Below, piece after piece: positions 1 through 64,000 of a DNA stretch of 64,000 nt. How positions within the stretch are numbered: the stretch's first letter is position 1; every line of letters starts with the position of its first letter. The DNA comes from Candidatus Woesebacteria bacterium (lineage in GTDB: Bacteria > Patescibacteriota > Microgenomatia > UBA8517). The stretch lies in contig OY970314.1 of NCBI GenBank assembly GCA_963716475.1, positions 74,479-138,478 of the forward strand. Reading direction: 5' to 3'. Both the position numbers and the translations under genes were made by a program. Below the pieces are notes generated by a model that worked only from the letters and a program-made list of their open reading frames with translations, was not told the origin of the DNA and ran no database searches.

Positions 1-133
1 AAATAATAATCTTATATACCTAAAAAGCAATAGAACCTTTTTCAAAACTTGCCATTACGGCTTGCTTTAGGGAGCTAACGCTAGGTTATATGAACAGGTA
101 TAAAACCAGTCCATAGTGTTGTAGAATGAACTA

Positions 134-1759
134 ATGATTAGGGATCAACTTGAAAAAATCTTGGGATTTGGGTTGGAAGCAACCGAAAATCCCGCCTTTG
201 GAGATTATTCTTCAGCAGTGGCTCTAAGTGGCGGTTCACCCAAGAAAAAAGCTGAGGAAATTGTAGAAAAGTTAAAAACCGACAAGGAACTATCCAACAT
301 TGTTGACAAAATAGAAGTTGCCGGCCCGGGTTTTATCAACTTTTGGCTGAAAAAAGATGCACTTATCGACAATGTGATACAGATTGAACATAGCAAAGAC
401 AAATATGGAACCTCGGACGCCGGAAAAGGCAAGACCGTCATTATTGATTATTCCTCACCCAATATCGCCAAACCTTTCGGGATAGGGCATCTTAGATCAA
501 CCATAATCGGAGCGGCTTTGTACAATCTTTATACAACCTTGGGTTACTGTGTCGTTGGAGATAATCATTTGGGGGATTGGGGAACGCAGTTCGGGAAGCT
601 TCTTTACATGATTAAATTAAAAAATTTAACCGATTTTGACATTGCCAAGCTTGAAGAACTGTATGTTGAATTTCATAAGCTTGCAGAAAAGGACAATAGC
701 CTTGATGAGAAAGCCCGTGAATGGTTTAAAAAACTGGAGGACGGAGACCCTGAGGCCAAATCAATCTGGCAAAAGTGCGTTGATGTTTCAATGGAAGAGT
801 TCGACAGAGTTTACAGGACCCTTGGCGTAAAAGTGGATTTTGCTTTCGGGGAAAGCTACTACTTAAGTGAAATGAAGCAGATGGTGAATGACCCGACCTT
901 CAAAAAATACCTATCGAAAGGAGAGGATGGGGCCCTGATTATTGATTTGGCCGAGGAAGGAATAAAAACGCCTTTGATGTTATTAAAAAGCGATGGGGCC
1001 ACAACTTATGCGACGCGCGACTTAGCTACAATTAAGTTCCGGGTTAGAAAATGGGATCCCGAAATCATTATTTATGAGGTCGGGGCGGAGCAATCGCTTC
1101 ACTTTAAGCAAGTATTCGCCGCTGCGAGACTTTTGGGACTTGTAGATGAGAGAGTTACACTGGTACACACGGCTCACGGCCTTTATTTGGCGTCTGACGG
1201 GAAGAAATTCAGTACCAGGGAAGGAAAAACCATAAAATTGGAGGAAGTCTTGGACGAAGCAATAAAAAGAGCTGAGAAATTGGGGAATAGTGACGGCAAG
1301 GTAGCCAAAGAAGTGGGGATAGGTGCCATAAAATATTTTGACCTGATGCATTCAGTTCAGAGCAATGTTGTTTTTGAATGGGACAAGGTGATGAATATGG
1401 AGGGCAATTCCGGTCCTTATCTTCAATATACGGTTGCCCGAACAAACTCGGTTCTGGCAAAGGCAAAAGCCCTAAACGCCGATCTTAAAGTAGCGGATTT
1501 AAACAGCGGGGAAGAATTGGTTCTTCGGAGCCTGATTAAATTTCCGGAAGTCGTTGAATTAAGCGCAAAACTATTTTCGCCCAATCTTCTCTGCAACTAT
1601 CTGTATGACTTAGCGCAGAAATATAATAATTTCTACAACATAAATAGAATAATCGGTTCGGATAGTGAAGATTTCCGACTTGCTTTGACTTTTGGAGTAG
1701 GGCAAGTATTAAAAAATGGGCTGAAGCTTCTTGGAATACAGACTCCTGAAAGGATGTAA
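134..1759 (+). CDS. argS: Arginine--tRNA ligase
   Basis: 541-aa ORF with class I aaRS signature region 'SSPNIAKPFGIGHLRST' and 'HLGDWGTQFG'; size and C-terminal anticodon-binding-like tail fit ArgRS. TAGAAT hexamer (122-127) lies 6 nt upstream of the ATG. Confidence 0.93.
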   Translation: MIRDQLEKILGFGLEATENPAFGDYSSAVALSGGSPKKKAEEIVEKLKTDKELSNIVDKIEVAGPGFINFWLKKDALIDNVIQIEHSKDKYGTSDAGKGKTVIIDYSSPNIAKPFGIGHLRSTIIGAALYNLYTTLGYCVVGDNHLGDWGTQFGKLLYMIKLKNLTDFDIAKLEELYVEFHKLAEKDNSLDEKAREWFKKLEDGDPEAKSIWQKCVDVSMEEFDRVYRTLGVKVDFAFGESYYLSEMKQMVNDPTFKKYLSKGEDGALIIDLAEEGIKTPLMLLKSDGATTYATRDLATIKFRVRKWDPEIIIYEVGAEQSLHFKQVFAAARLLGLVDERVTLVHTAHGLYLASDGKKFSTREGKTIKLEEVLDEAIKRAEKLGNSDGKVAKEVGIGAIKYFDLMHSVQSNVVFEWDKVMNMEGNSGPYLQYTVARTNSVLAKAKALNADLKVADLNSGEELVLRSLIKFPEVVELSAKLFSPNLLCNYLYDLAQKYNNFYNINRIIGSDSEDFRLALTFGVGQVLKNGLKLLGIQTPERM

Positions 1760-1760
1760 G

Positions 1761-2231
1761 TTATTTACCCTCGTCTTTTTCCAATTTCTCGATTCTTTTG
1801 AGAATATCCAGCATCATTTCATCCTGTTTCTCCAGATGAAGTAAAATGGCTTCAATTTCTTTTTCGGCTTTAACATTGGTTTCGTAATCGTGCTGGGCTC
1901 TGAGTTCTGCGTGCCTACTCTGCAGGTTTTGCCCGACCAAAATTAATGGCAAAAGTATAAGTTGCAGGTATCCTGAAGAAAAGTACTGAACCGTTGGCAT
2001 GGCCCAGCTAAAGATAAGGGGTAGGGTAACAAGTACCAGGCAGAAGTAGAAAAAACCCATCGTTCCGACTTTTGCAGTAATAAAAAGGGCCAGTTTGTCG
2101 GTTTTACTTAAACGGCTTTTATGTACCTCATTAGTATTGGCTATCGGTGCGAACTCGCGTTTAAGGTCGGCTACCGTTTTAATCGCGGGAGCGTGATCAT
2201 TTTTCTCGAGATGGGGTTGCGTTTCGGGCAT
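1761..2231 (-). CDS. Small membrane protein with C-terminal coiled coil (DUF1003-like, tentative)
   Basis: 156-aa ORF convergent with argS. It has two hydrophobic segments followed by 'QNLQSRHAELRAQHDYETNVKAEKEIE', a pattern I associate with DUF1003 membrane proteins. Assignment is from memory of the motif only. Confidence 0.45.
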   Translation of the reverse strand: MPETQPHLEKNDHAPAIKTVADLKREFAPIANTNEVHKSRLSKTDKLALFITAKVGTMGFFYFCLVLVTLPLIFSWAMPTVQYFSSGYLQLILLPLILVGQNLQSRHAELRAQHDYETNVKAEKEIEAILLHLEKQDEMMLDILKRIEKLEKDEGK

Positions 2232-2254
2232 TTATTAAGTATATAATACAAAAC

Positions 2255-3532
2255 ATGGATTACAAACTTCACAAAATGCCCTCGGGCCTAAGAGTGGTAA
2301 CAGTTCCCATGCCGGGACTGGAATCGGTGACCATAACTATTTGGGTCAGAACAGGCAGCCGAAACGAGGATGAAAAGGTAGGCGGAATCAGCCACTTCCT
2401 GGAGCATATGGTTTTTAAAGGCAGCCCAAAGCGCCCAACCGCAAAAGACATTTCTCAGGCAGTGGATGCAATCGGCGGAGAATTCAACGCCGCGACCAGC
2501 AAGGACTGGACGAATTTTTACATTAAAGCAGCCAAAGAAAACCTGGAAACCGCCTTCGATGTCCTAAGCGACATGGTTCTCAACCCCCTTTTGAAGTCGG
2601 ATGAGATAGAAAGGGAAAAGGGGACCATTATTCAGGAAATAAGAATGTATGAGGATACTCCGATGATGAGAATAGGAGACGTTTTTGAAGAGCTGGCATT
2701 TAACGGTAATCCATTGGGACGCGACACGGCCGGAATCGAAGCCACAGTCAAAGGGATCAAGAGGGACGATTTTGTAAGATATAGAAAGATACATTATCAT
2801 TCAGAAAATATGCTGGTTACGGTAGCCGGAGGAATAGACCAGGATGTGGTATTGAAATTGGTCGAAAAGTATTTTGACTCGGTTAAGCCCTTTAAAGGAG
2901 TTTTATTTAAAGGTCAGGAATTTAAGAATAAACAAACCAAACCCCAATTTAAACTCCAAACCAAGAAAAGCGAACAGGCTCATCTGATTTTGGGGTTTAT
3001 GGCTGAGGGCAGGGGATACCCGGCCCGATTTGCCCAAAGTATTCTCTCCGTAATTTTGGGCGGGGGAATGAGCTCGAGACTATTTATTGAGGTCAGGGAA
3101 CGGCGTGGCCTGGCATATTCCGTAAGGACAAATGCCGACAGATACCAGGAAATCGGATATATGGGGACATATGCCGGAGTAAACGTAGCTAAGTCCGATG
3201 AAGCCATTAAAGTCATCTTGGACCAATGCTATGGCTTGTCTTCCGGCAAGTATCCGGTAACCGCTAAGGAACTAACCAAGGCTAAAGGTTTTCTCAAAGG
3301 TAACCTCGCACTGGCTCTTGAGGACACGCATGACGTCAGCGGGTTTTACGGTGAACAGAACCTTTTCCTAGAAAAAGTTTTGACACCCGAGGAAATTTAC
3401 AAGAAAGTTGACGCAGTTACAATAAAAGACGTTAATTTTGAGGCTAAAAAACTATTCACCCCATCTCGCCTCAATTTAGCCATAATCGGTCCTTTCAAAG
3501 ATAGCAAGAAATTTGTACAATTATTGGAATAA
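2255..3532 (+). CDS. M16 family (pitrilysin-like) zinc peptidase
   Basis: 425 aa; inverted zinc motif HxxEH in 'ISHFLEHMVFKGS' near the N-terminus; two-lobed M16 length. Confidence 0.85.
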   Translation: MDYKLHKMPSGLRVVTVPMPGLESVTITIWVRTGSRNEDEKVGGISHFLEHMVFKGSPKRPTAKDISQAVDAIGGEFNAATSKDWTNFYIKAAKENLETAFDVLSDMVLNPLLKSDEIEREKGTIIQEIRMYEDTPMMRIGDVFEELAFNGNPLGRDTAGIEATVKGIKRDDFVRYRKIHYHSENMLVTVAGGIDQDVVLKLVEKYFDSVKPFKGVLFKGQEFKNKQTKPQFKLQTKKSEQAHLILGFMAEGRGYPARFAQSILSVILGGGMSSRLFIEVRERRGLAYSVRTNADRYQEIGYMGTYAGVNVAKSDEAIKVILDQCYGLSSGKYPVTAKELTKAKGFLKGNLALALEDTHDVSGFYGEQNLFLEKVLTPEEIYKKVDAVTIKDVNFEAKKLFTPSRLNLAIIGPFKDSKKFVQLLE

Positions 3533-3533
3533 T

Positions 3534-3995
3534 ATGGAAAGAACGGTAGTACTCATCAAGCCGGATGGTATTCAGAGAGGACTGGTAGGCGAGATAATGC
3601 ACAGATTTGAAAGAAAAGGGCTTAAACTGGTCGGACTTAAGATGGTCACCATGACCGATGCGATGCTTGACAGCTGGTATGTCCACCACAAAGATAAACC
3701 CTTTTTCCAGGACCTTAAGAGCTTTATGCGCTGGACTCCTGTGGTTGCCATGGTTTGGGAAGGCTTGGAAGCGGTTGCCGCCGTCAGAAAGATCGTGGGA
3801 ATTACCAAGGCGAGAGAAGCCGAAGCAGGTTCAATCCGGGGGGATTTTGGTATGAGTGGCTCACAAAATATAATCCACGCGTCAGATTCTCTGGAATCTG
3901 CGGAGAAAGAATTAGGATTAATATTTAACGGCGACGAAATCTTCGATTACGAAAGCGGTATGGACCGCCTTATTTACTCCAAAGAGGAAACTTAA
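3534..3995 (+). CDS. ndk: Nucleoside diphosphate kinase
   Basis: 'MERTVVLIKPDGIQRGLVGEI...' and catalytic-His motif 'NIIHASDS'. I chose ATG 3534 over the ORF-track start 3513, which overlaps the upstream gene. Confidence 0.93.
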   Translation: MERTVVLIKPDGIQRGLVGEIMHRFERKGLKLVGLKMVTMTDAMLDSWYVHHKDKPFFQDLKSFMRWTPVVAMVWEGLEAVAAVRKIVGITKAREAEAGSIRGDFGMSGSQNIIHASDSLESAEKELGLIFNGDEIFDYESGMDRLIYSKEET

Positions 3996-4034
3996 GATAA
4001 TATTTTGTATTTTCCTGATATAATTAGCCATATT

Positions 4035-4106
4035 CGGGGTGTAGTGAATCGGTATCACGTTACGTTCGGGACGTAAAGACACTGGGTTCAATTCCCAGCA
4101 CCCCGA
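4035..4106 (+). tRNA. tRNA-Pro (anticodon CGG)
   Basis: Hand-folded cloverleaf. Acceptor cggggtg/caccccg; D stem gtga/tcac; anticodon stem ttacg/cgtaa with loop ttCGGga; T stem ctggg/cccag with loop ttcaatt; discriminator A. CCA is not encoded. Confidence 0.8.
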
Positions 4107-4121
4107 CCGAAGAGTAAATAA

Positions 4122-4196
4122 GCCCTCGTAGCTCAACGGATAGAGCAAACCCGTCCTAAGGGTGAGATGACAGTTCAATTCCGTCCGAGGGCACCA
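4122..4196 (+). tRNA. tRNA-Arg (anticodon CCU), CCA encoded
   Basis: Hand-folded cloverleaf. Acceptor gccctcg/cgagggc; D stem gctc/gagc; anticodon loop gtCCTaa; T loop ttcaatt; terminal acca. There is one mismatch in the anticodon stem and one in the T stem. Confidence 0.72.
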
Positions 4197-5399
4197 TTAC
4201 TTTACTGTCAGTGTATAAAGATTAGCAGAGGTCGTTGGGGCTCCTAAGTTTGTAAGAATCAAGATCTTGGTTGTATTTGAAAAAGGAAATGCAGCCGGAG
4301 CAAAATACGAGCCTGAATAGACTACCTGGCGGTTGGTTCCGTCATAGTCCATTATCACAATCTGCCCGCTTTGAGCCAGGAGCAGATGCCTGCTCGTAGA
4401 CATCCATCTTAATGCTCCCGTTTGAGGATTATCTATATTATTTATGCTAACGGGCTGGTCCGTGATCAGAAAGTTCCGGTCCTCTTTAGTATCGTAAATA
4501 TAAGTGTGTCCTGTCTGGATACTTCTTTCCTGCCTTTGTGTTGAGGCTCCCGGAAGAGGTCTAATTAAACCTTCCGGCAAAGTGCCGGAAGAACTGGCAG
4601 TGTAAAGGATCATATTACCATCTGGTGAAAATACGAAGTCCGAAGATTTTCTGGAAAGGACATCGCTTACCTCCGGAGGTAAATTCCTGATTAAATTTTG
4701 GTTATTTGTCACAGTTTCCGTTTTCCACTGTGCAAGAGTTACGTTCTCTTTCGAAGCAATATTTACCCTTTGATTTTGGGCTATAAATGATCCGGTATCT
4801 AATAGAAAGACGCTGTTAGATATTGTTAGAAGTACCTGACGTCCGTCTGGTGAAAAAACATAGGTTGCCCCTGTCATATCTCCGTCCGTCATTCTTTTTG
4901 GTCCGGCTCCGAATCCCAAAGGCAAACTCAAGGTATCGAGTTCCCAGAGCCCGGCTTTATCGTTCACGGTATCCGTGGAGGGAAGTATGCTGAAAACAAT
5001 TTTTGATCCGTCCTCAGCCATTACAGGGTTAATGGCTCCTGTTGAAGTAACCGGTGAGAGGGAAGGGACGTTTTTGAAAAGCGAAATTGTGGCTTGAGTA
5101 ACAATTTCTTTTTCGATGGTTAGCCTTTTATACCAGCTAAAATAACCGTCTTTTCTGACCTCAACGTCGTAGGTTCCGGGGGAAAGAGAAATACTGGCAT
5201 TGGTTGCAGTTTTGAGATCCCCGTTGACAAAGACTGAGGCTCCATCCGGCTCGGATTTAAGCACTAAAATGCCGTTCGGCTGGAACTTAAACGTTTTAAG
5301 ATTAAACCGATAGCCTCGGGCATAATATGAGGCAAAAAGCCCCACGCTTCCTACAACGACCAAAGTAATCAGGAAAAAAATAACTCTGACTTTTGTCAT
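4197..5399 (-). CDS. Membrane-anchored PEGA-domain / TolB-like beta-propeller protein
   Basis: 400 aa. N-terminal TM segment, a PEGA-like segment 'LVLKSEPDGASVFVNG...GTYDVEVRKDGYFSW', then repeated 'FSPDG' propeller-type repeats. Confidence 0.7.
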   Translation of the reverse strand: MTKVRVIFFLITLVVVGSVGLFASYYARGYRFNLKTFKFQPNGILVLKSEPDGASVFVNGDLKTATNASISLSPGTYDVEVRKDGYFSWYKRLTIEKEIVTQATISLFKNVPSLSPVTSTGAINPVMAEDGSKIVFSILPSTDTVNDKAGLWELDTLSLPLGFGAGPKRMTDGDMTGATYVFSPDGRQVLLTISNSVFLLDTGSFIAQNQRVNIASKENVTLAQWKTETVTNNQNLIRNLPPEVSDVLSRKSSDFVFSPDGNMILYTASSSGTLPEGLIRPLPGASTQRQERSIQTGHTYIYDTKEDRNFLITDQPVSINNIDNPQTGALRWMSTSRHLLLAQSGQIVIMDYDGTNRQVVYSGSYFAPAAFPFSNTTKILILTNLGAPTTSANLYTLTVK

Positions 5400-5448
5400 A
5401 TGAGTGCATTATACCAAAGAACTGTCTGCTTTGGATCATCTTTGAATC

Positions 5449-5457
5449 TGATATAAT
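5449..5457 (+). promoter_or_regulatory. Extended -10 element (TGATATAAT) upstream of mreB
   Basis: TGnTATAAT match ends 9 nt before the mreB ATG (5467). No Shine-Dalgarno sequence lies in between, which implies a very short leader. Confidence 0.4.
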
Positions 5458-5466
5458 CCGATTAAT

Positions 5467-6474
5467 ATGTGGAGGAAGAATATTGCCATTGATTTAGGGA
5501 CTGCAAATACGCTTGTGTGGGTGGTGGGTGAAGGACTAGTTGTTAATGAGCCTACGGTTGTGGCTATTTCGGCGGATGATAATAAGGTGGTAGCGGTTGG
5601 AGAGGAAGCTAAAAGAATGCTCGGACGTACCCCCGAAGCTCTTATAGCCTCGCGTCCCATGAGAGACGGGGTAATTGCGGATTATCAGGTGACCGAGGCA
5701 ATGCTTAGGTATTTTATAGGCAAGGTTTTAGGTAGGTTTCAAATTTTTAAGCCTAATGTTATGGTTTGTGTACCTGCGGGTTGTACCCAAGTAGAACGTC
5801 GGGCGGCACTTGATGCCACTCTTTCGGCCGGTGCAGGGCACGCATACCTGATTGATGAACCTCTGGCTGCCGCAATCGGAGCTCAAATTCCGGTTTCGGC
5901 CCCATCCGGGCATATGATAATAGACATTGGAGGAGGTTCAACCGAGGCTGCTGTAATTTCACTGGGGGGTGTAGTTAGCCATAAGTCTGTCCGGGTTGCC
6001 GGAAACAAGATTGATGAAGCAATCCAGACTTATCTTAAAAAGAAACACAATCTGATAGTGGGAGATCAAACGGCGGAGGATATTAAACTCAAAATTGGAT
6101 CCGCAACCGCGACCCCTAAGGCCGAAAAGCTGGAGATATCCGGTCGCGACCTCGTTTTTGGGCTTCCGAGAACCGTTATTATCACTTCAGGGGAAGTAAC
6201 TGAAGCGATAAAGCCAATTTTGATGCAGATAATCAGTGCAGTAAAGGGTGTTTTGGAGGATACACCTCCGGAACTTGCCTCAGATATTATCGATAAGGGT
6301 ATCATTATGAGTGGGGGATCTGCGCTTCTCAGGAATTTTGATAAAATGATAACGACTGAAACCGGAGTTCCGGCTCATGTTGCCGATGAGCCGCTTCTTT
6401 GTGTTGTTAGAGGAACAGGACTCGTATTGGAAAACATCGAACTTTGGAAAAGAAGTGTAACGACAAGGGGGTAA
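5467..6474 (+). CDS. mreB: Rod-shape-determining actin homologue MreB
   Basis: 335 aa with 'IAIDLGTANTLV', 'DIGGGSTE' and 'GIIMSGGSALL' actin-fold phosphate/adenosine motifs. Confidence 0.93.
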   Translation: MWRKNIAIDLGTANTLVWVVGEGLVVNEPTVVAISADDNKVVAVGEEAKRMLGRTPEALIASRPMRDGVIADYQVTEAMLRYFIGKVLGRFQIFKPNVMVCVPAGCTQVERRAALDATLSAGAGHAYLIDEPLAAAIGAQIPVSAPSGHMIIDIGGGSTEAAVISLGGVVSHKSVRVAGNKIDEAIQTYLKKKHNLIVGDQTAEDIKLKIGSATATPKAEKLEISGRDLVFGLPRTVIITSGEVTEAIKPILMQIISAVKGVLEDTPPELASDIIDKGIIMSGGSALLRNFDKMITTETGVPAHVADEPLLCVVRGTGLVLENIELWKRSVTTRG

Positions 6475-6740
6475 CTCTATAATATAGGGTAGTGTGAATA
6501 ATAGGAAGCTATTATTAATATAGGTTTATAATTTCTGGATTTTCAAGTTGAATACTCATACTTTGTATTAACAGGAGCTAAGCATAAATATATGATCTAT
6601 AGTGATAGGTAAAATAAGCAATATATATTGTTCATCGTTTGAGGATAAGTTCGTTAATATGTAGTTCAGTAATTGGATAATAAATATACACAAGTTTGCT
6701 TTTTTAGAACGTATGTTTATCAATATAATTTACCTGTAGT

Positions 6741-6762
6741 AAAAGTAATAATTATTACTTTT
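6741..6762. repeat. 22-bp perfect AT-rich palindrome AAAAGTAATAATTATTACTTTT
   Basis: Read directly. It is identical to its own reverse complement and lies inside the 390-bp ORF-free AT-rich spacer 6475-6864. Confidence 0.9.
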
Positions 6763-6864
6763 CAATTATTAATTTTCAATATAATATAAGATATACACAG
6801 TTGCGGGGAAAACGAGGCTAATTATACCAATTCTGCAATCTATAAGATAAATACCATTTTTGAC

Positions 6865-7650
6865 ATGATAAGAACACAAAAAAACCACATAGAATTAGGC
6901 CGTAAAGACGGTAAAATCCTTGGAATTAATGTTACTGGCACTTACATTAATGAAGTGCTAGCAAGAGTAAAGGAGAATATAGCCGATAGTGTCAAATTTT
7001 ACATAGTAACACCCAACCCCGAGATCATTTTAATGGCACAGAAGTTCAAAAAGTTAAAGATTGCTTTAAATGGAACCGACTTGGCGATACCGGATGGAGT
7101 AGGACTAAAGTTTGCTATTCCCGGCTTAAATATTATTAGAGGAAGAGAGCTTTTTTCGGAACTTATAAAACTTTCCAGTGAGAAAAAATGGAAGTTATTC
7201 TTGCTGGGAGGGCTTGGTGACGAGGCGGGATTGTCAGCCAGGAAGCTCAAGGCTCAACATGCAGAACTCAAGATTGAAACATTTAAGGGTCCAAAATTGG
7301 ATAATGACGCTGAACCTGTGTCCGAAAACGATAAAGAGCTTCAAAAGGAGGCAATCGACAGAATTAACAAGTTTGCCCCGCAGCTTCTATTTGTAGCCTT
7401 TGGCAACCCGAAGCAGGAAATTTGGGTTTACGAAAACTATTCAAAATTAAATATCGGGGGGGCAATGGCCGTGGGAGGGGCATTTCGTTACGTAGCCGGG
7501 TTATCCAAGGTCCCGCCAAAATGGATAGCTGATCTGGGTCTTGAGTGGCTCTGGAGGCTTATTAACGAGCCGTTCCGGATTGGCCGCATTTGGAATGCAG
7601 TTATCATTTTCCCTCTAAGAGTATTTATTTTTAAAGTTTTCTCTGTATAA
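6865..7650 (+). CDS. WecB/TagA/CpsF family (GT26) glycosyltransferase
   Basis: 261 aa; family-typical 'IVTPNPEI' and 'LFVAFGNPKQEIW' motifs. Confidence 0.82.
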   Translation: MIRTQKNHIELGRKDGKILGINVTGTYINEVLARVKENIADSVKFYIVTPNPEIILMAQKFKKLKIALNGTDLAIPDGVGLKFAIPGLNIIRGRELFSELIKLSSEKKWKLFLLGGLGDEAGLSARKLKAQHAELKIETFKGPKLDNDAEPVSENDKELQKEAIDRINKFAPQLLFVAFGNPKQEIWVYENYSKLNIGGAMAVGGAFRYVAGLSKVPPKWIADLGLEWLWRLINEPFRIGRIWNAVIIFPLRVFIFKVFSV

Positions 7651-7657
7651 TGACCCC

Positions 7658-7891
7658 ATGTCATGCGATATTTCGCGGACCGGAGAGTGTGACCGTATTG
7701 CTGCGGAAGAATATCATTGTGACGATTGTAGCGATTTTATAGCTTTGGCCCAAGGCGCCATTACAGGTGGCGGTTTTGTTTTGGTTTACTCAAGTCCTAA
7801 CAAGGCTGCTGTTTACAATAGAAACGGCTATTTGCTGATGGAGATTGATAACGGAATGTTTAGGAAAAAGGGGAACATCGGTTCATCTTGA
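7658..7891 (+). CDS. Hypothetical small Cys-containing protein
   Basis: 77-aa ORF with no recognisable motif beyond four Cys in the first 25 residues. Its 3' end overlaps the convergent sigma-factor gene by 9 nt. Confidence 0.3.
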   Translation: MSCDISRTGECDRIAAEEYHCDDCSDFIALAQGAITGGGFVLVYSSPNKAAVYNRNGYLLMEIDNGMFRKKGNIGSS

Positions 7892-8410
7892 ACCTCCTGA
7901 CCATACTTTAGAAAATTCTTCTTTTGCCCTATAAAGCCTGCCTTCAACCGCCCGCTCGCTTATGCCCATTATTTTTGAGATTTCTATGTAAGACATATCT
8001 TTCCAGTATCTGAACCAAAGAAGTCTCCTTTTGTCGTCGGGGAGCAGGTTTAAGCAATCATTAACGGACCTTCTGAGGTCTTTTAGAGCCAGGCTTTCCT
8101 CGGGGGAGAGGGACTTTTCGTCTTTTTGAGTTATTGCCTCAATTAGAGGCACAACAATTCCGGATCTGGAATTTATCTGGTCGTGGTAATAATCGGCAAT
8201 TTTATTTAGTGCGATCCTGCAAAGCCAAGTAAAATAGCTGCTTTTGTGCCTGAAAGTTGTGAGTCCCCTCCATGCGGCCACAAATGTTTCCTCAACGATT
8301 TCATCTACCTCGTCTTTGTTTGCACCGATCCTTTTCATTACGAATTTGGTCAGAGGGAGAGCCAGTTTTTTATAAAATTCGTCAAACCAGACGCGTGGGT
8401 TATTTGGCAT
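7883..8410 (-). CDS. ECF-type sigma-70 family RNA polymerase sigma factor
   Basis: 175 aa. Region 2-like 'FVAAWRGLTTFRHKSSYFTWLCRIALNKIADYY' and region 4 HTH 'MSYIEISKIMGISERAVEGRLYRAK'. Confidence 0.85.
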   Translation of the reverse strand: MPNNPRVWFDEFYKKLALPLTKFVMKRIGANKDEVDEIVEETFVAAWRGLTTFRHKSSYFTWLCRIALNKIADYYHDQINSRSGIVVPLIEAITQKDEKSLSPEESLALKDLRRSVNDCLNLLPDDKRRLLWFRYWKDMSYIEISKIMGISERAVEGRLYRAKEEFSKVWSGGSR

Positions 8411-8431
8411 ATCGAAGACTAATTATATAAC

Positions 8432-8686
8432 ATGGACATTTCCGGAGTATTGTCAAAATATTTGAGGCTGGGTAGGGAGAGGGAAGGCGGTACCTTTTTT
8501 GAAGAGACTTCCTTCTATCGCGATGCAGGTGGGGATATGGGATTAGTGCAGGACGCCGGTGATGGTCGGTATATTTTGGATAAACATCAACTTCAAATCC
8601 TAATGCGGAGGGACCCCAAATCTTCCGATTTTGAGGTAAAAATGCTTCAGGAAGGAAAATTTCTTGTGGGGTTTAAAAAGGAGTAG
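8432..8686 (+). CDS. Hypothetical protein
   Basis: 84-aa ORF with no recognisable motif. Coding status is uncertain. Confidence 0.3.
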   Translation: MDISGVLSKYLRLGREREGGTFFEETSFYRDAGGDMGLVQDAGDGRYILDKHQLQILMRRDPKSSDFEVKMLQEGKFLVGFKKE

Positions 8687-8699
8687 AATAGGGCCTCAT

Positions 8700-9491
8700 A
8701 TGAAGAATTTGATTCTGATTAAGCTTGGTGGAAGCATAATTACCGATAAGAAAAAGGGCTATTCGGTACGCGGGGCCAATATCTTACGATTGGGGAGAGA
8801 GATAAAAAGTGCCTTAAAAGCCGGCAATTGCAAAGTAATTATCGGTCACGGAGCTGGCAGTTTTGCCCATGTCCCAGCACACAAATATAAAACTAAAGAA
8901 GGACTAATTAATAAAAATAGCCTTTACGGAATGAGTGTTACTGGGGATGCGGCACGGAAGTTGAACTCCATTGTGCTAAAAAATTTTCTTACTTTGGGAC
9001 TTCCGGTGTTTTCTTTTTCTCCGGCAAGTTTCCTGATATCTGATAGATATAGATATAGTAAATCATATATAGATCCTATCAAAAAGGCTTTAAATATTGG
9101 AATTATACCGGTAGTTTATGGGGATGTTATTCTGGACAAGGTAACCGGCTGCACAATTTTTTCCACCGAAAAAATTCTTTCAATATTGGCAAGGCAGTTA
9201 ACAGGGGATTATAAAATCAGAATTATTTATGCAACCGATACAGATGGTGTTTATGATGAAAAAGGGAAAACAATGGAAAAAATTATACAATCAAGCTTTG
9301 ACAAAGTTAAAAAAGTAGTTTCTAGTGCTGGAACGACGGACGTAACCGGTGGGATGCTTCACAAAGTGGAAGAGTCGCTGAAATTAGCCAAAGAAACTGG
9401 AATTGAAACCACTATTGTAAACGGAAACAAAAAAGGTAATTTGTTAAGAGCTGTCCTGGGAGAATCTGTAAGATCTACGATTATCTCCTAA
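8700..9491 (+). CDS. Isopentenyl phosphate kinase (amino-acid-kinase fold)
   Basis: 'MKNLILIKLGGSIITDKKK' and 'IIGHGAGSFAH' match the IPK/amino-acid-kinase glycine and His motifs. I chose ATG 8700 rather than the upstream-extended 8664. Confidence 0.78.
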   Translation: MKNLILIKLGGSIITDKKKGYSVRGANILRLGREIKSALKAGNCKVIIGHGAGSFAHVPAHKYKTKEGLINKNSLYGMSVTGDAARKLNSIVLKNFLTLGLPVFSFSPASFLISDRYRYSKSYIDPIKKALNIGIIPVVYGDVILDKVTGCTIFSTEKILSILARQLTGDYKIRIIYATDTDGVYDEKGKTMEKIIQSSFDKVKKVVSSAGTTDVTGGMLHKVEESLKLAKETGIETTIVNGNKKGNLLRAVLGESVRSTIIS

Positions 9492-9715
9492 AATTCGTCA
9501 GAGCTGTCCATTCCTTCATCCTCTTGTCTTAGGATACTTTTTGTGATGTTGGCAGCAAGATCCGAGTTCTTCGGCTTACTTAGGTCAAGGCTCTCGGTTT
9601 CGCCGCTTTCCACATTTTCCATCTTGACTCTGCAACCACGCAGGTGAGTGTAAAGGTTCCCACCTCTTGGATCAAAATCATAATTGTCTATATTATAGTG
9701 ACTACCTTTTTCCAT
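9488..9715 (-). CDS. Hypothetical acidic small protein
   Basis: 75-aa ORF filling the gap between the IPK and idi genes on the opposite strand. No motif recognised. Confidence 0.3.
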   Translation of the reverse strand: MEKGSHYNIDNYDFDPRGGNLYTHLRGCRVKMENVESGETESLDLSKPKNSDLAANITKSILRQEDEGMDSSDEF

Positions 9716-9757
9716 ATTCGTGAGATATTATATCATATAGCTAAAATTTGTTTAAAA

Positions 9758-10270
9758 ATGGCAAAACCTTTGGTTTTGGTTGATAAAAAAGATAGCGTAC
9801 TGGGATTTAAGGAAAAATTTGCTACTCATAAAATTCCGGTTCCGCTTCATCGGGCGATATCAATTGTTATTTTTAATAAAGGTAAAACAAAGATGCTTAT
9901 TACCAAAAGGGCCGAGGTTAAACCAACCTGGCCTGAATTTTGGACAAACGCGGTTTGCAGCCACCCGTATCCGAAAGAAACTTATCAAAAAGCGGCCGAA
10001 AGAAGGATTTACGAGGAGCTTGGCTTTAAAACAACGCTCAAAGAGGTTTTTCTCTTCACATATGAAGCGGAAATGGATAACAAAGTCTGGGGTGAGCATG
10101 AACTTGACCACGTATTTAAAGGAACTTACGAGGGGCCGGTTAAACCGGATCCGAACGAGACCTCGGGCTATGAATGGATAAGAATAGGGGATTTAAAGAA
10201 AGACGTAATAAATAACCCCCAAAAATATTCCCCATGGTTTATGATTATTTTAGAAAAGCTTAAGATATGA
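9758..10270 (+). CDS. idi: Isopentenyl-diphosphate delta-isomerase, type 1 (Nudix fold)
   Basis: 'LHRAISIVIFN', 'WTNAVCSHP' (catalytic Cys) and 'WGEHELDHVF' (catalytic Glu region). I chose ATG 9758 ('MAKPLVLVDKKD') over ORF-track 9644. Confidence 0.85.
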   Translation: MAKPLVLVDKKDSVLGFKEKFATHKIPVPLHRAISIVIFNKGKTKMLITKRAEVKPTWPEFWTNAVCSHPYPKETYQKAAERRIYEELGFKTTLKEVFLFTYEAEMDNKVWGEHELDHVFKGTYEGPVKPDPNETSGYEWIRIGDLKKDVINNPQKYSPWFMIILEKLKI

Positions 10271-10324
10271 AAGATATTCCCCTGGTTTGCTTCCGGGATA
10301 GTTGGATGTTATTATACCTATAAT

Positions 10325-10630
10325 ATGGCAGAAAGAATCGTCGAAGTGAGGATGTTTCCACCGGCTGTGGAAAATTTAAGATGTGCTTCAGATGAAAGGA
10401 TATGCACGGTAACCGGCAAGATAAAGGATGTATTACAGTCAAAAGGCTATATCAAGCCCGGCGAAAGAGTGGAGGTACGGCTAATTCCCGATTCTGAGGT
10501 TGATCCAGAATCTCTGTTAAGTACAGCTGCAGTGACCGAGGCGGTTACGGATGATGAACGTCATTTTTTTAAGATAGGTGATCCAGTGAGTGTACCCAAC
10601 ATTGAAGTCCCGGGTGTCAGGCAGAACTAG
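10325..10630 (+). CDS. Hypothetical protein
   Basis: 101-aa ORF in its own intergenic slot. No motif recognised. Confidence 0.4.
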   Translation: MAERIVEVRMFPPAVENLRCASDERICTVTGKIKDVLQSKGYIKPGERVEVRLIPDSEVDPESLLSTAAVTEAVTDDERHFFKIGDPVSVPNIEVPGVRQN

Positions 10631-10636
10631 ACGGTT

Positions 10637-11611
10637 TTAGTACTTTCTCTCAAGGACGAAGTTGATCAGCTCCTTCAGCTCGCTTCTGGCAGGCTCTTTC
10701 GAAAGAAAGCCGAGGTTTTTATCAAATATTTCCAGGGCTTTGGTTTTAGCATCATTCGCCAGTTTCCTTGCATAGGGTACGCCTCTTGTATTTGCTAAGG
10801 TCATTTTTCCCTCTTTACCGTCTTGTTCTATATCCAGAATATCATCAATCAGTTGAAAACACCGTCCAAGATATAAACCAAAATCAGTAATCTTATTTAA
10901 TTGATTATGGGTTGCTCCGGCGAGGATCGCCCCCAGCCTCATCGGCCCGGCCATTGAGTAATATGCACTTTTACTGTCGGCTATAAAAAAATATTCATCC
11001 TGACTTACCTTTTTGGCCTTTTTATTGGTCCAAATTTGTTCGACTCCTTGTCCGAGGGCGGTTCTGAGTAGCATTTTGTAAAACTCTTCACTAATGGCCT
11101 TGGAGTTTTGGTCATTAATAATTTTCCACATAATAATGTGCAGAGAGTCACCGGCGTTAATTGCCAGCTCGTGGCCGTAAATTTTATGTAAAGCGGGCTT
11201 ACCTCTTCTAACCGCCGAGCCGTCTTCAATATCGTCATGGATTAAGATCCATTCTTCGGAGAGCTGCATCGCCGCAGCAACCTTAAAAGCCTTTTGCCTT
11301 TTGGCTCCAAGAGCCTGTGCCGTGAGAAGAACCAGGGTGGGGCGCAGGTACTTGCCCTTCCTTTCCGGGTAAATTCTGTTTATTTTCCAGTACAAATTTA
11401 TGTCCTTTTTGTATTTGTCTGGGATCCGGAATTGGGTAGGGTAACTCGGATCCCTCAAATATTTTTTAATTTCTGGCCAGACGAGCTGTCTGGTCCTTTC
11501 TAAAGTTTTCTGTATCACAGCCGTATTATATCGCACGAATGCCTTGTGGTATAATTTCCTGATATGTCGGAGACAATATCGCTTCCCAGAGGCACAGTAA
11601 TTCCCAGCCAC
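10637..11611 (-). CDS. Polyprenyl (geranylgeranyl/farnesyl-type) diphosphate synthase
   Basis: Two Asp-rich motifs, 'LIHDDIEDGSAVRRGKPALH' and 'FQLIDDILD'. The start is uncertain: ATG 11611 overlaps divergent uppS by 48 nt, and an in-frame GTG at 11536 would give 300 codons. Confidence 0.82.
   Translation of the reverse strand: MAGNYCASGKRYCLRHIRKLYHKAFVRYNTAVIQKTLERTRQLVWPEIKKYLRDPSYPTQFRIPDKYKKDINLYWKINRIYPERKGKYLRPTLVLLTAQALGAKRQKAFKVAAAMQLSEEWILIHDDIEDGSAVRRGKPALHKIYGHELAINAGDSLHIIMWKIINDQNSKAISEEFYKMLLRTALGQGVEQIWTNKKAKKVSQDEYFFIADSKSAYYSMAGPMRLGAILAGATHNQLNKITDFGLYLGRCFQLIDDILDIEQDGKEGKMTLANTRGVPYARKLANDAKTKALEIFDKNLGFLSKEPARSELKELINFVLERKY
11547..11555 (+). promoter_or_regulatory. Extended -10 element (TGGTATAAT) upstream of uppS
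   Basis: Perfect TGnTATAAT ending 8 nt before the uppS ATG (11564), which implies a leaderless or 1-3 nt leader transcript. Confidence 0.45.
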
Positions 11612-12841
11612 ATCGCTATGATCTTAGACGGCAACAGACGTTGGGCCAGGGCCCGCGGTCTGAAGCCTTGGGAAGGTCATTATCATGGTTTTAAAGCGGT
11701 CGAAAAGCTTGCCGAAGCTGCCAGGCAATTGGGAGTACATACCTTTACCGTTTGGGCATTTTCTACAGAAAATTGGGAGCGTCCCAAAGAGGAGGTCGAC
11801 GCGATAATGAATCTCTTCCGGAAGGCTCTTAAAGAAAAAGAAAAAGAATTCCATCGGGACAGGGTTGCCTTAGTTCACCTGGGCAGGAAAGACAGATTGC
11901 CTGAGGATATCAGCCGGGAATTAACCAGAATCGAAAAAGATACAGCGGTTTACTCTCAAAACCACGTCTTTAACTTGGCGGTAGATTATGGGGGTAGAGA
12001 TGAGATTTTAAGGGCCACTAAGAAAATCGTTGAAAATAAAGTTCCGGCAGCCAAGATTGATGAAAAACTGTTTGAAAGCTACCTGGATACAGCAGGACAA
12101 CCGTATCCGTCCCCGGATCTATTTATTCGCACATCAGGAGAGCAGCGTACAAGCGGCCTTCTTCCTTGGCAGATGAGTTACACTGAATTTTATTTTGAGT
12201 CCGAGCACCTTCCGGATTTTACTCCTGAAAAACTTAAAGTGGCGGTTTTAGACTTTAGCAGGCGCAGGCGTAGGTTTGGCGGTGACGATACTACCAGGCA
12301 TTTTGAATTCAACCCGGGAGTTACGGCAAGACTTGAGATTGATTGGTGGAGGCTTCGGAATGTTCCCGGAGGTATGAGGATAAGGGACTATGCGATGAAG
12401 CACCTTAGAGAGCAATACGGGCTTTCTAAGAAGCTTGCAATTGAAGCCGCCAAATATTTGATTGAAGCAGTCGCCGAGGAGAAGGATGAAAAATGGGACA
12501 AGGCCACCGAAAGAATGAAAAAGTTCTATATGCTTATAAAAGAGGAGGTTAAACTTGCTTTCGAACCCAGGATAGTTGCTTCAATGGAGGTAGATTTTGT
12601 CAGGAAAATGGAAGGTAAAGATAGTGTGGCCGCGTCTTCCGAGGCAGAAAATATTGCCCGGGAGCATCTCGCCGAAGTATACAGAATCTCACTTCTTCAA
12701 GCCGCCAAGGCGGCTCATCTTAAGGTTCTGGCCTCGGTTGAAAGAAACATGGCTCTGGCCGGCTTGGGGGAAGAGCATTGGGCTAAAGCCGAAGATTACT
12801 TGTCAAAATATTACTCGGCACTAAAGGAACGCGTGGCATAG
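11564..12841 (+). CDS. uppS: Undecaprenyl (cis-polyprenyl) diphosphate synthase with ~175-aa C-terminal helical extension
   Basis: 'HIAMILDGNRRWA', 'FSTENWERP' and 'RTSGEQRTSGLLPWQ' cis-prenyltransferase motifs lie in the first ~245 aa. The remaining residues are Ala/Glu/Lys-rich with no family I recognise. Confidence 0.85.
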   Translation: MSETISLPRGTVIPSHIAMILDGNRRWARARGLKPWEGHYHGFKAVEKLAEAARQLGVHTFTVWAFSTENWERPKEEVDAIMNLFRKALKEKEKEFHRDRVALVHLGRKDRLPEDISRELTRIEKDTAVYSQNHVFNLAVDYGGRDEILRATKKIVENKVPAAKIDEKLFESYLDTAGQPYPSPDLFIRTSGEQRTSGLLPWQMSYTEFYFESEHLPDFTPEKLKVAVLDFSRRRRRFGGDDTTRHFEFNPGVTARLEIDWWRLRNVPGGMRIRDYAMKHLREQYGLSKKLAIEAAKYLIEAVAEEKDEKWDKATERMKKFYMLIKEEVKLAFEPRIVASMEVDFVRKMEGKDSVAASSEAENIAREHLAEVYRISLLQAAKAAHLKVLASVERNMALAGLGEEHWAKAEDYLSKYYSALKERVA

Positions 12842-12897
12842 TTTCCAATAATCTTCAAATTTGTAGTGATCTTGTTATCTACACGTCTAAATGGCTA

Positions 12898-12926
12898 TTG
12901 ACACAGTTGTTTCACTTTGATATTTT
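12898..12926 (+). promoter_or_regulatory. Sigma-70-type promoter (TTGACA-N17-TATTTT, TG at -15/-14)
   Basis: ggctaTTGACA at 12898-12903 and tgaTATTTT at 12918-12926, about 42 nt upstream of ORF 12969. An AGGAGA-like motif lies in the leader. Confidence 0.45.
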
Positions 12927-12968
12927 CTGACTAAGAAAGATAAGAGTTAGGCAGGAGACACTATAAAA

Positions 12969-13187
12969 ATGGATCAAAGCACTAAAAAGAAAATCAGATT
13001 GGAAGATCTTCCGGATCTTCTTACAGTACGGGAGGTAAGCGAACTCCTGCGGGTCTCGCCTTTAACAATTAAGCGTTGGGGTAAAAGGGGAAAACTCCCG
13101 GCTATCCGCATTAACTCCCGTGGAGACCGCAGATATAAAAAAGAGGCTGTCCTTTGGCTTCTGGGAATGCAGGCTAAGGAAGAGTAA
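12969..13187 (+). CDS. Excisionase-family / MerR-superfamily small HTH DNA-binding protein
   Basis: 72 aa; 'LLTVREVSELLRVSPLTIKRWGKRGKLPAIRINSRGDRRY' matches the excisionase-type HTH pattern. Confidence 0.68.
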   Translation: MDQSTKKKIRLEDLPDLLTVREVSELLRVSPLTIKRWGKRGKLPAIRINSRGDRRYKKEAVLWLLGMQAKEE

Positions 13188-13219
13188 CTTCTTCGTTCCT
13201 TCTCCGTGTTAATATAATA

Positions 13220-13489
13220 TTGATGAAGAAGCATGGAGGCTATCATTATATTCTTACGGCACTCGAGGTTTTGCTGAGTAAAGCCGCGTTTTTATTGGTT
13301 AGTATTGCAGCAGTACTGGCAGGTTATCTTATTTTCGTTGGTCAAAAAACTCCTTTAAAATTCATCTTCGGTATTCCTCTTATACTTGGCGGAGCCGGTT
13401 TGACCATAAACTTATTATGGACAATTATCCTGGTTATCTTTTCACCAAAATATAATCGCGGGGTTTGCAAGATCTGCAATCCAAGCTGA
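13220..13489 (+). CDS. Small membrane protein (about 3 TM)
   Basis: 89-aa ORF that is almost entirely hydrophobic segments. No motif recognised. Confidence 0.4.
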   Translation: MMKKHGGYHYILTALEVLLSKAAFLLVSIAAVLAGYLIFVGQKTPLKFIFGIPLILGGAGLTINLLWTIILVIFSPKYNRGVCKICNPS

Positions 13490-13615
13490 TCTACTTAGTT
13501 CTAATTGACTATTCGTTTTTCATAGGATAAAACACCCTTTAGAAGAACTTGACAGCAACCTTCTGCCCGAGGGAACTCCAATCTTCGTTTTTACTGGCAT
13601 GGTGCTTAACATTTT

Positions 13616-13834
13616 ATGATGCTTATATTTGCATTTCTGACACTTGGTTATTTTGCCGGCGTAATCACGGCACTTGTCATATTCCCTCCAAAGGTAAAAG
13701 AGATTGAAATGCAGGAAAAAGATGCTGCCGGACCGGTTAACGACCTGATTACGTATGAAGAACCGCAGCTTAACCCGGTAATAGGCAAAGATTTGAGAAT
13801 AGAAATTGGTAATACGCAACCCGCTTCGCTATAG
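13616..13834 (+). CDS. Small single-pass membrane protein
   Basis: 72-aa ORF with an N-terminal hydrophobic helix and an acidic tail. Confidence 0.33.
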   Translation: MMLIFAFLTLGYFAGVITALVIFPPKVKEIEMQEKDAAGPVNDLITYEEPQLNPVIGKDLRIEIGNTQPASL

Positions 13835-13845
13835 AATTAAATGTA

Positions 13846-15228
13846 ATGTATCCTCCCCAAACCTCCCTGATCCCGGTTGCAGTAGCTCTTGCCAGGTTTT
13901 TGGGAGAGAAGGGCTTATCAGCCTTAACCTCCAGTTATCCTTATTGGTATCTGGGAACGACTCCTTACGGGTATTTGACAGGACCCGTTATCCCGATCCT
14001 CTCAGTTTTAGTTAAAAAAATCGCTTCAGGAGCTACATATTTTGATATCGAAATAGTATTGGTTCTTGCTTCCTGTCTGGCGTCTTCAGTAGGCTGGTCT
14101 CTTCTTGTAGCCAGAATTAAAGAAGAAAAAATAAATCTGTCATCTTTTGCGATCTATTTTCTGCTTTTCGCGGTTCTGCCTTGGAAGTACCTCAACGGAT
14201 TAGCTTTAGCCGAGCCCTCGGCATTTATTGCGGAAATGCTTATTCCGTATGTATTTTTGGCCGTGGCGAAAAACCGCTATCTTGGAATCATCTCGGTTTT
14301 GACAGTACTTCTTATTAGTACAAACGTGCTGCCGGTTTTAATTGTGGGGATGGCAGTTCTGGCCTTGACCGGATCGTTTACTGGGGGAAAATTAAAAAAA
14401 TGGAAGGAGTCTGTAAAAAGAAGCATTATAATTTTGATTTTTGGACTCGCTTTAGCGACTTTTTACTACACGCCGGGCTTTTGGCTGACAGTTTTGGTTA
14501 ATCCCTCTGTCGGGGGAGTTCCCGGGGTAAAAGCCATGCTGTCACTGATCGGAATGGCAAGAAACGCGATACCCATACTTCTTGCCTTTATTGTAATTTA
14601 CCTTTCAAGGAGAATTCCGGATAAAATTAGCTTTTTTGGCTGGGCATGGGTATTGGTTTTTGCTTTTCTGACCGTTTGGAGAGCTCTAGGTAACATCCAT
14701 TTTTGGATGGACTGGATAAGTTGGTTTGGGGAAATCGAGATAGGTTTAGGAATCCTGATTGCGGCCAATCTTAAGAACCTCCGCCGGCTTTTTCTTTTGG
14801 TTTTGCCGTTTCTTGCGACATTTCTGGTTTTTAATGCAATCGGGAAGCCCGTGCTTATCACAAAGAGTCCTCCGCCCGAAATAACAAGTATTTCCAAACT
14901 CGCGGGTCTTGCGGGCGGAAGTCTTGTTTTTACTTCAGGGACAGGTGTGTTTTGGTTGAATGCTTTTTATAATACACCGCAGGTGCGGGGAGGAAGGGAC
15001 GAGGTATCGGTCAGTTCCATGTGGCTTCCTGTTTCATATGCCCTAAGGGAAGGAACTGACGAAAAAGTTATTTCTCAGGACCTGGGTGAACTTGGTATTT
15101 CCTACATATTGGTCAATTCATATGCATCTTACGACTATTACCATGATTATAAGAACGTTAACCTTTGGGACAGTGTTGCTAAAGCGGTTTGGCAGGGGTC
15201 GGGAGACGTTATTTACGTATTCAAGTAA
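13846..15228 (+). CDS. Polytopic membrane protein, GT-C-like (paralogue of 43814-45154)
   Basis: 460 aa with more than 10 hydrophobic segments and a C-terminal soluble tail. Its N-terminal 'TGPVIPILSVLV' block resembles 'SGPVIPVLTNLL' in ORF 43814. Confidence 0.55.
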   Translation: MYPPQTSLIPVAVALARFLGEKGLSALTSSYPYWYLGTTPYGYLTGPVIPILSVLVKKIASGATYFDIEIVLVLASCLASSVGWSLLVARIKEEKINLSSFAIYFLLFAVLPWKYLNGLALAEPSAFIAEMLIPYVFLAVAKNRYLGIISVLTVLLISTNVLPVLIVGMAVLALTGSFTGGKLKKWKESVKRSIIILIFGLALATFYYTPGFWLTVLVNPSVGGVPGVKAMLSLIGMARNAIPILLAFIVIYLSRRIPDKISFFGWAWVLVFAFLTVWRALGNIHFWMDWISWFGEIEIGLGILIAANLKNLRRLFLLVLPFLATFLVFNAIGKPVLITKSPPPEITSISKLAGLAGGSLVFTSGTGVFWLNAFYNTPQVRGGRDEVSVSSMWLPVSYALREGTDEKVISQDLGELGISYILVNSYASYDYYHDYKNVNLWDSVAKAVWQGSGDVIYVFK

Positions 15229-15350
15229 TCCTGTAGTTGTTGCGGTAATTATTCTTTTCATAGACCCATAGCATATTCTGGCTTCAGTTTGTGTATATTT
15301 TCACTCAAAATCGTACCATTTCCCTATTTCTTATGTGGCCTATAAGGCTA

Positions 15351-15380
15351 TTGACAAACGTTCCCATGGTTGGTAACAAT
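15351..15380 (+). promoter_or_regulatory. Promoter of giant gene 1: TTGACA-N11-GGTTGGTAACAAT
   Basis: TTGACA at 15351-15356 and TGgTAACAA extended -10-like at 15371-15379. The same 13-mer at the same spacing recurs upstream of giant gene 2. Confidence 0.5.
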
Positions 15381-15394
15381 TAATTAGTAGCAAA

Positions 15395-18300
15395 ATGCCC
15401 ACAAAAGAAAAAATCTCCGCGGTAAAAAAAGTTTTGGAAGGAATTTCTGTCTCTTCTGTTGCATCTGAGGCCGGGGTTGCCAGAAAAACAATATATTCGT
15501 GGCTAAATATTTATAAAGCCGCTGCCAAAAGAAACAAAAAAACCTGTCTCTTGCCCAAATATGTGGCGGGAAGGGCTCACCCGAGGGAATATACGCACAC
15601 TTTGGAGCAGAAGACAGTAAGACTAATAAAGAAGGACCCGACACTTAGCGTTTCCAAAATGGCTGAAAGATTAAACGCAGGACATCATGCGGTTTACAAT
15701 CTTTTAAAGGCCTTAAAATTGAACACAGAAGATTCCAGGCTTGCATACTCCCGGATTTACTCATATCCCGGTATTTTTGACCCCCAAATTAAGGAATCGG
15801 TTGCAAGGAAAATTGTGAATTCGGAAGGAAAAGTCACGGATATTTCCAGGGAGCTACGGGTTTCCAGAAAGACTATATATAAATGGTTAAAAGAATACAA
15901 AGAGAAGGGAACAGTAAGAAATAACTATTTGAAAGGTTTTGAACACCCCAGATCACTTGGCCCGGAGGCGGAAGCGTCAGTGCTCTCGCAAGTCGTAAAG
16001 GCGCCGGAACTTTCAATTCATGCCTTGGCCACCGGTTTAAACTTTTCCAATCATGCGGTTTTTAATATTCTAAAAAGAAATTTCCTGACTCAAAGAAATG
16101 CCAGGATTATCTATTCTCAGGCTCAGGCTATCCGGGTTTCCGAAAAACCGGAAGCTATCGGTTTTATCGACAGGATAAAGAGTGTTTTTGAAACCTTTAC
16201 TCCGAATCTGGCCCCGGCTCCGCCTCCGGGGGGAAAATCCAAGTTTAGCCCTCTTCTTAAAATCTCCCTGGCTTCGATAATCGTTTTACCGCTTTTCACT
16301 CTTGCCCTGGTCTATTGGGTGAATCTATTAAGGTCCGGTGCAGCAGGGAACGTCGTCGGGCTTATCTTTGCCACAATATCCCTGATTATGGGTACTTTCT
16401 TCTTTTTATATTCACTCAAATATTATTTTACGGTCGCTTTGGTTCTTTCCCGCACCCAGCAGGAAGGGTCAAAAAGCCGTACTTCTATCGGTCTTGAACC
16501 CAATCTCGATCACGTAATTCTCACAAAGAAGCCATACATATCAGTTCATATACCTTTTTATAATGAGAAGAATGTAGTAGAGCGTGCAATTGAGGCTTCA
16601 ACCAATTTCGATTACCCGGAGTATGAAGTGATTCTTTGTGATGATTCAACCGATGAAACAACAACCATTATCAGGGATTATCAAAAGAAATATCTTTCAA
16701 AAGGGGAGAGCTTAAAAATAACTACCAATAGTCAAGACGGCTGGGAGCTGTCCCATGTGGATGTCAGACCGGGAGTAACCCTTAAACATCTTCACAGGAT
16801 CTCAAGAGAAGGTTACAAGGGGGGAGCACTCAGGCTAGCTCTTACTCAGACTGATCCCAGGGCTGAGTTTGTCTCTGTCTTTGATGCCGATTTTGTTCCA
16901 TATCCTGATTCTCTAAACCTTTTCCTCAAGTACTTTAAAGCTGAGAATAACATGAGTGAGGATTATACAGTAAGTAAGGTTGCTGCGGTTCAAGGTTACC
17001 AGTGGCATGTACTTAATAAATCCGAAAACTGGATAACCAGGGGTGTCAGAAGTGAATATGCAGGTAGCTACGTTATCGAAAGAGCGGGAACTGAAATCTA
17101 TGGGGGACTAAAACAAATCTCGGGGTCAGTATATATGATTAGACGTAAGCCCCTAGAAGAAGTAGGCTGGGCCACATCAATCACTGAGGACTTTGAACTT
17201 ACTCTCAAACTATATAATGCCGGCTACAAGGTGGTCTATACACCTTATATACAAGCTCCTGCAGAATGTGTATCAACCCTAAGACGCTTAGTGAGGCAAC
17301 GTATGCGTTGGGCCGAGGGTCATTCTTTCAATGTCAAAAAGATGTTTGCAAAGCTTATGTTCTCTCCGAAACTTTCTTCTGCCGAGAAGTTTGAAACGGT
17401 TTACCTTGCCCCTTACTACCTTCAGGCATTCTTTTTTGTAGTCGGAACTCTTTCCTGGTTTATCAGTGAGACTCTCCTGCCTGCCCGTCTGCCTTTCTGG
17501 ACAGAACTTTGGGGATGGAGTCTGGTCTTAACCAACATGGTAGCCCTTCCCCTTATGAACACCGTCGGAATGTTCCTGGAAGAAAGTGAACAGAAGGACT
17601 ATACAGGAATACTATCATTCGTCGCTCTTTCATACCTTGTGGTCCCGTTTCAGGCCTACGCGGCTGTCAAGGGCTTTCTGGAGACCTCAGAAGGGCCTTG
17701 GTTTAGAACTCCCAAGACCGGTAGAATCACAGACGTCTTTGCCAGGGGTAAATTCTACAGGCTTATCAGACAGATCCTTCCCAGAAGAGCCACCTCATTC
17801 CAAAGTACTTATTCATACAACTACATTACCTTAACGACAGCAAATAATAGATTTAGCAATTTTAAAATAAAAAGGTCGGGAAATAAATATATTTCAAAAG
17901 CATTACTTACGGGATTAACGATTATTATTTTACTTTTGAATCAACTTAGCTTCTTTGCCCCGGGAGTACTTGCGGCAAGTCCTAACCCTACTATTGAACA
18001 ACAAATAAATTTTATGGATAAATTATACTCTACAACCAGCACGAGTGCCGCACCGGGCGATAATTCTTTAGGAATGTTTACTTGGAATGACTCAAAATAT
18101 AATAACGCAACTGTTAATATGGACTATGATGCTGGGAAAAGCGGAAACTTGTCTTATGGCCTAACTTCTGTGGGACTTTCTTTGGTTAATGGAACAACAT
18201 ACACACCGGCAATAAGGTATCAATGTCTTGCAGTGAGTGGAATAGCAACCGAATACGCTATTCCAGGGTTATATACGTCAGGTGGAGTTTTAGTTCAATT

Positions 18301-19282
18301 CTCAGAAGTTTCAATTTCTCTCGGCGAGGTTCCGGGTGGGAAATGTCCTACTTCAGCGAACAGAACACCTGCATATATTGCTGCGGCACGCCTAAGAATT
18401 GTACAGACAAATGCTACCGGAATTACAAATACCAGAAACATGATTGAACTGGGAGATGGTGAAACCATTTCAACAGGTACAACAGCAACTCAGCTAACTT
18501 ACCCCAAATATTGGCTTTATACATCGGGAAATTATGACGGGACTGTTACTACGACTTTTGAAGCGACTGTTTGGAGGGCCGGTGGCAGTTCATACACCGC
18601 CTACGTATGTCTGTATTCTACAGCAGGCAGTGAGATCGGGTGTGTGAGTACCACAAGTACATCCCCGGCTTACCCGACCGCAGTAAGCGTAACCCTGTCA
18701 AACGGAACCGAATATGAAGTAAGAGTCAAAGCCAGCGCAGCCGCAAAAACTGTATATATTGCAAACGCTAAAGTTATAGTTGATCAAGCAGCGGCAGGGG
18801 GAATTACCAAATTGGAAACAGTGCAACATTATAATAACACTCTGGCAACGGAATCAACATCTTCCTATGTTTCTAAGCAATTTTTAACCGAGTTTGTTTT
18901 GGATAACTGGTATGGCGGAACGTTTGCTGCCTATTTTGAGTCGGATATAAAGACTAATAACAGTTCAAATGCCTATTATGCTCGTTTGTACGATATTTAT
19001 AATGCTACCCCTATGGGAGAGATTACAGGTAATGATACTTCCTATGTTAGAAAAACCAGTTCGGATATATGGAGTTCTCTTGCTGCGGGTGGCAATACAA
19101 TGATAGACGTTCAACTGAAAAATAATTCGACCAGCACCACCTCATCATCAAATTCTTGGTTAATCATTAAAGTAACAAATTTACAAGTGCCCGAGAAGCT
19201 TATTTTTGCCCTGCCGTTGATATCCTTAATCCCGATTATAATTAAAAAAAGGAAGGAGATTCTATTAAATAGAAATGGTTGA
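15395..19282 (+). CDS. Giant gene 1: tandem HTH - polytopic processive GT2 synthase - variable ectodomain - VPE-CTERM protein
   Basis: 1295 aa. Two HTH modules ('VASEAGVARKTIYSWLNIYK', 'ISRELRVSRKTIYKWLKEYKEKG'). GT2 motifs 'CDDSTDET', 'FDADFVPYPD', 'QGYQWH', 'SITEDFELT' and 'RQRMRWAEGH'. Multiple TM segments and a Ser/Thr/Asn-rich C-terminal ~400 aa, ending 'VPEKLIFALPLISLIPIIIKKRKE'. Confidence 0.85.
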   Translation: MPTKEKISAVKKVLEGISVSSVASEAGVARKTIYSWLNIYKAAAKRNKKTCLLPKYVAGRAHPREYTHTLEQKTVRLIKKDPTLSVSKMAERLNAGHHAVYNLLKALKLNTEDSRLAYSRIYSYPGIFDPQIKESVARKIVNSEGKVTDISRELRVSRKTIYKWLKEYKEKGTVRNNYLKGFEHPRSLGPEAEASVLSQVVKAPELSIHALATGLNFSNHAVFNILKRNFLTQRNARIIYSQAQAIRVSEKPEAIGFIDRIKSVFETFTPNLAPAPPPGGKSKFSPLLKISLASIIVLPLFTLALVYWVNLLRSGAAGNVVGLIFATISLIMGTFFFLYSLKYYFTVALVLSRTQQEGSKSRTSIGLEPNLDHVILTKKPYISVHIPFYNEKNVVERAIEASTNFDYPEYEVILCDDSTDETTTIIRDYQKKYLSKGESLKITTNSQDGWELSHVDVRPGVTLKHLHRISREGYKGGALRLALTQTDPRAEFVSVFDADFVPYPDSLNLFLKYFKAENNMSEDYTVSKVAAVQGYQWHVLNKSENWITRGVRSEYAGSYVIERAGTEIYGGLKQISGSVYMIRRKPLEEVGWATSITEDFELTLKLYNAGYKVVYTPYIQAPAECVSTLRRLVRQRMRWAEGHSFNVKKMFAKLMFSPKLSSAEKFETVYLAPYYLQAFFFVVGTLSWFISETLLPARLPFWTELWGWSLVLTNMVALPLMNTVGMFLEESEQKDYTGILSFVALSYLVVPFQAYAAVKGFLETSEGPWFRTPKTGRITDVFARGKFYRLIRQILPRRATSFQSTYSYNYITLTTANNRFSNFKIKRSGNKYISKALLTGLTIIILLLNQLSFFAPGVLAASPNPTIEQQINFMDKLYSTTSTSAAPGDNSLGMFTWNDSKYNNATVNMDYDAGKSGNLSYGLTSVGLSLVNGTTYTPAIRYQCLAVSGIATEYAIPGLYTSGGVLVQFSEVSISLGEVPGGKCPTSANRTPAYIAAARLRIVQTNATGITNTRNMIELGDGETISTGTTATQLTYPKYWLYTSGNYDGTVTTTFEATVWRAGGSSYTAYVCLYSTAGSEIGCVSTTSTSPAYPTAVSVTLSNGTEYEVRVKASAAAKTVYIANAKVIVDQAAAGGITKLETVQHYNNTLATESTSSYVSKQFLTEFVLDNWYGGTFAAYFESDIKTNNSSNAYYARLYDIYNATPMGEITGNDTSYVRKTSSDIWSSLAAGGNTMIDVQLKNNSTSTTSSSNSWLIIKVTNLQVPEKLIFALPLISLIPIIIKKRKEILLNRNG
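19187..19279 (+). other. C-terminal tripartite sorting-signal-like region (VPEK / Pro-rich hydrophobic / KKRK)
   Basis: 'VPEKLIFALPLISLIPIIIKKRKEILLNRNG' at the extreme C-terminus of giant gene 1. The layout matches PEP-CTERM / archaeosortase signals. Confidence 0.65.
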
Positions 19283-19838
19283 AAAAAGGAAAATTATAAA
19301 TATTTTGCTTATAGCCAGCCTAATTTTGGCTTTACTGCCTTTTTATGTGAGCTTTCAGGATTTACTTACAAATATAGTTATGAAGGTAAATTTGTATAAA
19401 GCTTTACAAAACACAATTGTGCCATATGAAATGAAAGTGGTAGGCGGAATTATAAACCTGTTACGTTTTCCGATTAGCGCAGGCAGTAGTTATTTTTCAT
19501 GGAATATAGCCAATGGTAAAAAAGAAGCAGTCTATTTGGCCTGGAACTGTATTGGTTGGCAGACTATGATACTGTTTTTGGTGACATTAGTTACAGGTTT
19601 TTCAAAAAGACACCTCTTAAGTTCAAAAATTGAAGCTATTTTAATAGGAGCGCTAGGGACATATATAATAAACATTGTAAGGATTACTGTTGTTATTTTG
19701 ATCTATTTCTGGTTTGGCCGGGGGTTTGGAATAATATTCCACGATTACTTCTCATCTCTAATTACAATATTCTGGTTAATAGGGTATTGGCTGTTTGTTT
19801 ATAAACATACCCTAATAGAAAAATCCGTCGAAGAGTAG
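19275..19838 (+). CDS. Miniature exosortase/archaeosortase-like polytopic protein (cassette 1)
   Basis: 187 aa with about 5 hydrophobic segments. Motifs 'AWNCIGWQT', 'INIVRITV' and 'IFHDYFS' are conserved in the paralogues at 33555 and 41283. The ATG overlaps the giant-gene stop by 8 nt. Confidence 0.62.
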   Translation: MVEKRKIINILLIASLILALLPFYVSFQDLLTNIVMKVNLYKALQNTIVPYEMKVVGGIINLLRFPISAGSSYFSWNIANGKKEAVYLAWNCIGWQTMILFLVTLVTGFSKRHLLSSKIEAILIGALGTYIINIVRITVVILIYFWFGRGFGIIFHDYFSSLITIFWLIGYWLFVYKHTLIEKSVEE

Positions 19839-20290
19839 CGGAACAGGTTGTTTTGGTAAAAATATTCTTCCACAATACACAAGACATGGATGTATTGATT
19901 AACCTAATTGGTTGTCGTTTTCTGGTGGCTTTCGTATAGATATATTTTGGAAGATAAGGAAAGCACGGGAAAGGATATAGTTGAGGTTTGAGCATATATT
20001 TTACTCCATCATATATGCCGTATAGATGGGATTTACTGTCAATCCACTGGTTAAAGTGAACACCAAACCAAGGGAAATTTCTTCATCAATATAGGTTGTA
20101 TTATTTAACGAAACCGGCTGACATTTGACCCAAATCCGGAAGAATAATCTCTAACCAATCATCGTTTTTAAATGATTCTTTTGAGGCCGGATCAACAGCT
20201 TTCTGACTATCTGTGGGTTGAGAATTCGATGGGAATGACTTTTCTGAGCCAGCATAAAGACCTGGCCATGCACACCCAGGAAGTACAAAG

Positions 20291-20325
20291 ACCGATAGTA
20301 TATAATCTCCGCACCGATAGTATAT
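20291..20325. repeat. Tandem direct 13-mer ACCGATAGTATAT x2 (22-bp period)
   Basis: Exact copies at 20291-20303 and 20313-20325 in the ORF-poor spacer upstream of giant gene 2. Confidence 0.9.
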
Positions 20326-20437
20326 TTGAGGCCAATTGTATCTTCATTTCGTGCCTGTTTCGACTTTTTTGTCTATGTCCAGCCTGGCCGTGAGGCCGAA
20401 TTTATCCACCGCCATTTTATGAGCCTGTAGTTAGTAC

Positions 20438-20467
20438 TTGACAGGTGTTAGGATGGTTGGTAACAAT
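20438..20467 (+). promoter_or_regulatory. Promoter of giant gene 2: TTGACA-N11-GGTTGGTAACAAT
   Basis: TTGACA at 20438-20443 and the 13-mer at 20455-20467, identical in sequence and spacing to gene 1. The -10-like hexamer ends 7 nt before ATG 20474, which suggests a leaderless mRNA. Confidence 0.5.
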
Positions 20468-20473
20468 GAATAT

Positions 20474-23400
20474 ATGCCCTTTTCCGAAGCTAAAAGAGAA
20501 AAGATCGTTTTATCCGTACTAAAGGATAATATTGCGGTTTCGGAAGTCTCCAGAAACTACTCTGTTGCCCGAAAAACTATTTACTCTTGGATAAAGAGGT
20601 ATAAAAAGGGAAGTCTTGCTCCACTATATACAAAGGGCAGGAAACACCCGGCGGCCGTATACCCGAAAGCCTATTCTTATATAAGTAGATGGGCTGTAGG
20701 GCACCCCAAGTGGGGATGCCGCACTTTGAGTAAAAGATTAAATGAAAAAGGAATCAGCTTGAGCTACGTTCAGGTTAACAGATTGTTGAACACAATCGGA
20801 GCGGAGACTTATGACAGAAGGTTGAATTATGCCAGAAACTTTGCCGGTCCGGGGAGAACCAGGGAGGATGTCAGGCTTGAAATTGTCAAAAAGGCCGTTA
20901 CCGGGAAAATTTCCATTACAACTCTTTCCGAAAACTACAAAGTTGCCCGTAAGACCATATATAAATGGATAGCGAAATACCGGGCCATTGGTAACATTAA
21001 AGATTCGTACGTCGTTGGTGAGGCTCATCCCAAGGCAATCTACCCGAAAATTACGCAGCAAGTACTCGACTTGGTCGTTACAAACCCCGGTTATTCGGTA
21101 CGCACTCTGGCTAAATCATTTCCGGCATCCTCTTGGACCATCTGGAGTATTTTAAATAGAAATAATCTGAATACATATAATTTAAGGCTCGAATATTCCA
21201 GGAATATATCTGAGGCTGCCGAAGAGAAAGTCTCGACAACGGGAGTTTCCGAAAGGATAAGATCTGTTTTTGAAAGCTTTACTCCAAATCTGGCTCCGGC
21301 CCCGCCTCCGGGGAAACGTAAAATCTTCAACTTCTTCATTATTTCAGTCTTCCTCTTATCAATATCCTTAGCAATTTTCTATTGGGGATCCGTAATTGTT
21401 CACGCTCCGAATATTGCCGGGTCCATAGGCATGATTTTTGCAGGCGTCTCACTGTCACTCGGAATGTTTTTCTTCCTTTATTCTCTTAAATACTATATTT
21501 CTACAGCGATAGTGCTTTCATATTCACAGAAAGAGGGCTTAGATGCCTCGAGAGTAAGCGCTACCGGCTTAAACTCAGACCTCAGTAACATTCATCTTGA
21601 ACGGCATCCTTATGTCTCGGTTCATCTGGCTCTCTATAACGAGAAGAATGTGGTGGAAAGACTGATGAAAGCAGCTACTTCTTTCGATTACGACAATTAT
21701 GAAGTAATCATCGCGGATGACTCAACTGATGAAACCACCGACAAAATCAGGGAGTTTCTGAAAACATTCCTTCCTAAAGGTGAATCGCTTCGGCAAACCA
21801 AAGGGGACGGGTGGGCAATGACAGAAGTTGACATAAGGAGCGGGGTTGTCTTTAAACATGTCCATAGAACCACAAGGATGGGTTATAAAGGGGGAGCGCT
21901 GAAGCTTGCCCTTTCTCTTACCGACCCGAAAGCTGAATTTGTTTCTGTCTTTGATGCCGATTTTGTGCCTTACCCAGATTCCCTGATGCTATTTCTTAAA
22001 TACTTCAAACTACAGAATAATGGATCAGAAGACTACAAAACAAGTAATACTGCATCAGTTCAGGGCTATCAGTGGCACGTACTTAATAAATCAGAAAACT
22101 GGATTACTAGGGGAGTCAGAAGTGAGTATGCAGGTAGCTACGTAATAGAAAGAGCCGGAACCGAAATCTACAAAGGCCTAAAGCAAATCTCGGGATCAGT
22201 TTACATGATCAGGCGCGATGTTTTGGAAGGAATAGGTTGGGGTACTTCTATCACTGAGGACTTTGAGCTTACCCTGAAACTCTACGAAAAAGGCTACAAA
22301 GTGGTTTATACGCCGTATATTCAGGCTCCGGCTGAATGCGTATCGACCCTAAGAAGACTTGTCAGACAACGTATGCGTTGGGCGGAAGGACATTCTTTCA
22401 ATGTCAAAAAGATGTTCGCAAAGCTTATGTTCTCTCCAAAACTTTCTTCCGCCGAGAAGTTTGAAACGGTTTATCTTGCCCCTTACTATCTACAGGCATT
22501 ATTCTTCCTCATCGGAACTCTCTCCTGGTTCATTTCGGAAACCATTTTACCCGCCCGCCTTCCTTTCTGGACAGAGCTTTGGGGATGGAGTTTGGTTCTG
22601 ACCAATATGATTTCACTGCCGCTTCTAAACACAGTCGGACTTTTCTTAGAGGAATCGGACAGAAAGGATTACTCGGGTATTCCATCTTTTATAGCTCTTT
22701 CATATATAGTTGTTCCGTTTCAGGCCTATGCGGCTGTAAAAGGCTTTCTGGAGAAGGAGGAAGGACCATGGTTTAGAACTCCGAAAACCGGCCGCATTAC
22801 GGATGTTTTCAAAAGAGGTAAGTTCTACAAATTTATTTCCGGGATCTTGCCGGGGAAGGCTGCCGGTTCTGCCACGAGTTATGATCTAAGTCCTTATCTT
22901 GCCCTGACCTCAGCCAATAATAGATTCAGCTCGTTCTCCATTCAAACAAGAAAAGGCAGAAGGTGGGTGGGAAAACTAATGCTAACCTCAATGCTTATTA
23001 TTTCCAATCTTCTTCTTTCTTTTTCTCCTTATATTGAATCAAGGGACGGCAACAGCCAACCTCCTCCGGGAACAGGTATTCTTATGGATGGCAGTACAAA
23101 AGGATCGGGAGGCAAGGTCAATTTAACTCCTGAGCAGCAGCAGTCTTTGGACAAATCGATTAAAGCGAATAACCAAAAAACAAGCTTTAAACTGGTTAGC
23201 GATGTCTCGGCAGCAGAAATATCCGGAGGCAGTGAGGTGAACACCTCCTTTGATGTTAAAAAGAAAGACCTTGAACTTAGCGGGGGAAATACCACCTTTA
23301 CAACTGATGAAAATCCCCAATTTACCTTAAAGCAGAACGACGGTTTTTGGGAATTTATCAAGAATATTTTCATTAAAGAAAAACCCTTGAAAGATCAGGT

Positions 23401-26400
23401 TGTTGTAACAGTTTTGGACTTAAAAGGTAAGGAGGTGGGAAGCCCGCAGGTGGTAGAAGGTGGAATTGATGATTTAAGTATAAATCTTGACAAAACAACC
23501 CTTACTCCGGGCGGATATACTCTTGAGATCAAAAGTGGGAGTAGCCCCGTTATCACCCAGGATTTCAGTTGGGGAGTGCTGGCAATAAATACCAATAAGT
23601 CGGTATATAGTCCGGGTGAAGACGCCTCCATTTCAATGGGGGTTCTTAATGAAGTTGGAGAAACGCTTTGTAGCGCGGGACTAACGCTTGATATTACAGA
23701 CACGGCAGGCACAGTTACCGCTTTAACCACAAAGGAGGGCACCATTAAAGTCAGCGATGAATGCAGCCTCAAGGGCTTCAGCCTGAAACCCGACTATGAA
23801 GCAGCCTACAAAACAACGGTTGCAGGAAAGTACAGCATGGTTCTGACTGCAGAGACTCTTAACGGCAAATATGTTATCAAGGGTTGGTTTGAGGCAAAAG
23901 ACTCGGTCGATTTTGACGTCGAAACGATTACGGCCTCCAGAATTAATCCGGTTTATGAATACCCGGTTATTTTTATAGTTAAGGCGGGTAAAGACTACAA
24001 TGGCATTGTTGAAGAAAAAGTCCCGGCCGGCTTTGAAATCAGTAAACTCAACGACTTAAAGTTGAATAACTATCTGGATTCTAAAGGGGAAAGTACGGCA
24101 AGCGGTAAACTTCAGGAGACACTGGTTAATGACGGTTCACAGGAGGCGGGACAAAAAACACTCCGTTGGATTGTTGACTGGAAAAAAGACCAGACTTATG
24201 TTCTTGCATACGCTTTTAAAGCGCCGATGGTCAGTCCAGAATTTTATCTACTCGGGCCGCTCTGGATCGGGGCATATGAGGGAGCGGGAGGTTGGCAGAT
24301 AGCCGCGGATAAGGTCCCTGCTGGGATTATTGTCGGTTGGCCGTCAACTGTAGCCTCAATTCCTAATCACTGGAGCAGGGTTTCAGGCGCGGCTCTTGAC
24401 GGGTACTTTTTAAGATCAGTAACAGCAACTGATCCGTCGGGTACTCCCGGAGGAAATGCCAGCCATACTCATTCACCGGCGAGTCATACTCATTCCGTTC
24501 CTGTCCATACACATACAGTTCCCGCTTTTGCCCAATCAACCAATACTTCGGCAACGACGGGTAACTCTACGGGTTCCGCCCGTGATACTCATACTCATGC
24601 GGCATTTAGTTCCGGAAATTCCAACGTAACCGTCAATAATGCCCAGACGGTTCCTTTTGCGGGACTTTCCAATGACCCCGATAATTCAACCGTCATCTGG
24701 ATCCAGTCGGACGGAGACCCGTCTACCGAAATTCCGGTAGGGTCTTATGTTTACTTTGACTCAAACACCATGCCGGGAGCCAACTGGGGTAGAGTAAAGG
24801 GAAATTACTTCCTTAAAGGTGCGGCAACGGGTTTAGGGGGAGGAACCGATACGGTAACAGGTTCCGCAACTCATACCCACGCCGCCTCAGCCGACCATAC
24901 CCATACTGAGGCTGCCCATACCCATTCAGGGAGCTCGGCAGGAGGTTCACTTGCTGTTTCCAGTACGGGAACTGGGTCTTACTCTCCGAGTGGCCATACA
25001 CATACCGTTACCTCAAGCTCCGTTGCGGCAACGGAGGGAGGAGCATCGGTAACCCCGACAGTCGGAGTGGCCGCTCCCTCGGGAGAACCTCCTTGGTACA
25101 AACTTAATATCATTAGTAAGTCTACAGGTGCTAATGAAACTCCTTTAAATGTCATTGCCATGTGGACCGGAACTCTGGCAACAATTCCCGACGGTTGGGT
25201 AATTTGTGACGGAACAAATGGAACTCCAAACCTGGGTACAAACTTTATCAAAGGCGCAAATGCCGACGGGGAGCTCAATACCACCGGGGGTTCCCTTACC
25301 CACACTCATGGGGCAGGCAATACCCATACACATACAATAAATGCTCACGTACACACCTGGACGGTTGGAGCTGCCTCCGGAACCGGTGTTGGATTAACGG
25401 GAAATGGAAGATCAGCCGTGGTCAGTACTCATACACATACCCTCAGCGCTGCGCAAACATCAAGTGGCGGAGGTTCAACAGGAACGGCAACTATTACGGC
25501 CGACTCGCAATCTAATCTTCCTCTCTACAAAGAGGTTGCCTACATTATGTATATCGGTAAGACTGTTGCCGGTAAAGCCTATTCGGATGAAGCAACCAGT
25601 ATCTGGGCCGGTTGTGACAACTCGACTGCCAGAATAAGTTTGGTAGTTAACGGCGGTACAGCCTCCACAACCTCATGCAGCAGTTCAGACGGATCTTTCA
25701 GTTTCAAGAATGTTACTCACGCGACAGATAATCCAATATCGGTATTTTTTAATACCGCAGGTAGCAATGCCGACAAAGGTGTGGCAGTTACTATCGCCAA
25801 CGATGCCACTACTCCGATTACCCTTAATCCCAGAAAAAATATTGTCTGGATGAGGAGTGAGAAAGCAACACCGACCATTACCAACTCCAATCTGGCTCAT
25901 TGTTATGCCTCAACCCCCGCAAGCTGTGCCAATGTCCCGTATTCTGCTTCGGGAGCCAATATAACCCTAACTACTGGAGTTGAGCTTCATGTAGAAAGCA
26001 GTATGACATATGATCCCGGGGGAACCACTGCAACCACCGGTACCGGAAGTCTGCATGTGGATGACAATGCTGTCGCATACTTGGATACTACTGGCAATAC
26101 CATTGCTAATAATATTTTAGTGGATGCCGGGGCGACCATTCATATTGATGCCAGTACGGCAGTAAACGGGGGAAATATCACGGTTACAGGTAACGGAATA
26201 GTATCTTCAGCCGCCGGAACCGTAACTATGGGGGCAAGCGGAACCATTGGGGGAGGATCAACAGGATCTACCTTCCAGTTAACAGATCTTGTTGTTTCTT
26301 CGGGGACTACAACCCTGGGGACGGATGCCGACAATATACTGGACTTTACCGGGGATATCAACGTTTCGGCCGGAGCCGTGCTTGCCATGAACAATAAAAC

Positions 26401-29400
26401 CGCTAATGTAGACGGAGGAAATCTGACGACAACTTCTACCGGGTCAGTTACCTGTTCAGGTTGTACGACTGGCGGTTTAACAATTTCAGGAGTCGGAACA
26501 ACAAATGGTATAGGCGGGGGAGGTGGAGCTATAACTTTATACAACCTGACACTTGACGGATCAACCAATACCACAACAGTCGGGTCAAGCGCCATTACGG
26601 TAACCAATGATGTAACAATAGGTACGGGAAGAACCCTGTCAGGAGCCGCATCAGGAACAATCTATGTGGGACACAACTGGGCCAACAGCGGCACTTACAA
26701 TGCCAACTCGGGAACTATTAATTTAAATGCAGCAGCCGATACTGTTCAACAGATAACAGGTGCGACCACATTTTATAATTTATATGTAGCTACTGGAGAT
26801 AGGATTATTAAATTTGGTTCATCAACCGCTTTTACCATTGATACCGGAGGAACCTTTACGGCAACAGGGGATTCCTGTTCGGCACTTGTGGTAATCCGTT
26901 CAACCACTTCCGGGAGTGCCGCAACAATTACCAAGACAGGTTCCGTTTCCTTCTCATATATAGATATACAGGATATCAACTTTTCGGCTTCTGCCTCGGC
27001 TTCTAATTCAGTCGATTCCGGAAACAACAGTAGTATCGTCATTGCAGCCAATAGCTGTCTTGGTGCATCAACCAATAACCAAGCCGCAACAGGTCATTCA
27101 TTCCAGAGAAAAGTATTCTATGATTCCGGGAATAATGTCTACTGGGGTTTCTACCATGACGGAACCCAGATCGAAGTCAGGTATTCATCAAATAGTGGCT
27201 CTACTTGGAATGTAGAAAATGACCATCTGGTACAAAATACCAACGACTTTTCCGTCTGGGACCAGACAATCTCCTCCTACTACGTCTTTTTGGCAGCCAA
27301 AAGCAGCGACAGTATTGTCTTAAGAAGAGGAACAATAACTTCAGGTGCAATCTCATGGGACAGTGAAACAACTCCGGTTACAGCCTTTACGGGGACGGGT
27401 TCAGGCGATTCTTATTCCTATCCCTATATCTCTGCCGATTCATCCGGTAATCTCTGGGTGGGAGCCAGATATTTTAACGGATCAAGTTATGTCTACAAAG
27501 CAGTCAAAAGTAACAATGCAGGAAGTGCTACCTGGACAAACGCTGCTTTTACCTGGGGAGATCCTTCTCAAATCTCTAATGATCAAGCCGACCCTAACGT
27601 TTTTGGCAATGTAGTATCCATAGGCTCGCTGAATATGTACGCAACATTCGTAGTAGGTACAACTATCAAAGGCTGTAAATACACCAATTCTCCTCCTGCC
27701 TGGAAGAATTCAGCAGGGACAGATTCATGCGTAACAACCGAGGGTAGTGGCGGCGGGGAGTCAACATATTTTGATAGCTTAAGTACCGGGTTAGTTGCGT
27801 ACTGGAAAATGAATGAAACTTCCTGGACAGGAGCGAGTAACGAGGTGGTTGATTCATCAGGCAACGGTAACAATGGAACTCGTGTAGGCGATGCAACAAC
27901 AACGGCTGCAGGGTTTTATAGGTCAGGAACGTTCGATGGGACGGGAGATAGGGTTTCTGTTCCTGACAAGACAGACTGGACATTATCGTCCGGAATAGAT
28001 CTGACATATTCAACCTGGATTAATTATACCGTATTGCCGGGGAGCACCAATTGGCCTGGTATTGTTGAAGGAGGTGATGATATGTATGGTTTCCAAATGA
28101 ATGGGCCCACTACCGGGAATATAGTTGTAGATTGGTGGGACGGTACTGTTGACCATACATCATCTTCGCAGGCTGTATCTGTCGGTACCTGGTATCATGT
28201 CGTGATAACTTTAGATTTTGGTGTAACTAATGGTTCCCATTGGTATTTTAACGGTAGAGACCTTGGAACTTTTACCGCACAAGATCGCAGTGTAAATCCT
28301 GATGCACTATATATCGGAGGTAGTGTTACCAATCCCGTTTCAAACAACGCTGTTAATGGAAAGATTGACGATCTGAGAATTTATAACAGGCTACTCTCTG
28401 GTGAAGAGGTTGCCAAACTTTATCAATATGCCCCGGATAGAGTCAATATCGACGATGCCAGTGATTTTAATGCTCCGTCCGGTAGACAAGTTGTTAGAGC
28501 GAAAAACGGGGATTTGTATACTTTTGTCAATGATGCGGGGACATGTGGGGTATGGAAGTCAACTGATGGAGCAAGTTGGTCAGAACAGGATAGTACTCAT
28601 CATAAAACTTGTATGAGTTATTCGGGGGTATCAATAGCGATTGATTCAACTGATAAGTTACATCTTTTATACGCTTCAGGATCCAACACCTTACAATATG
28701 ACACGTTTACTGCCGGGGCTTTTTCTATTCTTAATGAAAATATTTATAATGATGTTGGTGGCAATGGGCTAGGGGGTTTTGATATTGCTGTTGATGCAAA
28801 TAATATTCCCCACGTAGTCTATGTATACATAGACACGTTTACCGATAATCAACTTGGTTACGATAACCGTGTAGGTGGCGCTTGGAATGGTTCAGATGCT
28901 AACCCCGATACTGATAGTGTCGGATTGCTGTCTCCAACAATAGAGATTAATGAAACTGGGTATCCGGAAGTCTCATATATAAAGGCTAGTACTGGGGTTT
29001 TAGTGGCTAAGGCGGGAAACGGAAATGACCCCAATTTATGGGCAGGTTATAGTATAGATACGAGCGTTAATGTTACTGGCGGTCAGGGGGGTGCTTCAAT
29101 TGCAGTAGACACCTTGACCGGTAATACGTGGATAGCGTATGTCGACGGGGATAACGATATTTCTTTGGCAAAATATTCAGGGACGGATTATTCCGGATGG
29201 GAGACAGCCGGTAACTGGGCCACCGTGACCAGTAAAAGCGACGATGGGTACGACCCGTCAATTGCCATTACCGGACCTTCCGATATTTATGTTTTTTATC
29301 AGGATGATGGGGTGGCGGATAACGGAACTAATAAAAGGATCTCTTACGATATATATGATTCGATAGGAGAAGATTGGGCCGGGGAAGTTCCCCTACAAAC

Positions 29401-31612
29401 TCCAAGTTCAGGAGATTTTAAAACTGTTAAAGCCAAGTGGAGTTTTGAATGGAATAATTATGGTGCAAACAGGATTGATTATCTTTTCTCCGACGGAACC
29501 GATGTCTTCTGGAGCTATCTATACCTCCGCCGTCAGCCGACCAATATAGATGACGCCTCAAATATGGGAGCTCTTCCGGGAGAAGGCAGGCAGGTGGTGA
29601 GAACGTCAAGCGGGTATCTTTACTCTTTTATTGCCGGGAAAATGTGGAAATCAACCGATGGTGGAGCGACCTGGGCTCAAAAAGGTGCGAGTAAATCAGG
29701 CATTTTTAACACTCTAGCAGTGGGGTCGGATGATACATTACATGTCACCTTTGGGACGAGTACTACAGGTATTTTTTATGATACTTTTTCTACGTCTTCT
29801 GAAGCTTTTGCGGGATTAAATCAATCGATACATGCTTATACTGCAGGAGAGTCTATTGAAGATAGTGTGTCGATGGCATTGGATTCGAATGATATACCGC
29901 ATGTAGTTTATATTTATAACAATTCAGGCGCCACGGATACTTTTTTGATTTATGACAGCAAAGTCGGGGGTTCATGGCATACTCACTACTTGGTTTTGGA
30001 AGATAACGCGACGGGAGGCACAACCGATATTTTTAGCCCCGAAATAACGATTAATGAATCTGATTATCCTGAGGTTGTTGAATATAATGCCATGACCGGA
30101 ACGGTTCGAGGCAAGGCGGCAAATGCCAATGCTGCGACGGCGTTTGCGACCTATGTTATAGATGACAGTGTTGTAGGAACGCCGACTATCGGTATTGATT
30201 CGTCAGGAAATACCTGGGTGGCCTACGCAGACTCGGGAGATAAAATATCACTTGCAAAATACTCGGGCACTGATTTCACAGGCTGGTATACCTCGGGAAA
30301 CTGGGCTGTGAATACAAGTAAAACTCAAAAAGGATATAAACCTTCGATCGTAGTTGACGGAACTAATATTCGTGTTTTATATCAGGACGACCAAAACGAT
30401 ATTGTTTATGACACGTTTAACGGAACAAGTTGGAGCGGGGAGACTCTTCTGGAGGAACATGCAGCCCTGCAGGATGTTAAAGCCAGAGGGAGCTTTCTGA
30501 ATAATTATGATTCAACCGGGGTAGCACAGTTGAAATATAATACCTATTATTTTAATACTTACGATGGCGAACTTGGTGATCCGAATGGCGTATGGGGTAA
30601 TGATGCAAGCGCCTTTGATGGAAATACCGGTACCTCTGCCACTTCCGGCGTAAATGGGTCAACATCAAGTAATTATTTAATGGGTACAGGAACCAGTGCG
30701 CCGGCAAGCGGAGAAACGATCAGTAGTGTTCAGGTAAGATTTTATGGTGGTCAAGTTGTTGATTCTAATACAACGGTATATGCGACAGTTTCTTCTGGCG
30801 GAACAGAAATTGGAACAGCTACTATTTTTAAACTCAATGATCCCGCCTGGAGTGGTTTTGTTACTCTTTCTGCGCCCGGGGGAAGCTGGGACTGGTCTGA
30901 GGTGCAGGGATTAAATGTAAAATTATATGCCACAGGCATAGTGACTGGCTCTGTAGCGGTAAGGAAAGTGGAGATACAGGTCAAATCGACAAGTACAACT
31001 TCTCAGGCAGAAGTTGATTATGTGTATTCTGATGGCACGGATGTGTTTTACAACCGCCTGCTTTTAGGCGGTACCAGCTCAATTTCGGGAACCCAGGATC
31101 CGATTGACGACTTGATCCCCGCTGATATATCTAAAAATATCTCAACAGTTGCCGACGGGAGCGGGAATGTCCACATACTTTATATCAAGGACTCCGCTAC
31201 GGATTATGTAGCTTACAAGAAGTGGAACGGGACAAGCTGGGATGTAAGCCCGACGAGTATTGAATCAAACGCCAACGCAGCCTATCTGACACTATCCCGT
31301 GCCTCGGATACGGGAGATCTCTATGCCCTTTGGATTGACACATCCGCCAATACAATCAGAAAAAGTATATTTACCTCAAGCTGGTCCGGTCCTACCGCCT
31401 GGCAGAATCCGGGTGTAACAATCACAAACCTTTCCTCTTCGTATTCTGCATCCGCAGTATTTTCTGAGTGGACAATCGGAGCCCTTGCTCCTTTTGAAAT
31501 AAATGCTGGCGTGCTTAAAGTTCCAGAATATCTGCTTTTATTCCTACCCCTTGCACCGCTTTTGCCGTTTTTATCAAGAGTTAAGAAGAAAAGGGGAGCT
31601 CTGATTAGGTAG
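20474..31612 (+). CDS. Giant gene 2: tandem HTH - processive GT2 synthase - ~2800-aa multidomain ectodomain - VPE-CTERM protein
   Basis: I chose ATG 20474 ('MPFSEAKREKIVLSVL', parallel to gene 1 'MPTKEKISAVKKVL') over ORF-track TTG 20438, which is the -35 box. It has the same chassis motifs as gene 1, including a 66-aa identical run. The ectodomain carries Ig-like modules, HxH collar-like modules, Gly/Thr-rich beta-helix-like repeats, a LamG domain and duplicated Asp-box units. It ends 'VPEYLLLFLPLAPLLPFLSRVKKKRG'. Confidence 0.85.
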   Translation: MPFSEAKREKIVLSVLKDNIAVSEVSRNYSVARKTIYSWIKRYKKGSLAPLYTKGRKHPAAVYPKAYSYISRWAVGHPKWGCRTLSKRLNEKGISLSYVQVNRLLNTIGAETYDRRLNYARNFAGPGRTREDVRLEIVKKAVTGKISITTLSENYKVARKTIYKWIAKYRAIGNIKDSYVVGEAHPKAIYPKITQQVLDLVVTNPGYSVRTLAKSFPASSWTIWSILNRNNLNTYNLRLEYSRNISEAAEEKVSTTGVSERIRSVFESFTPNLAPAPPPGKRKIFNFFIISVFLLSISLAIFYWGSVIVHAPNIAGSIGMIFAGVSLSLGMFFFLYSLKYYISTAIVLSYSQKEGLDASRVSATGLNSDLSNIHLERHPYVSVHLALYNEKNVVERLMKAATSFDYDNYEVIIADDSTDETTDKIREFLKTFLPKGESLRQTKGDGWAMTEVDIRSGVVFKHVHRTTRMGYKGGALKLALSLTDPKAEFVSVFDADFVPYPDSLMLFLKYFKLQNNGSEDYKTSNTASVQGYQWHVLNKSENWITRGVRSEYAGSYVIERAGTEIYKGLKQISGSVYMIRRDVLEGIGWGTSITEDFELTLKLYEKGYKVVYTPYIQAPAECVSTLRRLVRQRMRWAEGHSFNVKKMFAKLMFSPKLSSAEKFETVYLAPYYLQALFFLIGTLSWFISETILPARLPFWTELWGWSLVLTNMISLPLLNTVGLFLEESDRKDYSGIPSFIALSYIVVPFQAYAAVKGFLEKEEGPWFRTPKTGRITDVFKRGKFYKFISGILPGKAAGSATSYDLSPYLALTSANNRFSSFSIQTRKGRRWVGKLMLTSMLIISNLLLSFSPYIESRDGNSQPPPGTGILMDGSTKGSGGKVNLTPEQQQSLDKSIKANNQKTSFKLVSDVSAAEISGGSEVNTSFDVKKKDLELSGGNTTFTTDENPQFTLKQNDGFWEFIKNIFIKEKPLKDQVVVTVLDLKGKEVGSPQVVEGGIDDLSINLDKTTLTPGGYTLEIKSGSSPVITQDFSWGVLAINTNKSVYSPGEDASISMGVLNEVGETLCSAGLTLDITDTAGTVTALTTKEGTIKVSDECSLKGFSLKPDYEAAYKTTVAGKYSMVLTAETLNGKYVIKGWFEAKDSVDFDVETITASRINPVYEYPVIFIVKAGKDYNGIVEEKVPAGFEISKLNDLKLNNYLDSKGESTASGKLQETLVNDGSQEAGQKTLRWIVDWKKDQTYVLAYAFKAPMVSPEFYLLGPLWIGAYEGAGGWQIAADKVPAGIIVGWPSTVASIPNHWSRVSGAALDGYFLRSVTATDPSGTPGGNASHTHSPASHTHSVPVHTHTVPAFAQSTNTSATTGNSTGSARDTHTHAAFSSGNSNVTVNNAQTVPFAGLSNDPDNSTVIWIQSDGDPSTEIPVGSYVYFDSNTMPGANWGRVKGNYFLKGAATGLGGGTDTVTGSATHTHAASADHTHTEAAHTHSGSSAGGSLAVSSTGTGSYSPSGHTHTVTSSSVAATEGGASVTPTVGVAAPSGEPPWYKLNIISKSTGANETPLNVIAMWTGTLATIPDGWVICDGTNGTPNLGTNFIKGANADGELNTTGGSLTHTHGAGNTHTHTINAHVHTWTVGAASGTGVGLTGNGRSAVVSTHTHTLSAAQTSSGGGSTGTATITADSQSNLPLYKEVAYIMYIGKTVAGKAYSDEATSIWAGCDNSTARISLVVNGGTASTTSCSSSDGSFSFKNVTHATDNPISVFFNTAGSNADKGVAVTIANDATTPITLNPRKNIVWMRSEKATPTITNSNLAHCYASTPASCANVPYSASGANITLTTGVELHVESSMTYDPGGTTATTGTGSLHVDDNAVAYLDTTGNTIANNILVDAGATIHIDASTAVNGGNITVTGNGIVSSAAGTVTMGASGTIGGGSTGSTFQLTDLVVSSGTTTLGTDADNILDFTGDINVSAGAVLAMNNKTANVDGGNLTTTSTGSVTCSGCTTGGLTISGVGTTNGIGGGGGAITLYNLTLDGSTNTTTVGSSAITVTNDVTIGTGRTLSGAASGTIYVGHNWANSGTYNANSGTINLNAAADTVQQITGATTFYNLYVATGDRIIKFGSSTAFTIDTGGTFTATGDSCSALVVIRSTTSGSAATITKTGSVSFSYIDIQDINFSASASASNSVDSGNNSSIVIAANSCLGASTNNQAATGHSFQRKVFYDSGNNVYWGFYHDGTQIEVRYSSNSGSTWNVENDHLVQNTNDFSVWDQTISSYYVFLAAKSSDSIVLRRGTITSGAISWDSETTPVTAFTGTGSGDSYSYPYISADSSGNLWVGARYFNGSSYVYKAVKSNNAGSATWTNAAFTWGDPSQISNDQADPNVFGNVVSIGSLNMYATFVVGTTIKGCKYTNSPPAWKNSAGTDSCVTTEGSGGGESTYFDSLSTGLVAYWKMNETSWTGASNEVVDSSGNGNNGTRVGDATTTAAGFYRSGTFDGTGDRVSVPDKTDWTLSSGIDLTYSTWINYTVLPGSTNWPGIVEGGDDMYGFQMNGPTTGNIVVDWWDGTVDHTSSSQAVSVGTWYHVVITLDFGVTNGSHWYFNGRDLGTFTAQDRSVNPDALYIGGSVTNPVSNNAVNGKIDDLRIYNRLLSGEEVAKLYQYAPDRVNIDDASDFNAPSGRQVVRAKNGDLYTFVNDAGTCGVWKSTDGASWSEQDSTHHKTCMSYSGVSIAIDSTDKLHLLYASGSNTLQYDTFTAGAFSILNENIYNDVGGNGLGGFDIAVDANNIPHVVYVYIDTFTDNQLGYDNRVGGAWNGSDANPDTDSVGLLSPTIEINETGYPEVSYIKASTGVLVAKAGNGNDPNLWAGYSIDTSVNVTGGQGGASIAVDTLTGNTWIAYVDGDNDISLAKYSGTDYSGWETAGNWATVTSKSDDGYDPSIAITGPSDIYVFYQDDGVADNGTNKRISYDIYDSIGEDWAGEVPLQTPSSGDFKTVKAKWSFEWNNYGANRIDYLFSDGTDVFWSYLYLRRQPTNIDDASNMGALPGEGRQVVRTSSGYLYSFIAGKMWKSTDGGATWAQKGASKSGIFNTLAVGSDDTLHVTFGTSTTGIFYDTFSTSSEAFAGLNQSIHAYTAGESIEDSVSMALDSNDIPHVVYIYNNSGATDTFLIYDSKVGGSWHTHYLVLEDNATGGTTDIFSPEITINESDYPEVVEYNAMTGTVRGKAANANAATAFATYVIDDSVVGTPTIGIDSSGNTWVAYADSGDKISLAKYSGTDFTGWYTSGNWAVNTSKTQKGYKPSIVVDGTNIRVLYQDDQNDIVYDTFNGTSWSGETLLEEHAALQDVKARGSFLNNYDSTGVAQLKYNTYYFNTYDGELGDPNGVWGNDASAFDGNTGTSATSGVNGSTSSNYLMGTGTSAPASGETISSVQVRFYGGQVVDSNTTVYATVSSGGTEIGTATIFKLNDPAWSGFVTLSAPGGSWDWSEVQGLNVKLYATGIVTGSVAVRKVEIQVKSTSTTSQAEVDYVYSDGTDVFYNRLLLGGTSSISGTQDPIDDLIPADISKNISTVADGSGNVHILYIKDSATDYVAYKKWNGTSWDVSPTSIESNANAAYLTLSRASDTGDLYALWIDTSANTIRKSIFTSSWSGPTAWQNPGVTITNLSSSYSASAVFSEWTIGALAPFEINAGVLKVPEYLLLFLPLAPLLPFLSRVKKKRGALIR
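24319..25560 (+). repeat. Three phage tail-collar-like modules with 12 H-x-H triplets (protein-level repeat)
   Basis: Examples: 'IAMWTGTLATIPDGWVICDGTNGTPNLGTNFIKGA...GGSLTHTHGAGNTHTHTINAHVHT' and 'SHTHSPASHTHSVPVHTHT'. The region terminates with 'NLPLYKEVAYIMYIG'. Confidence 0.7.
27787..28430 (+). other. LamG-like (concanavalin-A-like lectin/glucanase) jelly-roll domain inside giant gene 2
   Basis: 'LVAYWKMNETSW...VVDSSGNGNNGT...GTFDGTGDRVSVPD...TWYHVVIT...GKIDDLRIYNRLLSGEEVAKLY' is the canonical Laminin_G_3 pattern. Confidence 0.8.
28442..31075 (+). repeat. Intragenic tandem duplication of a ~360-aa Asp-box/beta-propeller-like unit, second copy with ~155-aa insertion
   Basis: Unit A runs 28442-29530 ('VNIDDASDFNAPSGRQVVRAKNGDLY...VWKSTDGASWSEQ...DYLFSDGTDVFWSYLYL'). 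Unit B runs 29540-31075 ('TNIDDASNMGALPGEGRQVVRTSSGYLY...MWKSTDGGATWAQ...DYVYSDGTDVFYNRLLL'). The insertion is at about 30544-31010. Confidence 0.7.
31520..31609 (+). other. C-terminal tripartite sorting-signal-like region (VPEY / Pro-rich hydrophobic / RVKKKR)
   Basis: 'VPEYLLLFLPLAPLLPFLSRVKKKRGALIR' at the extreme C-terminus of giant gene 2. Confidence 0.65.
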
Positions 31613-31624
31613 TACAATGACATA

Positions 31625-33550
31625 ATGAAAAGAAAATTTAATTTAAATGTTATCGGTAAGATATTTCTTTTGGCTTCGTTTCTAATACCTTTTGTTATTT
31701 ACCTTAAGACGCTTTGCCCGACGCTTTCCTCCTATGCTGATGCGGGAGAGTTCCCGACCTTTGCTTATATAAGCGGTTTTGCCCATCCTCCTGGGTACCC
31801 CCTGTATATTCTGATACTCAAGTTGTTCCTTTTATTGCCGGTCGCGGGGAGTGTTGCCATGAAAGCCAATTTGGCATCGGCATTTATCTCCGCGGCTTGC
31901 GTCGCCCTTACCTATCTTTGGCTGAGAAGACTAAAATTGGAAGAGGGCGTTGCCTTCACAACCTCGCAAATACTGGCCTTTACACCGATTTTTTGGAGAA
32001 ACGCGTTGATTTCCGAGGTCTTCGGTCTTCTGACGTTATTTATTGTTTTAACCAATTACATGTATCTAAGATGGACCGAGACGGGGGAGAAGAGGGACTT
32101 TTATCTTTTTCTTTTCTTTTGCGGTCTTGGCCTTTCCCATCACCAGCTTTTGATGATAGCTCTTGTTCCGCTTTTAGTGCATTTCATTATTACCAAGAAA
32201 TGGAAATTGATTAATTATAAAAATGTAATAATCGGAATAGCTCTGTTTTTGATTGGGTTCTTACCGTATTTATATATATTGTTATATTCTGCACCGCGTT
32301 GGCCTCTAATGAACTGGAACAACCCCAGCAGTTTGGTAGGTCTTAAGGAATTGATCACCCGTTCGACTTATGGCACTTTTACACTGACGAATCAGTATCA
32401 GGCGTCCGATTTAAAGGTACAGGCCTGGGGGATATTAAAGTTGATTTATAGTAATTATTCGCTTTTTGGAATCGTACTTTTTCCTTTCGGATTAATTTAC
32501 CTCCTTCTAAAAAAGAAGTGGGGCATGACCGCAACCAGCCTCTTTGTAATAATTGCTATTTTTCTTTTCTCCCTCTATTCGGGTATGCCGGTTTTGCAGA
32601 ACAGCCAAATACAATATCTGGAGCGTTTTCAACTTGCAAGCACGGCCTTTATGATTCTTATCATTGCCTTTGGAATTTCCTTTTTCAGGGACCTTGTTTT
32701 TTCCATTAAGCCTCTGAGAGTTCCGGTGCTAATTTTGTTCATGCTGATTCCGGCCGGCCTTGTCTATACAAATTACGCAAAAGTGGATCAAAGTAAAAAT
32801 TACTTTGCAGATAACCTTGCGGATGATATTTTTGCTTCCATCCCTAAAGACAGCATTTTTTTGATGGAGGGGGACAATGTCATTAATGATGTTTTTTATA
32901 ACCGCTACGTTTTGGGACAAAGGAAAGACATCATTTTTATCATAGGCGGACTTATGGACGCCCAGAGTCCCTGGTACCTACAGGAACTGAGGCGTTTTTA
33001 TCCGGACCTGGTTCTGCCTGAAGTTACCGACGACAGAACAGACTACTTAGACGCTTTCCTGGCAGAAAATTCGATAAAAAGGCAAATAATCTTGTATTTA
33101 CCCTCGCTTGAAAACGATTTGGGAATATACATCAATAAAGTAAATAGGGGAATTGTCTGGAAATTTGTCAGGGAGGATGAAGAAGTTTATCTGGGTGATG
33201 TTCAGGATGAAATCCTTGCGCTCACCGGTAGCTACAAAAACCTGAAAGGGAGATTAAATTATACGCTCGATTCTCCCGAATACGCTTTATTGAACCTTTA
33301 TACCCAACCTTATATTTATCTGGCTCAGATGAACGATGACGATCCTGTCTTATCAGAAGAGTACTATAAAAAGGCATTGGCAATTACGCCGGATAATTAT
33401 CAGGCTTTGACCGAGATGGGTGATGACTACTTGATGTATGGGGAGTATGAGAAAGCGGTCGCAAGCTGGAAGCAAGCTCTGAATTATATTTACGATAGTG
33501 ATTTGAGGGATGAAGTTTTGGCAAAAATAGACGAATACCAAAACCAGTAA
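31625..33550 (+). CDS. DUF2723 (TMEM260-like) GT-C membrane glycosyltransferase with C-terminal TPR repeats
   Basis: 641 aa. It has the N-terminal signature 'DAGEFPTFAYISGFAHPPGYPLY', about 10 hydrophobic segments and TPR-like 'EEYYKKALAITPDNYQALTEMGDDYLMYGEYEKAVASWKQAL'. It starts 12 nt after the giant gene 2 stop. Confidence 0.7.
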   Translation: MKRKFNLNVIGKIFLLASFLIPFVIYLKTLCPTLSSYADAGEFPTFAYISGFAHPPGYPLYILILKLFLLLPVAGSVAMKANLASAFISAACVALTYLWLRRLKLEEGVAFTTSQILAFTPIFWRNALISEVFGLLTLFIVLTNYMYLRWTETGEKRDFYLFLFFCGLGLSHHQLLMIALVPLLVHFIITKKWKLINYKNVIIGIALFLIGFLPYLYILLYSAPRWPLMNWNNPSSLVGLKELITRSTYGTFTLTNQYQASDLKVQAWGILKLIYSNYSLFGIVLFPFGLIYLLLKKKWGMTATSLFVIIAIFLFSLYSGMPVLQNSQIQYLERFQLASTAFMILIIAFGISFFRDLVFSIKPLRVPVLILFMLIPAGLVYTNYAKVDQSKNYFADNLADDIFASIPKDSIFLMEGDNVINDVFYNRYVLGQRKDIIFIIGGLMDAQSPWYLQELRRFYPDLVLPEVTDDRTDYLDAFLAENSIKRQIILYLPSLENDLGIYINKVNRGIVWKFVREDEEVYLGDVQDEILALTGSYKNLKGRLNYTLDSPEYALLNLYTQPYIYLAQMNDDDPVLSEEYYKKALAITPDNYQALTEMGDDYLMYGEYEKAVASWKQALNYIYDSDLRDEVLAKIDEYQNQ

Positions 33551-33554
33551 GAAA

Positions 33555-34127
33555 ATGAATCAAAAAGCGCTTTTTAAACAAATACTGGCAACCCTTGTAA
33601 TTATATTGGCAGTTTTACCTGTGATTGTGACTTTTTCGGCAGTTTTGACTTCATTTTTCGAAAAAATTAAGCTTTATGTGTGGCTTCAGGATCTGGCTGT
33701 TCCTTTTGAAAGCAGACTGGTTGCGGTTCTAATCCAACTCTTTGGAATCAAAGGAATTATAACCCCCGGCAGCAGTTTTGCCATGGTTTTGCGGACATCC
33801 TCGGGGACTTTTACCCCGGTTGCATTGGAATGGAACTGTTTGGGCTGGCAAAGCCTGATTCTATTGGGTCTTACCCTAATAACAGGCCTCAGGGGAGCTT
33901 ACACGGGTTTAAGTAAAGCCCAGGTTGTTCTTTTCGGAATACTCGGAACTTTTTTATCAAATCTATTCAGGATGGCTTTTATTGTCATTCTGGCTTTTTA
34001 TTGGAATTCATTTGCAGCTATGATTATCCATGATTATTTTGCCAGTTTTGTCGCTATCATCTGGATGTTATTTTTCTGGTGGTTCTCCTACAGGTATATT
34101 TTGGAGGAAAAACCTGCGGGAAACTAA
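33555..34127 (+). CDS. Miniature exosortase/archaeosortase-like polytopic protein (cassette 2)
   Basis: 190 aa with 'EWNCLGWQS', 'SNLFRMAF', 'IIHDYFA' and the tail 'FWWFSYRYILEEK' shared with cassette 3. It starts 4 nt after the upstream stop. Confidence 0.62.
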   Translation: MNQKALFKQILATLVIILAVLPVIVTFSAVLTSFFEKIKLYVWLQDLAVPFESRLVAVLIQLFGIKGIITPGSSFAMVLRTSSGTFTPVALEWNCLGWQSLILLGLTLITGLRGAYTGLSKAQVVLFGILGTFLSNLFRMAFIVILAFYWNSFAAMIIHDYFASFVAIIWMLFFWWFSYRYILEEKPAGN

Positions 34128-34435
34128 ACCAATTTTTGCAATTTGAAATCGGGGAAGAGACGCTTTTTAATCAGGATGTCGCTTTCCTCGCCTATTTTAA
34201 TCGCTTCCAGTAAATTCTTCACCCCAGCCAAATTGATGCCCTTATTTTGCGTTAGGTAGCGTACAAATTGGAGTTTATTGATATCCTCAATGGAGAATAG
34301 TCTTCTTTTGGACTCGGATCGGTAGGGAGTAATGAGCCCGAGACTTTCGTAAAGCATAATTGTCCGTGGATGAACTTTCAAAAGTCTCGCAGCTATGGAT
34401 ATAGGCAGAATTGGACTCTCACTAAGCTCAGTCAT
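34124..34435 (-). CDS. MerR-family transcriptional regulator
   Basis: 103 aa. 'LPISIAARLLKVHPRTIMLYESLGLITPYRSESKRRLFSIEDINKLQFV' is a MerR/HspR-type HTH plus wing. It is divergent from giant gene 3. Confidence 0.75.
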   Translation of the reverse strand: MTELSESPILPISIAARLLKVHPRTIMLYESLGLITPYRSESKRRLFSIEDINKLQFVRYLTQNKGINLAGVKNLLEAIKIGEESDILIKKRLFPDFKLQKLV

Positions 34436-34926
34436 ATTAATATGATAATAATTAAGTATATTAACCTGAAGATAATACTGTCAAGAGGAAAAAGAAATAA
34501 AATCTATTGTCGATTTTTTATTATAGCCAATACGTTCGATAATTTGATAGGATTAGGGTTCTAATAAAGTATTTACTCAATCGTGAAAAGCTATCAAAGA
34601 AAATAGCAACAACCCTTATAGAACATAATAATACCTATATATATGTATCCTGATCAATATTTTTCAATAATTACCATAAACATATAGGAGAATAACAGAT
34701 GCCGGACGGGCAGAAAGGTTAACATTTGAGGCTGATTTCGGAGTAATAAAATGACTCATATAGCCAGTTCTCTTATAACCAATCGTTATATTTCGAGATA
34801 TTAGTTTAGAAATATCTATATCCTCTAGTAACATAGCTATATTTGAATTGGAAAATATGAGATTTAAACCGTTATTATCAACAGTATTTTAACCCATAGC
34901 CTCTTAAATGAGGATACTATTGACCA

Positions 34927-35006
34927 TTGACAGATGTTACCCACAAGGTGTTAACATAATATATTAGCATCGTTTTCACGGGATTTAGAAACTAATGTGT
35001 TAACAC
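34927..35006 (+). promoter_or_regulatory. Putative promoter/operator region of giant gene 3 (TTGACA ... TGTTAACAT ... GTGTTAACAC)
   Basis: TTGACA at 34927-34932, TGtTAACAT extended -10-like at 34949-34957, and a 10-bp perfect palindrome GTGTTAACAC at 34997-35006, 6 nt before ATG 35013. Confidence 0.4.
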
Positions 35007-35012
35007 CCTGCC

Positions 35013-38000
35013 ATGACACCTAAGTTATCAAAAGAGGGCCGTTTAAAGCTCATTGAACGCGTTGAAAAAGGCGAATCTGTCGCCAAGCTTTGCGCTGAAG
35101 CAGGAATTTCCCGGGTTCTTTTCTATAGATGGTATAAAAAGTATAAAAAGGGAGGTTTAATTGGCCTTAAACCTGGAGAAGCAGGCAGGCCGCAAACGTT
35201 TCACGCGCCTGAAAAGGGCAGGGTATACACAATTCTTTCACCAAAGGCCAGGAGTTTGATGGTCAAGGAAGTAGTAGAGCAGAATCAGGACGCAACAGAA
35301 GTCGCCGGACGCTATAACGTAAGCCGCGTCACACTATATAAATGGATAGACAGATATAAGGCTGATTTGGCAAAAGGTGTGGAACCGGATATGACCTCAA
35401 GAAAACCGTATGTGGAAAGGTATTTCAGGCAGGTTCCGGAGAAACACGAGCAGGCGGTTTTACAAATAGTAGAACAGCACCCTGAATGGGGTATTAGGAA
35501 AATTGTAGCCAATTTGCCGCAAGTTGCCGGAATCCCCATTATTGGACACCACGGTGTCCAAAACATACTTAACAGGCATAATCTGTCTACTTATGAGGTG
35601 CGCCTTGCCTACGCCAGATCCCGTGTTACTCCTATTACCCAGGGTATTGGTGGGGTACTGGAAAAAGTTACGGAGTTTTTCCAAATTGCTCCCGAAAAAA
35701 GGAAATCCTTTATCAAAAACTTCACCCGCATAAGTTTTGGGCTTTTTTCGCTGGTTGTAGTTCTCGGAGTTGTCAGTTACATTGCACGTTCCTTCTCGCA
35801 GGAGGCAGGAGCTTCACCACTGGGCTTAGGGTTTGCTTTTATAGCCCTTCTAATGGGCACAATATTCCTGTTCTATTCGTTTAAATACTATTTCAGCATT
35901 GCCATGGTGCTTTCATTTTCCCAGAATGAAAGTGGAAGTATTAGAAAGAGGGGGATTGGACTTACTCCAGACCTTTCGCATATAAAGCTTCTGAAAAGAC
36001 CGTATGTTTCGGTGCACATACCTTTTTATAACGAAAAGTATGTAGTTGAGCGTGCCATGGAGGCAGCATCGGGTTTTGATTATCCGGAGTATGAAGTGAT
36101 TCTTTGTGATGATTCTACTGATGAAACAACCAAAATAATCAGTAATTACCTGCATGCTAATGGAAAGAGCATTCAGAAGAAATCTGGAAACGGTTGGGAG
36201 CTTCAATGGACCGAAATAAAACCCGGAGTTACTTTTAAGCATCTTCACAGAACCAGCCGTGGCGGTTACAAAGGAGGAGCATTAAACCTGGCACTAAAAC
36301 TTACCGATCCCAGAACAGAATATGTATCAATTTTTGATGCGGACTTCGTGCCTTACCCGGATACATTGGAACTGTTCCTTAAGTATTTTCAGGTTGAAGG
36401 CAATAGGCCGGAAATCGCCGCGGTTCAGGGATATCAGTGGCACGTACTCAATAAATCCGAAAACTGGATTACCAGGGGAGTCAGAAGCGAATATGCGGGT
36501 TCCTATGTCATAGAAAGGGCAGGAACTGAGATCTACGGTGGTTTAAAGCAGATCTCCGGTTCGGTTTATATGATTAAGAAAGATGTCTTGCAGCAAATCG
36601 ACTGGGGGACTTCTATTACCGAGGATTTTGAACTAACCCTTCGGCTCTACGCTCAGGGCTACAAAGTTCTTTACACTCCCTATATACAGGCTCCGGCGGA
36701 GTGTGTTTCCACAATTAGGCGCTTGGTGCGTCAAAGAATGCGCTGGGCTGAGGGACACTCTGCCAATGTCAGAAAGATGTTCTTGAGGCTTATGAGAAGT
36801 CCCAAGCTTAATGCTACAGAAAAATTTGAATTTGTATATCTTTCACCCTACTACCTCCAGGCATTTTTCTTTTTGGTTGGGACTGTTTGCTGGTTTCTTT
36901 CTGAGGCCGTTTTTAAGGCAAGACTTCCTTTTTGGACTGAGCTTTGGGGTTGGAGTTTGGTATTAACCAACATGATTTCTCTCCCGCTTTTAAACGCGGT
37001 TGGAATGTTTCTCGAGGAAAGTGGGGAAAGGGATTACCTGGGCTTGGCATCATTTGCGGCTTTAAGCTATATCCTGGTGCCTTTCCAGGCATACGCTTCC
37101 GTTAAAGGATTTTTGGAGGATAAAGAAGGCCCCTGGTTTAGAACCCCAAAGACAGGCAGGATCACAGATATATTCAAAAGAGGTAAGTTTTACAGGTTTA
37201 TTTCCGGAATTTTGCCGGGGAAAGCCTCCGAGCCGGCTTCCGCTACCGGAAAACTTCTGCCGGGAGAAGCCCATGACATTGAGGCCAATTATTATTTGAA
37301 CTTAAACTCTGCCAATAATACCTTCAGCAACTTTAAAATTAAATCCAAAAAGGCTTATTGGATTGGGAATGCCGTAATCGGTATTACTGTTGCACTCAGC
37401 GGCTTACTTGTTTATTCCGGTTCGTTGATAAGCAAAGGAACTCTAATGGATTTACCGATTTCAACACGTGTTATTTCCGAAAGCCGTCCCAAGACGTTTC
37501 TTTCCAGACTGGAAATGTTTAAAGTCAAGGAGGTAATGGCCAATACCCTGCCACTACGAAAATCACTTCTGGCTCACGGAGAAAAAACATTGCCCCAACT
37601 CCTGGGAATATGGCCGATATTTATTTTTGCGCTTTTTGTCGCCCTACTTATTATCCTATTTATTAAGAGACGAAGTTTATTCAAGAAGGTGGTTTCGGTT
37701 GGTTTAATTATCTCGCTTGTCGCAAGTTGGCTTTTGTCCGGCTGGCCGGCCATTTGGAATTACCCGAGAATCCCGCCAAAGATCCGGGAAGCAAAGGCTG
37801 CGTTTGACGAGAGAACGGAAACAAACGTACAAGGAGCAAGCCTGAGTAGTCCTTATCAGGCCACTCTTGCTGTTCCTACCGGTACAACTAACGGAGACAT
37901 AATGTTCACTTGGATCGGTTCATATAGTGCTACCGTAACGACCAATGCTGCCTGGACTTTGATTGGAAGCAATACTACTAACAGTGATAAATATTACCTG

Positions 38001-41000
38001 TATGCTCGGGTAGCCTCAAGCGAACCGGCGTCATATGTCTGGACATTTTCAGGGACTTCAACATATAAAGCTACTTGTACCACCTATATAGCCAGTAGTG
38101 ATTTTAGTGTGACTAATGTTTCTACTGATCTTACCGTCAGCAATACTCCTTATAGAACATCTAATGGGACAAATCGTGCGGCGTCTTTTAGTGTTCCCAA
38201 TGCGAATTCGCCGTTATTGTTTTTCGGAGGCGTGTATTCTACAAGTTCCAAGACTCAGACTCCTCCTACAAACCCGGGAACATTCGCTGAAGATTATGAC
38301 ACGGGAAGCACCACTCCGGACTTTTGGTTGGAAATTGCTTCATATATTTGGGCCGGCTCCGGAACTAGCGGAGATATAGATTCCACGATTTCTGCTACTT
38401 TGACTACCAAACACGCTTTTGCTGTGGCATTGAAACCGCCGGCTGCTACAGTAAGCACAGGTGGCGGCCAAAAAGCTGGAATGGCCATTTCCAGCACTGA
38501 CAATTATGTCGGAGGGGAATTTATTATAGAGGAAGGTAGTGGGGGATCACGTAATGTAACAGGTATTACCATTGCCGAACAGGGGACAGTGAATGCCCAG
38601 ACGAACTTGGATAATATTAAACTTTATTATAATTCGGATACGAGTGCCCCCTATGATTGTGCCAGCAAAGCCTATACAGACGGAGACCTGAACCAATTCG
38701 GTTCCACTGACACAGATGGCTTCAGTGCGGCAAACGGTACCTCTGCTTTTACCGGTTCAGTGGGTATCAGCACCACTTCAACGATGTGTGTTTATGTGGT
38801 TTTGGATATCGGTTCGGGTGCCGGGAATGGAGATACATTAGAAATCCAGATTACCAATCCTTCAACTGATGTAACAGTCAGCAGCGGTTCGGTTAAACCA
38901 ATTACTGCCGTGCTTATCTCCGGAATTACTACAATTATGAATCCGGGCGTGATAGGCACTTTAGGAAAGTCCGCGGACGGTTGGGGTGGCGTCATTCCTG
39001 TTTATATGGAATTGGTCGGTGTAGATCAGGCAAGCTATCCCTATGCCAGGGCACAGGTTGTTACCCCAGCCTCAGAAACGTATTACACCACGATGACTTG
39101 GGATAGCGGGGATAACCGCTACGAGGGAGCGATTTATATCGGTTCCTGGTATTGTAATGCGTGTGCTGATAATCATACCGGAAGCTTTGCAGTGACGGTA
39201 CAGCTGGATAATAACTCCGGTTTTCCTTCAATAGATTACTCGGATAGCGTCGGCAATTTTGCTACAACGGTTACCCGCAGGCGAAGCTCCATCGGAGGAA
39301 CGACCAACTATGCAAAATATGCTGCGGTTTGGAGTACCGACCATTGGAATGTTCAGGCTTATGATTTTGATCTTTATACGGATTCGGGAACTATTACAAA
39401 TGCCGTTATCGGTATGGCTTTTCACCCCACGACGGCGGACATTTCCATTACCCAGGTCAGATTAAGTGATGGAGCGTGGATAACTACTCAATCTGCCGTC
39501 GACGGCACCGGTAACGGCTGGTGGTGGGACAGTTCGACCCATTCTCTGTATGTAAGAGTAGCTTCTCTGACGACCACTGCCCAAAATCTTGATTTTGAAT
39601 TTACTTCTTCGACTGACCTTTGGGCAACGCGTTTTGACAATGTCCAGACTACAGATATGGGGGAGCGTGACTTTTGGAACGGACTCTATATAAATAACCG
39701 TTATTACACAACCAGTATCTATGGATCTTCGCTTAACGTAGCCTTTAGCGGTACTGATCATGATAATGACGGAGTTCAGGCGGAATCAAGATCTCACAGG
39801 GATGGAACTTTAGAGAACGTAACAACCGACTGTATGGAAAGACTAGCGGTACACGTAGGACCTGACGGAGGAGGTACCCCAAGTGTGGCGAGACAGGATA
39901 ACAGCGTTGATTATAGCTACGATGTTAAATGGAAAGCGAACGATTTTGCAAATTGGATACAAAGTGAAAACGATGACCAAATGGTACTCTATGAAACCTC
40001 CGACGATCAGGGAAGTTGTACCGGTGGCAACATTCAGGCTTGGGCTCAATACTGCGATAATCAGATCGCAGCTCAAAGAACTCAAACTTTTTATGCAGGG
40101 AAACCCTACCTTAAAAACTATTATAAATTTATAAACAATGATACTAGTAGTCATTATTATGATATGGTTTGGGGAAGGGAGCAGTGGCTTAATGATTCTG
40201 CCGCTTCCACCAATGACCGGGGGATGACCTATGACAGCAATCCGAAGACAGTTGAGTGGTCCGGAGTTGACGATGAAAATCCGGATCAACCAACTTCTGC
40301 TCACCCATGGTTTGCCGCTTATGATATTACAGGTACCAACTTAATGGACGGAGTTTGTTATAAGTCCAACGATATTGCGACTAATAATTATTTTCTGTCA
40401 TACGCACCCCTTCAATCAGGATCCACCGCAGCCGAATGGCCGATTGATCATGGCCAGACAGGTACAGATGCTGCCGATACTTTCTTCAATAAATCTTTTG
40501 GTGTCGTTGGCGCAGGAAGTTCTGTAAACTTTACTTTTTGGCAGTTTAACTATTACGGAAGCTCTTTTGCCGATCTTAAATCAACAATTGATACAAATTG
40601 CACGGCGTTAAACGCACCCACATATAACCAATCCGCCTTCCGTTGGTTTAGTAATGATAATTCGGTATCAGTAGGTTCCCCAATAGTAAGTCAGGATACG
40701 GCGATGAGTAGTGAAACACCGCCTCAGGGGACACCTTTCCGTATGCGTGTCCTTCTACATGTGGATGGTAGCGATTTGGCCTCAAGCGGTCAGAATTTCA
40801 AGCTCCAGATTGCCTCGAAAGTAGGAGCGTCTTGTGATACTGATATGGATACAACCGACGAGTCGTACTCCGATCTGGTGACTACAACCGGAGCTATCCG
40901 TTATTATGACAACACTTCAGCCACGGATAATACAGCACTGACCGCGGATGTGACAAATGACCCCAGCCATAGTGGTCATACTAAAGTAACTCAAACCTAC

Positions 41001-41273
41001 AAAGATTTGGATACGAGCGATAGCAATATTAATTTCACTAATTCGGAAGGGGCGATACCTGTCGGTCAGGACGGAGAATGGGATTTTACCATCGTTGACA
41101 ATTCGGCCACGGAGGGAACGGATTATTGTCTTAGAATTGTTAAAGCTGACGATACAGTACTTGATACCTATTCCGTGGTGCCTGAATTTACTACGGTTCC
41201 GGAAAACCCGCTTCTCCTTTTTGGTCTGTATCCCCTATTTGCGGGATTTTTGAAAAAGCTGAGAAGGAAATAA
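35013..41273 (+). CDS. Giant gene 3: HTH modules - processive GT2 synthase - extra TM segments - ~1100-aa ectodomain - VPE-CTERM protein
   Basis: 2086 aa. HTHs 'VAKLCAEAGISRVLFYRWYKKYKKGG' and 'VAGRYNVSRVTLYKWIDRYK'. GT2 motifs 'CDDSTDET', 'FDADFVPYPD', 'QGYQWH', 'SITEDFELT' and 'RQRMRWAEGH'. It ends 'VVPEFTTVPENPLLLFGLYPLFAGFLKKLRRK'. Confidence 0.85.
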   Translation: MTPKLSKEGRLKLIERVEKGESVAKLCAEAGISRVLFYRWYKKYKKGGLIGLKPGEAGRPQTFHAPEKGRVYTILSPKARSLMVKEVVEQNQDATEVAGRYNVSRVTLYKWIDRYKADLAKGVEPDMTSRKPYVERYFRQVPEKHEQAVLQIVEQHPEWGIRKIVANLPQVAGIPIIGHHGVQNILNRHNLSTYEVRLAYARSRVTPITQGIGGVLEKVTEFFQIAPEKRKSFIKNFTRISFGLFSLVVVLGVVSYIARSFSQEAGASPLGLGFAFIALLMGTIFLFYSFKYYFSIAMVLSFSQNESGSIRKRGIGLTPDLSHIKLLKRPYVSVHIPFYNEKYVVERAMEAASGFDYPEYEVILCDDSTDETTKIISNYLHANGKSIQKKSGNGWELQWTEIKPGVTFKHLHRTSRGGYKGGALNLALKLTDPRTEYVSIFDADFVPYPDTLELFLKYFQVEGNRPEIAAVQGYQWHVLNKSENWITRGVRSEYAGSYVIERAGTEIYGGLKQISGSVYMIKKDVLQQIDWGTSITEDFELTLRLYAQGYKVLYTPYIQAPAECVSTIRRLVRQRMRWAEGHSANVRKMFLRLMRSPKLNATEKFEFVYLSPYYLQAFFFLVGTVCWFLSEAVFKARLPFWTELWGWSLVLTNMISLPLLNAVGMFLEESGERDYLGLASFAALSYILVPFQAYASVKGFLEDKEGPWFRTPKTGRITDIFKRGKFYRFISGILPGKASEPASATGKLLPGEAHDIEANYYLNLNSANNTFSNFKIKSKKAYWIGNAVIGITVALSGLLVYSGSLISKGTLMDLPISTRVISESRPKTFLSRLEMFKVKEVMANTLPLRKSLLAHGEKTLPQLLGIWPIFIFALFVALLIILFIKRRSLFKKVVSVGLIISLVASWLLSGWPAIWNYPRIPPKIREAKAAFDERTETNVQGASLSSPYQATLAVPTGTTNGDIMFTWIGSYSATVTTNAAWTLIGSNTTNSDKYYLYARVASSEPASYVWTFSGTSTYKATCTTYIASSDFSVTNVSTDLTVSNTPYRTSNGTNRAASFSVPNANSPLLFFGGVYSTSSKTQTPPTNPGTFAEDYDTGSTTPDFWLEIASYIWAGSGTSGDIDSTISATLTTKHAFAVALKPPAATVSTGGGQKAGMAISSTDNYVGGEFIIEEGSGGSRNVTGITIAEQGTVNAQTNLDNIKLYYNSDTSAPYDCASKAYTDGDLNQFGSTDTDGFSAANGTSAFTGSVGISTTSTMCVYVVLDIGSGAGNGDTLEIQITNPSTDVTVSSGSVKPITAVLISGITTIMNPGVIGTLGKSADGWGGVIPVYMELVGVDQASYPYARAQVVTPASETYYTTMTWDSGDNRYEGAIYIGSWYCNACADNHTGSFAVTVQLDNNSGFPSIDYSDSVGNFATTVTRRRSSIGGTTNYAKYAAVWSTDHWNVQAYDFDLYTDSGTITNAVIGMAFHPTTADISITQVRLSDGAWITTQSAVDGTGNGWWWDSSTHSLYVRVASLTTTAQNLDFEFTSSTDLWATRFDNVQTTDMGERDFWNGLYINNRYYTTSIYGSSLNVAFSGTDHDNDGVQAESRSHRDGTLENVTTDCMERLAVHVGPDGGGTPSVARQDNSVDYSYDVKWKANDFANWIQSENDDQMVLYETSDDQGSCTGGNIQAWAQYCDNQIAAQRTQTFYAGKPYLKNYYKFINNDTSSHYYDMVWGREQWLNDSAASTNDRGMTYDSNPKTVEWSGVDDENPDQPTSAHPWFAAYDITGTNLMDGVCYKSNDIATNNYFLSYAPLQSGSTAAEWPIDHGQTGTDAADTFFNKSFGVVGAGSSVNFTFWQFNYYGSSFADLKSTIDTNCTALNAPTYNQSAFRWFSNDNSVSVGSPIVSQDTAMSSETPPQGTPFRMRVLLHVDGSDLASSGQNFKLQIASKVGASCDTDMDTTDESYSDLVTTTGAIRYYDNTSATDNTALTADVTNDPSHSGHTKVTQTYKDLDTSDSNINFTNSEGAIPVGQDGEWDFTIVDNSATEGTDYCLRIVKADDTVLDTYSVVPEFTTVPENPLLLFGLYPLFAGFLKKLRRK
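41178..41270 (+). other. C-terminal sorting-signal-like region with tandem VPEF and VPEN motifs / hydrophobic / KKLRRK
   Basis: 'VPEFTTVPENPLLLFGLYPLFAGFLKKLRRK' at the extreme C-terminus of giant gene 3. Confidence 0.65.
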
Positions 41274-41282
41274 TCGTGAACC

Positions 41283-41888
41283 ATGCCTAAAAACACATTC
41301 AAGACAATTTTGGTTGTATTTTCAATTATCATAATGCTTTTACCCATTTTTGCGGCTCTGAATGGCTTTTTGACGGGGGTTTTAGATAACGCCGGCTGGT
41401 ATAGACCTGTCCAGCAGTTTATTGTTCCCTGGCAGGCGAGGATAGTAGCCGGGGTAATCCGCCCTTTCGGAATTAACTCCAAAGTAACTCCGGGAAGTTC
41501 GCTGTCAACTTTCTATATGATTAAAAAGGAAACTGCCATCCCTGTCGATTTGTCCTGGAACTGTTTGGGGTGGCAATCTATCTTGTTGCTAATAGTATCC
41601 CTGATAACAGGGTTAAGAGGGCCATTTACTCATCTTTCAAGGATAAAGTGCGTCCTGTTCGGTTTGGTGGGTACTCTGCTTATCAATATCTTAAGAATGA
41701 GTGTTATTGCCCTGGGAATCTATTATATTAATGCCCTGGCTGCACAAATTATTCATGATTACTTGGCAGCCTTTTTTACAATAATTTGGCTATTTATCTT
41801 CTGGTGGTTTTCATATAGATACATCCTGGAAGAAAAGGAAAGCCATGATACGGGGAATGATAATATGGAAGTTACACCGAAGGGTTGA
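41283..41888 (+). CDS. Miniature exosortase/archaeosortase-like polytopic protein (cassette 3)
   Basis: 201 aa with 'SWNCLGWQS', 'INILRMSV', 'IIHDYLA' and 'FWWFSYRYILEEK'. It starts 9 nt after the giant gene 3 stop. Confidence 0.62.
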   Translation: MPKNTFKTILVVFSIIIMLLPIFAALNGFLTGVLDNAGWYRPVQQFIVPWQARIVAGVIRPFGINSKVTPGSSLSTFYMIKKETAIPVDLSWNCLGWQSILLLIVSLITGLRGPFTHLSRIKCVLFGLVGTLLINILRMSVIALGIYYINALAAQIIHDYLAAFFTIIWLFIFWWFSYRYILEEKESHDTGNDNMEVTPKG

Positions 41889-41965
41889 AATAGAATCTTA
41901 TAAAAGACCAGGAATCAAGCGCAAACTCCTTAATCACAGCACACACAATAAGGGGGAAGATAAAA

Positions 41966-42988
41966 TCATCGGTTCTTACCGCTCTTGATTTGTTTATCAA
42001 TTTGTTGATATATGGATAATGAAATATCCTGAATAACTCCCTCCAAGGACTGATAATCGTGCCCCCTGGTCATTATGCAAGCCATGTAGGGGTAGGATGG
42101 GTAGTAGACGATGCCACAGTCATGCAGTTGGATAAATGCGCCGTTTGCATCCCCGTATTCACCGAATTTGTGTGCAACTTCTATATTGGCCGGCAGTTTT
42201 GAGGTTAAACCCAAGTTAAATTTGGTTTGAGTTAAAAGTGAAAGAACTTTATTCGAATCACCTTTATTTAAATAGGAAGCATTATATAAAACGCTGTAAA
42301 AAGCTGAATATGCGTGAACGGATAAAGAAGGTTGATTGCCCATGAGTTCGGGTGCTTCAGCAAGACCAAGATCTGTATAAACACGTAGGTATCTGTCTTC
42401 GGAATCGAAGTTCAAAACCAAAAGATTTTTGGCATTATTGTCCGATTCGATAATCATTTTTTCGATTAATTGTTCGACTGTGTAAGTTTGTCCAACTTCG
42501 ATGGGGTTATCCGGTTTATAATGTTCGCTGGTATTAAAGTCTTCGAGGATTTTTGCTGTACTGTCTTGGTAACTAATTTCTTTTTTCAGAATAGTTGGAT
42601 CCTCCTCGGACCATTTATAATAGGCAACCGCAATCGGCAGCTTCAGAAGGCTCGCGGGGAAAAAATTTTGATCTTCCTGGATTCCGAACCACCCACCACT
42701 ATTGAGACTTTTAAAATAAACGGCGATTTCATCCGCCTTACCATCCTGCAGTTTTTGACTTACGACTTGGTTAACATCAGTTTTAAAATTTTTCAAAGCA
42801 TTGACGTAAAGTCCACTGTCAATTTGGTAATCAATAAGAGGGTTTACCAATCCGTTCTGTGAAGCCCGTATCAGTTTAATGGAGTAATTTGACAGGCTTA
42901 GGTTGTTTTTTCCTAAAAAGTAACCTACGAAGCCAGCCGCTCCTATCAGTAGGATAATCAGGAGCAAAAATAATATTCGTTTTAGCAT
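41966..42988 (-). CDS. Membrane-anchored serine hydrolase, class A beta-lactamase / DD-peptidase-like
   Basis: 340 aa with an N-terminal TM, 'PASLLKLP' (SxxK), 'ESDN' (SDN) and 'HKFGEYG' (KTG-equivalent). Confidence 0.65.
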   Translation of the reverse strand: MLKRILFLLLIILLIGAAGFVGYFLGKNNLSLSNYSIKLIRASQNGLVNPLIDYQIDSGLYVNALKNFKTDVNQVVSQKLQDGKADEIAVYFKSLNSGGWFGIQEDQNFFPASLLKLPIAVAYYKWSEEDPTILKKEISYQDSTAKILEDFNTSEHYKPDNPIEVGQTYTVEQLIEKMIIESDNNAKNLLVLNFDSEDRYLRVYTDLGLAEAPELMGNQPSLSVHAYSAFYSVLYNASYLNKGDSNKVLSLLTQTKFNLGLTSKLPANIEVAHKFGEYGDANGAFIQLHDCGIVYYPSYPYMACIMTRGHDYQSLEGVIQDISLSIYQQIDKQIKSGKNR

Positions 42989-43117
42989 GACAGGTAGATT
43001 ATCAGAAATAGTATACTAGAAAAAGATTTAGGTACAATGGGACAAAAAAGAATCCATTGTGCGAAAACCCATTGACGTATATTGGGGTGTTTGGGTACAC
43101 TTGGGGCTGAATTAAAA

Positions 43118-43813
43118 ATGAAAATTGCCTTGATTATTCCCACATACAATGAAGCCGAAAATATTGTTAACCTGATACGGGGTGTAAAACTCCGAAATCT
43201 TAATTTAAAAATAATTGTAGTTGATGACGCCTCACCTGACGGTACCGGAAAGAAGGTTTCGAAATTTCCTGAGGTAATATTGATTTCCAGAAAGGGAAAA
43301 CTGGGTCTGGGGTCTGCCTATAAGGAAGGTTTTAAATATGCTTTAAGGCAGGGATATGATGTTATCGGAACAATGGATGCGGACTTTTCCCACGACCCGA
43401 AATTTCTTCCGGAAATGGTAACCGCAATAAAAAGGTGCGACATGGTAATAGGTTCCAGATATGTCAAAGGTGGGAATATAGTCGGTTTTAATTTTTGGAG
43501 AAAATTAATAAGCGGATCGGCGCAGTTCATGTCAAGGAAACTTTTGGGAATAAACGTTAAAGACGCCACAAGCGGTTTTAGATTATATAAAAAAGATGTT
43601 CTTATAACAACCGGTTATGCATCGATTAAGTCCCAGGGGTATTCTTTTTTGATCGAATCTCTATTTTTATCCCTAAAACACGGCTTTAATGTATGTGAAG
43701 TACCAATCGTTTTTGAAAACAGAAGACTGGGAACATCAAAAATATCGGGCTCGGAAATTATAAAGGCCCTATTTACAGTTGTCAGGCTTAAGTATAAATT
43801 TAATTTGGCTTAG
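43118..43813 (+). CDS. Polyprenol-phosphate glycosyltransferase (Dpm1-like GT2)
   Basis: 'MKIALIIPTYNEAENI', 'VVDDASPDGT' and 'DADFSHDP'. I chose ATG 43118 over the upstream-extended 43082. Confidence 0.8.
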   Translation: MKIALIIPTYNEAENIVNLIRGVKLRNLNLKIIVVDDASPDGTGKKVSKFPEVILISRKGKLGLGSAYKEGFKYALRQGYDVIGTMDADFSHDPKFLPEMVTAIKRCDMVIGSRYVKGGNIVGFNFWRKLISGSAQFMSRKLLGINVKDATSGFRLYKKDVLITTGYASIKSQGYSFLIESLFLSLKHGFNVCEVPIVFENRRLGTSKISGSEIIKALFTVVRLKYKFNLA

Positions 43814-45154
43814 ATGAAAGAAAATATTCCCAAGGAGGAGGAGAAAATTTCAGCCATCAGGGCGGCCAGGGTGTCTGAAAAAATCCGTCAGGCAAAACTT
43901 GGCCTTTTGGCAAGGAGGGCCTGGTGGAGTGACGGTCCTCTCGAAGATGCTGTACTTCTTCTGGTTTTATTCTTAAATTTTTATCTGATCTTTCCTTTGA
44001 TTGGGAAGGAAGCTCCGATTGTCACTTTTTCGGGACCTGTTATCCCGGTTCTTACAAATTTACTTTCTTCACTAATTAATAGCCCGTTTTATTATTCTCT
44101 TCAGATAGTATATATAGTGTTTTTTCTGGCTTTTCCGGTTACTTTTTATTTCTTGATTAAAAAATTGACAAACCGGAAGCTAATTGCTTTTTTTGCATGT
44201 CTTTTTTCCACTATTCCCATATACATGTTGGGTAGAACCAGACTGATGTCGATGTTTTTCGGTCAGGACGGGCCGCACGTGGTTTCACTTACAGTGATAC
44301 CTGTTGCCTTATACTTCTTGATTATCTATTTGAAAGAAGGATCCATAAAAGACCTGATTTACGCCGGCTTGAGCGCTGCCCTTGTAGCTTTGATTTCCCC
44401 TTTCGGGTTTTTAAATTATCTTATATTTGCCGGAATATTTACTTTTTCCGAAATCTTGCTGGGCCAGGGGAGGACAAAAATACTGAAATTCCTTCTTATC
44501 CTTGTGACTGCAGGAGCTTTATCGGCCTTTTGGTATAATCCGTCATTTTTTATCTGGATGCTGACAGGCCCTATGGGAAGCGACATCAGATCTATGGTTT
44601 CCAAACTTTTACCCGTTTCCTTTTTTGCCATTCCGATTCTGGCAACATTCGGCTATCTTTTATTTGACCGTAAACCCAATTTGCAGCCTCTTTTTATTGT
44701 CAGTTTTTGCACAATAGCATTTTTTATTATTACCGTTGCCGGCGGGAACCTTGTTCCTTCAAGCCCGGCAAGATACCGGACGGAATTGGGGATTACCGTT
44801 TCTTTCTTGGCGGCATTTCTATTTGTTTCTTTAATTGAACTTTTTAAGTTTCGGGTTATTAAAGTAAACCTTACCGGAAAAGTTTGGGATTTTTTGTCGA
44901 ATTTGGTAGTTCCGGCCTTGGGGGTAGCATTCCTTGTTACCGGGATTTTAATTCGTGACGTAATGATCTACGACAGCACGGATGTACTCGGGATTTGGAC
45001 GGAGATTCCAAAAGGAAGTGTCTGGGTAGCCAGAGATAATTTTATGGGCTACCACGCGTATATAGGTTATTCAATAACTGCGATAGCGTTAGGAGCTTTG
45101 ATTTACTTAGCCGTTAAAGGCAACTCTGTAGCTAAAATAAAAACAATTGTCTAA
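43814..45154 (+). CDS. Polytopic membrane protein, GT-C-like (paralogue of 13846-15228)
   Basis: 446 aa with more than 10 hydrophobic segments. The ATG abuts the upstream stop. It shares the 'GPVIPVL' block with ORF 13846. Confidence 0.5.
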   Translation: MKENIPKEEEKISAIRAARVSEKIRQAKLGLLARRAWWSDGPLEDAVLLLVLFLNFYLIFPLIGKEAPIVTFSGPVIPVLTNLLSSLINSPFYYSLQIVYIVFFLAFPVTFYFLIKKLTNRKLIAFFACLFSTIPIYMLGRTRLMSMFFGQDGPHVVSLTVIPVALYFLIIYLKEGSIKDLIYAGLSAALVALISPFGFLNYLIFAGIFTFSEILLGQGRTKILKFLLILVTAGALSAFWYNPSFFIWMLTGPMGSDIRSMVSKLLPVSFFAIPILATFGYLLFDRKPNLQPLFIVSFCTIAFFIITVAGGNLVPSSPARYRTELGITVSFLAAFLFVSLIELFKFRVIKVNLTGKVWDFLSNLVVPALGVAFLVTGILIRDVMIYDSTDVLGIWTEIPKGSVWVARDNFMGYHAYIGYSITAIALGALIYLAVKGNSVAKIKTIV

Positions 45155-46153
45155 ATGAAAAAAGCATTAGTTACTGGAGGGGCAGGCTTCATAGGAACGA
45201 ATCTGGTTTTGAAACTCCTGGAAAACGGTTGGAAAGTTACAGTTTTGGACAACCTTTCCAGAAAAGGAACAAAATTTAATCTTGATTTAATAAGGAAAAG
45301 TGCAGGAAAAGGTTTCCTGGAATTATTAATTAGAGATATCAGAGAGAAAAATATTTTTGACAACCTTATTAATACAGATGCCATCTTTCACCTGGCCGGG
45401 CAAACTGCAGTGACCACTTCAGTAATAAACCCGTCGGAGGATCTGGACATTAATTTATTTGGAACATTCAATCTACTGGAGAGCATGAGAAAGAAAAAAA
45501 GCAGGTCAGTTCTTATTTATGCATCAACGAATAAAGTTTACGGGTCGCTCTCTTATCTAAGTCGCACGAAATTAATGGATGGTGTCTCTGAGGAAACTAA
45601 TCTGGATTTCCATTCTCCTTACGGTTGTTCAAAAGGATCAGCGGAAAGTTATATCCGTGACTACGCGAGAATTTATGATATCAATAGTGTCGTTTTCCGG
45701 CAGTCTTGTATTTACGGAACTCATCAAATGGGAGTTGAGGATCAGGGTTGGGTGGCCCATCTGGGAGCGAGGGCGATTTTGGGCAAAACTATAAATATTT
45801 ACGGCAGCGGGGGTCAAGTTCGCGATCTTCTTTATGTAGACGATTTAGTTGATTTATACCTTTTATCTGTTCGGAGTCAAGATAAGGTTAAGGGTAAAGT
45901 GTTTAATGTTGGGGGAGGACGACAAAATGCAATTTCAGTTTTAGAGTATATAGATTTTTTGTCGTATTATTTGAAGAAAGACATTAAAACGTCCAAAAAT
46001 GATACTCGGCCTGGGGACCAGGAAGTTTTTATCTCCGACAACTCTTTAGTCAAACGGGTACTTGATTGGCAACCTAAAGTCGGTTATAAGATAGGTCTTG
46101 TAAGGATGCTTTCATGGATAAAGGAAAATCAACAAATCTTCAAAAACCTTTGA
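45155..46153 (+). CDS. NAD-dependent sugar-nucleotide epimerase/dehydratase (extended SDR)
   Basis: 'VTGGAGFIGTNLV' Rossmann motif and 'YGCSKGSAE' (YxxxK). 332 aa. Confidence 0.85.
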   Translation: MKKALVTGGAGFIGTNLVLKLLENGWKVTVLDNLSRKGTKFNLDLIRKSAGKGFLELLIRDIREKNIFDNLINTDAIFHLAGQTAVTTSVINPSEDLDINLFGTFNLLESMRKKKSRSVLIYASTNKVYGSLSYLSRTKLMDGVSEETNLDFHSPYGCSKGSAESYIRDYARIYDINSVVFRQSCIYGTHQMGVEDQGWVAHLGARAILGKTINIYGSGGQVRDLLYVDDLVDLYLLSVRSQDKVKGKVFNVGGGRQNAISVLEYIDFLSYYLKKDIKTSKNDTRPGDQEVFISDNSLVKRVLDWQPKVGYKIGLVRMLSWIKENQQIFKNL

Positions 46154-47379
46154 AAGTAGTATTTATTCATTGCGGTTTTATTTATTCGGGAGGCGGTGAA
46201 AGAATCGTTCTTGAGGAAGCAAAAGGTCTTGCCCAAAGGGGTTATAAAGTTGAAGTTTATGCGCCAACCGTTGATTACAAAAAATGTTTTCCTGAGTTTC
46301 TGAAAGAGCTGAATGTCAAAATGCTCCTCCCCAGTTTTACAGAACGTCTTCCTTATCGAAATGCTATTCGTATGGTTGCTTCGAGTTTTTTGGCTCCGTT
46401 TCTTGCACTTTGGTTTAGGGATGCGGACATTTTAATTGGTGCAAATCAACCCGGAATTTGGATTGCTTTTTGTGCCGCCAAAATACTTGGCAAACCTTAT
46501 ATAGCATATTTGAATCAACCCAATAGGGTGATTTATCCGAGACCCGTTGATATTGAATATGGCTGGTACACAACCAATAAAGACTACCACATTCTTTATA
46601 GAATTTTGAAGATCGGAGGGACTTTCTTAAGATTTCTTGACCGGGAGTCAATTTCTCAAGCGGATAGTGTTTTAACAAATGGAGGTTATATCGGTTCAAT
46701 TATTCAAAATGTATATTCTGTTAAGACTATAGACGATCCTGCCGGTTCACATTTTCAACCAATCAAAAATATTAGCGGCAAAAAGGGTCAGACATACAAA
46801 GGTTCCTTAAGAATTTCGGGGACGATAATTAATAAACCATATCTTTTAATAACCAACAGGCATGATCCTCAAAAGAGATTCGATTATGTGATTAATGCGT
46901 TTGCTTATGTATTAAAAAAGAATCCAAAAGTAGAGCTTGTGATCCCCGGGCCGTTTACCGAACACACAGCGACACTTATTAGATTAGTCAAAAAGTTGGG
47001 TATAAGCGGAAAAGTTCATTTTACGAAGGGGATTACCGAAAATGATCTACAAAAACTTTATAAAAACGCGTGCGTTTATTGTTATCCGTCTCCACAGGAA
47101 GATTTTGGTCTTGGTCCTTTGGAGGCAGGAGGCTGGGGGGTTCCTACTGTTGCCTGGAATCATGCGGGCCCGACAGTCACAGTAGATAACGGTAAAACAG
47201 GGTATCTGGCTAAGCCTTTCGAAATTGAAGATTATGCGAAGCAGATACAAAAAATTTTGGAGAACAAAAATTTACGGTTAAAACTCGGGGTATTGGCTTG
47301 GCAAAGAACCAAAAATATTTTTTCCTGGGACAGGCACATAGATGTCCTTGAAAAGGAGATAAGGAAGAATATACCATAG
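46114..47379 (+). CDS. GT4-family (GT-B) glycosyltransferase
   Basis: C-terminal 'EDFGLGPLEAGGWGVPTVAWNHAGP' (E-x7-E type). ATG 46114 overlaps the upstream gene by 40 nt. An in-frame TTG at 46150 (a TTGA overlap with the upstream stop) is an alternative start. Confidence 0.78.
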   Translation: MDKGKSTNLQKPLKVVFIHCGFIYSGGGERIVLEEAKGLAQRGYKVEVYAPTVDYKKCFPEFLKELNVKMLLPSFTERLPYRNAIRMVASSFLAPFLALWFRDADILIGANQPGIWIAFCAAKILGKPYIAYLNQPNRVIYPRPVDIEYGWYTTNKDYHILYRILKIGGTFLRFLDRESISQADSVLTNGGYIGSIIQNVYSVKTIDDPAGSHFQPIKNISGKKGQTYKGSLRISGTIINKPYLLITNRHDPQKRFDYVINAFAYVLKKNPKVELVIPGPFTEHTATLIRLVKKLGISGKVHFTKGITENDLQKLYKNACVYCYPSPQEDFGLGPLEAGGWGVPTVAWNHAGPTVTVDNGKTGYLAKPFEIEDYAKQIQKILENKNLRLKLGVLAWQRTKNIFSWDRHIDVLEKEIRKNIP

Positions 47380-47384
47380 ATGGT

Positions 47385-48995
47385 ATGTTTGGGAACCTTT
47401 TCGATAAGATTTTGGGTGGTGAGGAGAATGTTGTTGAAGAGATCAAAAGCGAGGTAGTTGAACAAAAAAGCAATTTGAGTCCTGCCAAGATAAAAAATTT
47501 TCTAAAAAACTCCTGGCAACCACTTCTTGTATTCTTGATAGCTTTAGCTCCAAGACTAATTTTTCTTTTTACACATGACCCGCAAAATGCCGGTATGGAT
47601 TGGTATGGCGATGTCTACCATCATTGGCAAATTGCTTATCTTTCCGGAAAAATAGGGTTTGGCGTTTCCTTTTTGAGACTGTGGGACTTGAAAGGCTTGG
47701 AGTTTTTTTGGGGATTGGGACATCCTTTAGTTTTAAATATACTTTTTTGGTTAACAGGAAGTGTAAGTATAATAATTCCAAGACTTTTATCCGTGGTTTG
47801 CGGCTCACTTGTAGTTTCTTTCATTTTTGTTTTGGTGAAACGCTACTTTAGTCTGCCAACCGCCATTCTGGTTGCTGCCTGGGCGGCATTTTTCTCTGTA
47901 GCTTTATTCTCAGACACTTTGGGCATGCAGGAACAGTTGGGTCTTGTTGCGCTTCTCGGAGGAATAATTGCCTGGCCGGCTGCCCCGTTAGCCACTGGTT
48001 TAGCTTGGTTTTTTGCTTCTACCGTCCGTTCGGAATACTGGCTTTTTGCTTTAGGGCTTTTTCTAGTTGCATTGCTAAGGCACGAAGATAAAGGTTCCGG
48101 AAAGAAGGCCGTTTTAGCCTTGGCTTACCTCCTGCCGATAATTTTTTACATGAAGTACTTATTACAATATACAGGCAACGCCATTTTTCCTATCTACTGG
48201 AATTTTCTGGCATCGGTTATCGGTAAATGGTTTACGAATGTTGACACTCCTTTTACAGCAGAGCAAGTTACGGCAAGACTTATCGGCAAGGGAATATTTG
48301 CCTTAGGTTTTATCGGAACTGTCGTAACTTTCTTTAAAAAACCAAAGGCCAACCTGCTATTTTTAGCTGGGTTTTTAAATATCACTTTTGTAGGTTTTAT
48401 TTTTGGATTTGCTGCCTATACTCATGGATTTTTTGACCGCTTTTGGGTGGACAGACTGTTTGCTTATCCATACGTTTTTGCTGGGATGACGGTTCTTATT
48501 GCTGTTTGCGAATGGCTGCCGAAACTTCTTAAAACCGGTAAAAAAGCTTTCATCGGGATCGGAGTTGTGGTTTTGTTGGTTATTTTGGGTGTGGGACAGC
48601 TGGCATGGGTGAAAATTGATAAATACTGGGCAATAGCACAGGGTCCTTATAAAAATGAATTGGCTGTAGGGGAGTTCTTGGGCAAAAATATCGGCTCCGA
48701 CGGAAAAGTACTTTTCCCGGCGGATCGTCCTGTTTTGACGTATGTTTTGGTATATGACCATAAATTTGACGGGGCAAGAATTGTATCTCAAATGTACGAC
48801 CCTTATTACTATGCAAACGGAGAGGATAAATCGATAATCGAGGAAAAGTTTTTAACTTGGCTTAAGAAGGAAAATATTAAATATATTGTCTATACGAACA
48901 GGGTAGAATACCTGGAGGTGTTTGCCAAATACCCTGGTGAATTTAAGAATATGGGCGATAGTCTCGGAACCTCCCTATATGAAGTTTTTCAATAG
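47385..48995 (+). CDS. Polytopic membrane protein, GT-C (ArnT/PMT-like) architecture
   Basis: 536 aa with about 12 hydrophobic segments and a C-terminal soluble tail. The family assignment is unverified. Confidence 0.5.
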   Translation: MFGNLFDKILGGEENVVEEIKSEVVEQKSNLSPAKIKNFLKNSWQPLLVFLIALAPRLIFLFTHDPQNAGMDWYGDVYHHWQIAYLSGKIGFGVSFLRLWDLKGLEFFWGLGHPLVLNILFWLTGSVSIIIPRLLSVVCGSLVVSFIFVLVKRYFSLPTAILVAAWAAFFSVALFSDTLGMQEQLGLVALLGGIIAWPAAPLATGLAWFFASTVRSEYWLFALGLFLVALLRHEDKGSGKKAVLALAYLLPIIFYMKYLLQYTGNAIFPIYWNFLASVIGKWFTNVDTPFTAEQVTARLIGKGIFALGFIGTVVTFFKKPKANLLFLAGFLNITFVGFIFGFAAYTHGFFDRFWVDRLFAYPYVFAGMTVLIAVCEWLPKLLKTGKKAFIGIGVVVLLVILGVGQLAWVKIDKYWAIAQGPYKNELAVGEFLGKNIGSDGKVLFPADRPVLTYVLVYDHKFDGARIVSQMYDPYYYANGEDKSIIEEKFLTWLKKENIKYIVYTNRVEYLEVFAKYPGEFKNMGDSLGTSLYEVFQ

Positions 48996-49794
48996 CCACG
49001 AAGTTTTTTATCCCTGGCCAAAGGCTCTCAGGGCAAGCGGTTTTAAATATCTTTTTAGACCCAGGGAGGTTTTTTGGTTGGAAAACCTTATACAACTTGG
49101 TTCCCAAAAAGGGCAGAAAGCGTTGGAGGTAGGTTGCGGCCGGGGGGTAACCTTGGATCGGCTTAAGAAGGAATTTGGACTGGATACTTTTGGAGTGGAT
49201 ATTGCGGATGAGGCAATAACTGATGCCAAAAAAGAGTGTTTATTTAAACATGATTTGAGAGTGGGAAGTGCTACCAAACTGCCCTTTGAAGACGATTTTT
49301 TTGATTTGGTTGTGACTTTTGATGTTTTAGAACACATAGAAGATCAAAAGAAAGCAATATCGGAAATGGCCAGGGTAGTTAAAAAAGGGGGAAAGATTCT
49401 TATCTATACTATCAATAAGAACCAAACGGGAACCTGGAATTGGTTGCTCGATAAACTGGGGATAGATGTTTACAAACGATCGGATCATGACCCGAATCTT
49501 TTTTTGGACTCTAAATGGCTTGAAAGAGAATTGACCGGCTGCGGAATTAAGTTGGAAGAAGTTTCCTACTATGATGCTTTTTGGACCCTAGCTGCCAATG
49601 AGATTATTACGGTGTGCTTTATGCTATTCGGCCGAATATTTAATTGGGAAAAAAGCGCTGATTTTGGTAAGATGAAGTTAGGTTTTGCTACCTTATTTTC
49701 GAGATTTGTCGGTTTGATTTTGCGGATTTTGGATTTACCTTGGACAATATTCGGAAAATCTAATGCAGTTTTGGTTTGGGGTTATAAAGAATGA
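48979..49794 (+). CDS. Class I SAM-dependent methyltransferase
   Basis: 'ALEVGCGRGVTL' (motif I) and 'FDLVVTFDVLEHI'. I prefer the internal ATG 48979 to 48922 because it minimises overlap. Confidence 0.75.
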   Translation: MKFFNSHEVFYPWPKALRASGFKYLFRPREVFWLENLIQLGSQKGQKALEVGCGRGVTLDRLKKEFGLDTFGVDIADEAITDAKKECLFKHDLRVGSATKLPFEDDFFDLVVTFDVLEHIEDQKKAISEMARVVKKGGKILIYTINKNQTGTWNWLLDKLGIDVYKRSDHDPNLFLDSKWLERELTGCGIKLEEVSYYDAFWTLAANEIITVCFMLFGRIFNWEKSADFGKMKLGFATLFSRFVGLILRILDLPWTIFGKSNAVLVWGYKE

Positions 49795-52790
49795 ATAAAG
49801 CTTTTCGGATCATTAAGTATTTAATTGAATTTGGGTTTTTGCTTCTCTGTTTTGGAGTTACCCTTTATGTAACCTATTACTTTGGCTGGATGCTTTTAGT
49901 CAAAGGGCCAATGTCTGGTAATGATATTGCTTCGGCCATGAATAATATTGTCTATTTGGAAAAATGGTTCCCTCCAATTCCCCAATGGAGTTATCTTGGA
50001 AGTGGGGGAATGCCGTTTTTACAAATTTACCCCATTGCTCCTTTTGTTCTGACTTTTTTTCTAGGAAAAGCTATGCATTTTGATGTGCTCCAGATATTTA
50101 AATTTGTTTGCTTCATGAGTTTGCCGTTGGCAGCAACAGGTGTGGCTGCTTTGGGTCGGGTTTTGACCAAAAGCTGGTGGGTAGGTCTTTTGGCCGGGGT
50201 AATCATGCTCATTTCACCGGATTCATGGCTATGGATCACCTACGGGGGATTTTATGCCGTAAATTTTTCCGTTCCGTTTTTTGCTTGGTCTTTAGTCTTT
50301 TTTTGTTTGGCTTTGGAAATGAAGAGTTTTTGGTGGTCGCTGGTTGCTGCTATTTTTTATGGAGTTACCTGGCTGGCACATCCCATGTCGGGAATGCTGG
50401 GCGCTGTGGTCATGGCGTTTTTGGGGATGGGGTACGGATTTAAGAATTATAATTGGAAATTATCCTGGAAATCGGTCTTACAAACAATGGGGATTGGTTT
50501 ACTGGGAATAGGTATTTTTGCCTGGTGGATTGTCCCGTTTTTAACCCGTGAGGATGTGGGTGGAATTTCTCTCGGTGCGGAACAAATGTTCAGAATGACC
50601 TTTTTGGAATTGGCCGGGCTTCAGCTGCCGGAATCGCTTATTTATAACACTTCCACCTTTTACGCCCTCTCTGCAATTATTTTATTTATTTTCGGGTCGG
50701 TTGTTGTATTTTTTAGAAGAAGTATCTTGAGGTGGGCGGTTTTGGCTTGTGGATTGGCAGTTTTTATAATGACGGCGCCCTATTATGCCCAGCCGATTGT
50801 TAAGATTTTCCAACTCTTTTGGGCGGCAACAAATGTGCGTTCAGGTCTGATTCTAAGAATACTGGGTCCGGTTGTGGGCGCATATGGTGCAGTTAGTGTT
50901 GTTAGGCCTTTGTTTTTTGCAGTGGAACATTTTGTTAAGGGGCTGAAAGAAAAAAGTTGGTGGTTCTATCTAACTGAAACTGTAGGAGGTGGGGTTGGAA
51001 TAATAATCTTTTTATTGCTGGTATTTAAAGGTCCGATAATTATCCCTCCCTGGCAGGGTGAAGGAGATAAAAGTTTGGCCTATTCAGGCTACGGACCTTT
51101 AAGAAACTGGTTTTTAACCGTTAGGAAGGATGGAACGCTTTGGGCTGTCTTAACTGATGAAAAAGGCAAAGAAACCATTAAACCTCTGTATAAAAATAGC
51201 CAGGAAATTATTTCAGATTTAACTCACCTGACTTCATTGGTTTTGAAGTCGGAAGAGTCCTATTGGGATCTGGTTCTTAGGGCCATGGTTGAAAAGAGTG
51301 GAGTAACAGAGAAGGACAGAATAGATTTTCCTCCGGGTTGGTCTATAGTTGGGGCGATCGGCAATTATTCCCAAGTCGGCACGGTACAGGCCTACATTGG
51401 CTCGAGCTTAATTCAGCCTATGATAGGCTGGCAGATTGATTGTGTTTTTTACAATAAACTTTGCGGTCCCAAACAAATCGCCGATATCTATAAGTGGTTT
51501 GGTGTGAGCCAAATTTGGATCGGGCAGGGCGATATTCAAAACCCGACGAATTATTTGGCCAGATTTTATAACCAGGATTTTTGTAAATGGGAAAAATTGA
51601 ATCTGGGCTCATTTAGCAAGGAGGAAGAGTCCTTGAATATTTGCCGTATGCCGGAAAATACTTTGGCCAGCATCACCAATAAACCCGCTATTTTGGTTAT
51701 TGGCGACAACCCCCCAAATAATGATGTTTTTGCCTCAGTTTTTAAAGACTTAACCAAAGTTGATTTCGGCTATCAAAACGCATGGAGTGTAAAAGGGAAA
51801 AGATTTATAGACGATTATCCGCTTGAGGAATTACAAAAATTTGAAGGCATATTCCTTTATGGCTATCAATATCACGATAAAACCAAAGCCTGGAATCTTT
51901 TGGATAAATATGTTTCGGGTGGCGGAAATCTATTTATAAATTCCGGATGGCAATATATGTCTCCGGATTGGGGTGCTGTAAAGAATGGAGTTTATCAAGA
52001 ATACCCCTTACCCAATCTGTTTCCTGTGAGTAAAACTACCTGGGGCCAGATTGAAAACGGTAAATGGAACCTAACTCTAGGTTCGCATCAGATTACACAA
52101 GGATTGGATACTACTGATTGGGGGGAGCCCTTATGGGAAGAGAAATATTGGGGTGTAGCCTACGCAAAGAAATCGGATTTAAGAAATGGGGCGACCAGTG
52201 TTCTGGAAAACAATGGGAAAGTATTGATGGCAGTAATGGACCATGGAAAAGGAAAAGTTGCCTGGACGGGTTTCGATTTTTGGGGACACTTGAACATTTA
52301 TCAAGCCGACAGTGAAAGGCAGTTGGTAAAGAATACTTTGACTTGGCTTTTGGGGAATAGCGGTACCGAGACAAAACTTGATTTTACAAGGGTCAGGCCT
52401 GAACTTATTAAGATTAAATTTACAGAATTATCGGGAGAAAATAAATTGATGTTTAAGGAAGTAGCCGATAATCACTGGTCGGCTAGTGCTACTTCTCAGA
52501 ACGGAAAGAAAATCTCTCTACCTATATATAAAGCCGGGCCGGGGTGGAAAATGGTCATAATTCCTTCCTCATTGGGTTCGGGTACTGTTACTTTTAGTTT
52601 TCATAAAAATATGATCCAAATTATTGGCATAATCATCTCGGCAATTAGTATTTGTTTGGTCGTTTTCCTGATTATCCTGAAATATAAAGGCAAGAATTTT
52701 GTTCAAGAAGTCAAGCAAAAGATTTCACTGATTTTTTCAAAAAAATTTAAGGATATCAAAAATAAATGGGAGGATGATACCGATGCGTAA
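49791..52790 (+). CDS. Large polytopic membrane protein with extracytoplasmic C-terminal domain and terminal TM (YfhO/GT-C-like architecture, unverified)
   Basis: 999 aa. The N-terminal ~420 aa are multi-TM, followed by a soluble region and a C-terminal TM. It shares 'GKGKVAWTGFDFW' with 'GKGKVVWSGANFF' in the next gene. ATGA overlap with the upstream stop. Confidence 0.55.
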   Translation: MNKAFRIIKYLIEFGFLLLCFGVTLYVTYYFGWMLLVKGPMSGNDIASAMNNIVYLEKWFPPIPQWSYLGSGGMPFLQIYPIAPFVLTFFLGKAMHFDVLQIFKFVCFMSLPLAATGVAALGRVLTKSWWVGLLAGVIMLISPDSWLWITYGGFYAVNFSVPFFAWSLVFFCLALEMKSFWWSLVAAIFYGVTWLAHPMSGMLGAVVMAFLGMGYGFKNYNWKLSWKSVLQTMGIGLLGIGIFAWWIVPFLTREDVGGISLGAEQMFRMTFLELAGLQLPESLIYNTSTFYALSAIILFIFGSVVVFFRRSILRWAVLACGLAVFIMTAPYYAQPIVKIFQLFWAATNVRSGLILRILGPVVGAYGAVSVVRPLFFAVEHFVKGLKEKSWWFYLTETVGGGVGIIIFLLLVFKGPIIIPPWQGEGDKSLAYSGYGPLRNWFLTVRKDGTLWAVLTDEKGKETIKPLYKNSQEIISDLTHLTSLVLKSEESYWDLVLRAMVEKSGVTEKDRIDFPPGWSIVGAIGNYSQVGTVQAYIGSSLIQPMIGWQIDCVFYNKLCGPKQIADIYKWFGVSQIWIGQGDIQNPTNYLARFYNQDFCKWEKLNLGSFSKEEESLNICRMPENTLASITNKPAILVIGDNPPNNDVFASVFKDLTKVDFGYQNAWSVKGKRFIDDYPLEELQKFEGIFLYGYQYHDKTKAWNLLDKYVSGGGNLFINSGWQYMSPDWGAVKNGVYQEYPLPNLFPVSKTTWGQIENGKWNLTLGSHQITQGLDTTDWGEPLWEEKYWGVAYAKKSDLRNGATSVLENNGKVLMAVMDHGKGKVAWTGFDFWGHLNIYQADSERQLVKNTLTWLLGNSGTETKLDFTRVRPELIKIKFTELSGENKLMFKEVADNHWSASATSQNGKKISLPIYKAGPGWKMVIIPSSLGSGTVTFSFHKNMIQIIGIIISAISICLVVFLIILKYKGKNFVQEVKQKISLIFSKKFKDIKNKWEDDTDA

Positions 52791-55557
52791 ACTTTGGAAG
52801 ATTTTAGGGGCTATTGGAGTAGTCATCTTGTCCCTGGCGGCGATTGGAATAACCGGCGCTTTTCTTTTTACACAAGTTAAAGATTGGATTTTTCTTCCTA
52901 AATTTGTCGGAACCGATACCTCGCAGTATATCCACATGGTTTTCTACTATATAAAGAATCCGCATTTCATCGTAGACGCATGGGACCACGTCTGGTTCAA
53001 CGGAGTTCCCAGATTAATTGATACCTCATGGATTCACTATACTCTGATAGCAACCTTTGCAAGATATTTTGGTGTCTATCAGGTTCTTAAAATTTATCCT
53101 GTTATTACTTTCTTTCTTGGAGCTGTGTTTGTTTATCTTTTTTTCTATGAAATTTCCAGAAGTATTTTGGTATCCCTTGCCTTAAGCATTTCTTTCGTTC
53201 TGGGGAAGGGATATTATACGGCTCTTTTTGAAAACGGCGTTGTAATATCCACCATGTCGCAGATGTTTCTCCCCATGCAGCTTTACTTTTTGGCAAGGTT
53301 TGTCAAAAGAGGCAATTACAAAAACCTTATTCTGGCATCAATAGTGAGCTCAATAGGCATGGGCGGGCACGTTTTGCTCATGCTCGTGTTTGGTGTGATT
53401 CCCTCGCTTATTTTTCTGCTTTTTAGTAACAGCAAAGGGAAGCATATATGGAGTATTTTCAGTAAAGAGGCTTTTTTAAATACATTTTTATTTGGTTTCT
53501 TAACATTACTTTTAGGTGCCGTTAGTCTTTGGCCGTATTTGGATTTGCTGTTTAGTGGTGGCGCTGCTATTCAGTGGAGGGCGGGATATTTAATTAGTGA
53601 TCCAAAGACCTGGGGGATAATGATGGATCTGAACAATCCCGGAAGCGGTATTGGTTTGGCGGCCGCAGTAATTATCGCCATACCCTTTATCATTTTCAAA
53701 AGGAGGCTGGATAAGGCTTTTGGGTCAATTTTTGCATTATTTATTTGGTATACGCTTTGGATGATTTCCTACACAGTAGTCGGCAATCTTTTTTTCCTTG
53801 TAATGTTTCCCGGTAGAATATATTGGATTTGGTCTTTGGTTTTGGGAGGTATGACTTCTGTTTTGGTGGCGTCAATGGATTTTGATGCAGAAGCGGGCGG
53901 TGTTGTTAAGAAGATTGGAAAATTTGCCATTGCCAACTTTAGCAAGATTGTGGTTGCGGGTGTAATTCTTTATGCAACTTTTATACCGTTTAGAGAAGAT
54001 CTGAGTCCATTTTTAAGTCAACTCAATATCCCCGCGAAATGGGAAACGGTAGATATAGTCAAACAAACCGAACAAAATGTTAGCTTCATACTCTCGCATA
54101 TTGATAACAGCAATACTAATCAGAGATTATGGACCCACAACTCGTTTATAAATCTTTCCTGGATACCCGTCTCAAATGTTCCTTTGTCTGAAGGCTATGC
54201 ACACTTTTGGACCCGCTACTCCAGACTTTGGGAAGGGTGGTTCTACGGGACGGTTTCCGCATCGAATTGGCAAAGTCAGGAGATACCCAGAGACATGGCC
54301 ACAGAGCAGTCCTTATTTTTCATTGATTGGTATGGAATTAAATATTTGTCAGCCCAGAAAAATGTAGGCGCGGAATGGGATGTTGCCGATCATTTCTATA
54401 TCAAATCCGATTATGTTGAAAGTATTGCATTAAATGATGCGGGGCTGAGCGTGATTACTATTTCTCCCGACTATACGTCGCCCATCGTTTCGTCAGTTAA
54501 TACCCCGGTTGTTGGATTTGTGGGTAGCGATGACTCGTATATGTCTTTTGTAAAAGATGTTGCGGTCCTGAACTTAAACACTTCCTACATGATTCCTGTG
54601 AGATTATCGAATACATTGTCCGAGCTTAGCAACGATAAATTGAAATACATGGACGCATTGGTTATTTATGATTATAAAAATGGATTATTTGGAAATTTAA
54701 AGTGGAGTGAAATTGAAAATTTTGTAAATAGGGGGGGCAAAGTCTGGATTGAAACAGGAGGGAATTCGATACTAAGTCAAAGCGGAAATCTTCCTAAAAT
54801 ATTTCCTATCTCCCGAAACAGTTATGGTTCACTAGGTGAAGAATGGGTGGCGGGGGGAGATATAGCAGGTAAAGTTGACTTTTCCCTGATGTCGAAACTT
54901 ATTTTCAAAGGAACTCCTTGGAAGTTATCATATGCTTCAACAAGTGATTTAAGAGAAGGAGCAAATGTACTTTTGACACAAAAGGGTAATCCTATTGCTG
55001 TATCTCAGAATATAGGGAAAGGCAAAGTAGTTTGGAGCGGAGCCAATTTTTTCTACAGACCCGAGGAATATAGACAAAATGGAATGAATGAAGTAAAACC
55101 GATAAATTTATTATTCCATGATTTATTGGGTGATCTTCCTAAAATCAAAATCGATTCTAAAGTAACCATGTCCACCCCGGAAAAGATAACTCTTACAGGA
55201 GTAAATTTATCAGGAGTAGTTCTCAAAGAAAATCATTGGCCGGGTTGGGTGGCAAAAGTAAATGCCGCAGGTAAAAATTATTCCGTTCCGGTTTTTTCCG
55301 CAGGGCCGGAATTAATGTATATTCCCATACCCAGGGAGGTCAGAAACGGTAATATAAGTGTAAATATGGATTATTTGGGCAGTCCGATAAATTGGATGGG
55401 GTTTGTAGTAACCGTATTTTCCTTAATTGCCTGTATAATTTATCTCTTATTTGGTAATATATTTCATATTAAACTTGGAGGTAAGGTGACTTCCTACTTG
55501 GATGCGAAAAAATATATATCCAAAATTTCCGGCTGGTGGGGGAAAGAGGATGAGTAA
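52774..55557 (+). CDS. Large polytopic membrane protein, paralogue of 49791-52790
   Basis: 927 aa with the same architecture and shared motifs ('GGKVWIETGGN' versus 'GGGNLFINSGWQ', plus the GKGKV block and a C-terminal TM). Confidence 0.55.
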   Translation: MIPMRKLWKILGAIGVVILSLAAIGITGAFLFTQVKDWIFLPKFVGTDTSQYIHMVFYYIKNPHFIVDAWDHVWFNGVPRLIDTSWIHYTLIATFARYFGVYQVLKIYPVITFFLGAVFVYLFFYEISRSILVSLALSISFVLGKGYYTALFENGVVISTMSQMFLPMQLYFLARFVKRGNYKNLILASIVSSIGMGGHVLLMLVFGVIPSLIFLLFSNSKGKHIWSIFSKEAFLNTFLFGFLTLLLGAVSLWPYLDLLFSGGAAIQWRAGYLISDPKTWGIMMDLNNPGSGIGLAAAVIIAIPFIIFKRRLDKAFGSIFALFIWYTLWMISYTVVGNLFFLVMFPGRIYWIWSLVLGGMTSVLVASMDFDAEAGGVVKKIGKFAIANFSKIVVAGVILYATFIPFREDLSPFLSQLNIPAKWETVDIVKQTEQNVSFILSHIDNSNTNQRLWTHNSFINLSWIPVSNVPLSEGYAHFWTRYSRLWEGWFYGTVSASNWQSQEIPRDMATEQSLFFIDWYGIKYLSAQKNVGAEWDVADHFYIKSDYVESIALNDAGLSVITISPDYTSPIVSSVNTPVVGFVGSDDSYMSFVKDVAVLNLNTSYMIPVRLSNTLSELSNDKLKYMDALVIYDYKNGLFGNLKWSEIENFVNRGGKVWIETGGNSILSQSGNLPKIFPISRNSYGSLGEEWVAGGDIAGKVDFSLMSKLIFKGTPWKLSYASTSDLREGANVLLTQKGNPIAVSQNIGKGKVVWSGANFFYRPEEYRQNGMNEVKPINLLFHDLLGDLPKIKIDSKVTMSTPEKITLTGVNLSGVVLKENHWPGWVAKVNAAGKNYSVPVFSAGPELMYIPIPREVRNGNISVNMDYLGSPINWMGFVVTVFSLIACIIYLLFGNIFHIKLGGKVTSYLDAKKYISKISGWWGKEDE

Positions 55558-57009
55558 ATGAAAATTGCTTTCTGTTATCCTCCATTCACAAAAAATGGAC
55601 GCTATCCTAACCTGCCTCAAAATCGCCAATTTATCTATGAGGCTTCAAATGAGGTAAAAATCTACCCCGTGGTTCTTGCAACAGCAGCTACATGGTTAAA
55701 AAATTTAGGCCACGAAGTTCTTTGGCTGGACGGAGTGACAAGGCGTTTAAAAATGACCGAATTTAATTCGAAGCTAAATAAGTTTAAACCGGATATAGTT
55801 ATATTGGAGTGCAAAGCCCCGATCATGAATAAAATTTGGAACTTTATTAATAAAAATAAATTTCCAAAATCAGTTATATTGGGAGATCATGTAAGTTTTT
55901 TTCCTGAGGAGTCATTTAAAAAGTCCAAGGTAGATTATATTTTGACAGGTGGCGATTACGACTTTCTTATTAAAGATTTAGTGGAACACATTACTAAAGG
56001 TAAGCGATTAGGAAAAGGTGTTTGGTATAGGGAAGAAGGAAGAATAAAAAACACGGGGGAATTTGTTCCCAATAACGACCTTAATGAAGTACCTGTTATA
56101 GACAGAGAGCTTACAAGATGGAAGGACTATGGAGAGGCATACTTGTATCGCCCCTGCGCTTATATTATGTCAGGGAGAGGCTGCGGAATAGACAAGGAAA
56201 AATGTGGCATCTGCACTTTCTGTATATGGGAACACGCACTTTGGAAAAGGCAGGCAAGGCTTGCGATGCCGGAACAGGTTTTGAAAGAAGTAAAAAATCT
56301 TGCGAGCTTGGGTGTAAAAGAAATATTTGATGATTGCGAAAGCGGGGGGATGTGGAATATTGAATGGCTGAAAAGGTTTTATGAACTTCTCAAAAAGGAA
56401 AAACTTTTGGGTAAAGTTACGTTCTCCTCTAATGCAAGAGGAGACCAGCTTACCAAAGAAAAATGTAAACTTCTCAAAAAAATGAATTACAGACTACTTA
56501 AAGTGGGTTTGGAATCAGGTTCAAACAAAACTTTGGAACAAATTGCCAAAAGAGAAGTAATTGAAGATATCATTAAAGGTGTAAAAACGGCAAAAGATGC
56601 TGGTTTAAGAGTAATGCTTACGATAATGGTAGGTTATCCATGGGAGACGGAGGAAGAAGTGCAAATAACCTACGAGATCACCAAGAAACTGTTGCTTTAT
56701 AAAACCAGAGCGGGAGATTGTCTGCAATCGTCGGTAATTGTTTCCTACCCCGGGACGCCGCTTTGGAATATGGCAAAAACCAATAAATGGTTGAAAATTA
56801 ACCCTCTGGATTACGAGAAATACGATATGTCCAGGCCTATTCTTAAATCAAAATACAATCCCGTTAAATGGTGTCAAAAAATATGGTCGATTCAGAGTAG
56901 CCCATTGTTTATTGCTAAATCTGCAATTGGTATGAACAGCTTTCAGGACATGGCTCTTCTGGCACGAGGTGCAAAGTCTCTCGTAGGGCATATAATGGAT
57001 TTTTCATAA
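55558..57009 (+). CDS. B12-binding-domain radical SAM enzyme (class B-like), atypical Cys cluster
   Basis: 483 aa. The N-terminal Rossmann-like segment resembles a cobalamin-binding domain. The Cys cluster is 'SGRGCGIDKEKCGICTFC'. The ATG immediately follows the upstream stop. Confidence 0.65.
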   Translation: MKIAFCYPPFTKNGRYPNLPQNRQFIYEASNEVKIYPVVLATAATWLKNLGHEVLWLDGVTRRLKMTEFNSKLNKFKPDIVILECKAPIMNKIWNFINKNKFPKSVILGDHVSFFPEESFKKSKVDYILTGGDYDFLIKDLVEHITKGKRLGKGVWYREEGRIKNTGEFVPNNDLNEVPVIDRELTRWKDYGEAYLYRPCAYIMSGRGCGIDKEKCGICTFCIWEHALWKRQARLAMPEQVLKEVKNLASLGVKEIFDDCESGGMWNIEWLKRFYELLKKEKLLGKVTFSSNARGDQLTKEKCKLLKKMNYRLLKVGLESGSNKTLEQIAKREVIEDIIKGVKTAKDAGLRVMLTIMVGYPWETEEEVQITYEITKKLLLYKTRAGDCLQSSVIVSYPGTPLWNMAKTNKWLKINPLDYEKYDMSRPILKSKYNPVKWCQKIWSIQSSPLFIAKSAIGMNSFQDMALLARGAKSLVGHIMDFS

Positions 57010-57026
57010 GGTTTATTTTTAATTAA

Positions 57027-58397
57027 ATGAAAATTGTATTGGTTCATTCTGCTCAAAAAGCCTGGACAAAAGCTGCCCTAATACCTTTAGGTATTGGATA
57101 TATTGCCTCGTATTTGGAAAAAAATGGCTTTGACGATATCAGGATAGTTGATTATAGTGTTGAACGTAAAGCCAGGCTCCCTAAGGCCGATGTGGTTGGA
57201 ATATCCGCAACCACGGCATCAATAAAATCTGCCTGGAATTTTGCTAAAAAAGCAAAAAAAATGGGGGCTATTACTATAATTGGAGGAACTCATGCCTCAG
57301 CCTTACCGGAAGAGACAATACGGTTACCATATGTTGATATTGTTTGTATTGGAGAAGGTGAGCAAACAATGCTCGAGATATGCCGAATGATTAAATCAGG
57401 TAAAAATTCTTTTGAGAAGATTAAGGGTATTTGCTACAAAAAGAATGGGAAAATATTCTTTAACAAGCCACGGCCTTTTATTTCAGATTTAGATAGTCTT
57501 CCTTTTCCTGCCTATCATTTATTTAAGCTCCCGCTGTATTCAACTGCGCAACCCCTCGTTTCGTTCCGCAAACCTGTTGCCAATCTGGTTACATCCAGAG
57601 GCTGTCCATTTGGCTGCAATTTTTGTTATAAAGGTACCTTTGGTCGCACCTGGAGGCCCAGAAGTATAGAAAATGTTCTTGCTGAGTGGGAGTATTTAGT
57701 TAAAGAAGTTAAAGTATCCGAAATAGCTATGGTGGATGATGCCTTTAACTTGGACGTGAACCGTGCTATTAAAATTTGTAAGGAAATTAAAAAAAGAAAC
57801 CTAGTAATTCCCTGGAGATCCTCAAGTGGCATAAGAGCTGATCGTTCCTCTAAAAAATTATTAAAAATTATGAAAGAAGCTGGATGTTTTCATCTGGCTT
57901 TTGGAGTTGAATCTGGCGTGCAAAAAGTATTGGATGAGATTATTCATAAACAGCTTAAATTAAGTAGTGTAAAAAAGGCCTTTAAAATGTGCCGAGAGTT
58001 AGGCATTACATCGTGGGCATTTTTTATGATTGGAAATGTTGGTGAAACGTTAAAGAATGTACAAAAAACCATCGATTTTGCAATAAAACTGGACCCGGAC
58101 TTTGCCCAGTTTACTGTAGCAACGCCATTTCCCGGTACCTCTCTTTATCAGTTGGTCACCAAGGGTGGACAATTAAAAGTTAAGGACTGGGATAAATTTT
58201 ATATGTTTGGAAATAAAGGTTATTTTAACAATAATCTTAAAGCAGGAGACATAGAGCGATTAACTACCCACGCATATAGAAAATTCTATCTTAGACCGAA
58301 AGTTGTTTTTAGATTATTTAGGCGAAAGCAAACTTATTTGGCTTTATCGAATGTAATATCCGGAGCTTTTCACTATTTTTTTAATTACAACTTTTAA
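57027..58397 (+). CDS. B12-binding-domain radical SAM enzyme (class B-like)
   Basis: 456 aa with 'TSRGCPFGCNFCYK' (CxxxCxxC) after an N-terminal B12-binding-like domain ('VVGISATTAS...'). Confidence 0.78.
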   Translation: MKIVLVHSAQKAWTKAALIPLGIGYIASYLEKNGFDDIRIVDYSVERKARLPKADVVGISATTASIKSAWNFAKKAKKMGAITIIGGTHASALPEETIRLPYVDIVCIGEGEQTMLEICRMIKSGKNSFEKIKGICYKKNGKIFFNKPRPFISDLDSLPFPAYHLFKLPLYSTAQPLVSFRKPVANLVTSRGCPFGCNFCYKGTFGRTWRPRSIENVLAEWEYLVKEVKVSEIAMVDDAFNLDVNRAIKICKEIKKRNLVIPWRSSSGIRADRSSKKLLKIMKEAGCFHLAFGVESGVQKVLDEIIHKQLKLSSVKKAFKMCRELGITSWAFFMIGNVGETLKNVQKTIDFAIKLDPDFAQFTVATPFPGTSLYQLVTKGGQLKVKDWDKFYMFGNKGYFNNNLKAGDIERLTTHAYRKFYLRPKVVFRLFRRKQTYLALSNVISGAFHYFFNYNF

Positions 58398-58399
58398 TC

Positions 58400-59185
58400 A
58401 TGAAATTGCAAAAAAAATTTTTGAAAATTTTTCTTCAAAAACAGCCTTCTTTCCAGGCACTTTTTAGATCTGTTGAGGCAGATGCTTTAGCTGATTACAC
58501 AATCATTGATCCTGTAGTGGATCTTGGTTGTGGAGATGGTTCGTTTACTGAAGCATTTTTGGGGAAGGGCAGAAAAATAATAGGAATAGACACAAATCCC
58601 AAGGATTTAAAAGAAGCGGAGAAAAGGGGAATATATTCTAATATCTACGAAACCTCAGGTAGCAACCTCCCTCAAAAGGATGAACAGGTGGGTACGGTAT
58701 TTGCAAATAGCGTTTTGGAACACATAAAAGATTTAGATCCGGTCCTAAAGGAGTCGTATAGGGTTTTAAAAAAGGGAGGGACATTTGTTTTTACGGCTCC
58801 TAGTGAAAAAAGATTAAAACTTTATTTAGTTTACCGTCTACTTTCATTTTTTAGACTAAATAGGCTAGCAACTGTATCAGCCAACCTTATGGATAAGATA
58901 TTTGTACATTATAATTGTTGGTCATCGAAAACATGGAGCAATAAGCTGCATAATATTGGATTTAGCAAGGTCAAATATCAGTATAGAGGGTCACCCAGGA
59001 TATCACTAATCAGTGATCTTCTTTTCATCTTTGCGCCCATAGGATATTTAGAGAAGAAATTATTTGGACGCTATTTAGGATGGAGAAAGTATATAAGCCT
59101 GGTAATATATTTGTTTCTAAAAGATTACAAAGATGCATTGATTGGTAATAACGGTTCTGTTATAGTCGTTGAGGCAACCAAATAA
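58400..59185 (+). CDS. Class I SAM-dependent methyltransferase
   Basis: 'VVDLGCGDGSF' motif I and 'FANSVLEHIKD'. 261 aa. Confidence 0.75.
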   Translation: MKLQKKFLKIFLQKQPSFQALFRSVEADALADYTIIDPVVDLGCGDGSFTEAFLGKGRKIIGIDTNPKDLKEAEKRGIYSNIYETSGSNLPQKDEQVGTVFANSVLEHIKDLDPVLKESYRVLKKGGTFVFTAPSEKRLKLYLVYRLLSFFRLNRLATVSANLMDKIFVHYNCWSSKTWSNKLHNIGFSKVKYQYRGSPRISLISDLLFIFAPIGYLEKKLFGRYLGWRKYISLVIYLFLKDYKDALIGNNGSVIVVEATK

Positions 59186-60615
59186 TGAAAATATTATTAA
59201 TAAACCCCCCGAGAGTAATGGGGTATCCCGTGGTAAGAGAGGAGCGCTTCGAACACAAAGATATGGGTTCAGTTTATCCTCCTCTTAGTCTACTTCAAAC
59301 AGCAGCCATATTGGAAAAAGAGAAATATACAGTTTCTTTAATAGACGCAAATGGATTTGATTTGAAACTGACGGAGGTAGGTCAAAAGATAAAGGAATTT
59401 GAGCCGGATATGGTACTTATTAGAATAGGATTCGATACTCAAAAAACAGACCTGAAAGTTGTCAGCTTAGCTAAGAAATTTGGTGCTGTAACAATTGTCA
59501 GAAACCATATCATTTCGAGGACTCCTAAAATTAAGCAGGAAATCCTTAAGAAATATACCGCAATTGATATTCTTTTAAACCAGGAACCTGAAGCGGTCAT
59601 GCCCCAGCTGGCAAGAGTGATAAAAAGTAAAGCGGATTTATCTCAAGTTAAGGGAATTACATTTAGACTTGGAAGAAAGTTGATAACAACAGAAGATGCT
59701 TCAATTTTGTACGATCTTAATAAACTGCCGTTTCCCGCATACCACCTTTTACCCAACATGAACGTATATTACTCGGGTACTTACGGACCGCCATTTAGCG
59801 TAATACTTTGTTCCAGGGGGTGTCCGTTTAATTGTGCTTTCTGTGCCTACGGTCGAATGCCTTACCGAGTGAGGAGCCCCATTAACATAGCAAATGAACT
59901 TGAAAGGTTGACGAAAGAAGTAAAGGTGCATGAGTTCTGTCTTTTTGATGACGTGGCGACTCTCGATCCTGCTAGGATGATTGAGATTTGTAAGGAAATA
60001 ATTTCCAGGAAAATCAAGATCAGATGGGCTGCGGGACTAAGGGCCCCAACCGTCACTTATAAAATGCTTAGCTGGATGAAGAAAGCCGGCTGTGACGAGA
60101 TAGCAATAGGAATGGAAAATGGTACGGATGAAATATTAACCGCCATGGATAAAAGGGTTACAGTGGAAGATATTAAAAAAGCATCGGAAGCGGCACACAA
60201 GGCCGGTGTAAGAATATATGCAATGTTCATTATTGGTCTTCCCGGAGAAACCAAAGAAAGTGTGGAAGCAACCATTAAGCTTGCAAAAGAGATTAAACCT
60301 TTCTACACGCAATTTATGTTTGCGACACCATTTCCAGATACCAGAATTTACGAATATTACAAAAAGAATAAGTTTCTTTTATCAGAAGACTGGAGTAAAT
60401 ATTTTCCATTAAATAAGGAACCGATTGTTAGAACTAGAGATTTGACCAAAGGAGACCTAATAAACTTAAAAAATAGAGCGTATAGAGAAACGCTATTTGA
60501 TTTTAAATCCTTACTCGGACAAATCAGATGGAATGATTGGAAATGGAATATTCGAGGTATAAAACAGGTTTCCAAAAGAATGTTGGCTGCCCTTAGTTTT
60601 GAGCCCCTACGCTAA
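59185..60615 (+). CDS. B12-binding-domain radical SAM enzyme (class B-like)
   Basis: 476 aa with 'CSRGCPFNCAFCAYG'. TAATG overlap with the upstream stop. Confidence 0.78.
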   Translation: MKILLINPPRVMGYPVVREERFEHKDMGSVYPPLSLLQTAAILEKEKYTVSLIDANGFDLKLTEVGQKIKEFEPDMVLIRIGFDTQKTDLKVVSLAKKFGAVTIVRNHIISRTPKIKQEILKKYTAIDILLNQEPEAVMPQLARVIKSKADLSQVKGITFRLGRKLITTEDASILYDLNKLPFPAYHLLPNMNVYYSGTYGPPFSVILCSRGCPFNCAFCAYGRMPYRVRSPINIANELERLTKEVKVHEFCLFDDVATLDPARMIEICKEIISRKIKIRWAAGLRAPTVTYKMLSWMKKAGCDEIAIGMENGTDEILTAMDKRVTVEDIKKASEAAHKAGVRIYAMFIIGLPGETKESVEATIKLAKEIKPFYTQFMFATPFPDTRIYEYYKKNKFLLSEDWSKYFPLNKEPIVRTRDLTKGDLINLKNRAYRETLFDFKSLLGQIRWNDWKWNIRGIKQVSKRMLAALSFEPLR

Positions 60616-60619
60616 CGGT

Positions 60620-61699
60620 ATGAAGATTTTAGTTTTAAGCAGCCTGGCTGGCGATACAGGCAGCTATATCCGGGCGCTACAACTGACAGAAAGCCTCAAA
60701 GGGAATGGGGTAAAAGTCGAATTGGTTAGACCATCTCCGAAAACTTTACCATTTAAACTTGATTTATTATTTTCATTACCACGTTATCTGTACGAGATAA
60801 TTTTTTTCAAATACGACTACATAATGGCAGTAAAATCTTACCCTAATGTCGGAATCCCTATATTTTTTAAAAAATTGATCAGCCCGACAAAAATTATTCT
60901 GGATACAGATGATTTGTCCTTTGCCTATACGAAAGGATTATGGTCTTGGTTTTCAAAAATTCTTCAGGAGATATTTTTGCCACTTGCCGATTTGTATACC
61001 TGTCACAACCCTAAACTCAAGAAATATTTGGTCGGGAAACTTAAAATACCCTCTGCCAAGGTCTATTTTTTACCCCAGGGGGTATCGCATATCTTTTTTG
61101 AACCGAAAGTGTCGTTATTAAAAGAAAAACGGCTTAAAGAGCGGTTAAAGATTGGTGGTTCTTTGGTATTAATATTTACCGGACATTTGGATGTTGCTTG
61201 CGATTTACCTATGATTCTCAGATCTTTGCCACAGGTTTTCAATGTTTATCCCCAAGCAAGGTTGGTAATTATCGGAGACGGTTTGAGAAAAAAAGAAATG
61301 CAGTCACTGTCCCAGAAATTAAAAATTGCCGATAAATTAATTTGGATAGGTTTAGTTTCAAATAATCAAATCCCGAATTATCTAAATATGACTGATATAT
61401 GTCTGGTCTATTATCAAAATACCAGGGCTAATCTTTATAGAGTTTCACTTAAAATTAGAGAATATTTAGCCATGGGTAAAAAGGTAGTTTCTAACAATAC
61501 GGGGGACCTGAAATTATTTGCAAAATACTCTTATCAAACAGATTCTAATTTGGTGGATTATGGAAGAATGGTGGATCGGTTGCTGGGCGGTTATAGCGAC
61601 GGGCGGGAAAAAAAAGGAAAATTGTTCGTAAAGAAGAATTACTTATGGTCTATGATAGGAAAGAATTTTATTCAATTTTTAAAAAAGGAATTTAAATGA
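60620..61699 (+). CDS. GT-B (GT4/GT1-like) glycosyltransferase
   Basis: 'MKILVLSSLAGDTGSYIRA' N-terminus and C-terminal 'REYLAMGKKVVSNNTGDL'. I prefer ATG 60620 to 60599. Confidence 0.65.
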   Translation: MKILVLSSLAGDTGSYIRALQLTESLKGNGVKVELVRPSPKTLPFKLDLLFSLPRYLYEIIFFKYDYIMAVKSYPNVGIPIFFKKLISPTKIILDTDDLSFAYTKGLWSWFSKILQEIFLPLADLYTCHNPKLKKYLVGKLKIPSAKVYFLPQGVSHIFFEPKVSLLKEKRLKERLKIGGSLVLIFTGHLDVACDLPMILRSLPQVFNVYPQARLVIIGDGLRKKEMQSLSQKLKIADKLIWIGLVSNNQIPNYLNMTDICLVYYQNTRANLYRVSLKIREYLAMGKKVVSNNTGDLKLFAKYSYQTDSNLVDYGRMVDRLLGGYSDGREKKGKLFVKKNYLWSMIGKNFIQFLKKEFK

Positions 61700-62826
61700 A
61701 ATTATTCAAATTTAGCATTGTTATCCCTGTGAAACCTGGAAGAGTAATAGGAGCAGCTTTAAAAGCACTGAAGAAAGTGAATTACCCGACTAATCTAATC
61801 GAAGTAATAGTTGCATACGGATTTAATCCCTCGAGGCAGAGAAATAAGGCAGCGAATTTTTCTGGGGGCGAAATTATATATTTTCTTGATGATAATTCTG
61901 AAATTGACAAGAACGCTTTTCGGAAAGTAAATGATGTTTTTACAGGGAAAGAGATAAAGATAAGAAATTCCGGATTCAGAGGGTTTTCATTTTTTCCAGA
62001 GTCGGTTTCAAATGTAATTCAGAAAATATTTTTTTCGTCAAAAATTTACAAAGGAGAAATAGGAGCTGTTGGCGGACCAAATGTATGGACCAGGAAAGAA
62101 AACTTCTGGGAAACGGTATCCGGGGCTACTCAAGAGTCGTTCTTTTTACAAACGCGAATGGCTGCACGTCACAGGCCGATTGGTTTATTTCATAGAGCCA
62201 GCGAAAAGGAATTGGTATTATGTAATCTGGCTGTTAGAAGTGGGGTTTTTAAAAAAGTCGGTGGTTTTAATGAGGATCTTTATCCGAACGAAGAAAACGA
62301 ACTCTTAAACCGGTTTGAAAGTGCCGGATATCAACTTGCTTATCACCCTCAGGTAAAGGTTGAAAGACCGAGAAGGCAATCTTTAAATGGTTTGTTGGAT
62401 ATGTTTTACAATTACGGAAGGGGCAGAATGGAACAAATTCGTTTGGAGGGACTCGTACCCAATCTGCCTTTGACATCTCCTTTACTGTTGATTGTTTATT
62501 TATTGTTACTGGTGGTTGTTTTGAGCTTAAATAAAAATTATTTAGTTAATATTATTTTTCTATGCCCAATTATTATTTATTTACTTATGTCCTTAGGTTC
62601 GGCAGGCGGGTCCGCCCTGAGAAAAAATAAAATGTATTTAGTCGTTTTTCTACCAATAATGTTTCTAATTTCCCATCTAACTTATGCTTTGGGACTTATT
62701 GGGGGACTATTTACAAATCTAAAGAAAAAAAAGATAAGAGGTAAACACACGGAAATTAAATTGGTCAAACTAAAGGAATTTGGTAAGGCTTGGCAAAAGT
62801 ATGATTATGATAAAATGATGCCGTGA
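61696..62826 (+). CDS. GT2 glycosyltransferase with C-terminal TM segments
   Basis: 'FSIVIPVKPGR', 'IYFLDDNSEID' and 'PNEENELLNR'. The last ~120 aa are hydrophobic. ATGA overlap with the upstream stop. Confidence 0.68.
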   Translation: MKLFKFSIVIPVKPGRVIGAALKALKKVNYPTNLIEVIVAYGFNPSRQRNKAANFSGGEIIYFLDDNSEIDKNAFRKVNDVFTGKEIKIRNSGFRGFSFFPESVSNVIQKIFFSSKIYKGEIGAVGGPNVWTRKENFWETVSGATQESFFLQTRMAARHRPIGLFHRASEKELVLCNLAVRSGVFKKVGGFNEDLYPNEENELLNRFESAGYQLAYHPQVKVERPRRQSLNGLLDMFYNYGRGRMEQIRLEGLVPNLPLTSPLLLIVYLLLLVVVLSLNKNYLVNIIFLCPIIIYLLMSLGSAGGSALRKNKMYLVVFLPIMFLISHLTYALGLIGGLFTNLKKKKIRGKHTEIKLVKLKEFGKAWQKYDYDKMMP

Positions 62827-63008
62827 CGAAATTATCCGTTGATCAGAAGAAGTGCATTGGTTGTGGTTTATGCGAGGCTTTGGCCCCTAAAACTTTTAAG
62901 CTTAATTCTATAGGTAAATCTGAAGTAATTAACCAAAAAGGTGACAGTAAGGCCGATATTCAAAACGCGATTGACAGTTGCCCCGTCAAAGCTATTTCGT
63001 ATAAGTAA
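62823..63008 (+). CDS. Small single-cluster ferredoxin
   Basis: 61 aa with 'CIGCGLCEALAP...CPVKAI' (CxxCxxC...CP). GTG start overlapping the upstream TGA (GTGA). Confidence 0.75.
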   Translation: MTKLSVDQKKCIGCGLCEALAPKTFKLNSIGKSEVINQKGDSKADIQNAIDSCPVKAISYK

Positions 63009-63082
63009 TCTTCCTCAAGGTACGAAGAGCCCCGATCACCTTGTCAGGCTCGGTAAATGATGATATATATAGCCATACTTTC

Positions 63083-64000
63083 ATGAAAGCCTTGATTTTG
63101 GCGGGTGGGTTCGGCACGAGACTTAAAGAAGTCATAAGCGACAGGCCGAAAGTTATGGCGCCTGTTAACGGCAAACCTTTTTTGGAATATATAATTCAAC
63201 TTCTTCGAAGAAACGGGTTTAAGGAAATAGTAATTTCTGTAGGTTACTTGGGTGATTATATAAAGACTTACTTTGGTGACGGAACTAACTTTGGTGTAAA
63301 AGTTGAATATGTGGTGGAAGATTTCCCCCTGGGTACCGGGGGTGCATTGAAAAAGGCCGAATCTTATTTCGAGGAGCCTTTTTTAGTTGTTAACGGAGAT
63401 ACATATTTGGAAACGGATTTTTCGCGTCTTATATCTTTTCATAGTGGAAAAAAATCCCTGGCAACCATAGCGTTAGCCGTAATAAATAATGTGGGAGAAT
63501 CCGGGTTAGTTTCTTTGCAGAAATCCGGGAAAATAAAATCATTTAAAGAAAAACCCAAAACAAGCAAGAAGGGTCTTGTTAATGCGGGCTACTATTTCTT
63601 CACACCGAAAATTTTCAAACATATTCCTTCCGGGAAACGTCTTTCATTGGAGAAAATAGTTTTCCCAAAACTGGTAAAAGCCGGGCTGATTTACGGTTAT
63701 GCAATGAATGCAAACTTTTTGGATATCGGTAAACCGGAAAGCTATGAAATAGCAAAGACATATTTTAAAAAGCAGAAAAAGATAGTTATCGAAGCCAACG
63801 CTCCCGTGAGGGTTTGTTTTGCCGGGAGCGGAACTGACTTGCCGGAATACTTTAGGAAGTATGGCGGTAGGATTTTCTCCGTAACCATAGGGATGTTTGC
63901 GCACGTAAAAATTCAACTTACAGACCAGGCATTTATTAAAATTCATTTGAAAGATTACAGGAAAGAGGAAATCTACCAACTCGGGAAAATATTGCCGTAT
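63083..64000 (+). CDS. Sugar-1-phosphate nucleotidyltransferase fused to GHMP-type sugar kinase (3' end beyond window)
   Basis: This ORF is absent from the ORF track because it has no stop. I translated 306 codons by hand with no stop. It contains 'MKALILAGGFGTRLKE', 'PLGTGGAL' and 'VNGDTY', and after ~235 aa 'PVRVCFAGSGTDLPEYF', which resembles the N-terminus of HddA/GHMP kinases. Confidence 0.75.
   Translation, partial: MKALILAGGFGTRLKEVISDRPKVMAPVNGKPFLEYIIQLLRRNGFKEIVISVGYLGDYIKTYFGDGTNFGVKVEYVVEDFPLGTGGALKKAESYFEEPFLVVNGDTYLETDFSRLISFHSGKKSLATIALAVINNVGESGLVSLQKSGKIKSFKEKPKTSKKGLVNAGYYFFTPKIFKHIPSGKRLSLEKIVFPKLVKAGLIYGYAMNANFLDIGKPESYEIAKTYFKKQKKIVIEANAPVRVCFAGSGTDLPEYFRKYGGRIFSVTIGMFAHVKIQLTDQAFIKIHLKDYRKEEIYQLGKILPY

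What the first reader, a model, noticed from the sequence alone, without database searches (positions are those of the whole stretch)
55558..63008. Three B12-type radical SAM enzymes, a methyltransferase and a ferredoxin embedded in a glycosylation operon
**Seen.** The run is tightly packed, with overlaps TAATG, ATGA and GTGA:
- rSAM (55558), rSAM (57027), SAM-MT (58400), rSAM (59185);
- GT-B (60620), GT2 with TM segments (61696), ferredoxin (62823).

All lie on the plus strand at the tail of a 21-kb co-directional cluster (43118-64000). Two rSAMs have canonical CxxxCxxC after a cobalamin-binding-like N-domain. The first has an atypical 'CGIDKEKCGICTFC' cluster.

**Established.** Class B radical SAM enzymes commonly methylate unactivated carbons in sugars, lipids and antibiotics, and need a low-potential reductant such as ferredoxin.

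**Inference.** The cluster builds a heavily C-methylated or otherwise radical-modified glycan or polyprenyl-linked glycolipid. This may be the material exported or displayed with the cassettes upstream. Cobalamin dependence would be notable in a reduced genome.
Basis: partly seen in the sequence, partly recalled or inferred. Interest (0 to 1): 0.55.

Follow-up and report, generated by a model that had tools for sequence, protein, structure and literature searches.

The report
Radical-SAM sugar-tailoring cassette in CPR glycan operon
A roughly 1-Mb candidate-phyla-radiation bacterium carries, inside a long cell-surface glycosylation operon, three related radical-SAM enzymes plus a methyltransferase, two glycosyltransferases and a ferredoxin; two of the three belong to large, strongly conserved, unstudied enzyme families, and neither their chemistry nor their need for vitamin B12 is settled.

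Summary
All seven genes sit where stated, on the + strand, with the stated overlaps.

Three corrections:
- The odd Cys motif of the first enzyme is a family-wide C-x9-C-x2-C. Its fourth Cys is not conserved.
- Only the second enzyme passes Pfam's B12-binding threshold.
- The operon does not end at the ferredoxin. An identical public contig shows GDP-heptose-pathway-like genes next.

All three enzymes have the two-domain architecture of cobalamin-type ("class B") radical SAM enzymes. For rSAM1 and rSAM3, the two I modelled, the closest solved structure is AprD4. AprD4 is a sugar 1,2-diol dehydratase that does not bind cobalamin. All three enzymes score far below the cut-off of every curated family, so methylation and B12 use are unproven.

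The new result concerns rSAM1 and rSAM3:
- They are sister families, each about 45-65% identical across bacteria and archaea.
- rSAM1 relatives repeatedly sit beside a membrane GT2, a GT4, a polyprenyl-phosphate-sugar-synthase-like GT2, flippases and large membrane proteins that look GT-C-like.

Most likely they perform radical tailoring of a sugar on a lipid-linked glycan precursor. I found no description of this module in the searchable literature.

The parts
55558..57009 (+). rSAM1: radical SAM enzyme with a class-B-like N-terminal Rossmann domain. Member of a large uncharacterised family with a C-x9-C-x2-C cluster motif.
56182..56223 (+). rSAM1 Fe-S cluster loop CGIDKEKCGICTFC. C209, C219 and C222 are the conserved ligands; C216 is lineage-specific.
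57027..58397 (+). rSAM2: canonical B12-binding domain plus a radical SAM domain (CPFGCNFC at nt 57603-57626).
   Evidence: Pfam B12-binding 66.3 bits (cut-off 32.1) and Radical_SAM 71.7 bits. The N-domain aligns by sequence to the cobalamin domains of MgmA, OxsB and CysS, including GG..S..PE and GEGE. HpnJ 214 and BchE 184 bits, both below cut-off.
58400..59185 (+). Class I SAM-dependent methyltransferase (MTb).
   Evidence: Methyltransf_11 73 bits. Orthologues at 48-49% identity in the same position in L004, L005 and L086.
59185..60615 (+). rSAM3: radical SAM enzyme (CPFNCAFC at nt 59821-59844) with a degenerate B12-like N-domain. Sister family of rSAM1.
   Evidence: Radical_SAM 89.5 bits, B12-binding 20.6 bits (below cut-off). 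14 of 20 family members hit PF02310 at E<=0.01. hhalign against the rSAM1 family: probability 100%, 452 columns. AF2 pLDDT 93.4. Foldseek best hit AprD4, E 2.6e-29, TM 0.76/0.80.
60620..61699 (+). GT4-family (GT-B fold) glycosyltransferase (GT4b).
   Evidence: Glycos_transf_1 and Glyco_trans_1_4, 45 bits. The gene call on the identical contig starts at the ATG at 60620. Homologues recur near rSAM1 relatives.
61696..62826 (+). Divergent GT2 glycosyltransferase with a C-terminal membrane anchor (GT2b). The most frequent neighbour of rSAM1 relatives.
   Evidence: Weak GT2 hits in this copy. All 23 family members match the MftF and EpsD profiles and 16 of 23 match AglG. The family profile hits GT2 structures. 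Hydrophobic segments at residues 252-336. Present in 35 of 75 non-redundant loci.
62823..63008 (+). Small single-cluster ferredoxin (CxxCxxC...CP), the likely electron donor.
   Evidence: Fer4_13 60 bits. Sequence and Cys positions. No homologue found near rSAM1 relatives elsewhere.
63083..64000 (+). Start of a 573-aa sugar-1-phosphate nucleotidyltransferase + GHMP kinase fusion (HddC/HddA-like). It runs off the window.
   Evidence: Full gene on the identical contig L084, followed by a GmhA-like isomerase and an SDR 4,6-dehydratase-like gene.
52774..55557 (+). 927-aa polytopic membrane protein with a large soluble domain. I read it as GT-C-like. It abuts rSAM1.
   Evidence: About 10 N-terminal hydrophobic segments plus one at the C-terminus. 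Weak PTPS_related match at residues 106-255. Orthologues sit upstream of rSAM1 in L004 and L006 at 48-49% identity.
49791..52790 (+). 999-aa PTPS_related membrane protein, which I read as GT-C-like.
   Evidence: PF10131 42 bits. Orthologues in L006 (54%) and L085 (46%).
43082..49794 (+). Upstream half of the operon: GT2a (polyprenyl-phosphate-sugar-synthase-like; the ATG at 43118 is the likelier start), a 446-aa membrane protein, an SDR epimerase/dehydratase, GT4a, a 536-aa membrane protein and class I methyltransferase MTa.

Best explanation
**What it is.** This is the tailoring section of a cell-envelope glycan operon of a Microgenomates (CPR) bacterium.

**Proposed pathway.**
1. Sugars are activated. 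An SDR lies upstream, and an HddC/HddA-like fusion, a GmhA-like isomerase and a second SDR lie downstream.
2. GT2a, GT2b and the GT4s load and extend the sugars on a polyprenyl-phosphate carrier at the cytoplasmic face.
3. The intermediate is flipped.
4. The large PTPS_related membrane proteins, which I take to be GT-C-like, transfer it to a surface acceptor.
5. The three paralogous radical SAM enzymes act in the cytoplasm on a sugar of this lipid-linked, or possibly nucleotide-linked, intermediate.

**Proposed radical step.** The ferredoxin reduces each enzyme's [4Fe-4S] cluster. SAM is cleaved to a 5'-deoxyadenosyl radical, which abstracts a hydrogen atom from a sugar carbon.
- rSAM2 has a canonical B12-binding domain. 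Here the substrate radical is most likely quenched by methylcobalamin, giving C-methylation.
- rSAM1 and rSAM3 form a conserved pair with degenerate B12 motifs and are structurally closest to AprD4. The outcome there is either the same methylation or a cobalamin-independent dehydration or rearrangement.
- The class I methyltransferase adds an ordinary O- or N-methyl group.

**Shown:** gene content, order, domain architecture, fold, and conserved synteny with glycan genes.

**Inferred:** substrate, site of action, cofactor, reaction outcome, and the ferredoxin's role.
For: **Architecture and fold.**

**rSAM2.**
- B12-binding domain above the Pfam cut-off.
- Sequence-level N-domain alignment to the cobalamin binders MgmA, OxsB and CysS.

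**Tight operon.** Overlapping stops and starts.

**Conserved order.** rSAM1-MT-rSAM3-GT4-(rSAM)-GT2 recurs in L005, L086 and L085.

**Neighbour census.**
- In the 75 non-redundant of the 80 genome loci fetched, the recurring neighbours within 7 kb are:
  - GT2b-like: 35 loci
  - rSAM3-like genes: 24, in 23 loci
  - GT2a: 19
  - SDR: 17
  - GT4: 16
  - PF03706 flippase-like: 12
  - Wzx-type flippase: 11

- In the 51 loci with at least 3 kb of flank on both sides, 57% have a homologous glycosyltransferase within 5 kb.

**Carrier and transfer genes.**
- GT2a resembles the polyprenyl-phosphate sugar synthases PpgS, AglJ and ArnC.
- GT2b family members match AglG, which glycosylates a dolichyl-phosphate-linked sugar, in 16 of 23 cases.
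- PTPS_related membrane proteins abut rSAM1 here and in relatives.

**Common substrate.** rSAM1 is 50-56% identical between bacterial and archaeal members. This argues for a substrate common to both domains, such as a sugar or a polyprenyl-phosphate sugar.

**Precedents from the literature.**
- Sugar C-methylation by class B enzymes: GenK, GenD1, MoeK5 (PMC12931638).
- Radical chemistry on lipid-linked sugars: HpnJ and Cds (PMC13459092).
Against: - No biochemical data exist for any member of these families.
- All three enzymes score far below every curated NCBIfam cut-off.
- The top-scoring curated profile for all three is HpnJ, followed for rSAM2 and rSAM3 by BchE. Neither is a methylase.
- The nearest solved structure for rSAM1 and rSAM3 is AprD4, which does not use cobalamin.
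- rSAM1 and rSAM3 lack the GEGE-type motif of the B12-binding domain. They have GGDYD and NQEPE instead. They also fall below the Pfam threshold.
- The ferredoxin and the heptose genes are not found next to rSAM1 relatives elsewhere.
- 43% of the 51 well-flanked loci have no glycosyltransferase homologous to the window's within 5 kb.
Confidence: 0.5

Rival explanations
1. Cobalamin-independent sugar radical chemistry. rSAM1 and rSAM3, and possibly rSAM2, would work like AprD4 or HpnJ/Cds. They would carry out a radical 1,2-diol dehydration (deoxygenation), an epimerisation, or a ring contraction to a carbocycle on a sugar. The Rossmann-like N-domain would play a structural or substrate-binding role, and no B12 would be needed.
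For: - AprD4 is the best PDB sequence hit of rSAM2 and rSAM3.
- AprD4 acts on a sugar (paromamine) and does not bind cobalamin.
- HpnJ, a proposed ring-contraction enzyme acting on a GT2-installed sugar of a lipid, is the top curated profile for all three.
- An SDR gene sits directly upstream of rSAM1 relatives in 17 loci.
- A ~1-Mb CPR genome is unlikely to make cobalamin (established knowledge of CPR genomes).
- The B12 motifs of rSAM1 and rSAM3 are degenerate.
Against: - Identity to AprD4 is only 16-20%. The AprD4 family profile scores 39-109 bits against a cut-off of 500.
- The AprD4 sequence alignments cover only the radical SAM domain. The N-domain of rSAM2 aligns instead to true cobalamin binders.
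- About half of the listed rSAM1 relatives and 14 of 20 rSAM3 relatives still hit PF02310.
- There is no deacetylase (HpnK-like) gene in the cluster.
Confidence: 0.3
2. The radical SAM enzymes modify the lipid carrier or a membrane lipid rather than the sugar. Examples would be methylation or cross-linking of a polyprenyl or acyl chain, giving a modified glycolipid anchor.
For: - All three hit the 'lipid biosynthesis B12-binding/radical SAM protein' profile (TIGR04072) and HpnR at 63-115 bits.
- The window also encodes a polyprenyl synthetase and a UppS-like enzyme.
- Many lipid-modifying radical SAM enzymes are known (PMC13459092).
- A UbiA prenyltransferase lies near a Hodarchaeales relative.
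Against: - Those profile scores are far below the cut-offs (360 and 650) and lower than the HpnJ and BchE scores.
- The prenyl genes lie more than 40 kb away.
- The recurrent neighbours are glycosyltransferases, sugar SDRs and glycan flippases, not lipid-synthesis genes.
- Identity of about 50% between bacteria and archaea fits a shared sugar or polyprenyl-phosphate head group better than domain-specific lipid tails.
Confidence: 0.1
3. The radical SAM enzymes modify a peptide or protein, either in RiPP fashion or on the glycosylated surface protein, and are only co-located with the glycan genes.
For: Weak hits to the RiPP radical SAM profiles ApyD and rSAM_ocin_1. SPASM-type radical SAM genes occur in related clusters.
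Against: - There is no room for a precursor-peptide gene. The genes abut or overlap from 52774 to 63008.
- The RiPP profile scores are far below the cut-offs.
- The conserved partners are glycosyltransferases.
Confidence: 0.05

Closest known systems
AprD4 (radical SAM 1,2-diol dehydratase, apramycin pathway; PDB 6FD2)
   Same: - Best PDB sequence hit of rSAM2 and rSAM3.
- Same two-domain layout, and it acts on a sugar.
   Different: - 16-20% identity.
- The NF033070 profile scores 39, 109 and 91 bits against a cut-off of 500.
- AprD4 has a canonical CX3CX2C motif, is soluble, belongs to antibiotic pathways and has no cobalamin.
- No AprD3-type partner was identified here.
HpnJ with HpnI (hopanoid cyclitol-ether formation) and calditol synthase Cds
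   Same: - HpnJ (TIGR03471) is the top curated profile for all three enzymes, with alignments spanning both domains.
- The logic is the same: a GT2 installs a sugar on a lipid and a radical SAM enzyme then remodels it (PMC13459092).
- A membrane GT2 is the commonest neighbour of rSAM1 relatives.
   Different: - Scores of 131, 214 and 190 bits against a cut-off of 577.6.
- No hopanoid genes and no HpnK deacetylase.
- Only 1 of 23 GT2b relatives touches the HpnI profile.
- Hosts include archaea and CPR bacteria, groups not known to make hopanoids (my own knowledge).
Cobalamin-dependent (class B) radical SAM C-methyltransferases: MgmA, TokK, CysS, TsrM; sugar methylases GenK, GenD1, MoeK5
   Same: - Full-length fold matches.
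- The N-domain of rSAM2 aligns by sequence to MgmA, OxsB and CysS and passes PF02310.
- Class B enzymes methylate sugars in antibiotic pathways (PMC12931638).
   Different: - No curated methylase family cut-off is reached.
- rSAM1 has C-x9-C-x2-C instead of CX3CX2C.
- rSAM1 and rSAM3 have degenerate B12 motifs.
- The context is a primary cell-envelope glycan operon, not a secondary-metabolite cluster.
Lipid-linked sugar modification routes (ArnC/ArnD/ArnT; archaeal AglJ/AglG dolichyl-phosphate pathways)
   Same: - A polyprenyl-phosphate-sugar-synthase-like GT2.
- An AglG-like GT2.
- Flippase genes near relatives.
- Large polytopic membrane proteins that could act as GT-C-type transferases.
   Different: Those pathways use no radical SAM enzyme. 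All scores to the named families are far below their cut-offs.

Membership tests
Radical SAM superfamily (PF04055) | Profile match above the gathering score | tested here: met
   62.9, 71.7 and 89.5 bits against a cut-off of 29.5.
Radical SAM superfamily (PF04055) | CX3CX2C motif ligating the [4Fe-4S] cluster | tested here: met
   Met canonically in rSAM2 (CPFGCNFC) and rSAM3 (CPFNCAFC). rSAM1 has a variant: three invariant Cys spaced C-x9-C-x2-C, aligned with the first, second and third canonical Cys.
Class B (cobalamin-dependent) radical SAM enzymes | N-terminal Rossmann-type B12-binding domain (PF02310) before the radical SAM domain | tested here: inconclusive
   - rSAM2 is met: 66.3 bits against 32.1, with the N-domain aligned to MgmA, OxsB and CysS.
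- rSAM3 scores 20.6 bits, below the cut-off; 14 of 20 relatives hit at E<=0.01.
- rSAM1 has no hit; 59 of 120 listed relatives carry a precomputed hit.
- The fold is present in both AF2 models, but the same fold occurs in the cobalamin-free AprD4 and, as a flavodoxin-like domain, in MiaB and RimO.
Class B (cobalamin-dependent) radical SAM enzymes | Cobalamin actually bound and required | not testable with these tools
   No sequence signature is diagnostic. AprD4 and ArsL sit in the same sequence network without binding cobalamin (PMC12931638).
Class B radical SAM methyltransferases | Methyl transfer to the substrate (two SAM consumed, SAH plus 5'-dA formed) | not testable with these tools
   Needs biochemistry. 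No curated methylase family (MgmA/TIGR04014, PhpK, HpnR, KedN5, TsrM-type) reaches its cut-off.
HpnJ (TIGR03471) | Score at or above the curated cut-off of 577.6 bits | tested here: not met
   130.9, 214.0 and 189.7 bits.
HpnJ (TIGR03471) | Hopanoid gene context (shc, hpnH, hpnI, hpnK) | tested here: not met
   None among the ORFs of the window that were scanned. Only 1 of 23 GT2b relatives weakly matches HpnI.
BchE (TIGR02026) | Score at or above the curated cut-off of 481 bits | tested here: not met
   78, 184 and 176 bits.
AprD4 family diol dehydratase (NF033070) | Score at or above the curated cut-off of 500 bits | tested here: not met
   39, 109 and 91 bits. This holds despite AprD4 being the best structural neighbour.
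GDP-D-glycero-D-manno-heptose pathway (GmhA, HddA, HddC), genes downstream | Curated family cut-offs for GmhA, HddA and HddC | tested here: not met
   - GmhA-like: 198 bits against 276 (PRK13936) and 171 against 209 (TIGR00441).
- HddA-like: 199 against 600.
- HddC-like: 167 against 300.
- These are the best-scoring names but all are below cut-off. The assignment is likely, not certain.
Polyprenyl-phosphate sugar synthases (PpgS / AglJ / ArnC type GT2), for GT2a | GT2 domain and a curated family cut-off | tested here: inconclusive
   Glycos_transf_2 scores 105 bits. PpgS scores 69 against 370 and AglJ 54 against 325, both below cut-off.

The most novel reading that the evidence does not exclude
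rSAM1 (C-x9-C-x2-C) and rSAM3 are a previously unrecognised, ancient two-enzyme module that spreads horizontally between bacteria and archaea. It would install a so-far undescribed radical modification on a polyprenyl-phosphate-linked sugar, for example a C-methyl or C-branched sugar, a deoxy sugar, or a carbocyclic pseudo-sugar. The result would be a distinctive cell-surface building block shared by CPR bacteria, DPANN and Asgard archaea, Methanoperedens, Chloroflexota, Spirochaetota and other anaerobes.
Probability: 0.3. Interest if true: 0.7.

Novelty: new variant of a known kind. Interest (0 to 1): 0.45.

Why it matters
- **CPR and DPANN surfaces.** These organisms live attached to other cells, so their surface glycans are central to that lifestyle. 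Chemically, these glycans are almost unknown.
- **Unstudied families.** The rSAM1 and rSAM3 families are large, highly conserved and consistently embedded in glycan operons. Working out their reaction would assign function to thousands of 'B12-binding radical SAM' annotations.
- **New chemistry.** It would show whether a non-canonical C-x9-C-x2-C loop supports normal SAM cleavage. It could also reveal a new sugar modification.
- **Cofactor dependence.** It would show whether ~1-Mb symbionts depend on scavenged cobalamin for envelope synthesis.

Tried and rejected
- **Literature.** Seven of the nine full-text searches combined radical SAM, B12, cobalamin or AprD4 with glycosyltransferase, Patescibacteria, CPR or DPANN terms. 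They returned nothing on this module. Only general reviews were useful.
- **Promoters and terminators.** A scan of 44001-64000 gave counts equal to shuffled sequence, so it is uninformative.
- **Ferredoxin and heptose genes as conserved partners.** No homologue was found in any of 83 related loci. They are lineage-specific additions.
- **Methylthiotransferase reading.** This came from the MiaB and RimO fold hits. I rejected it because the N-domain of the rSAM1 family has no conserved Cys triad.
- **RiPP reading.** Rejected because there is no intergenic space for a precursor gene.
- **GT2b against solved structures.** The single sequence found nothing. A family profile was needed.
- **afdb50 fold library.** Not available.
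- **Genome-wide search for cobalamin uptake or salvage genes.** Not possible. Only the window and +/-10 kb loci can be read.
- **HpnI/HpnJ/HpnK analogy as a membership claim.** Rejected on scores and context. I keep it only as a mechanistic analogy.

Full report
**1. Observation**

The ORF list and junction sequences confirm the run on the + strand:

| Gene | Coordinates | Length |
|---|---|---|
| rSAM1 | 55558-57009 | 483 aa |
| rSAM2 | 57027-58397 | 456 aa |
| MTb (class I methyltransferase) | 58400-59185 | 261 aa |
| rSAM3 | 59185-60615 | 476 aa |
| GT4b | 60620-61699 | 359 aa |
| GT2b (membrane-anchored GT2) | 61696-62826 | 376 aa |
| Ferredoxin | 62823-63008 | 61 aa |

rSAM1 abuts the stop codon of the preceding 927-aa membrane protein.
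- Pfam finds Radical_SAM in all three enzymes. B12-binding is above threshold only in rSAM2 (66.3 bits). rSAM3 scores 20.6 bits and rSAM1 has no hit.
- The cluster motifs are CPFGCNFC (rSAM2), CPFNCAFC (rSAM3) and CGIDKEKCGICTFC (rSAM1).
- The ferredoxin has CxxCxxC...CP, four Cys, and so is a single [4Fe-4S]-type protein.
- GT2b gives only sub-threshold GT2 hits. Its relatives are clear GT2s, and it has C-terminal hydrophobic segments.

**2. The atypical motif**

- Aligned with its two paralogues, the first Cys of rSAM1 and its last two Cys line up with the canonical three. Six extra residues sit in between.
- In 16 and then 48 family members, C209, C219 and C222 are invariant and C216 is not.
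- The family motif is therefore C-x9-C-x2-C, with x8-x10 across members. It is not a four-Cys site.

**3. What the three enzymes are**

They are paralogues. rSAM2 and rSAM3 are 35% identical, and rSAM1 is 25-27% identical to each.

*Curated families.* For all three the best profile is HpnJ (131, 214 and 190 bits; cut-off 578). For rSAM2 and rSAM3 the next is BchE. The P-methylases, ApyD, the ladderane-type lipid enzyme, AprD4 and MgmA follow. None comes near its cut-off.

*Solved structures, by sequence.*
- AprD4 is the best hit for rSAM2 and rSAM3, and MgmA for the rSAM1 family.
- The AprD4 alignments cover only the radical SAM domain.
- The N-domain of rSAM2 aligns to the cobalamin domains of MgmA, OxsB and CysS, including the GG..S..PE and GEGE elements.
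- rSAM1 and rSAM3 carry GGDYD and NQEPE in place of GEGE.

*Predicted structures.*
- The AF2 models of rSAM1 and rSAM3 are confident, with pLDDT 94.0 and 93.4.
- Both match class-B structures over their full length.

*What this means.* A 2026 review states that AprD4 and ArsL sit in the class-B sequence network but do not bind cobalamin (PMC12931638). The architecture is therefore class-B-like. Cobalamin use and methyl transfer remain open, most of all for rSAM1 and rSAM3.

**4. Families and distribution**

- rSAM1 has 2918 homologues at E<=1e-5 in the protein collection. The best 120 are all at least 50% identical. They carry labels from Patescibacteria, Nanoarchaeota, Woesearchaeota, Hodarchaeales, Methanosarcinales, Chloroflexota, Actinomycetota, Poribacteria and Desantisbacteria.
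They include Candidatus Methanoperedens, FCPU426, Spirochaetia, Firestonebacteria, Goldbacteria and Kiritimatiellaeota.
- rSAM3 is comparably large and conserved.
- The two families align over 452 columns at probability 100%. The alignment includes a family-specific N-terminal hairpin, QNRQF in rSAM1 and VVREERFEH in rSAM3.
- Source annotations are generic or wrong: 'YgiQ', 'BchE', 'RimO'.

**5. Genomic context**

*In this window.* From about 43.1 kb onward, on the + strand:
- a GT2 resembling the polyprenyl-phosphate sugar synthases PpgS, AglJ and ArnC;
- three polytopic membrane proteins with PTPS_related similarity, which I read as GT-C-like;
- a fourth polytopic membrane protein (536 aa) with no family hit;
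- an SDR, a GT4 and a second class I methyltransferase.

*Downstream.* A Logan contig identical to the window from 55175 onward shows three further genes: an HddC+HddA-like fusion, a GmhA-like isomerase and an SDR 4,6-dehydratase-like gene. These are the best-scoring names, but all are below the curated cut-offs. The operon therefore continues past the window, and a heptose-type sugar is a plausible building block.

*Across related loci.*
- In the 75 non-redundant of the 80 genome loci fetched, the neighbours within 7 kb of the rSAM1 relative are as follows:

| Neighbour | Loci |
|---|---|
| GT2b-like GT2, usually directly adjacent | 35 |
| rSAM3-like gene (40-61% identity; 24 genes) | 23 |
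| GT2a-like | 19 |
| SDR | 17 |
| GT4 | 16 |
| PF03706 flippase-like protein | 12 |
| Wzx-type flippase | 11 |

- Of the 51 loci with at least 3 kb of flank on both sides, 57% have a glycosyltransferase homologous to one of the window's within 5 kb.
- CPR-like relatives keep the order rSAM1-MT-rSAM3-GT4-(rSAM)-GT2 behind the same giant membrane proteins. They hold up to five radical SAM genes.
- A spirochaete-type locus places rSAM1 and rSAM3 next to a 1482-aa PMT_2/DUF2298 GT-C.
- All 23 GT2b family members match the MftF and EpsD profiles. 16 of 23 match AglG, which glycosylates a dolichyl-phosphate-linked sugar.

**6. Host**

- The ArgRS gene of the window is found, identical, on a 982,852-bp contig. 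Its nearest named relatives are Candidatus Microgenomates at 71-73% identity. rSAM3 is on the same contig.
- 'Reduced genome' is therefore supported.
- Cobalamin uptake genes could not be searched for.

**7. Explanation**

The best-supported reading is radical tailoring of a sugar on a lipid-linked, or possibly nucleotide-linked, glycan precursor on the cytoplasmic side. The ferredoxin would act as reductant.
- rSAM2 is the best candidate for a true cobalamin-dependent C-methylase.
- rSAM1 and rSAM3 are a conserved pair whose chemistry may be methylation or an AprD4/HpnJ-like cobalamin-independent dehydration or rearrangement.

Rivals, each with its evidence in the structured fields:
- wholly cobalamin-independent sugar chemistry;
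- modification of the lipid carrier;
- modification of a peptide.

**8. Novelty**

- The enzyme class and the operon logic are known kinds.
- The rSAM1/rSAM3 pair, its variant cluster loop and its fixed association with a membrane GT2 were not described in anything I could search.
- I rate it a new variant of a known kind, of moderate interest.

Noticed in passing
window 15395-19282, 20438-31612, 35013-41273: Three paralogous giant ORFs (1295, 3724 and 2086 aa). Each has N-terminal transposase-like HTH domains, then a processive-type GT2 domain, then a very long C-terminal extension. The 3724-aa protein has a Laminin_G_3 domain at residues 2500-2659. Two are followed directly by a ~190-200-aa ORF with no Pfam hit (19275-19838 and 41283-41888). 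The 3724-aa one is followed by the GT-C gene at 31625-33550 and then a 190-aa ORF with no Pfam hit (33555-34127). An HTH fused to a membrane GT2 is unusual.
   Followed up: partly
window 63083-64000; L084 7909-10952: The operon continues past the ferredoxin. An HddC+HddA-like fusion (573 aa), a GmhA-like isomerase (198 aa) and an SDR 4,6-dehydratase-like gene follow. This suggests a GDP-heptose, possibly a 6-deoxyheptose, precursor. All scores are below the curated cut-offs.
   Followed up: partly
window 55558-57009 (residues 19-25, 303, 439) and 59185-60615 (residues 16-24): Both sister families carry a family-specific N-terminal beta-hairpin insert with invariant polar residues: L19, Q21, N22 and R23 (motif LxQNRQF) in rSAM1, and VVREERFEH in rSAM3. 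The rSAM1 family also has two nearly invariant extra Cys, C303 and C439. These could act as hydrogen-atom donors or play a structural role.
   Followed up: no
L073-L083 (e.g. L078 5902-11431): A second, more distant rSAM1 subgroup (41-44% identity) is preceded by GT2a-like and GT2b-like genes in 8 of these 11 loci. NHL-repeat and Wzx-type flippase genes often lie upstream. Some genomes carry both subgroups, for example CAWJRG010000005 and CAZMGF01.
   Followed up: partly
L011 255-9864; L053; L008: DPANN archaeal loci (Woesearchaeota, Nanoarchaeota) carry runs of three to five class-B-like radical SAM genes next to the rSAM1 relative.
   Followed up: no
L007, L015, L020 (e.g. L020 1617-2606): In Actinomycetota loci a PF03706 (LPG_synthase_TM, flippase-like) membrane protein sits between the rSAM1 relative and the GT2b/GT2a pair. 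This hints at a lipid-linked intermediate that is flipped.
   Followed up: no
L005, L006: MAGs labelled 'Gammaproteobacteria' and 'Nevskiaceae' carry this CPR-type operon with 42-62% identity and the same gene order. The contigs may be mis-binned or the labels wrong.
   Followed up: no
window 10637-11611 (-) and 11564-12841 (+): A polyprenyl synthetase and a UppS-like cis-prenyltransferase are divergent neighbours whose predicted 5' ends overlap by 48 nt. The UppS-like ORF is 425 aa, and its Pfam domain covers only residues 20-239.
   Followed up: no
L059 5544-6701 and relatives: In Firestonebacteria-type loci a DUF362 + 2x[4Fe-4S] ferredoxin-domain protein lies about 1 kb downstream of the rSAM1 relative, just after the GT2b-like gene (5 loci). 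It may play the electron-donor role that the small ferredoxin plays here.
   Followed up: no
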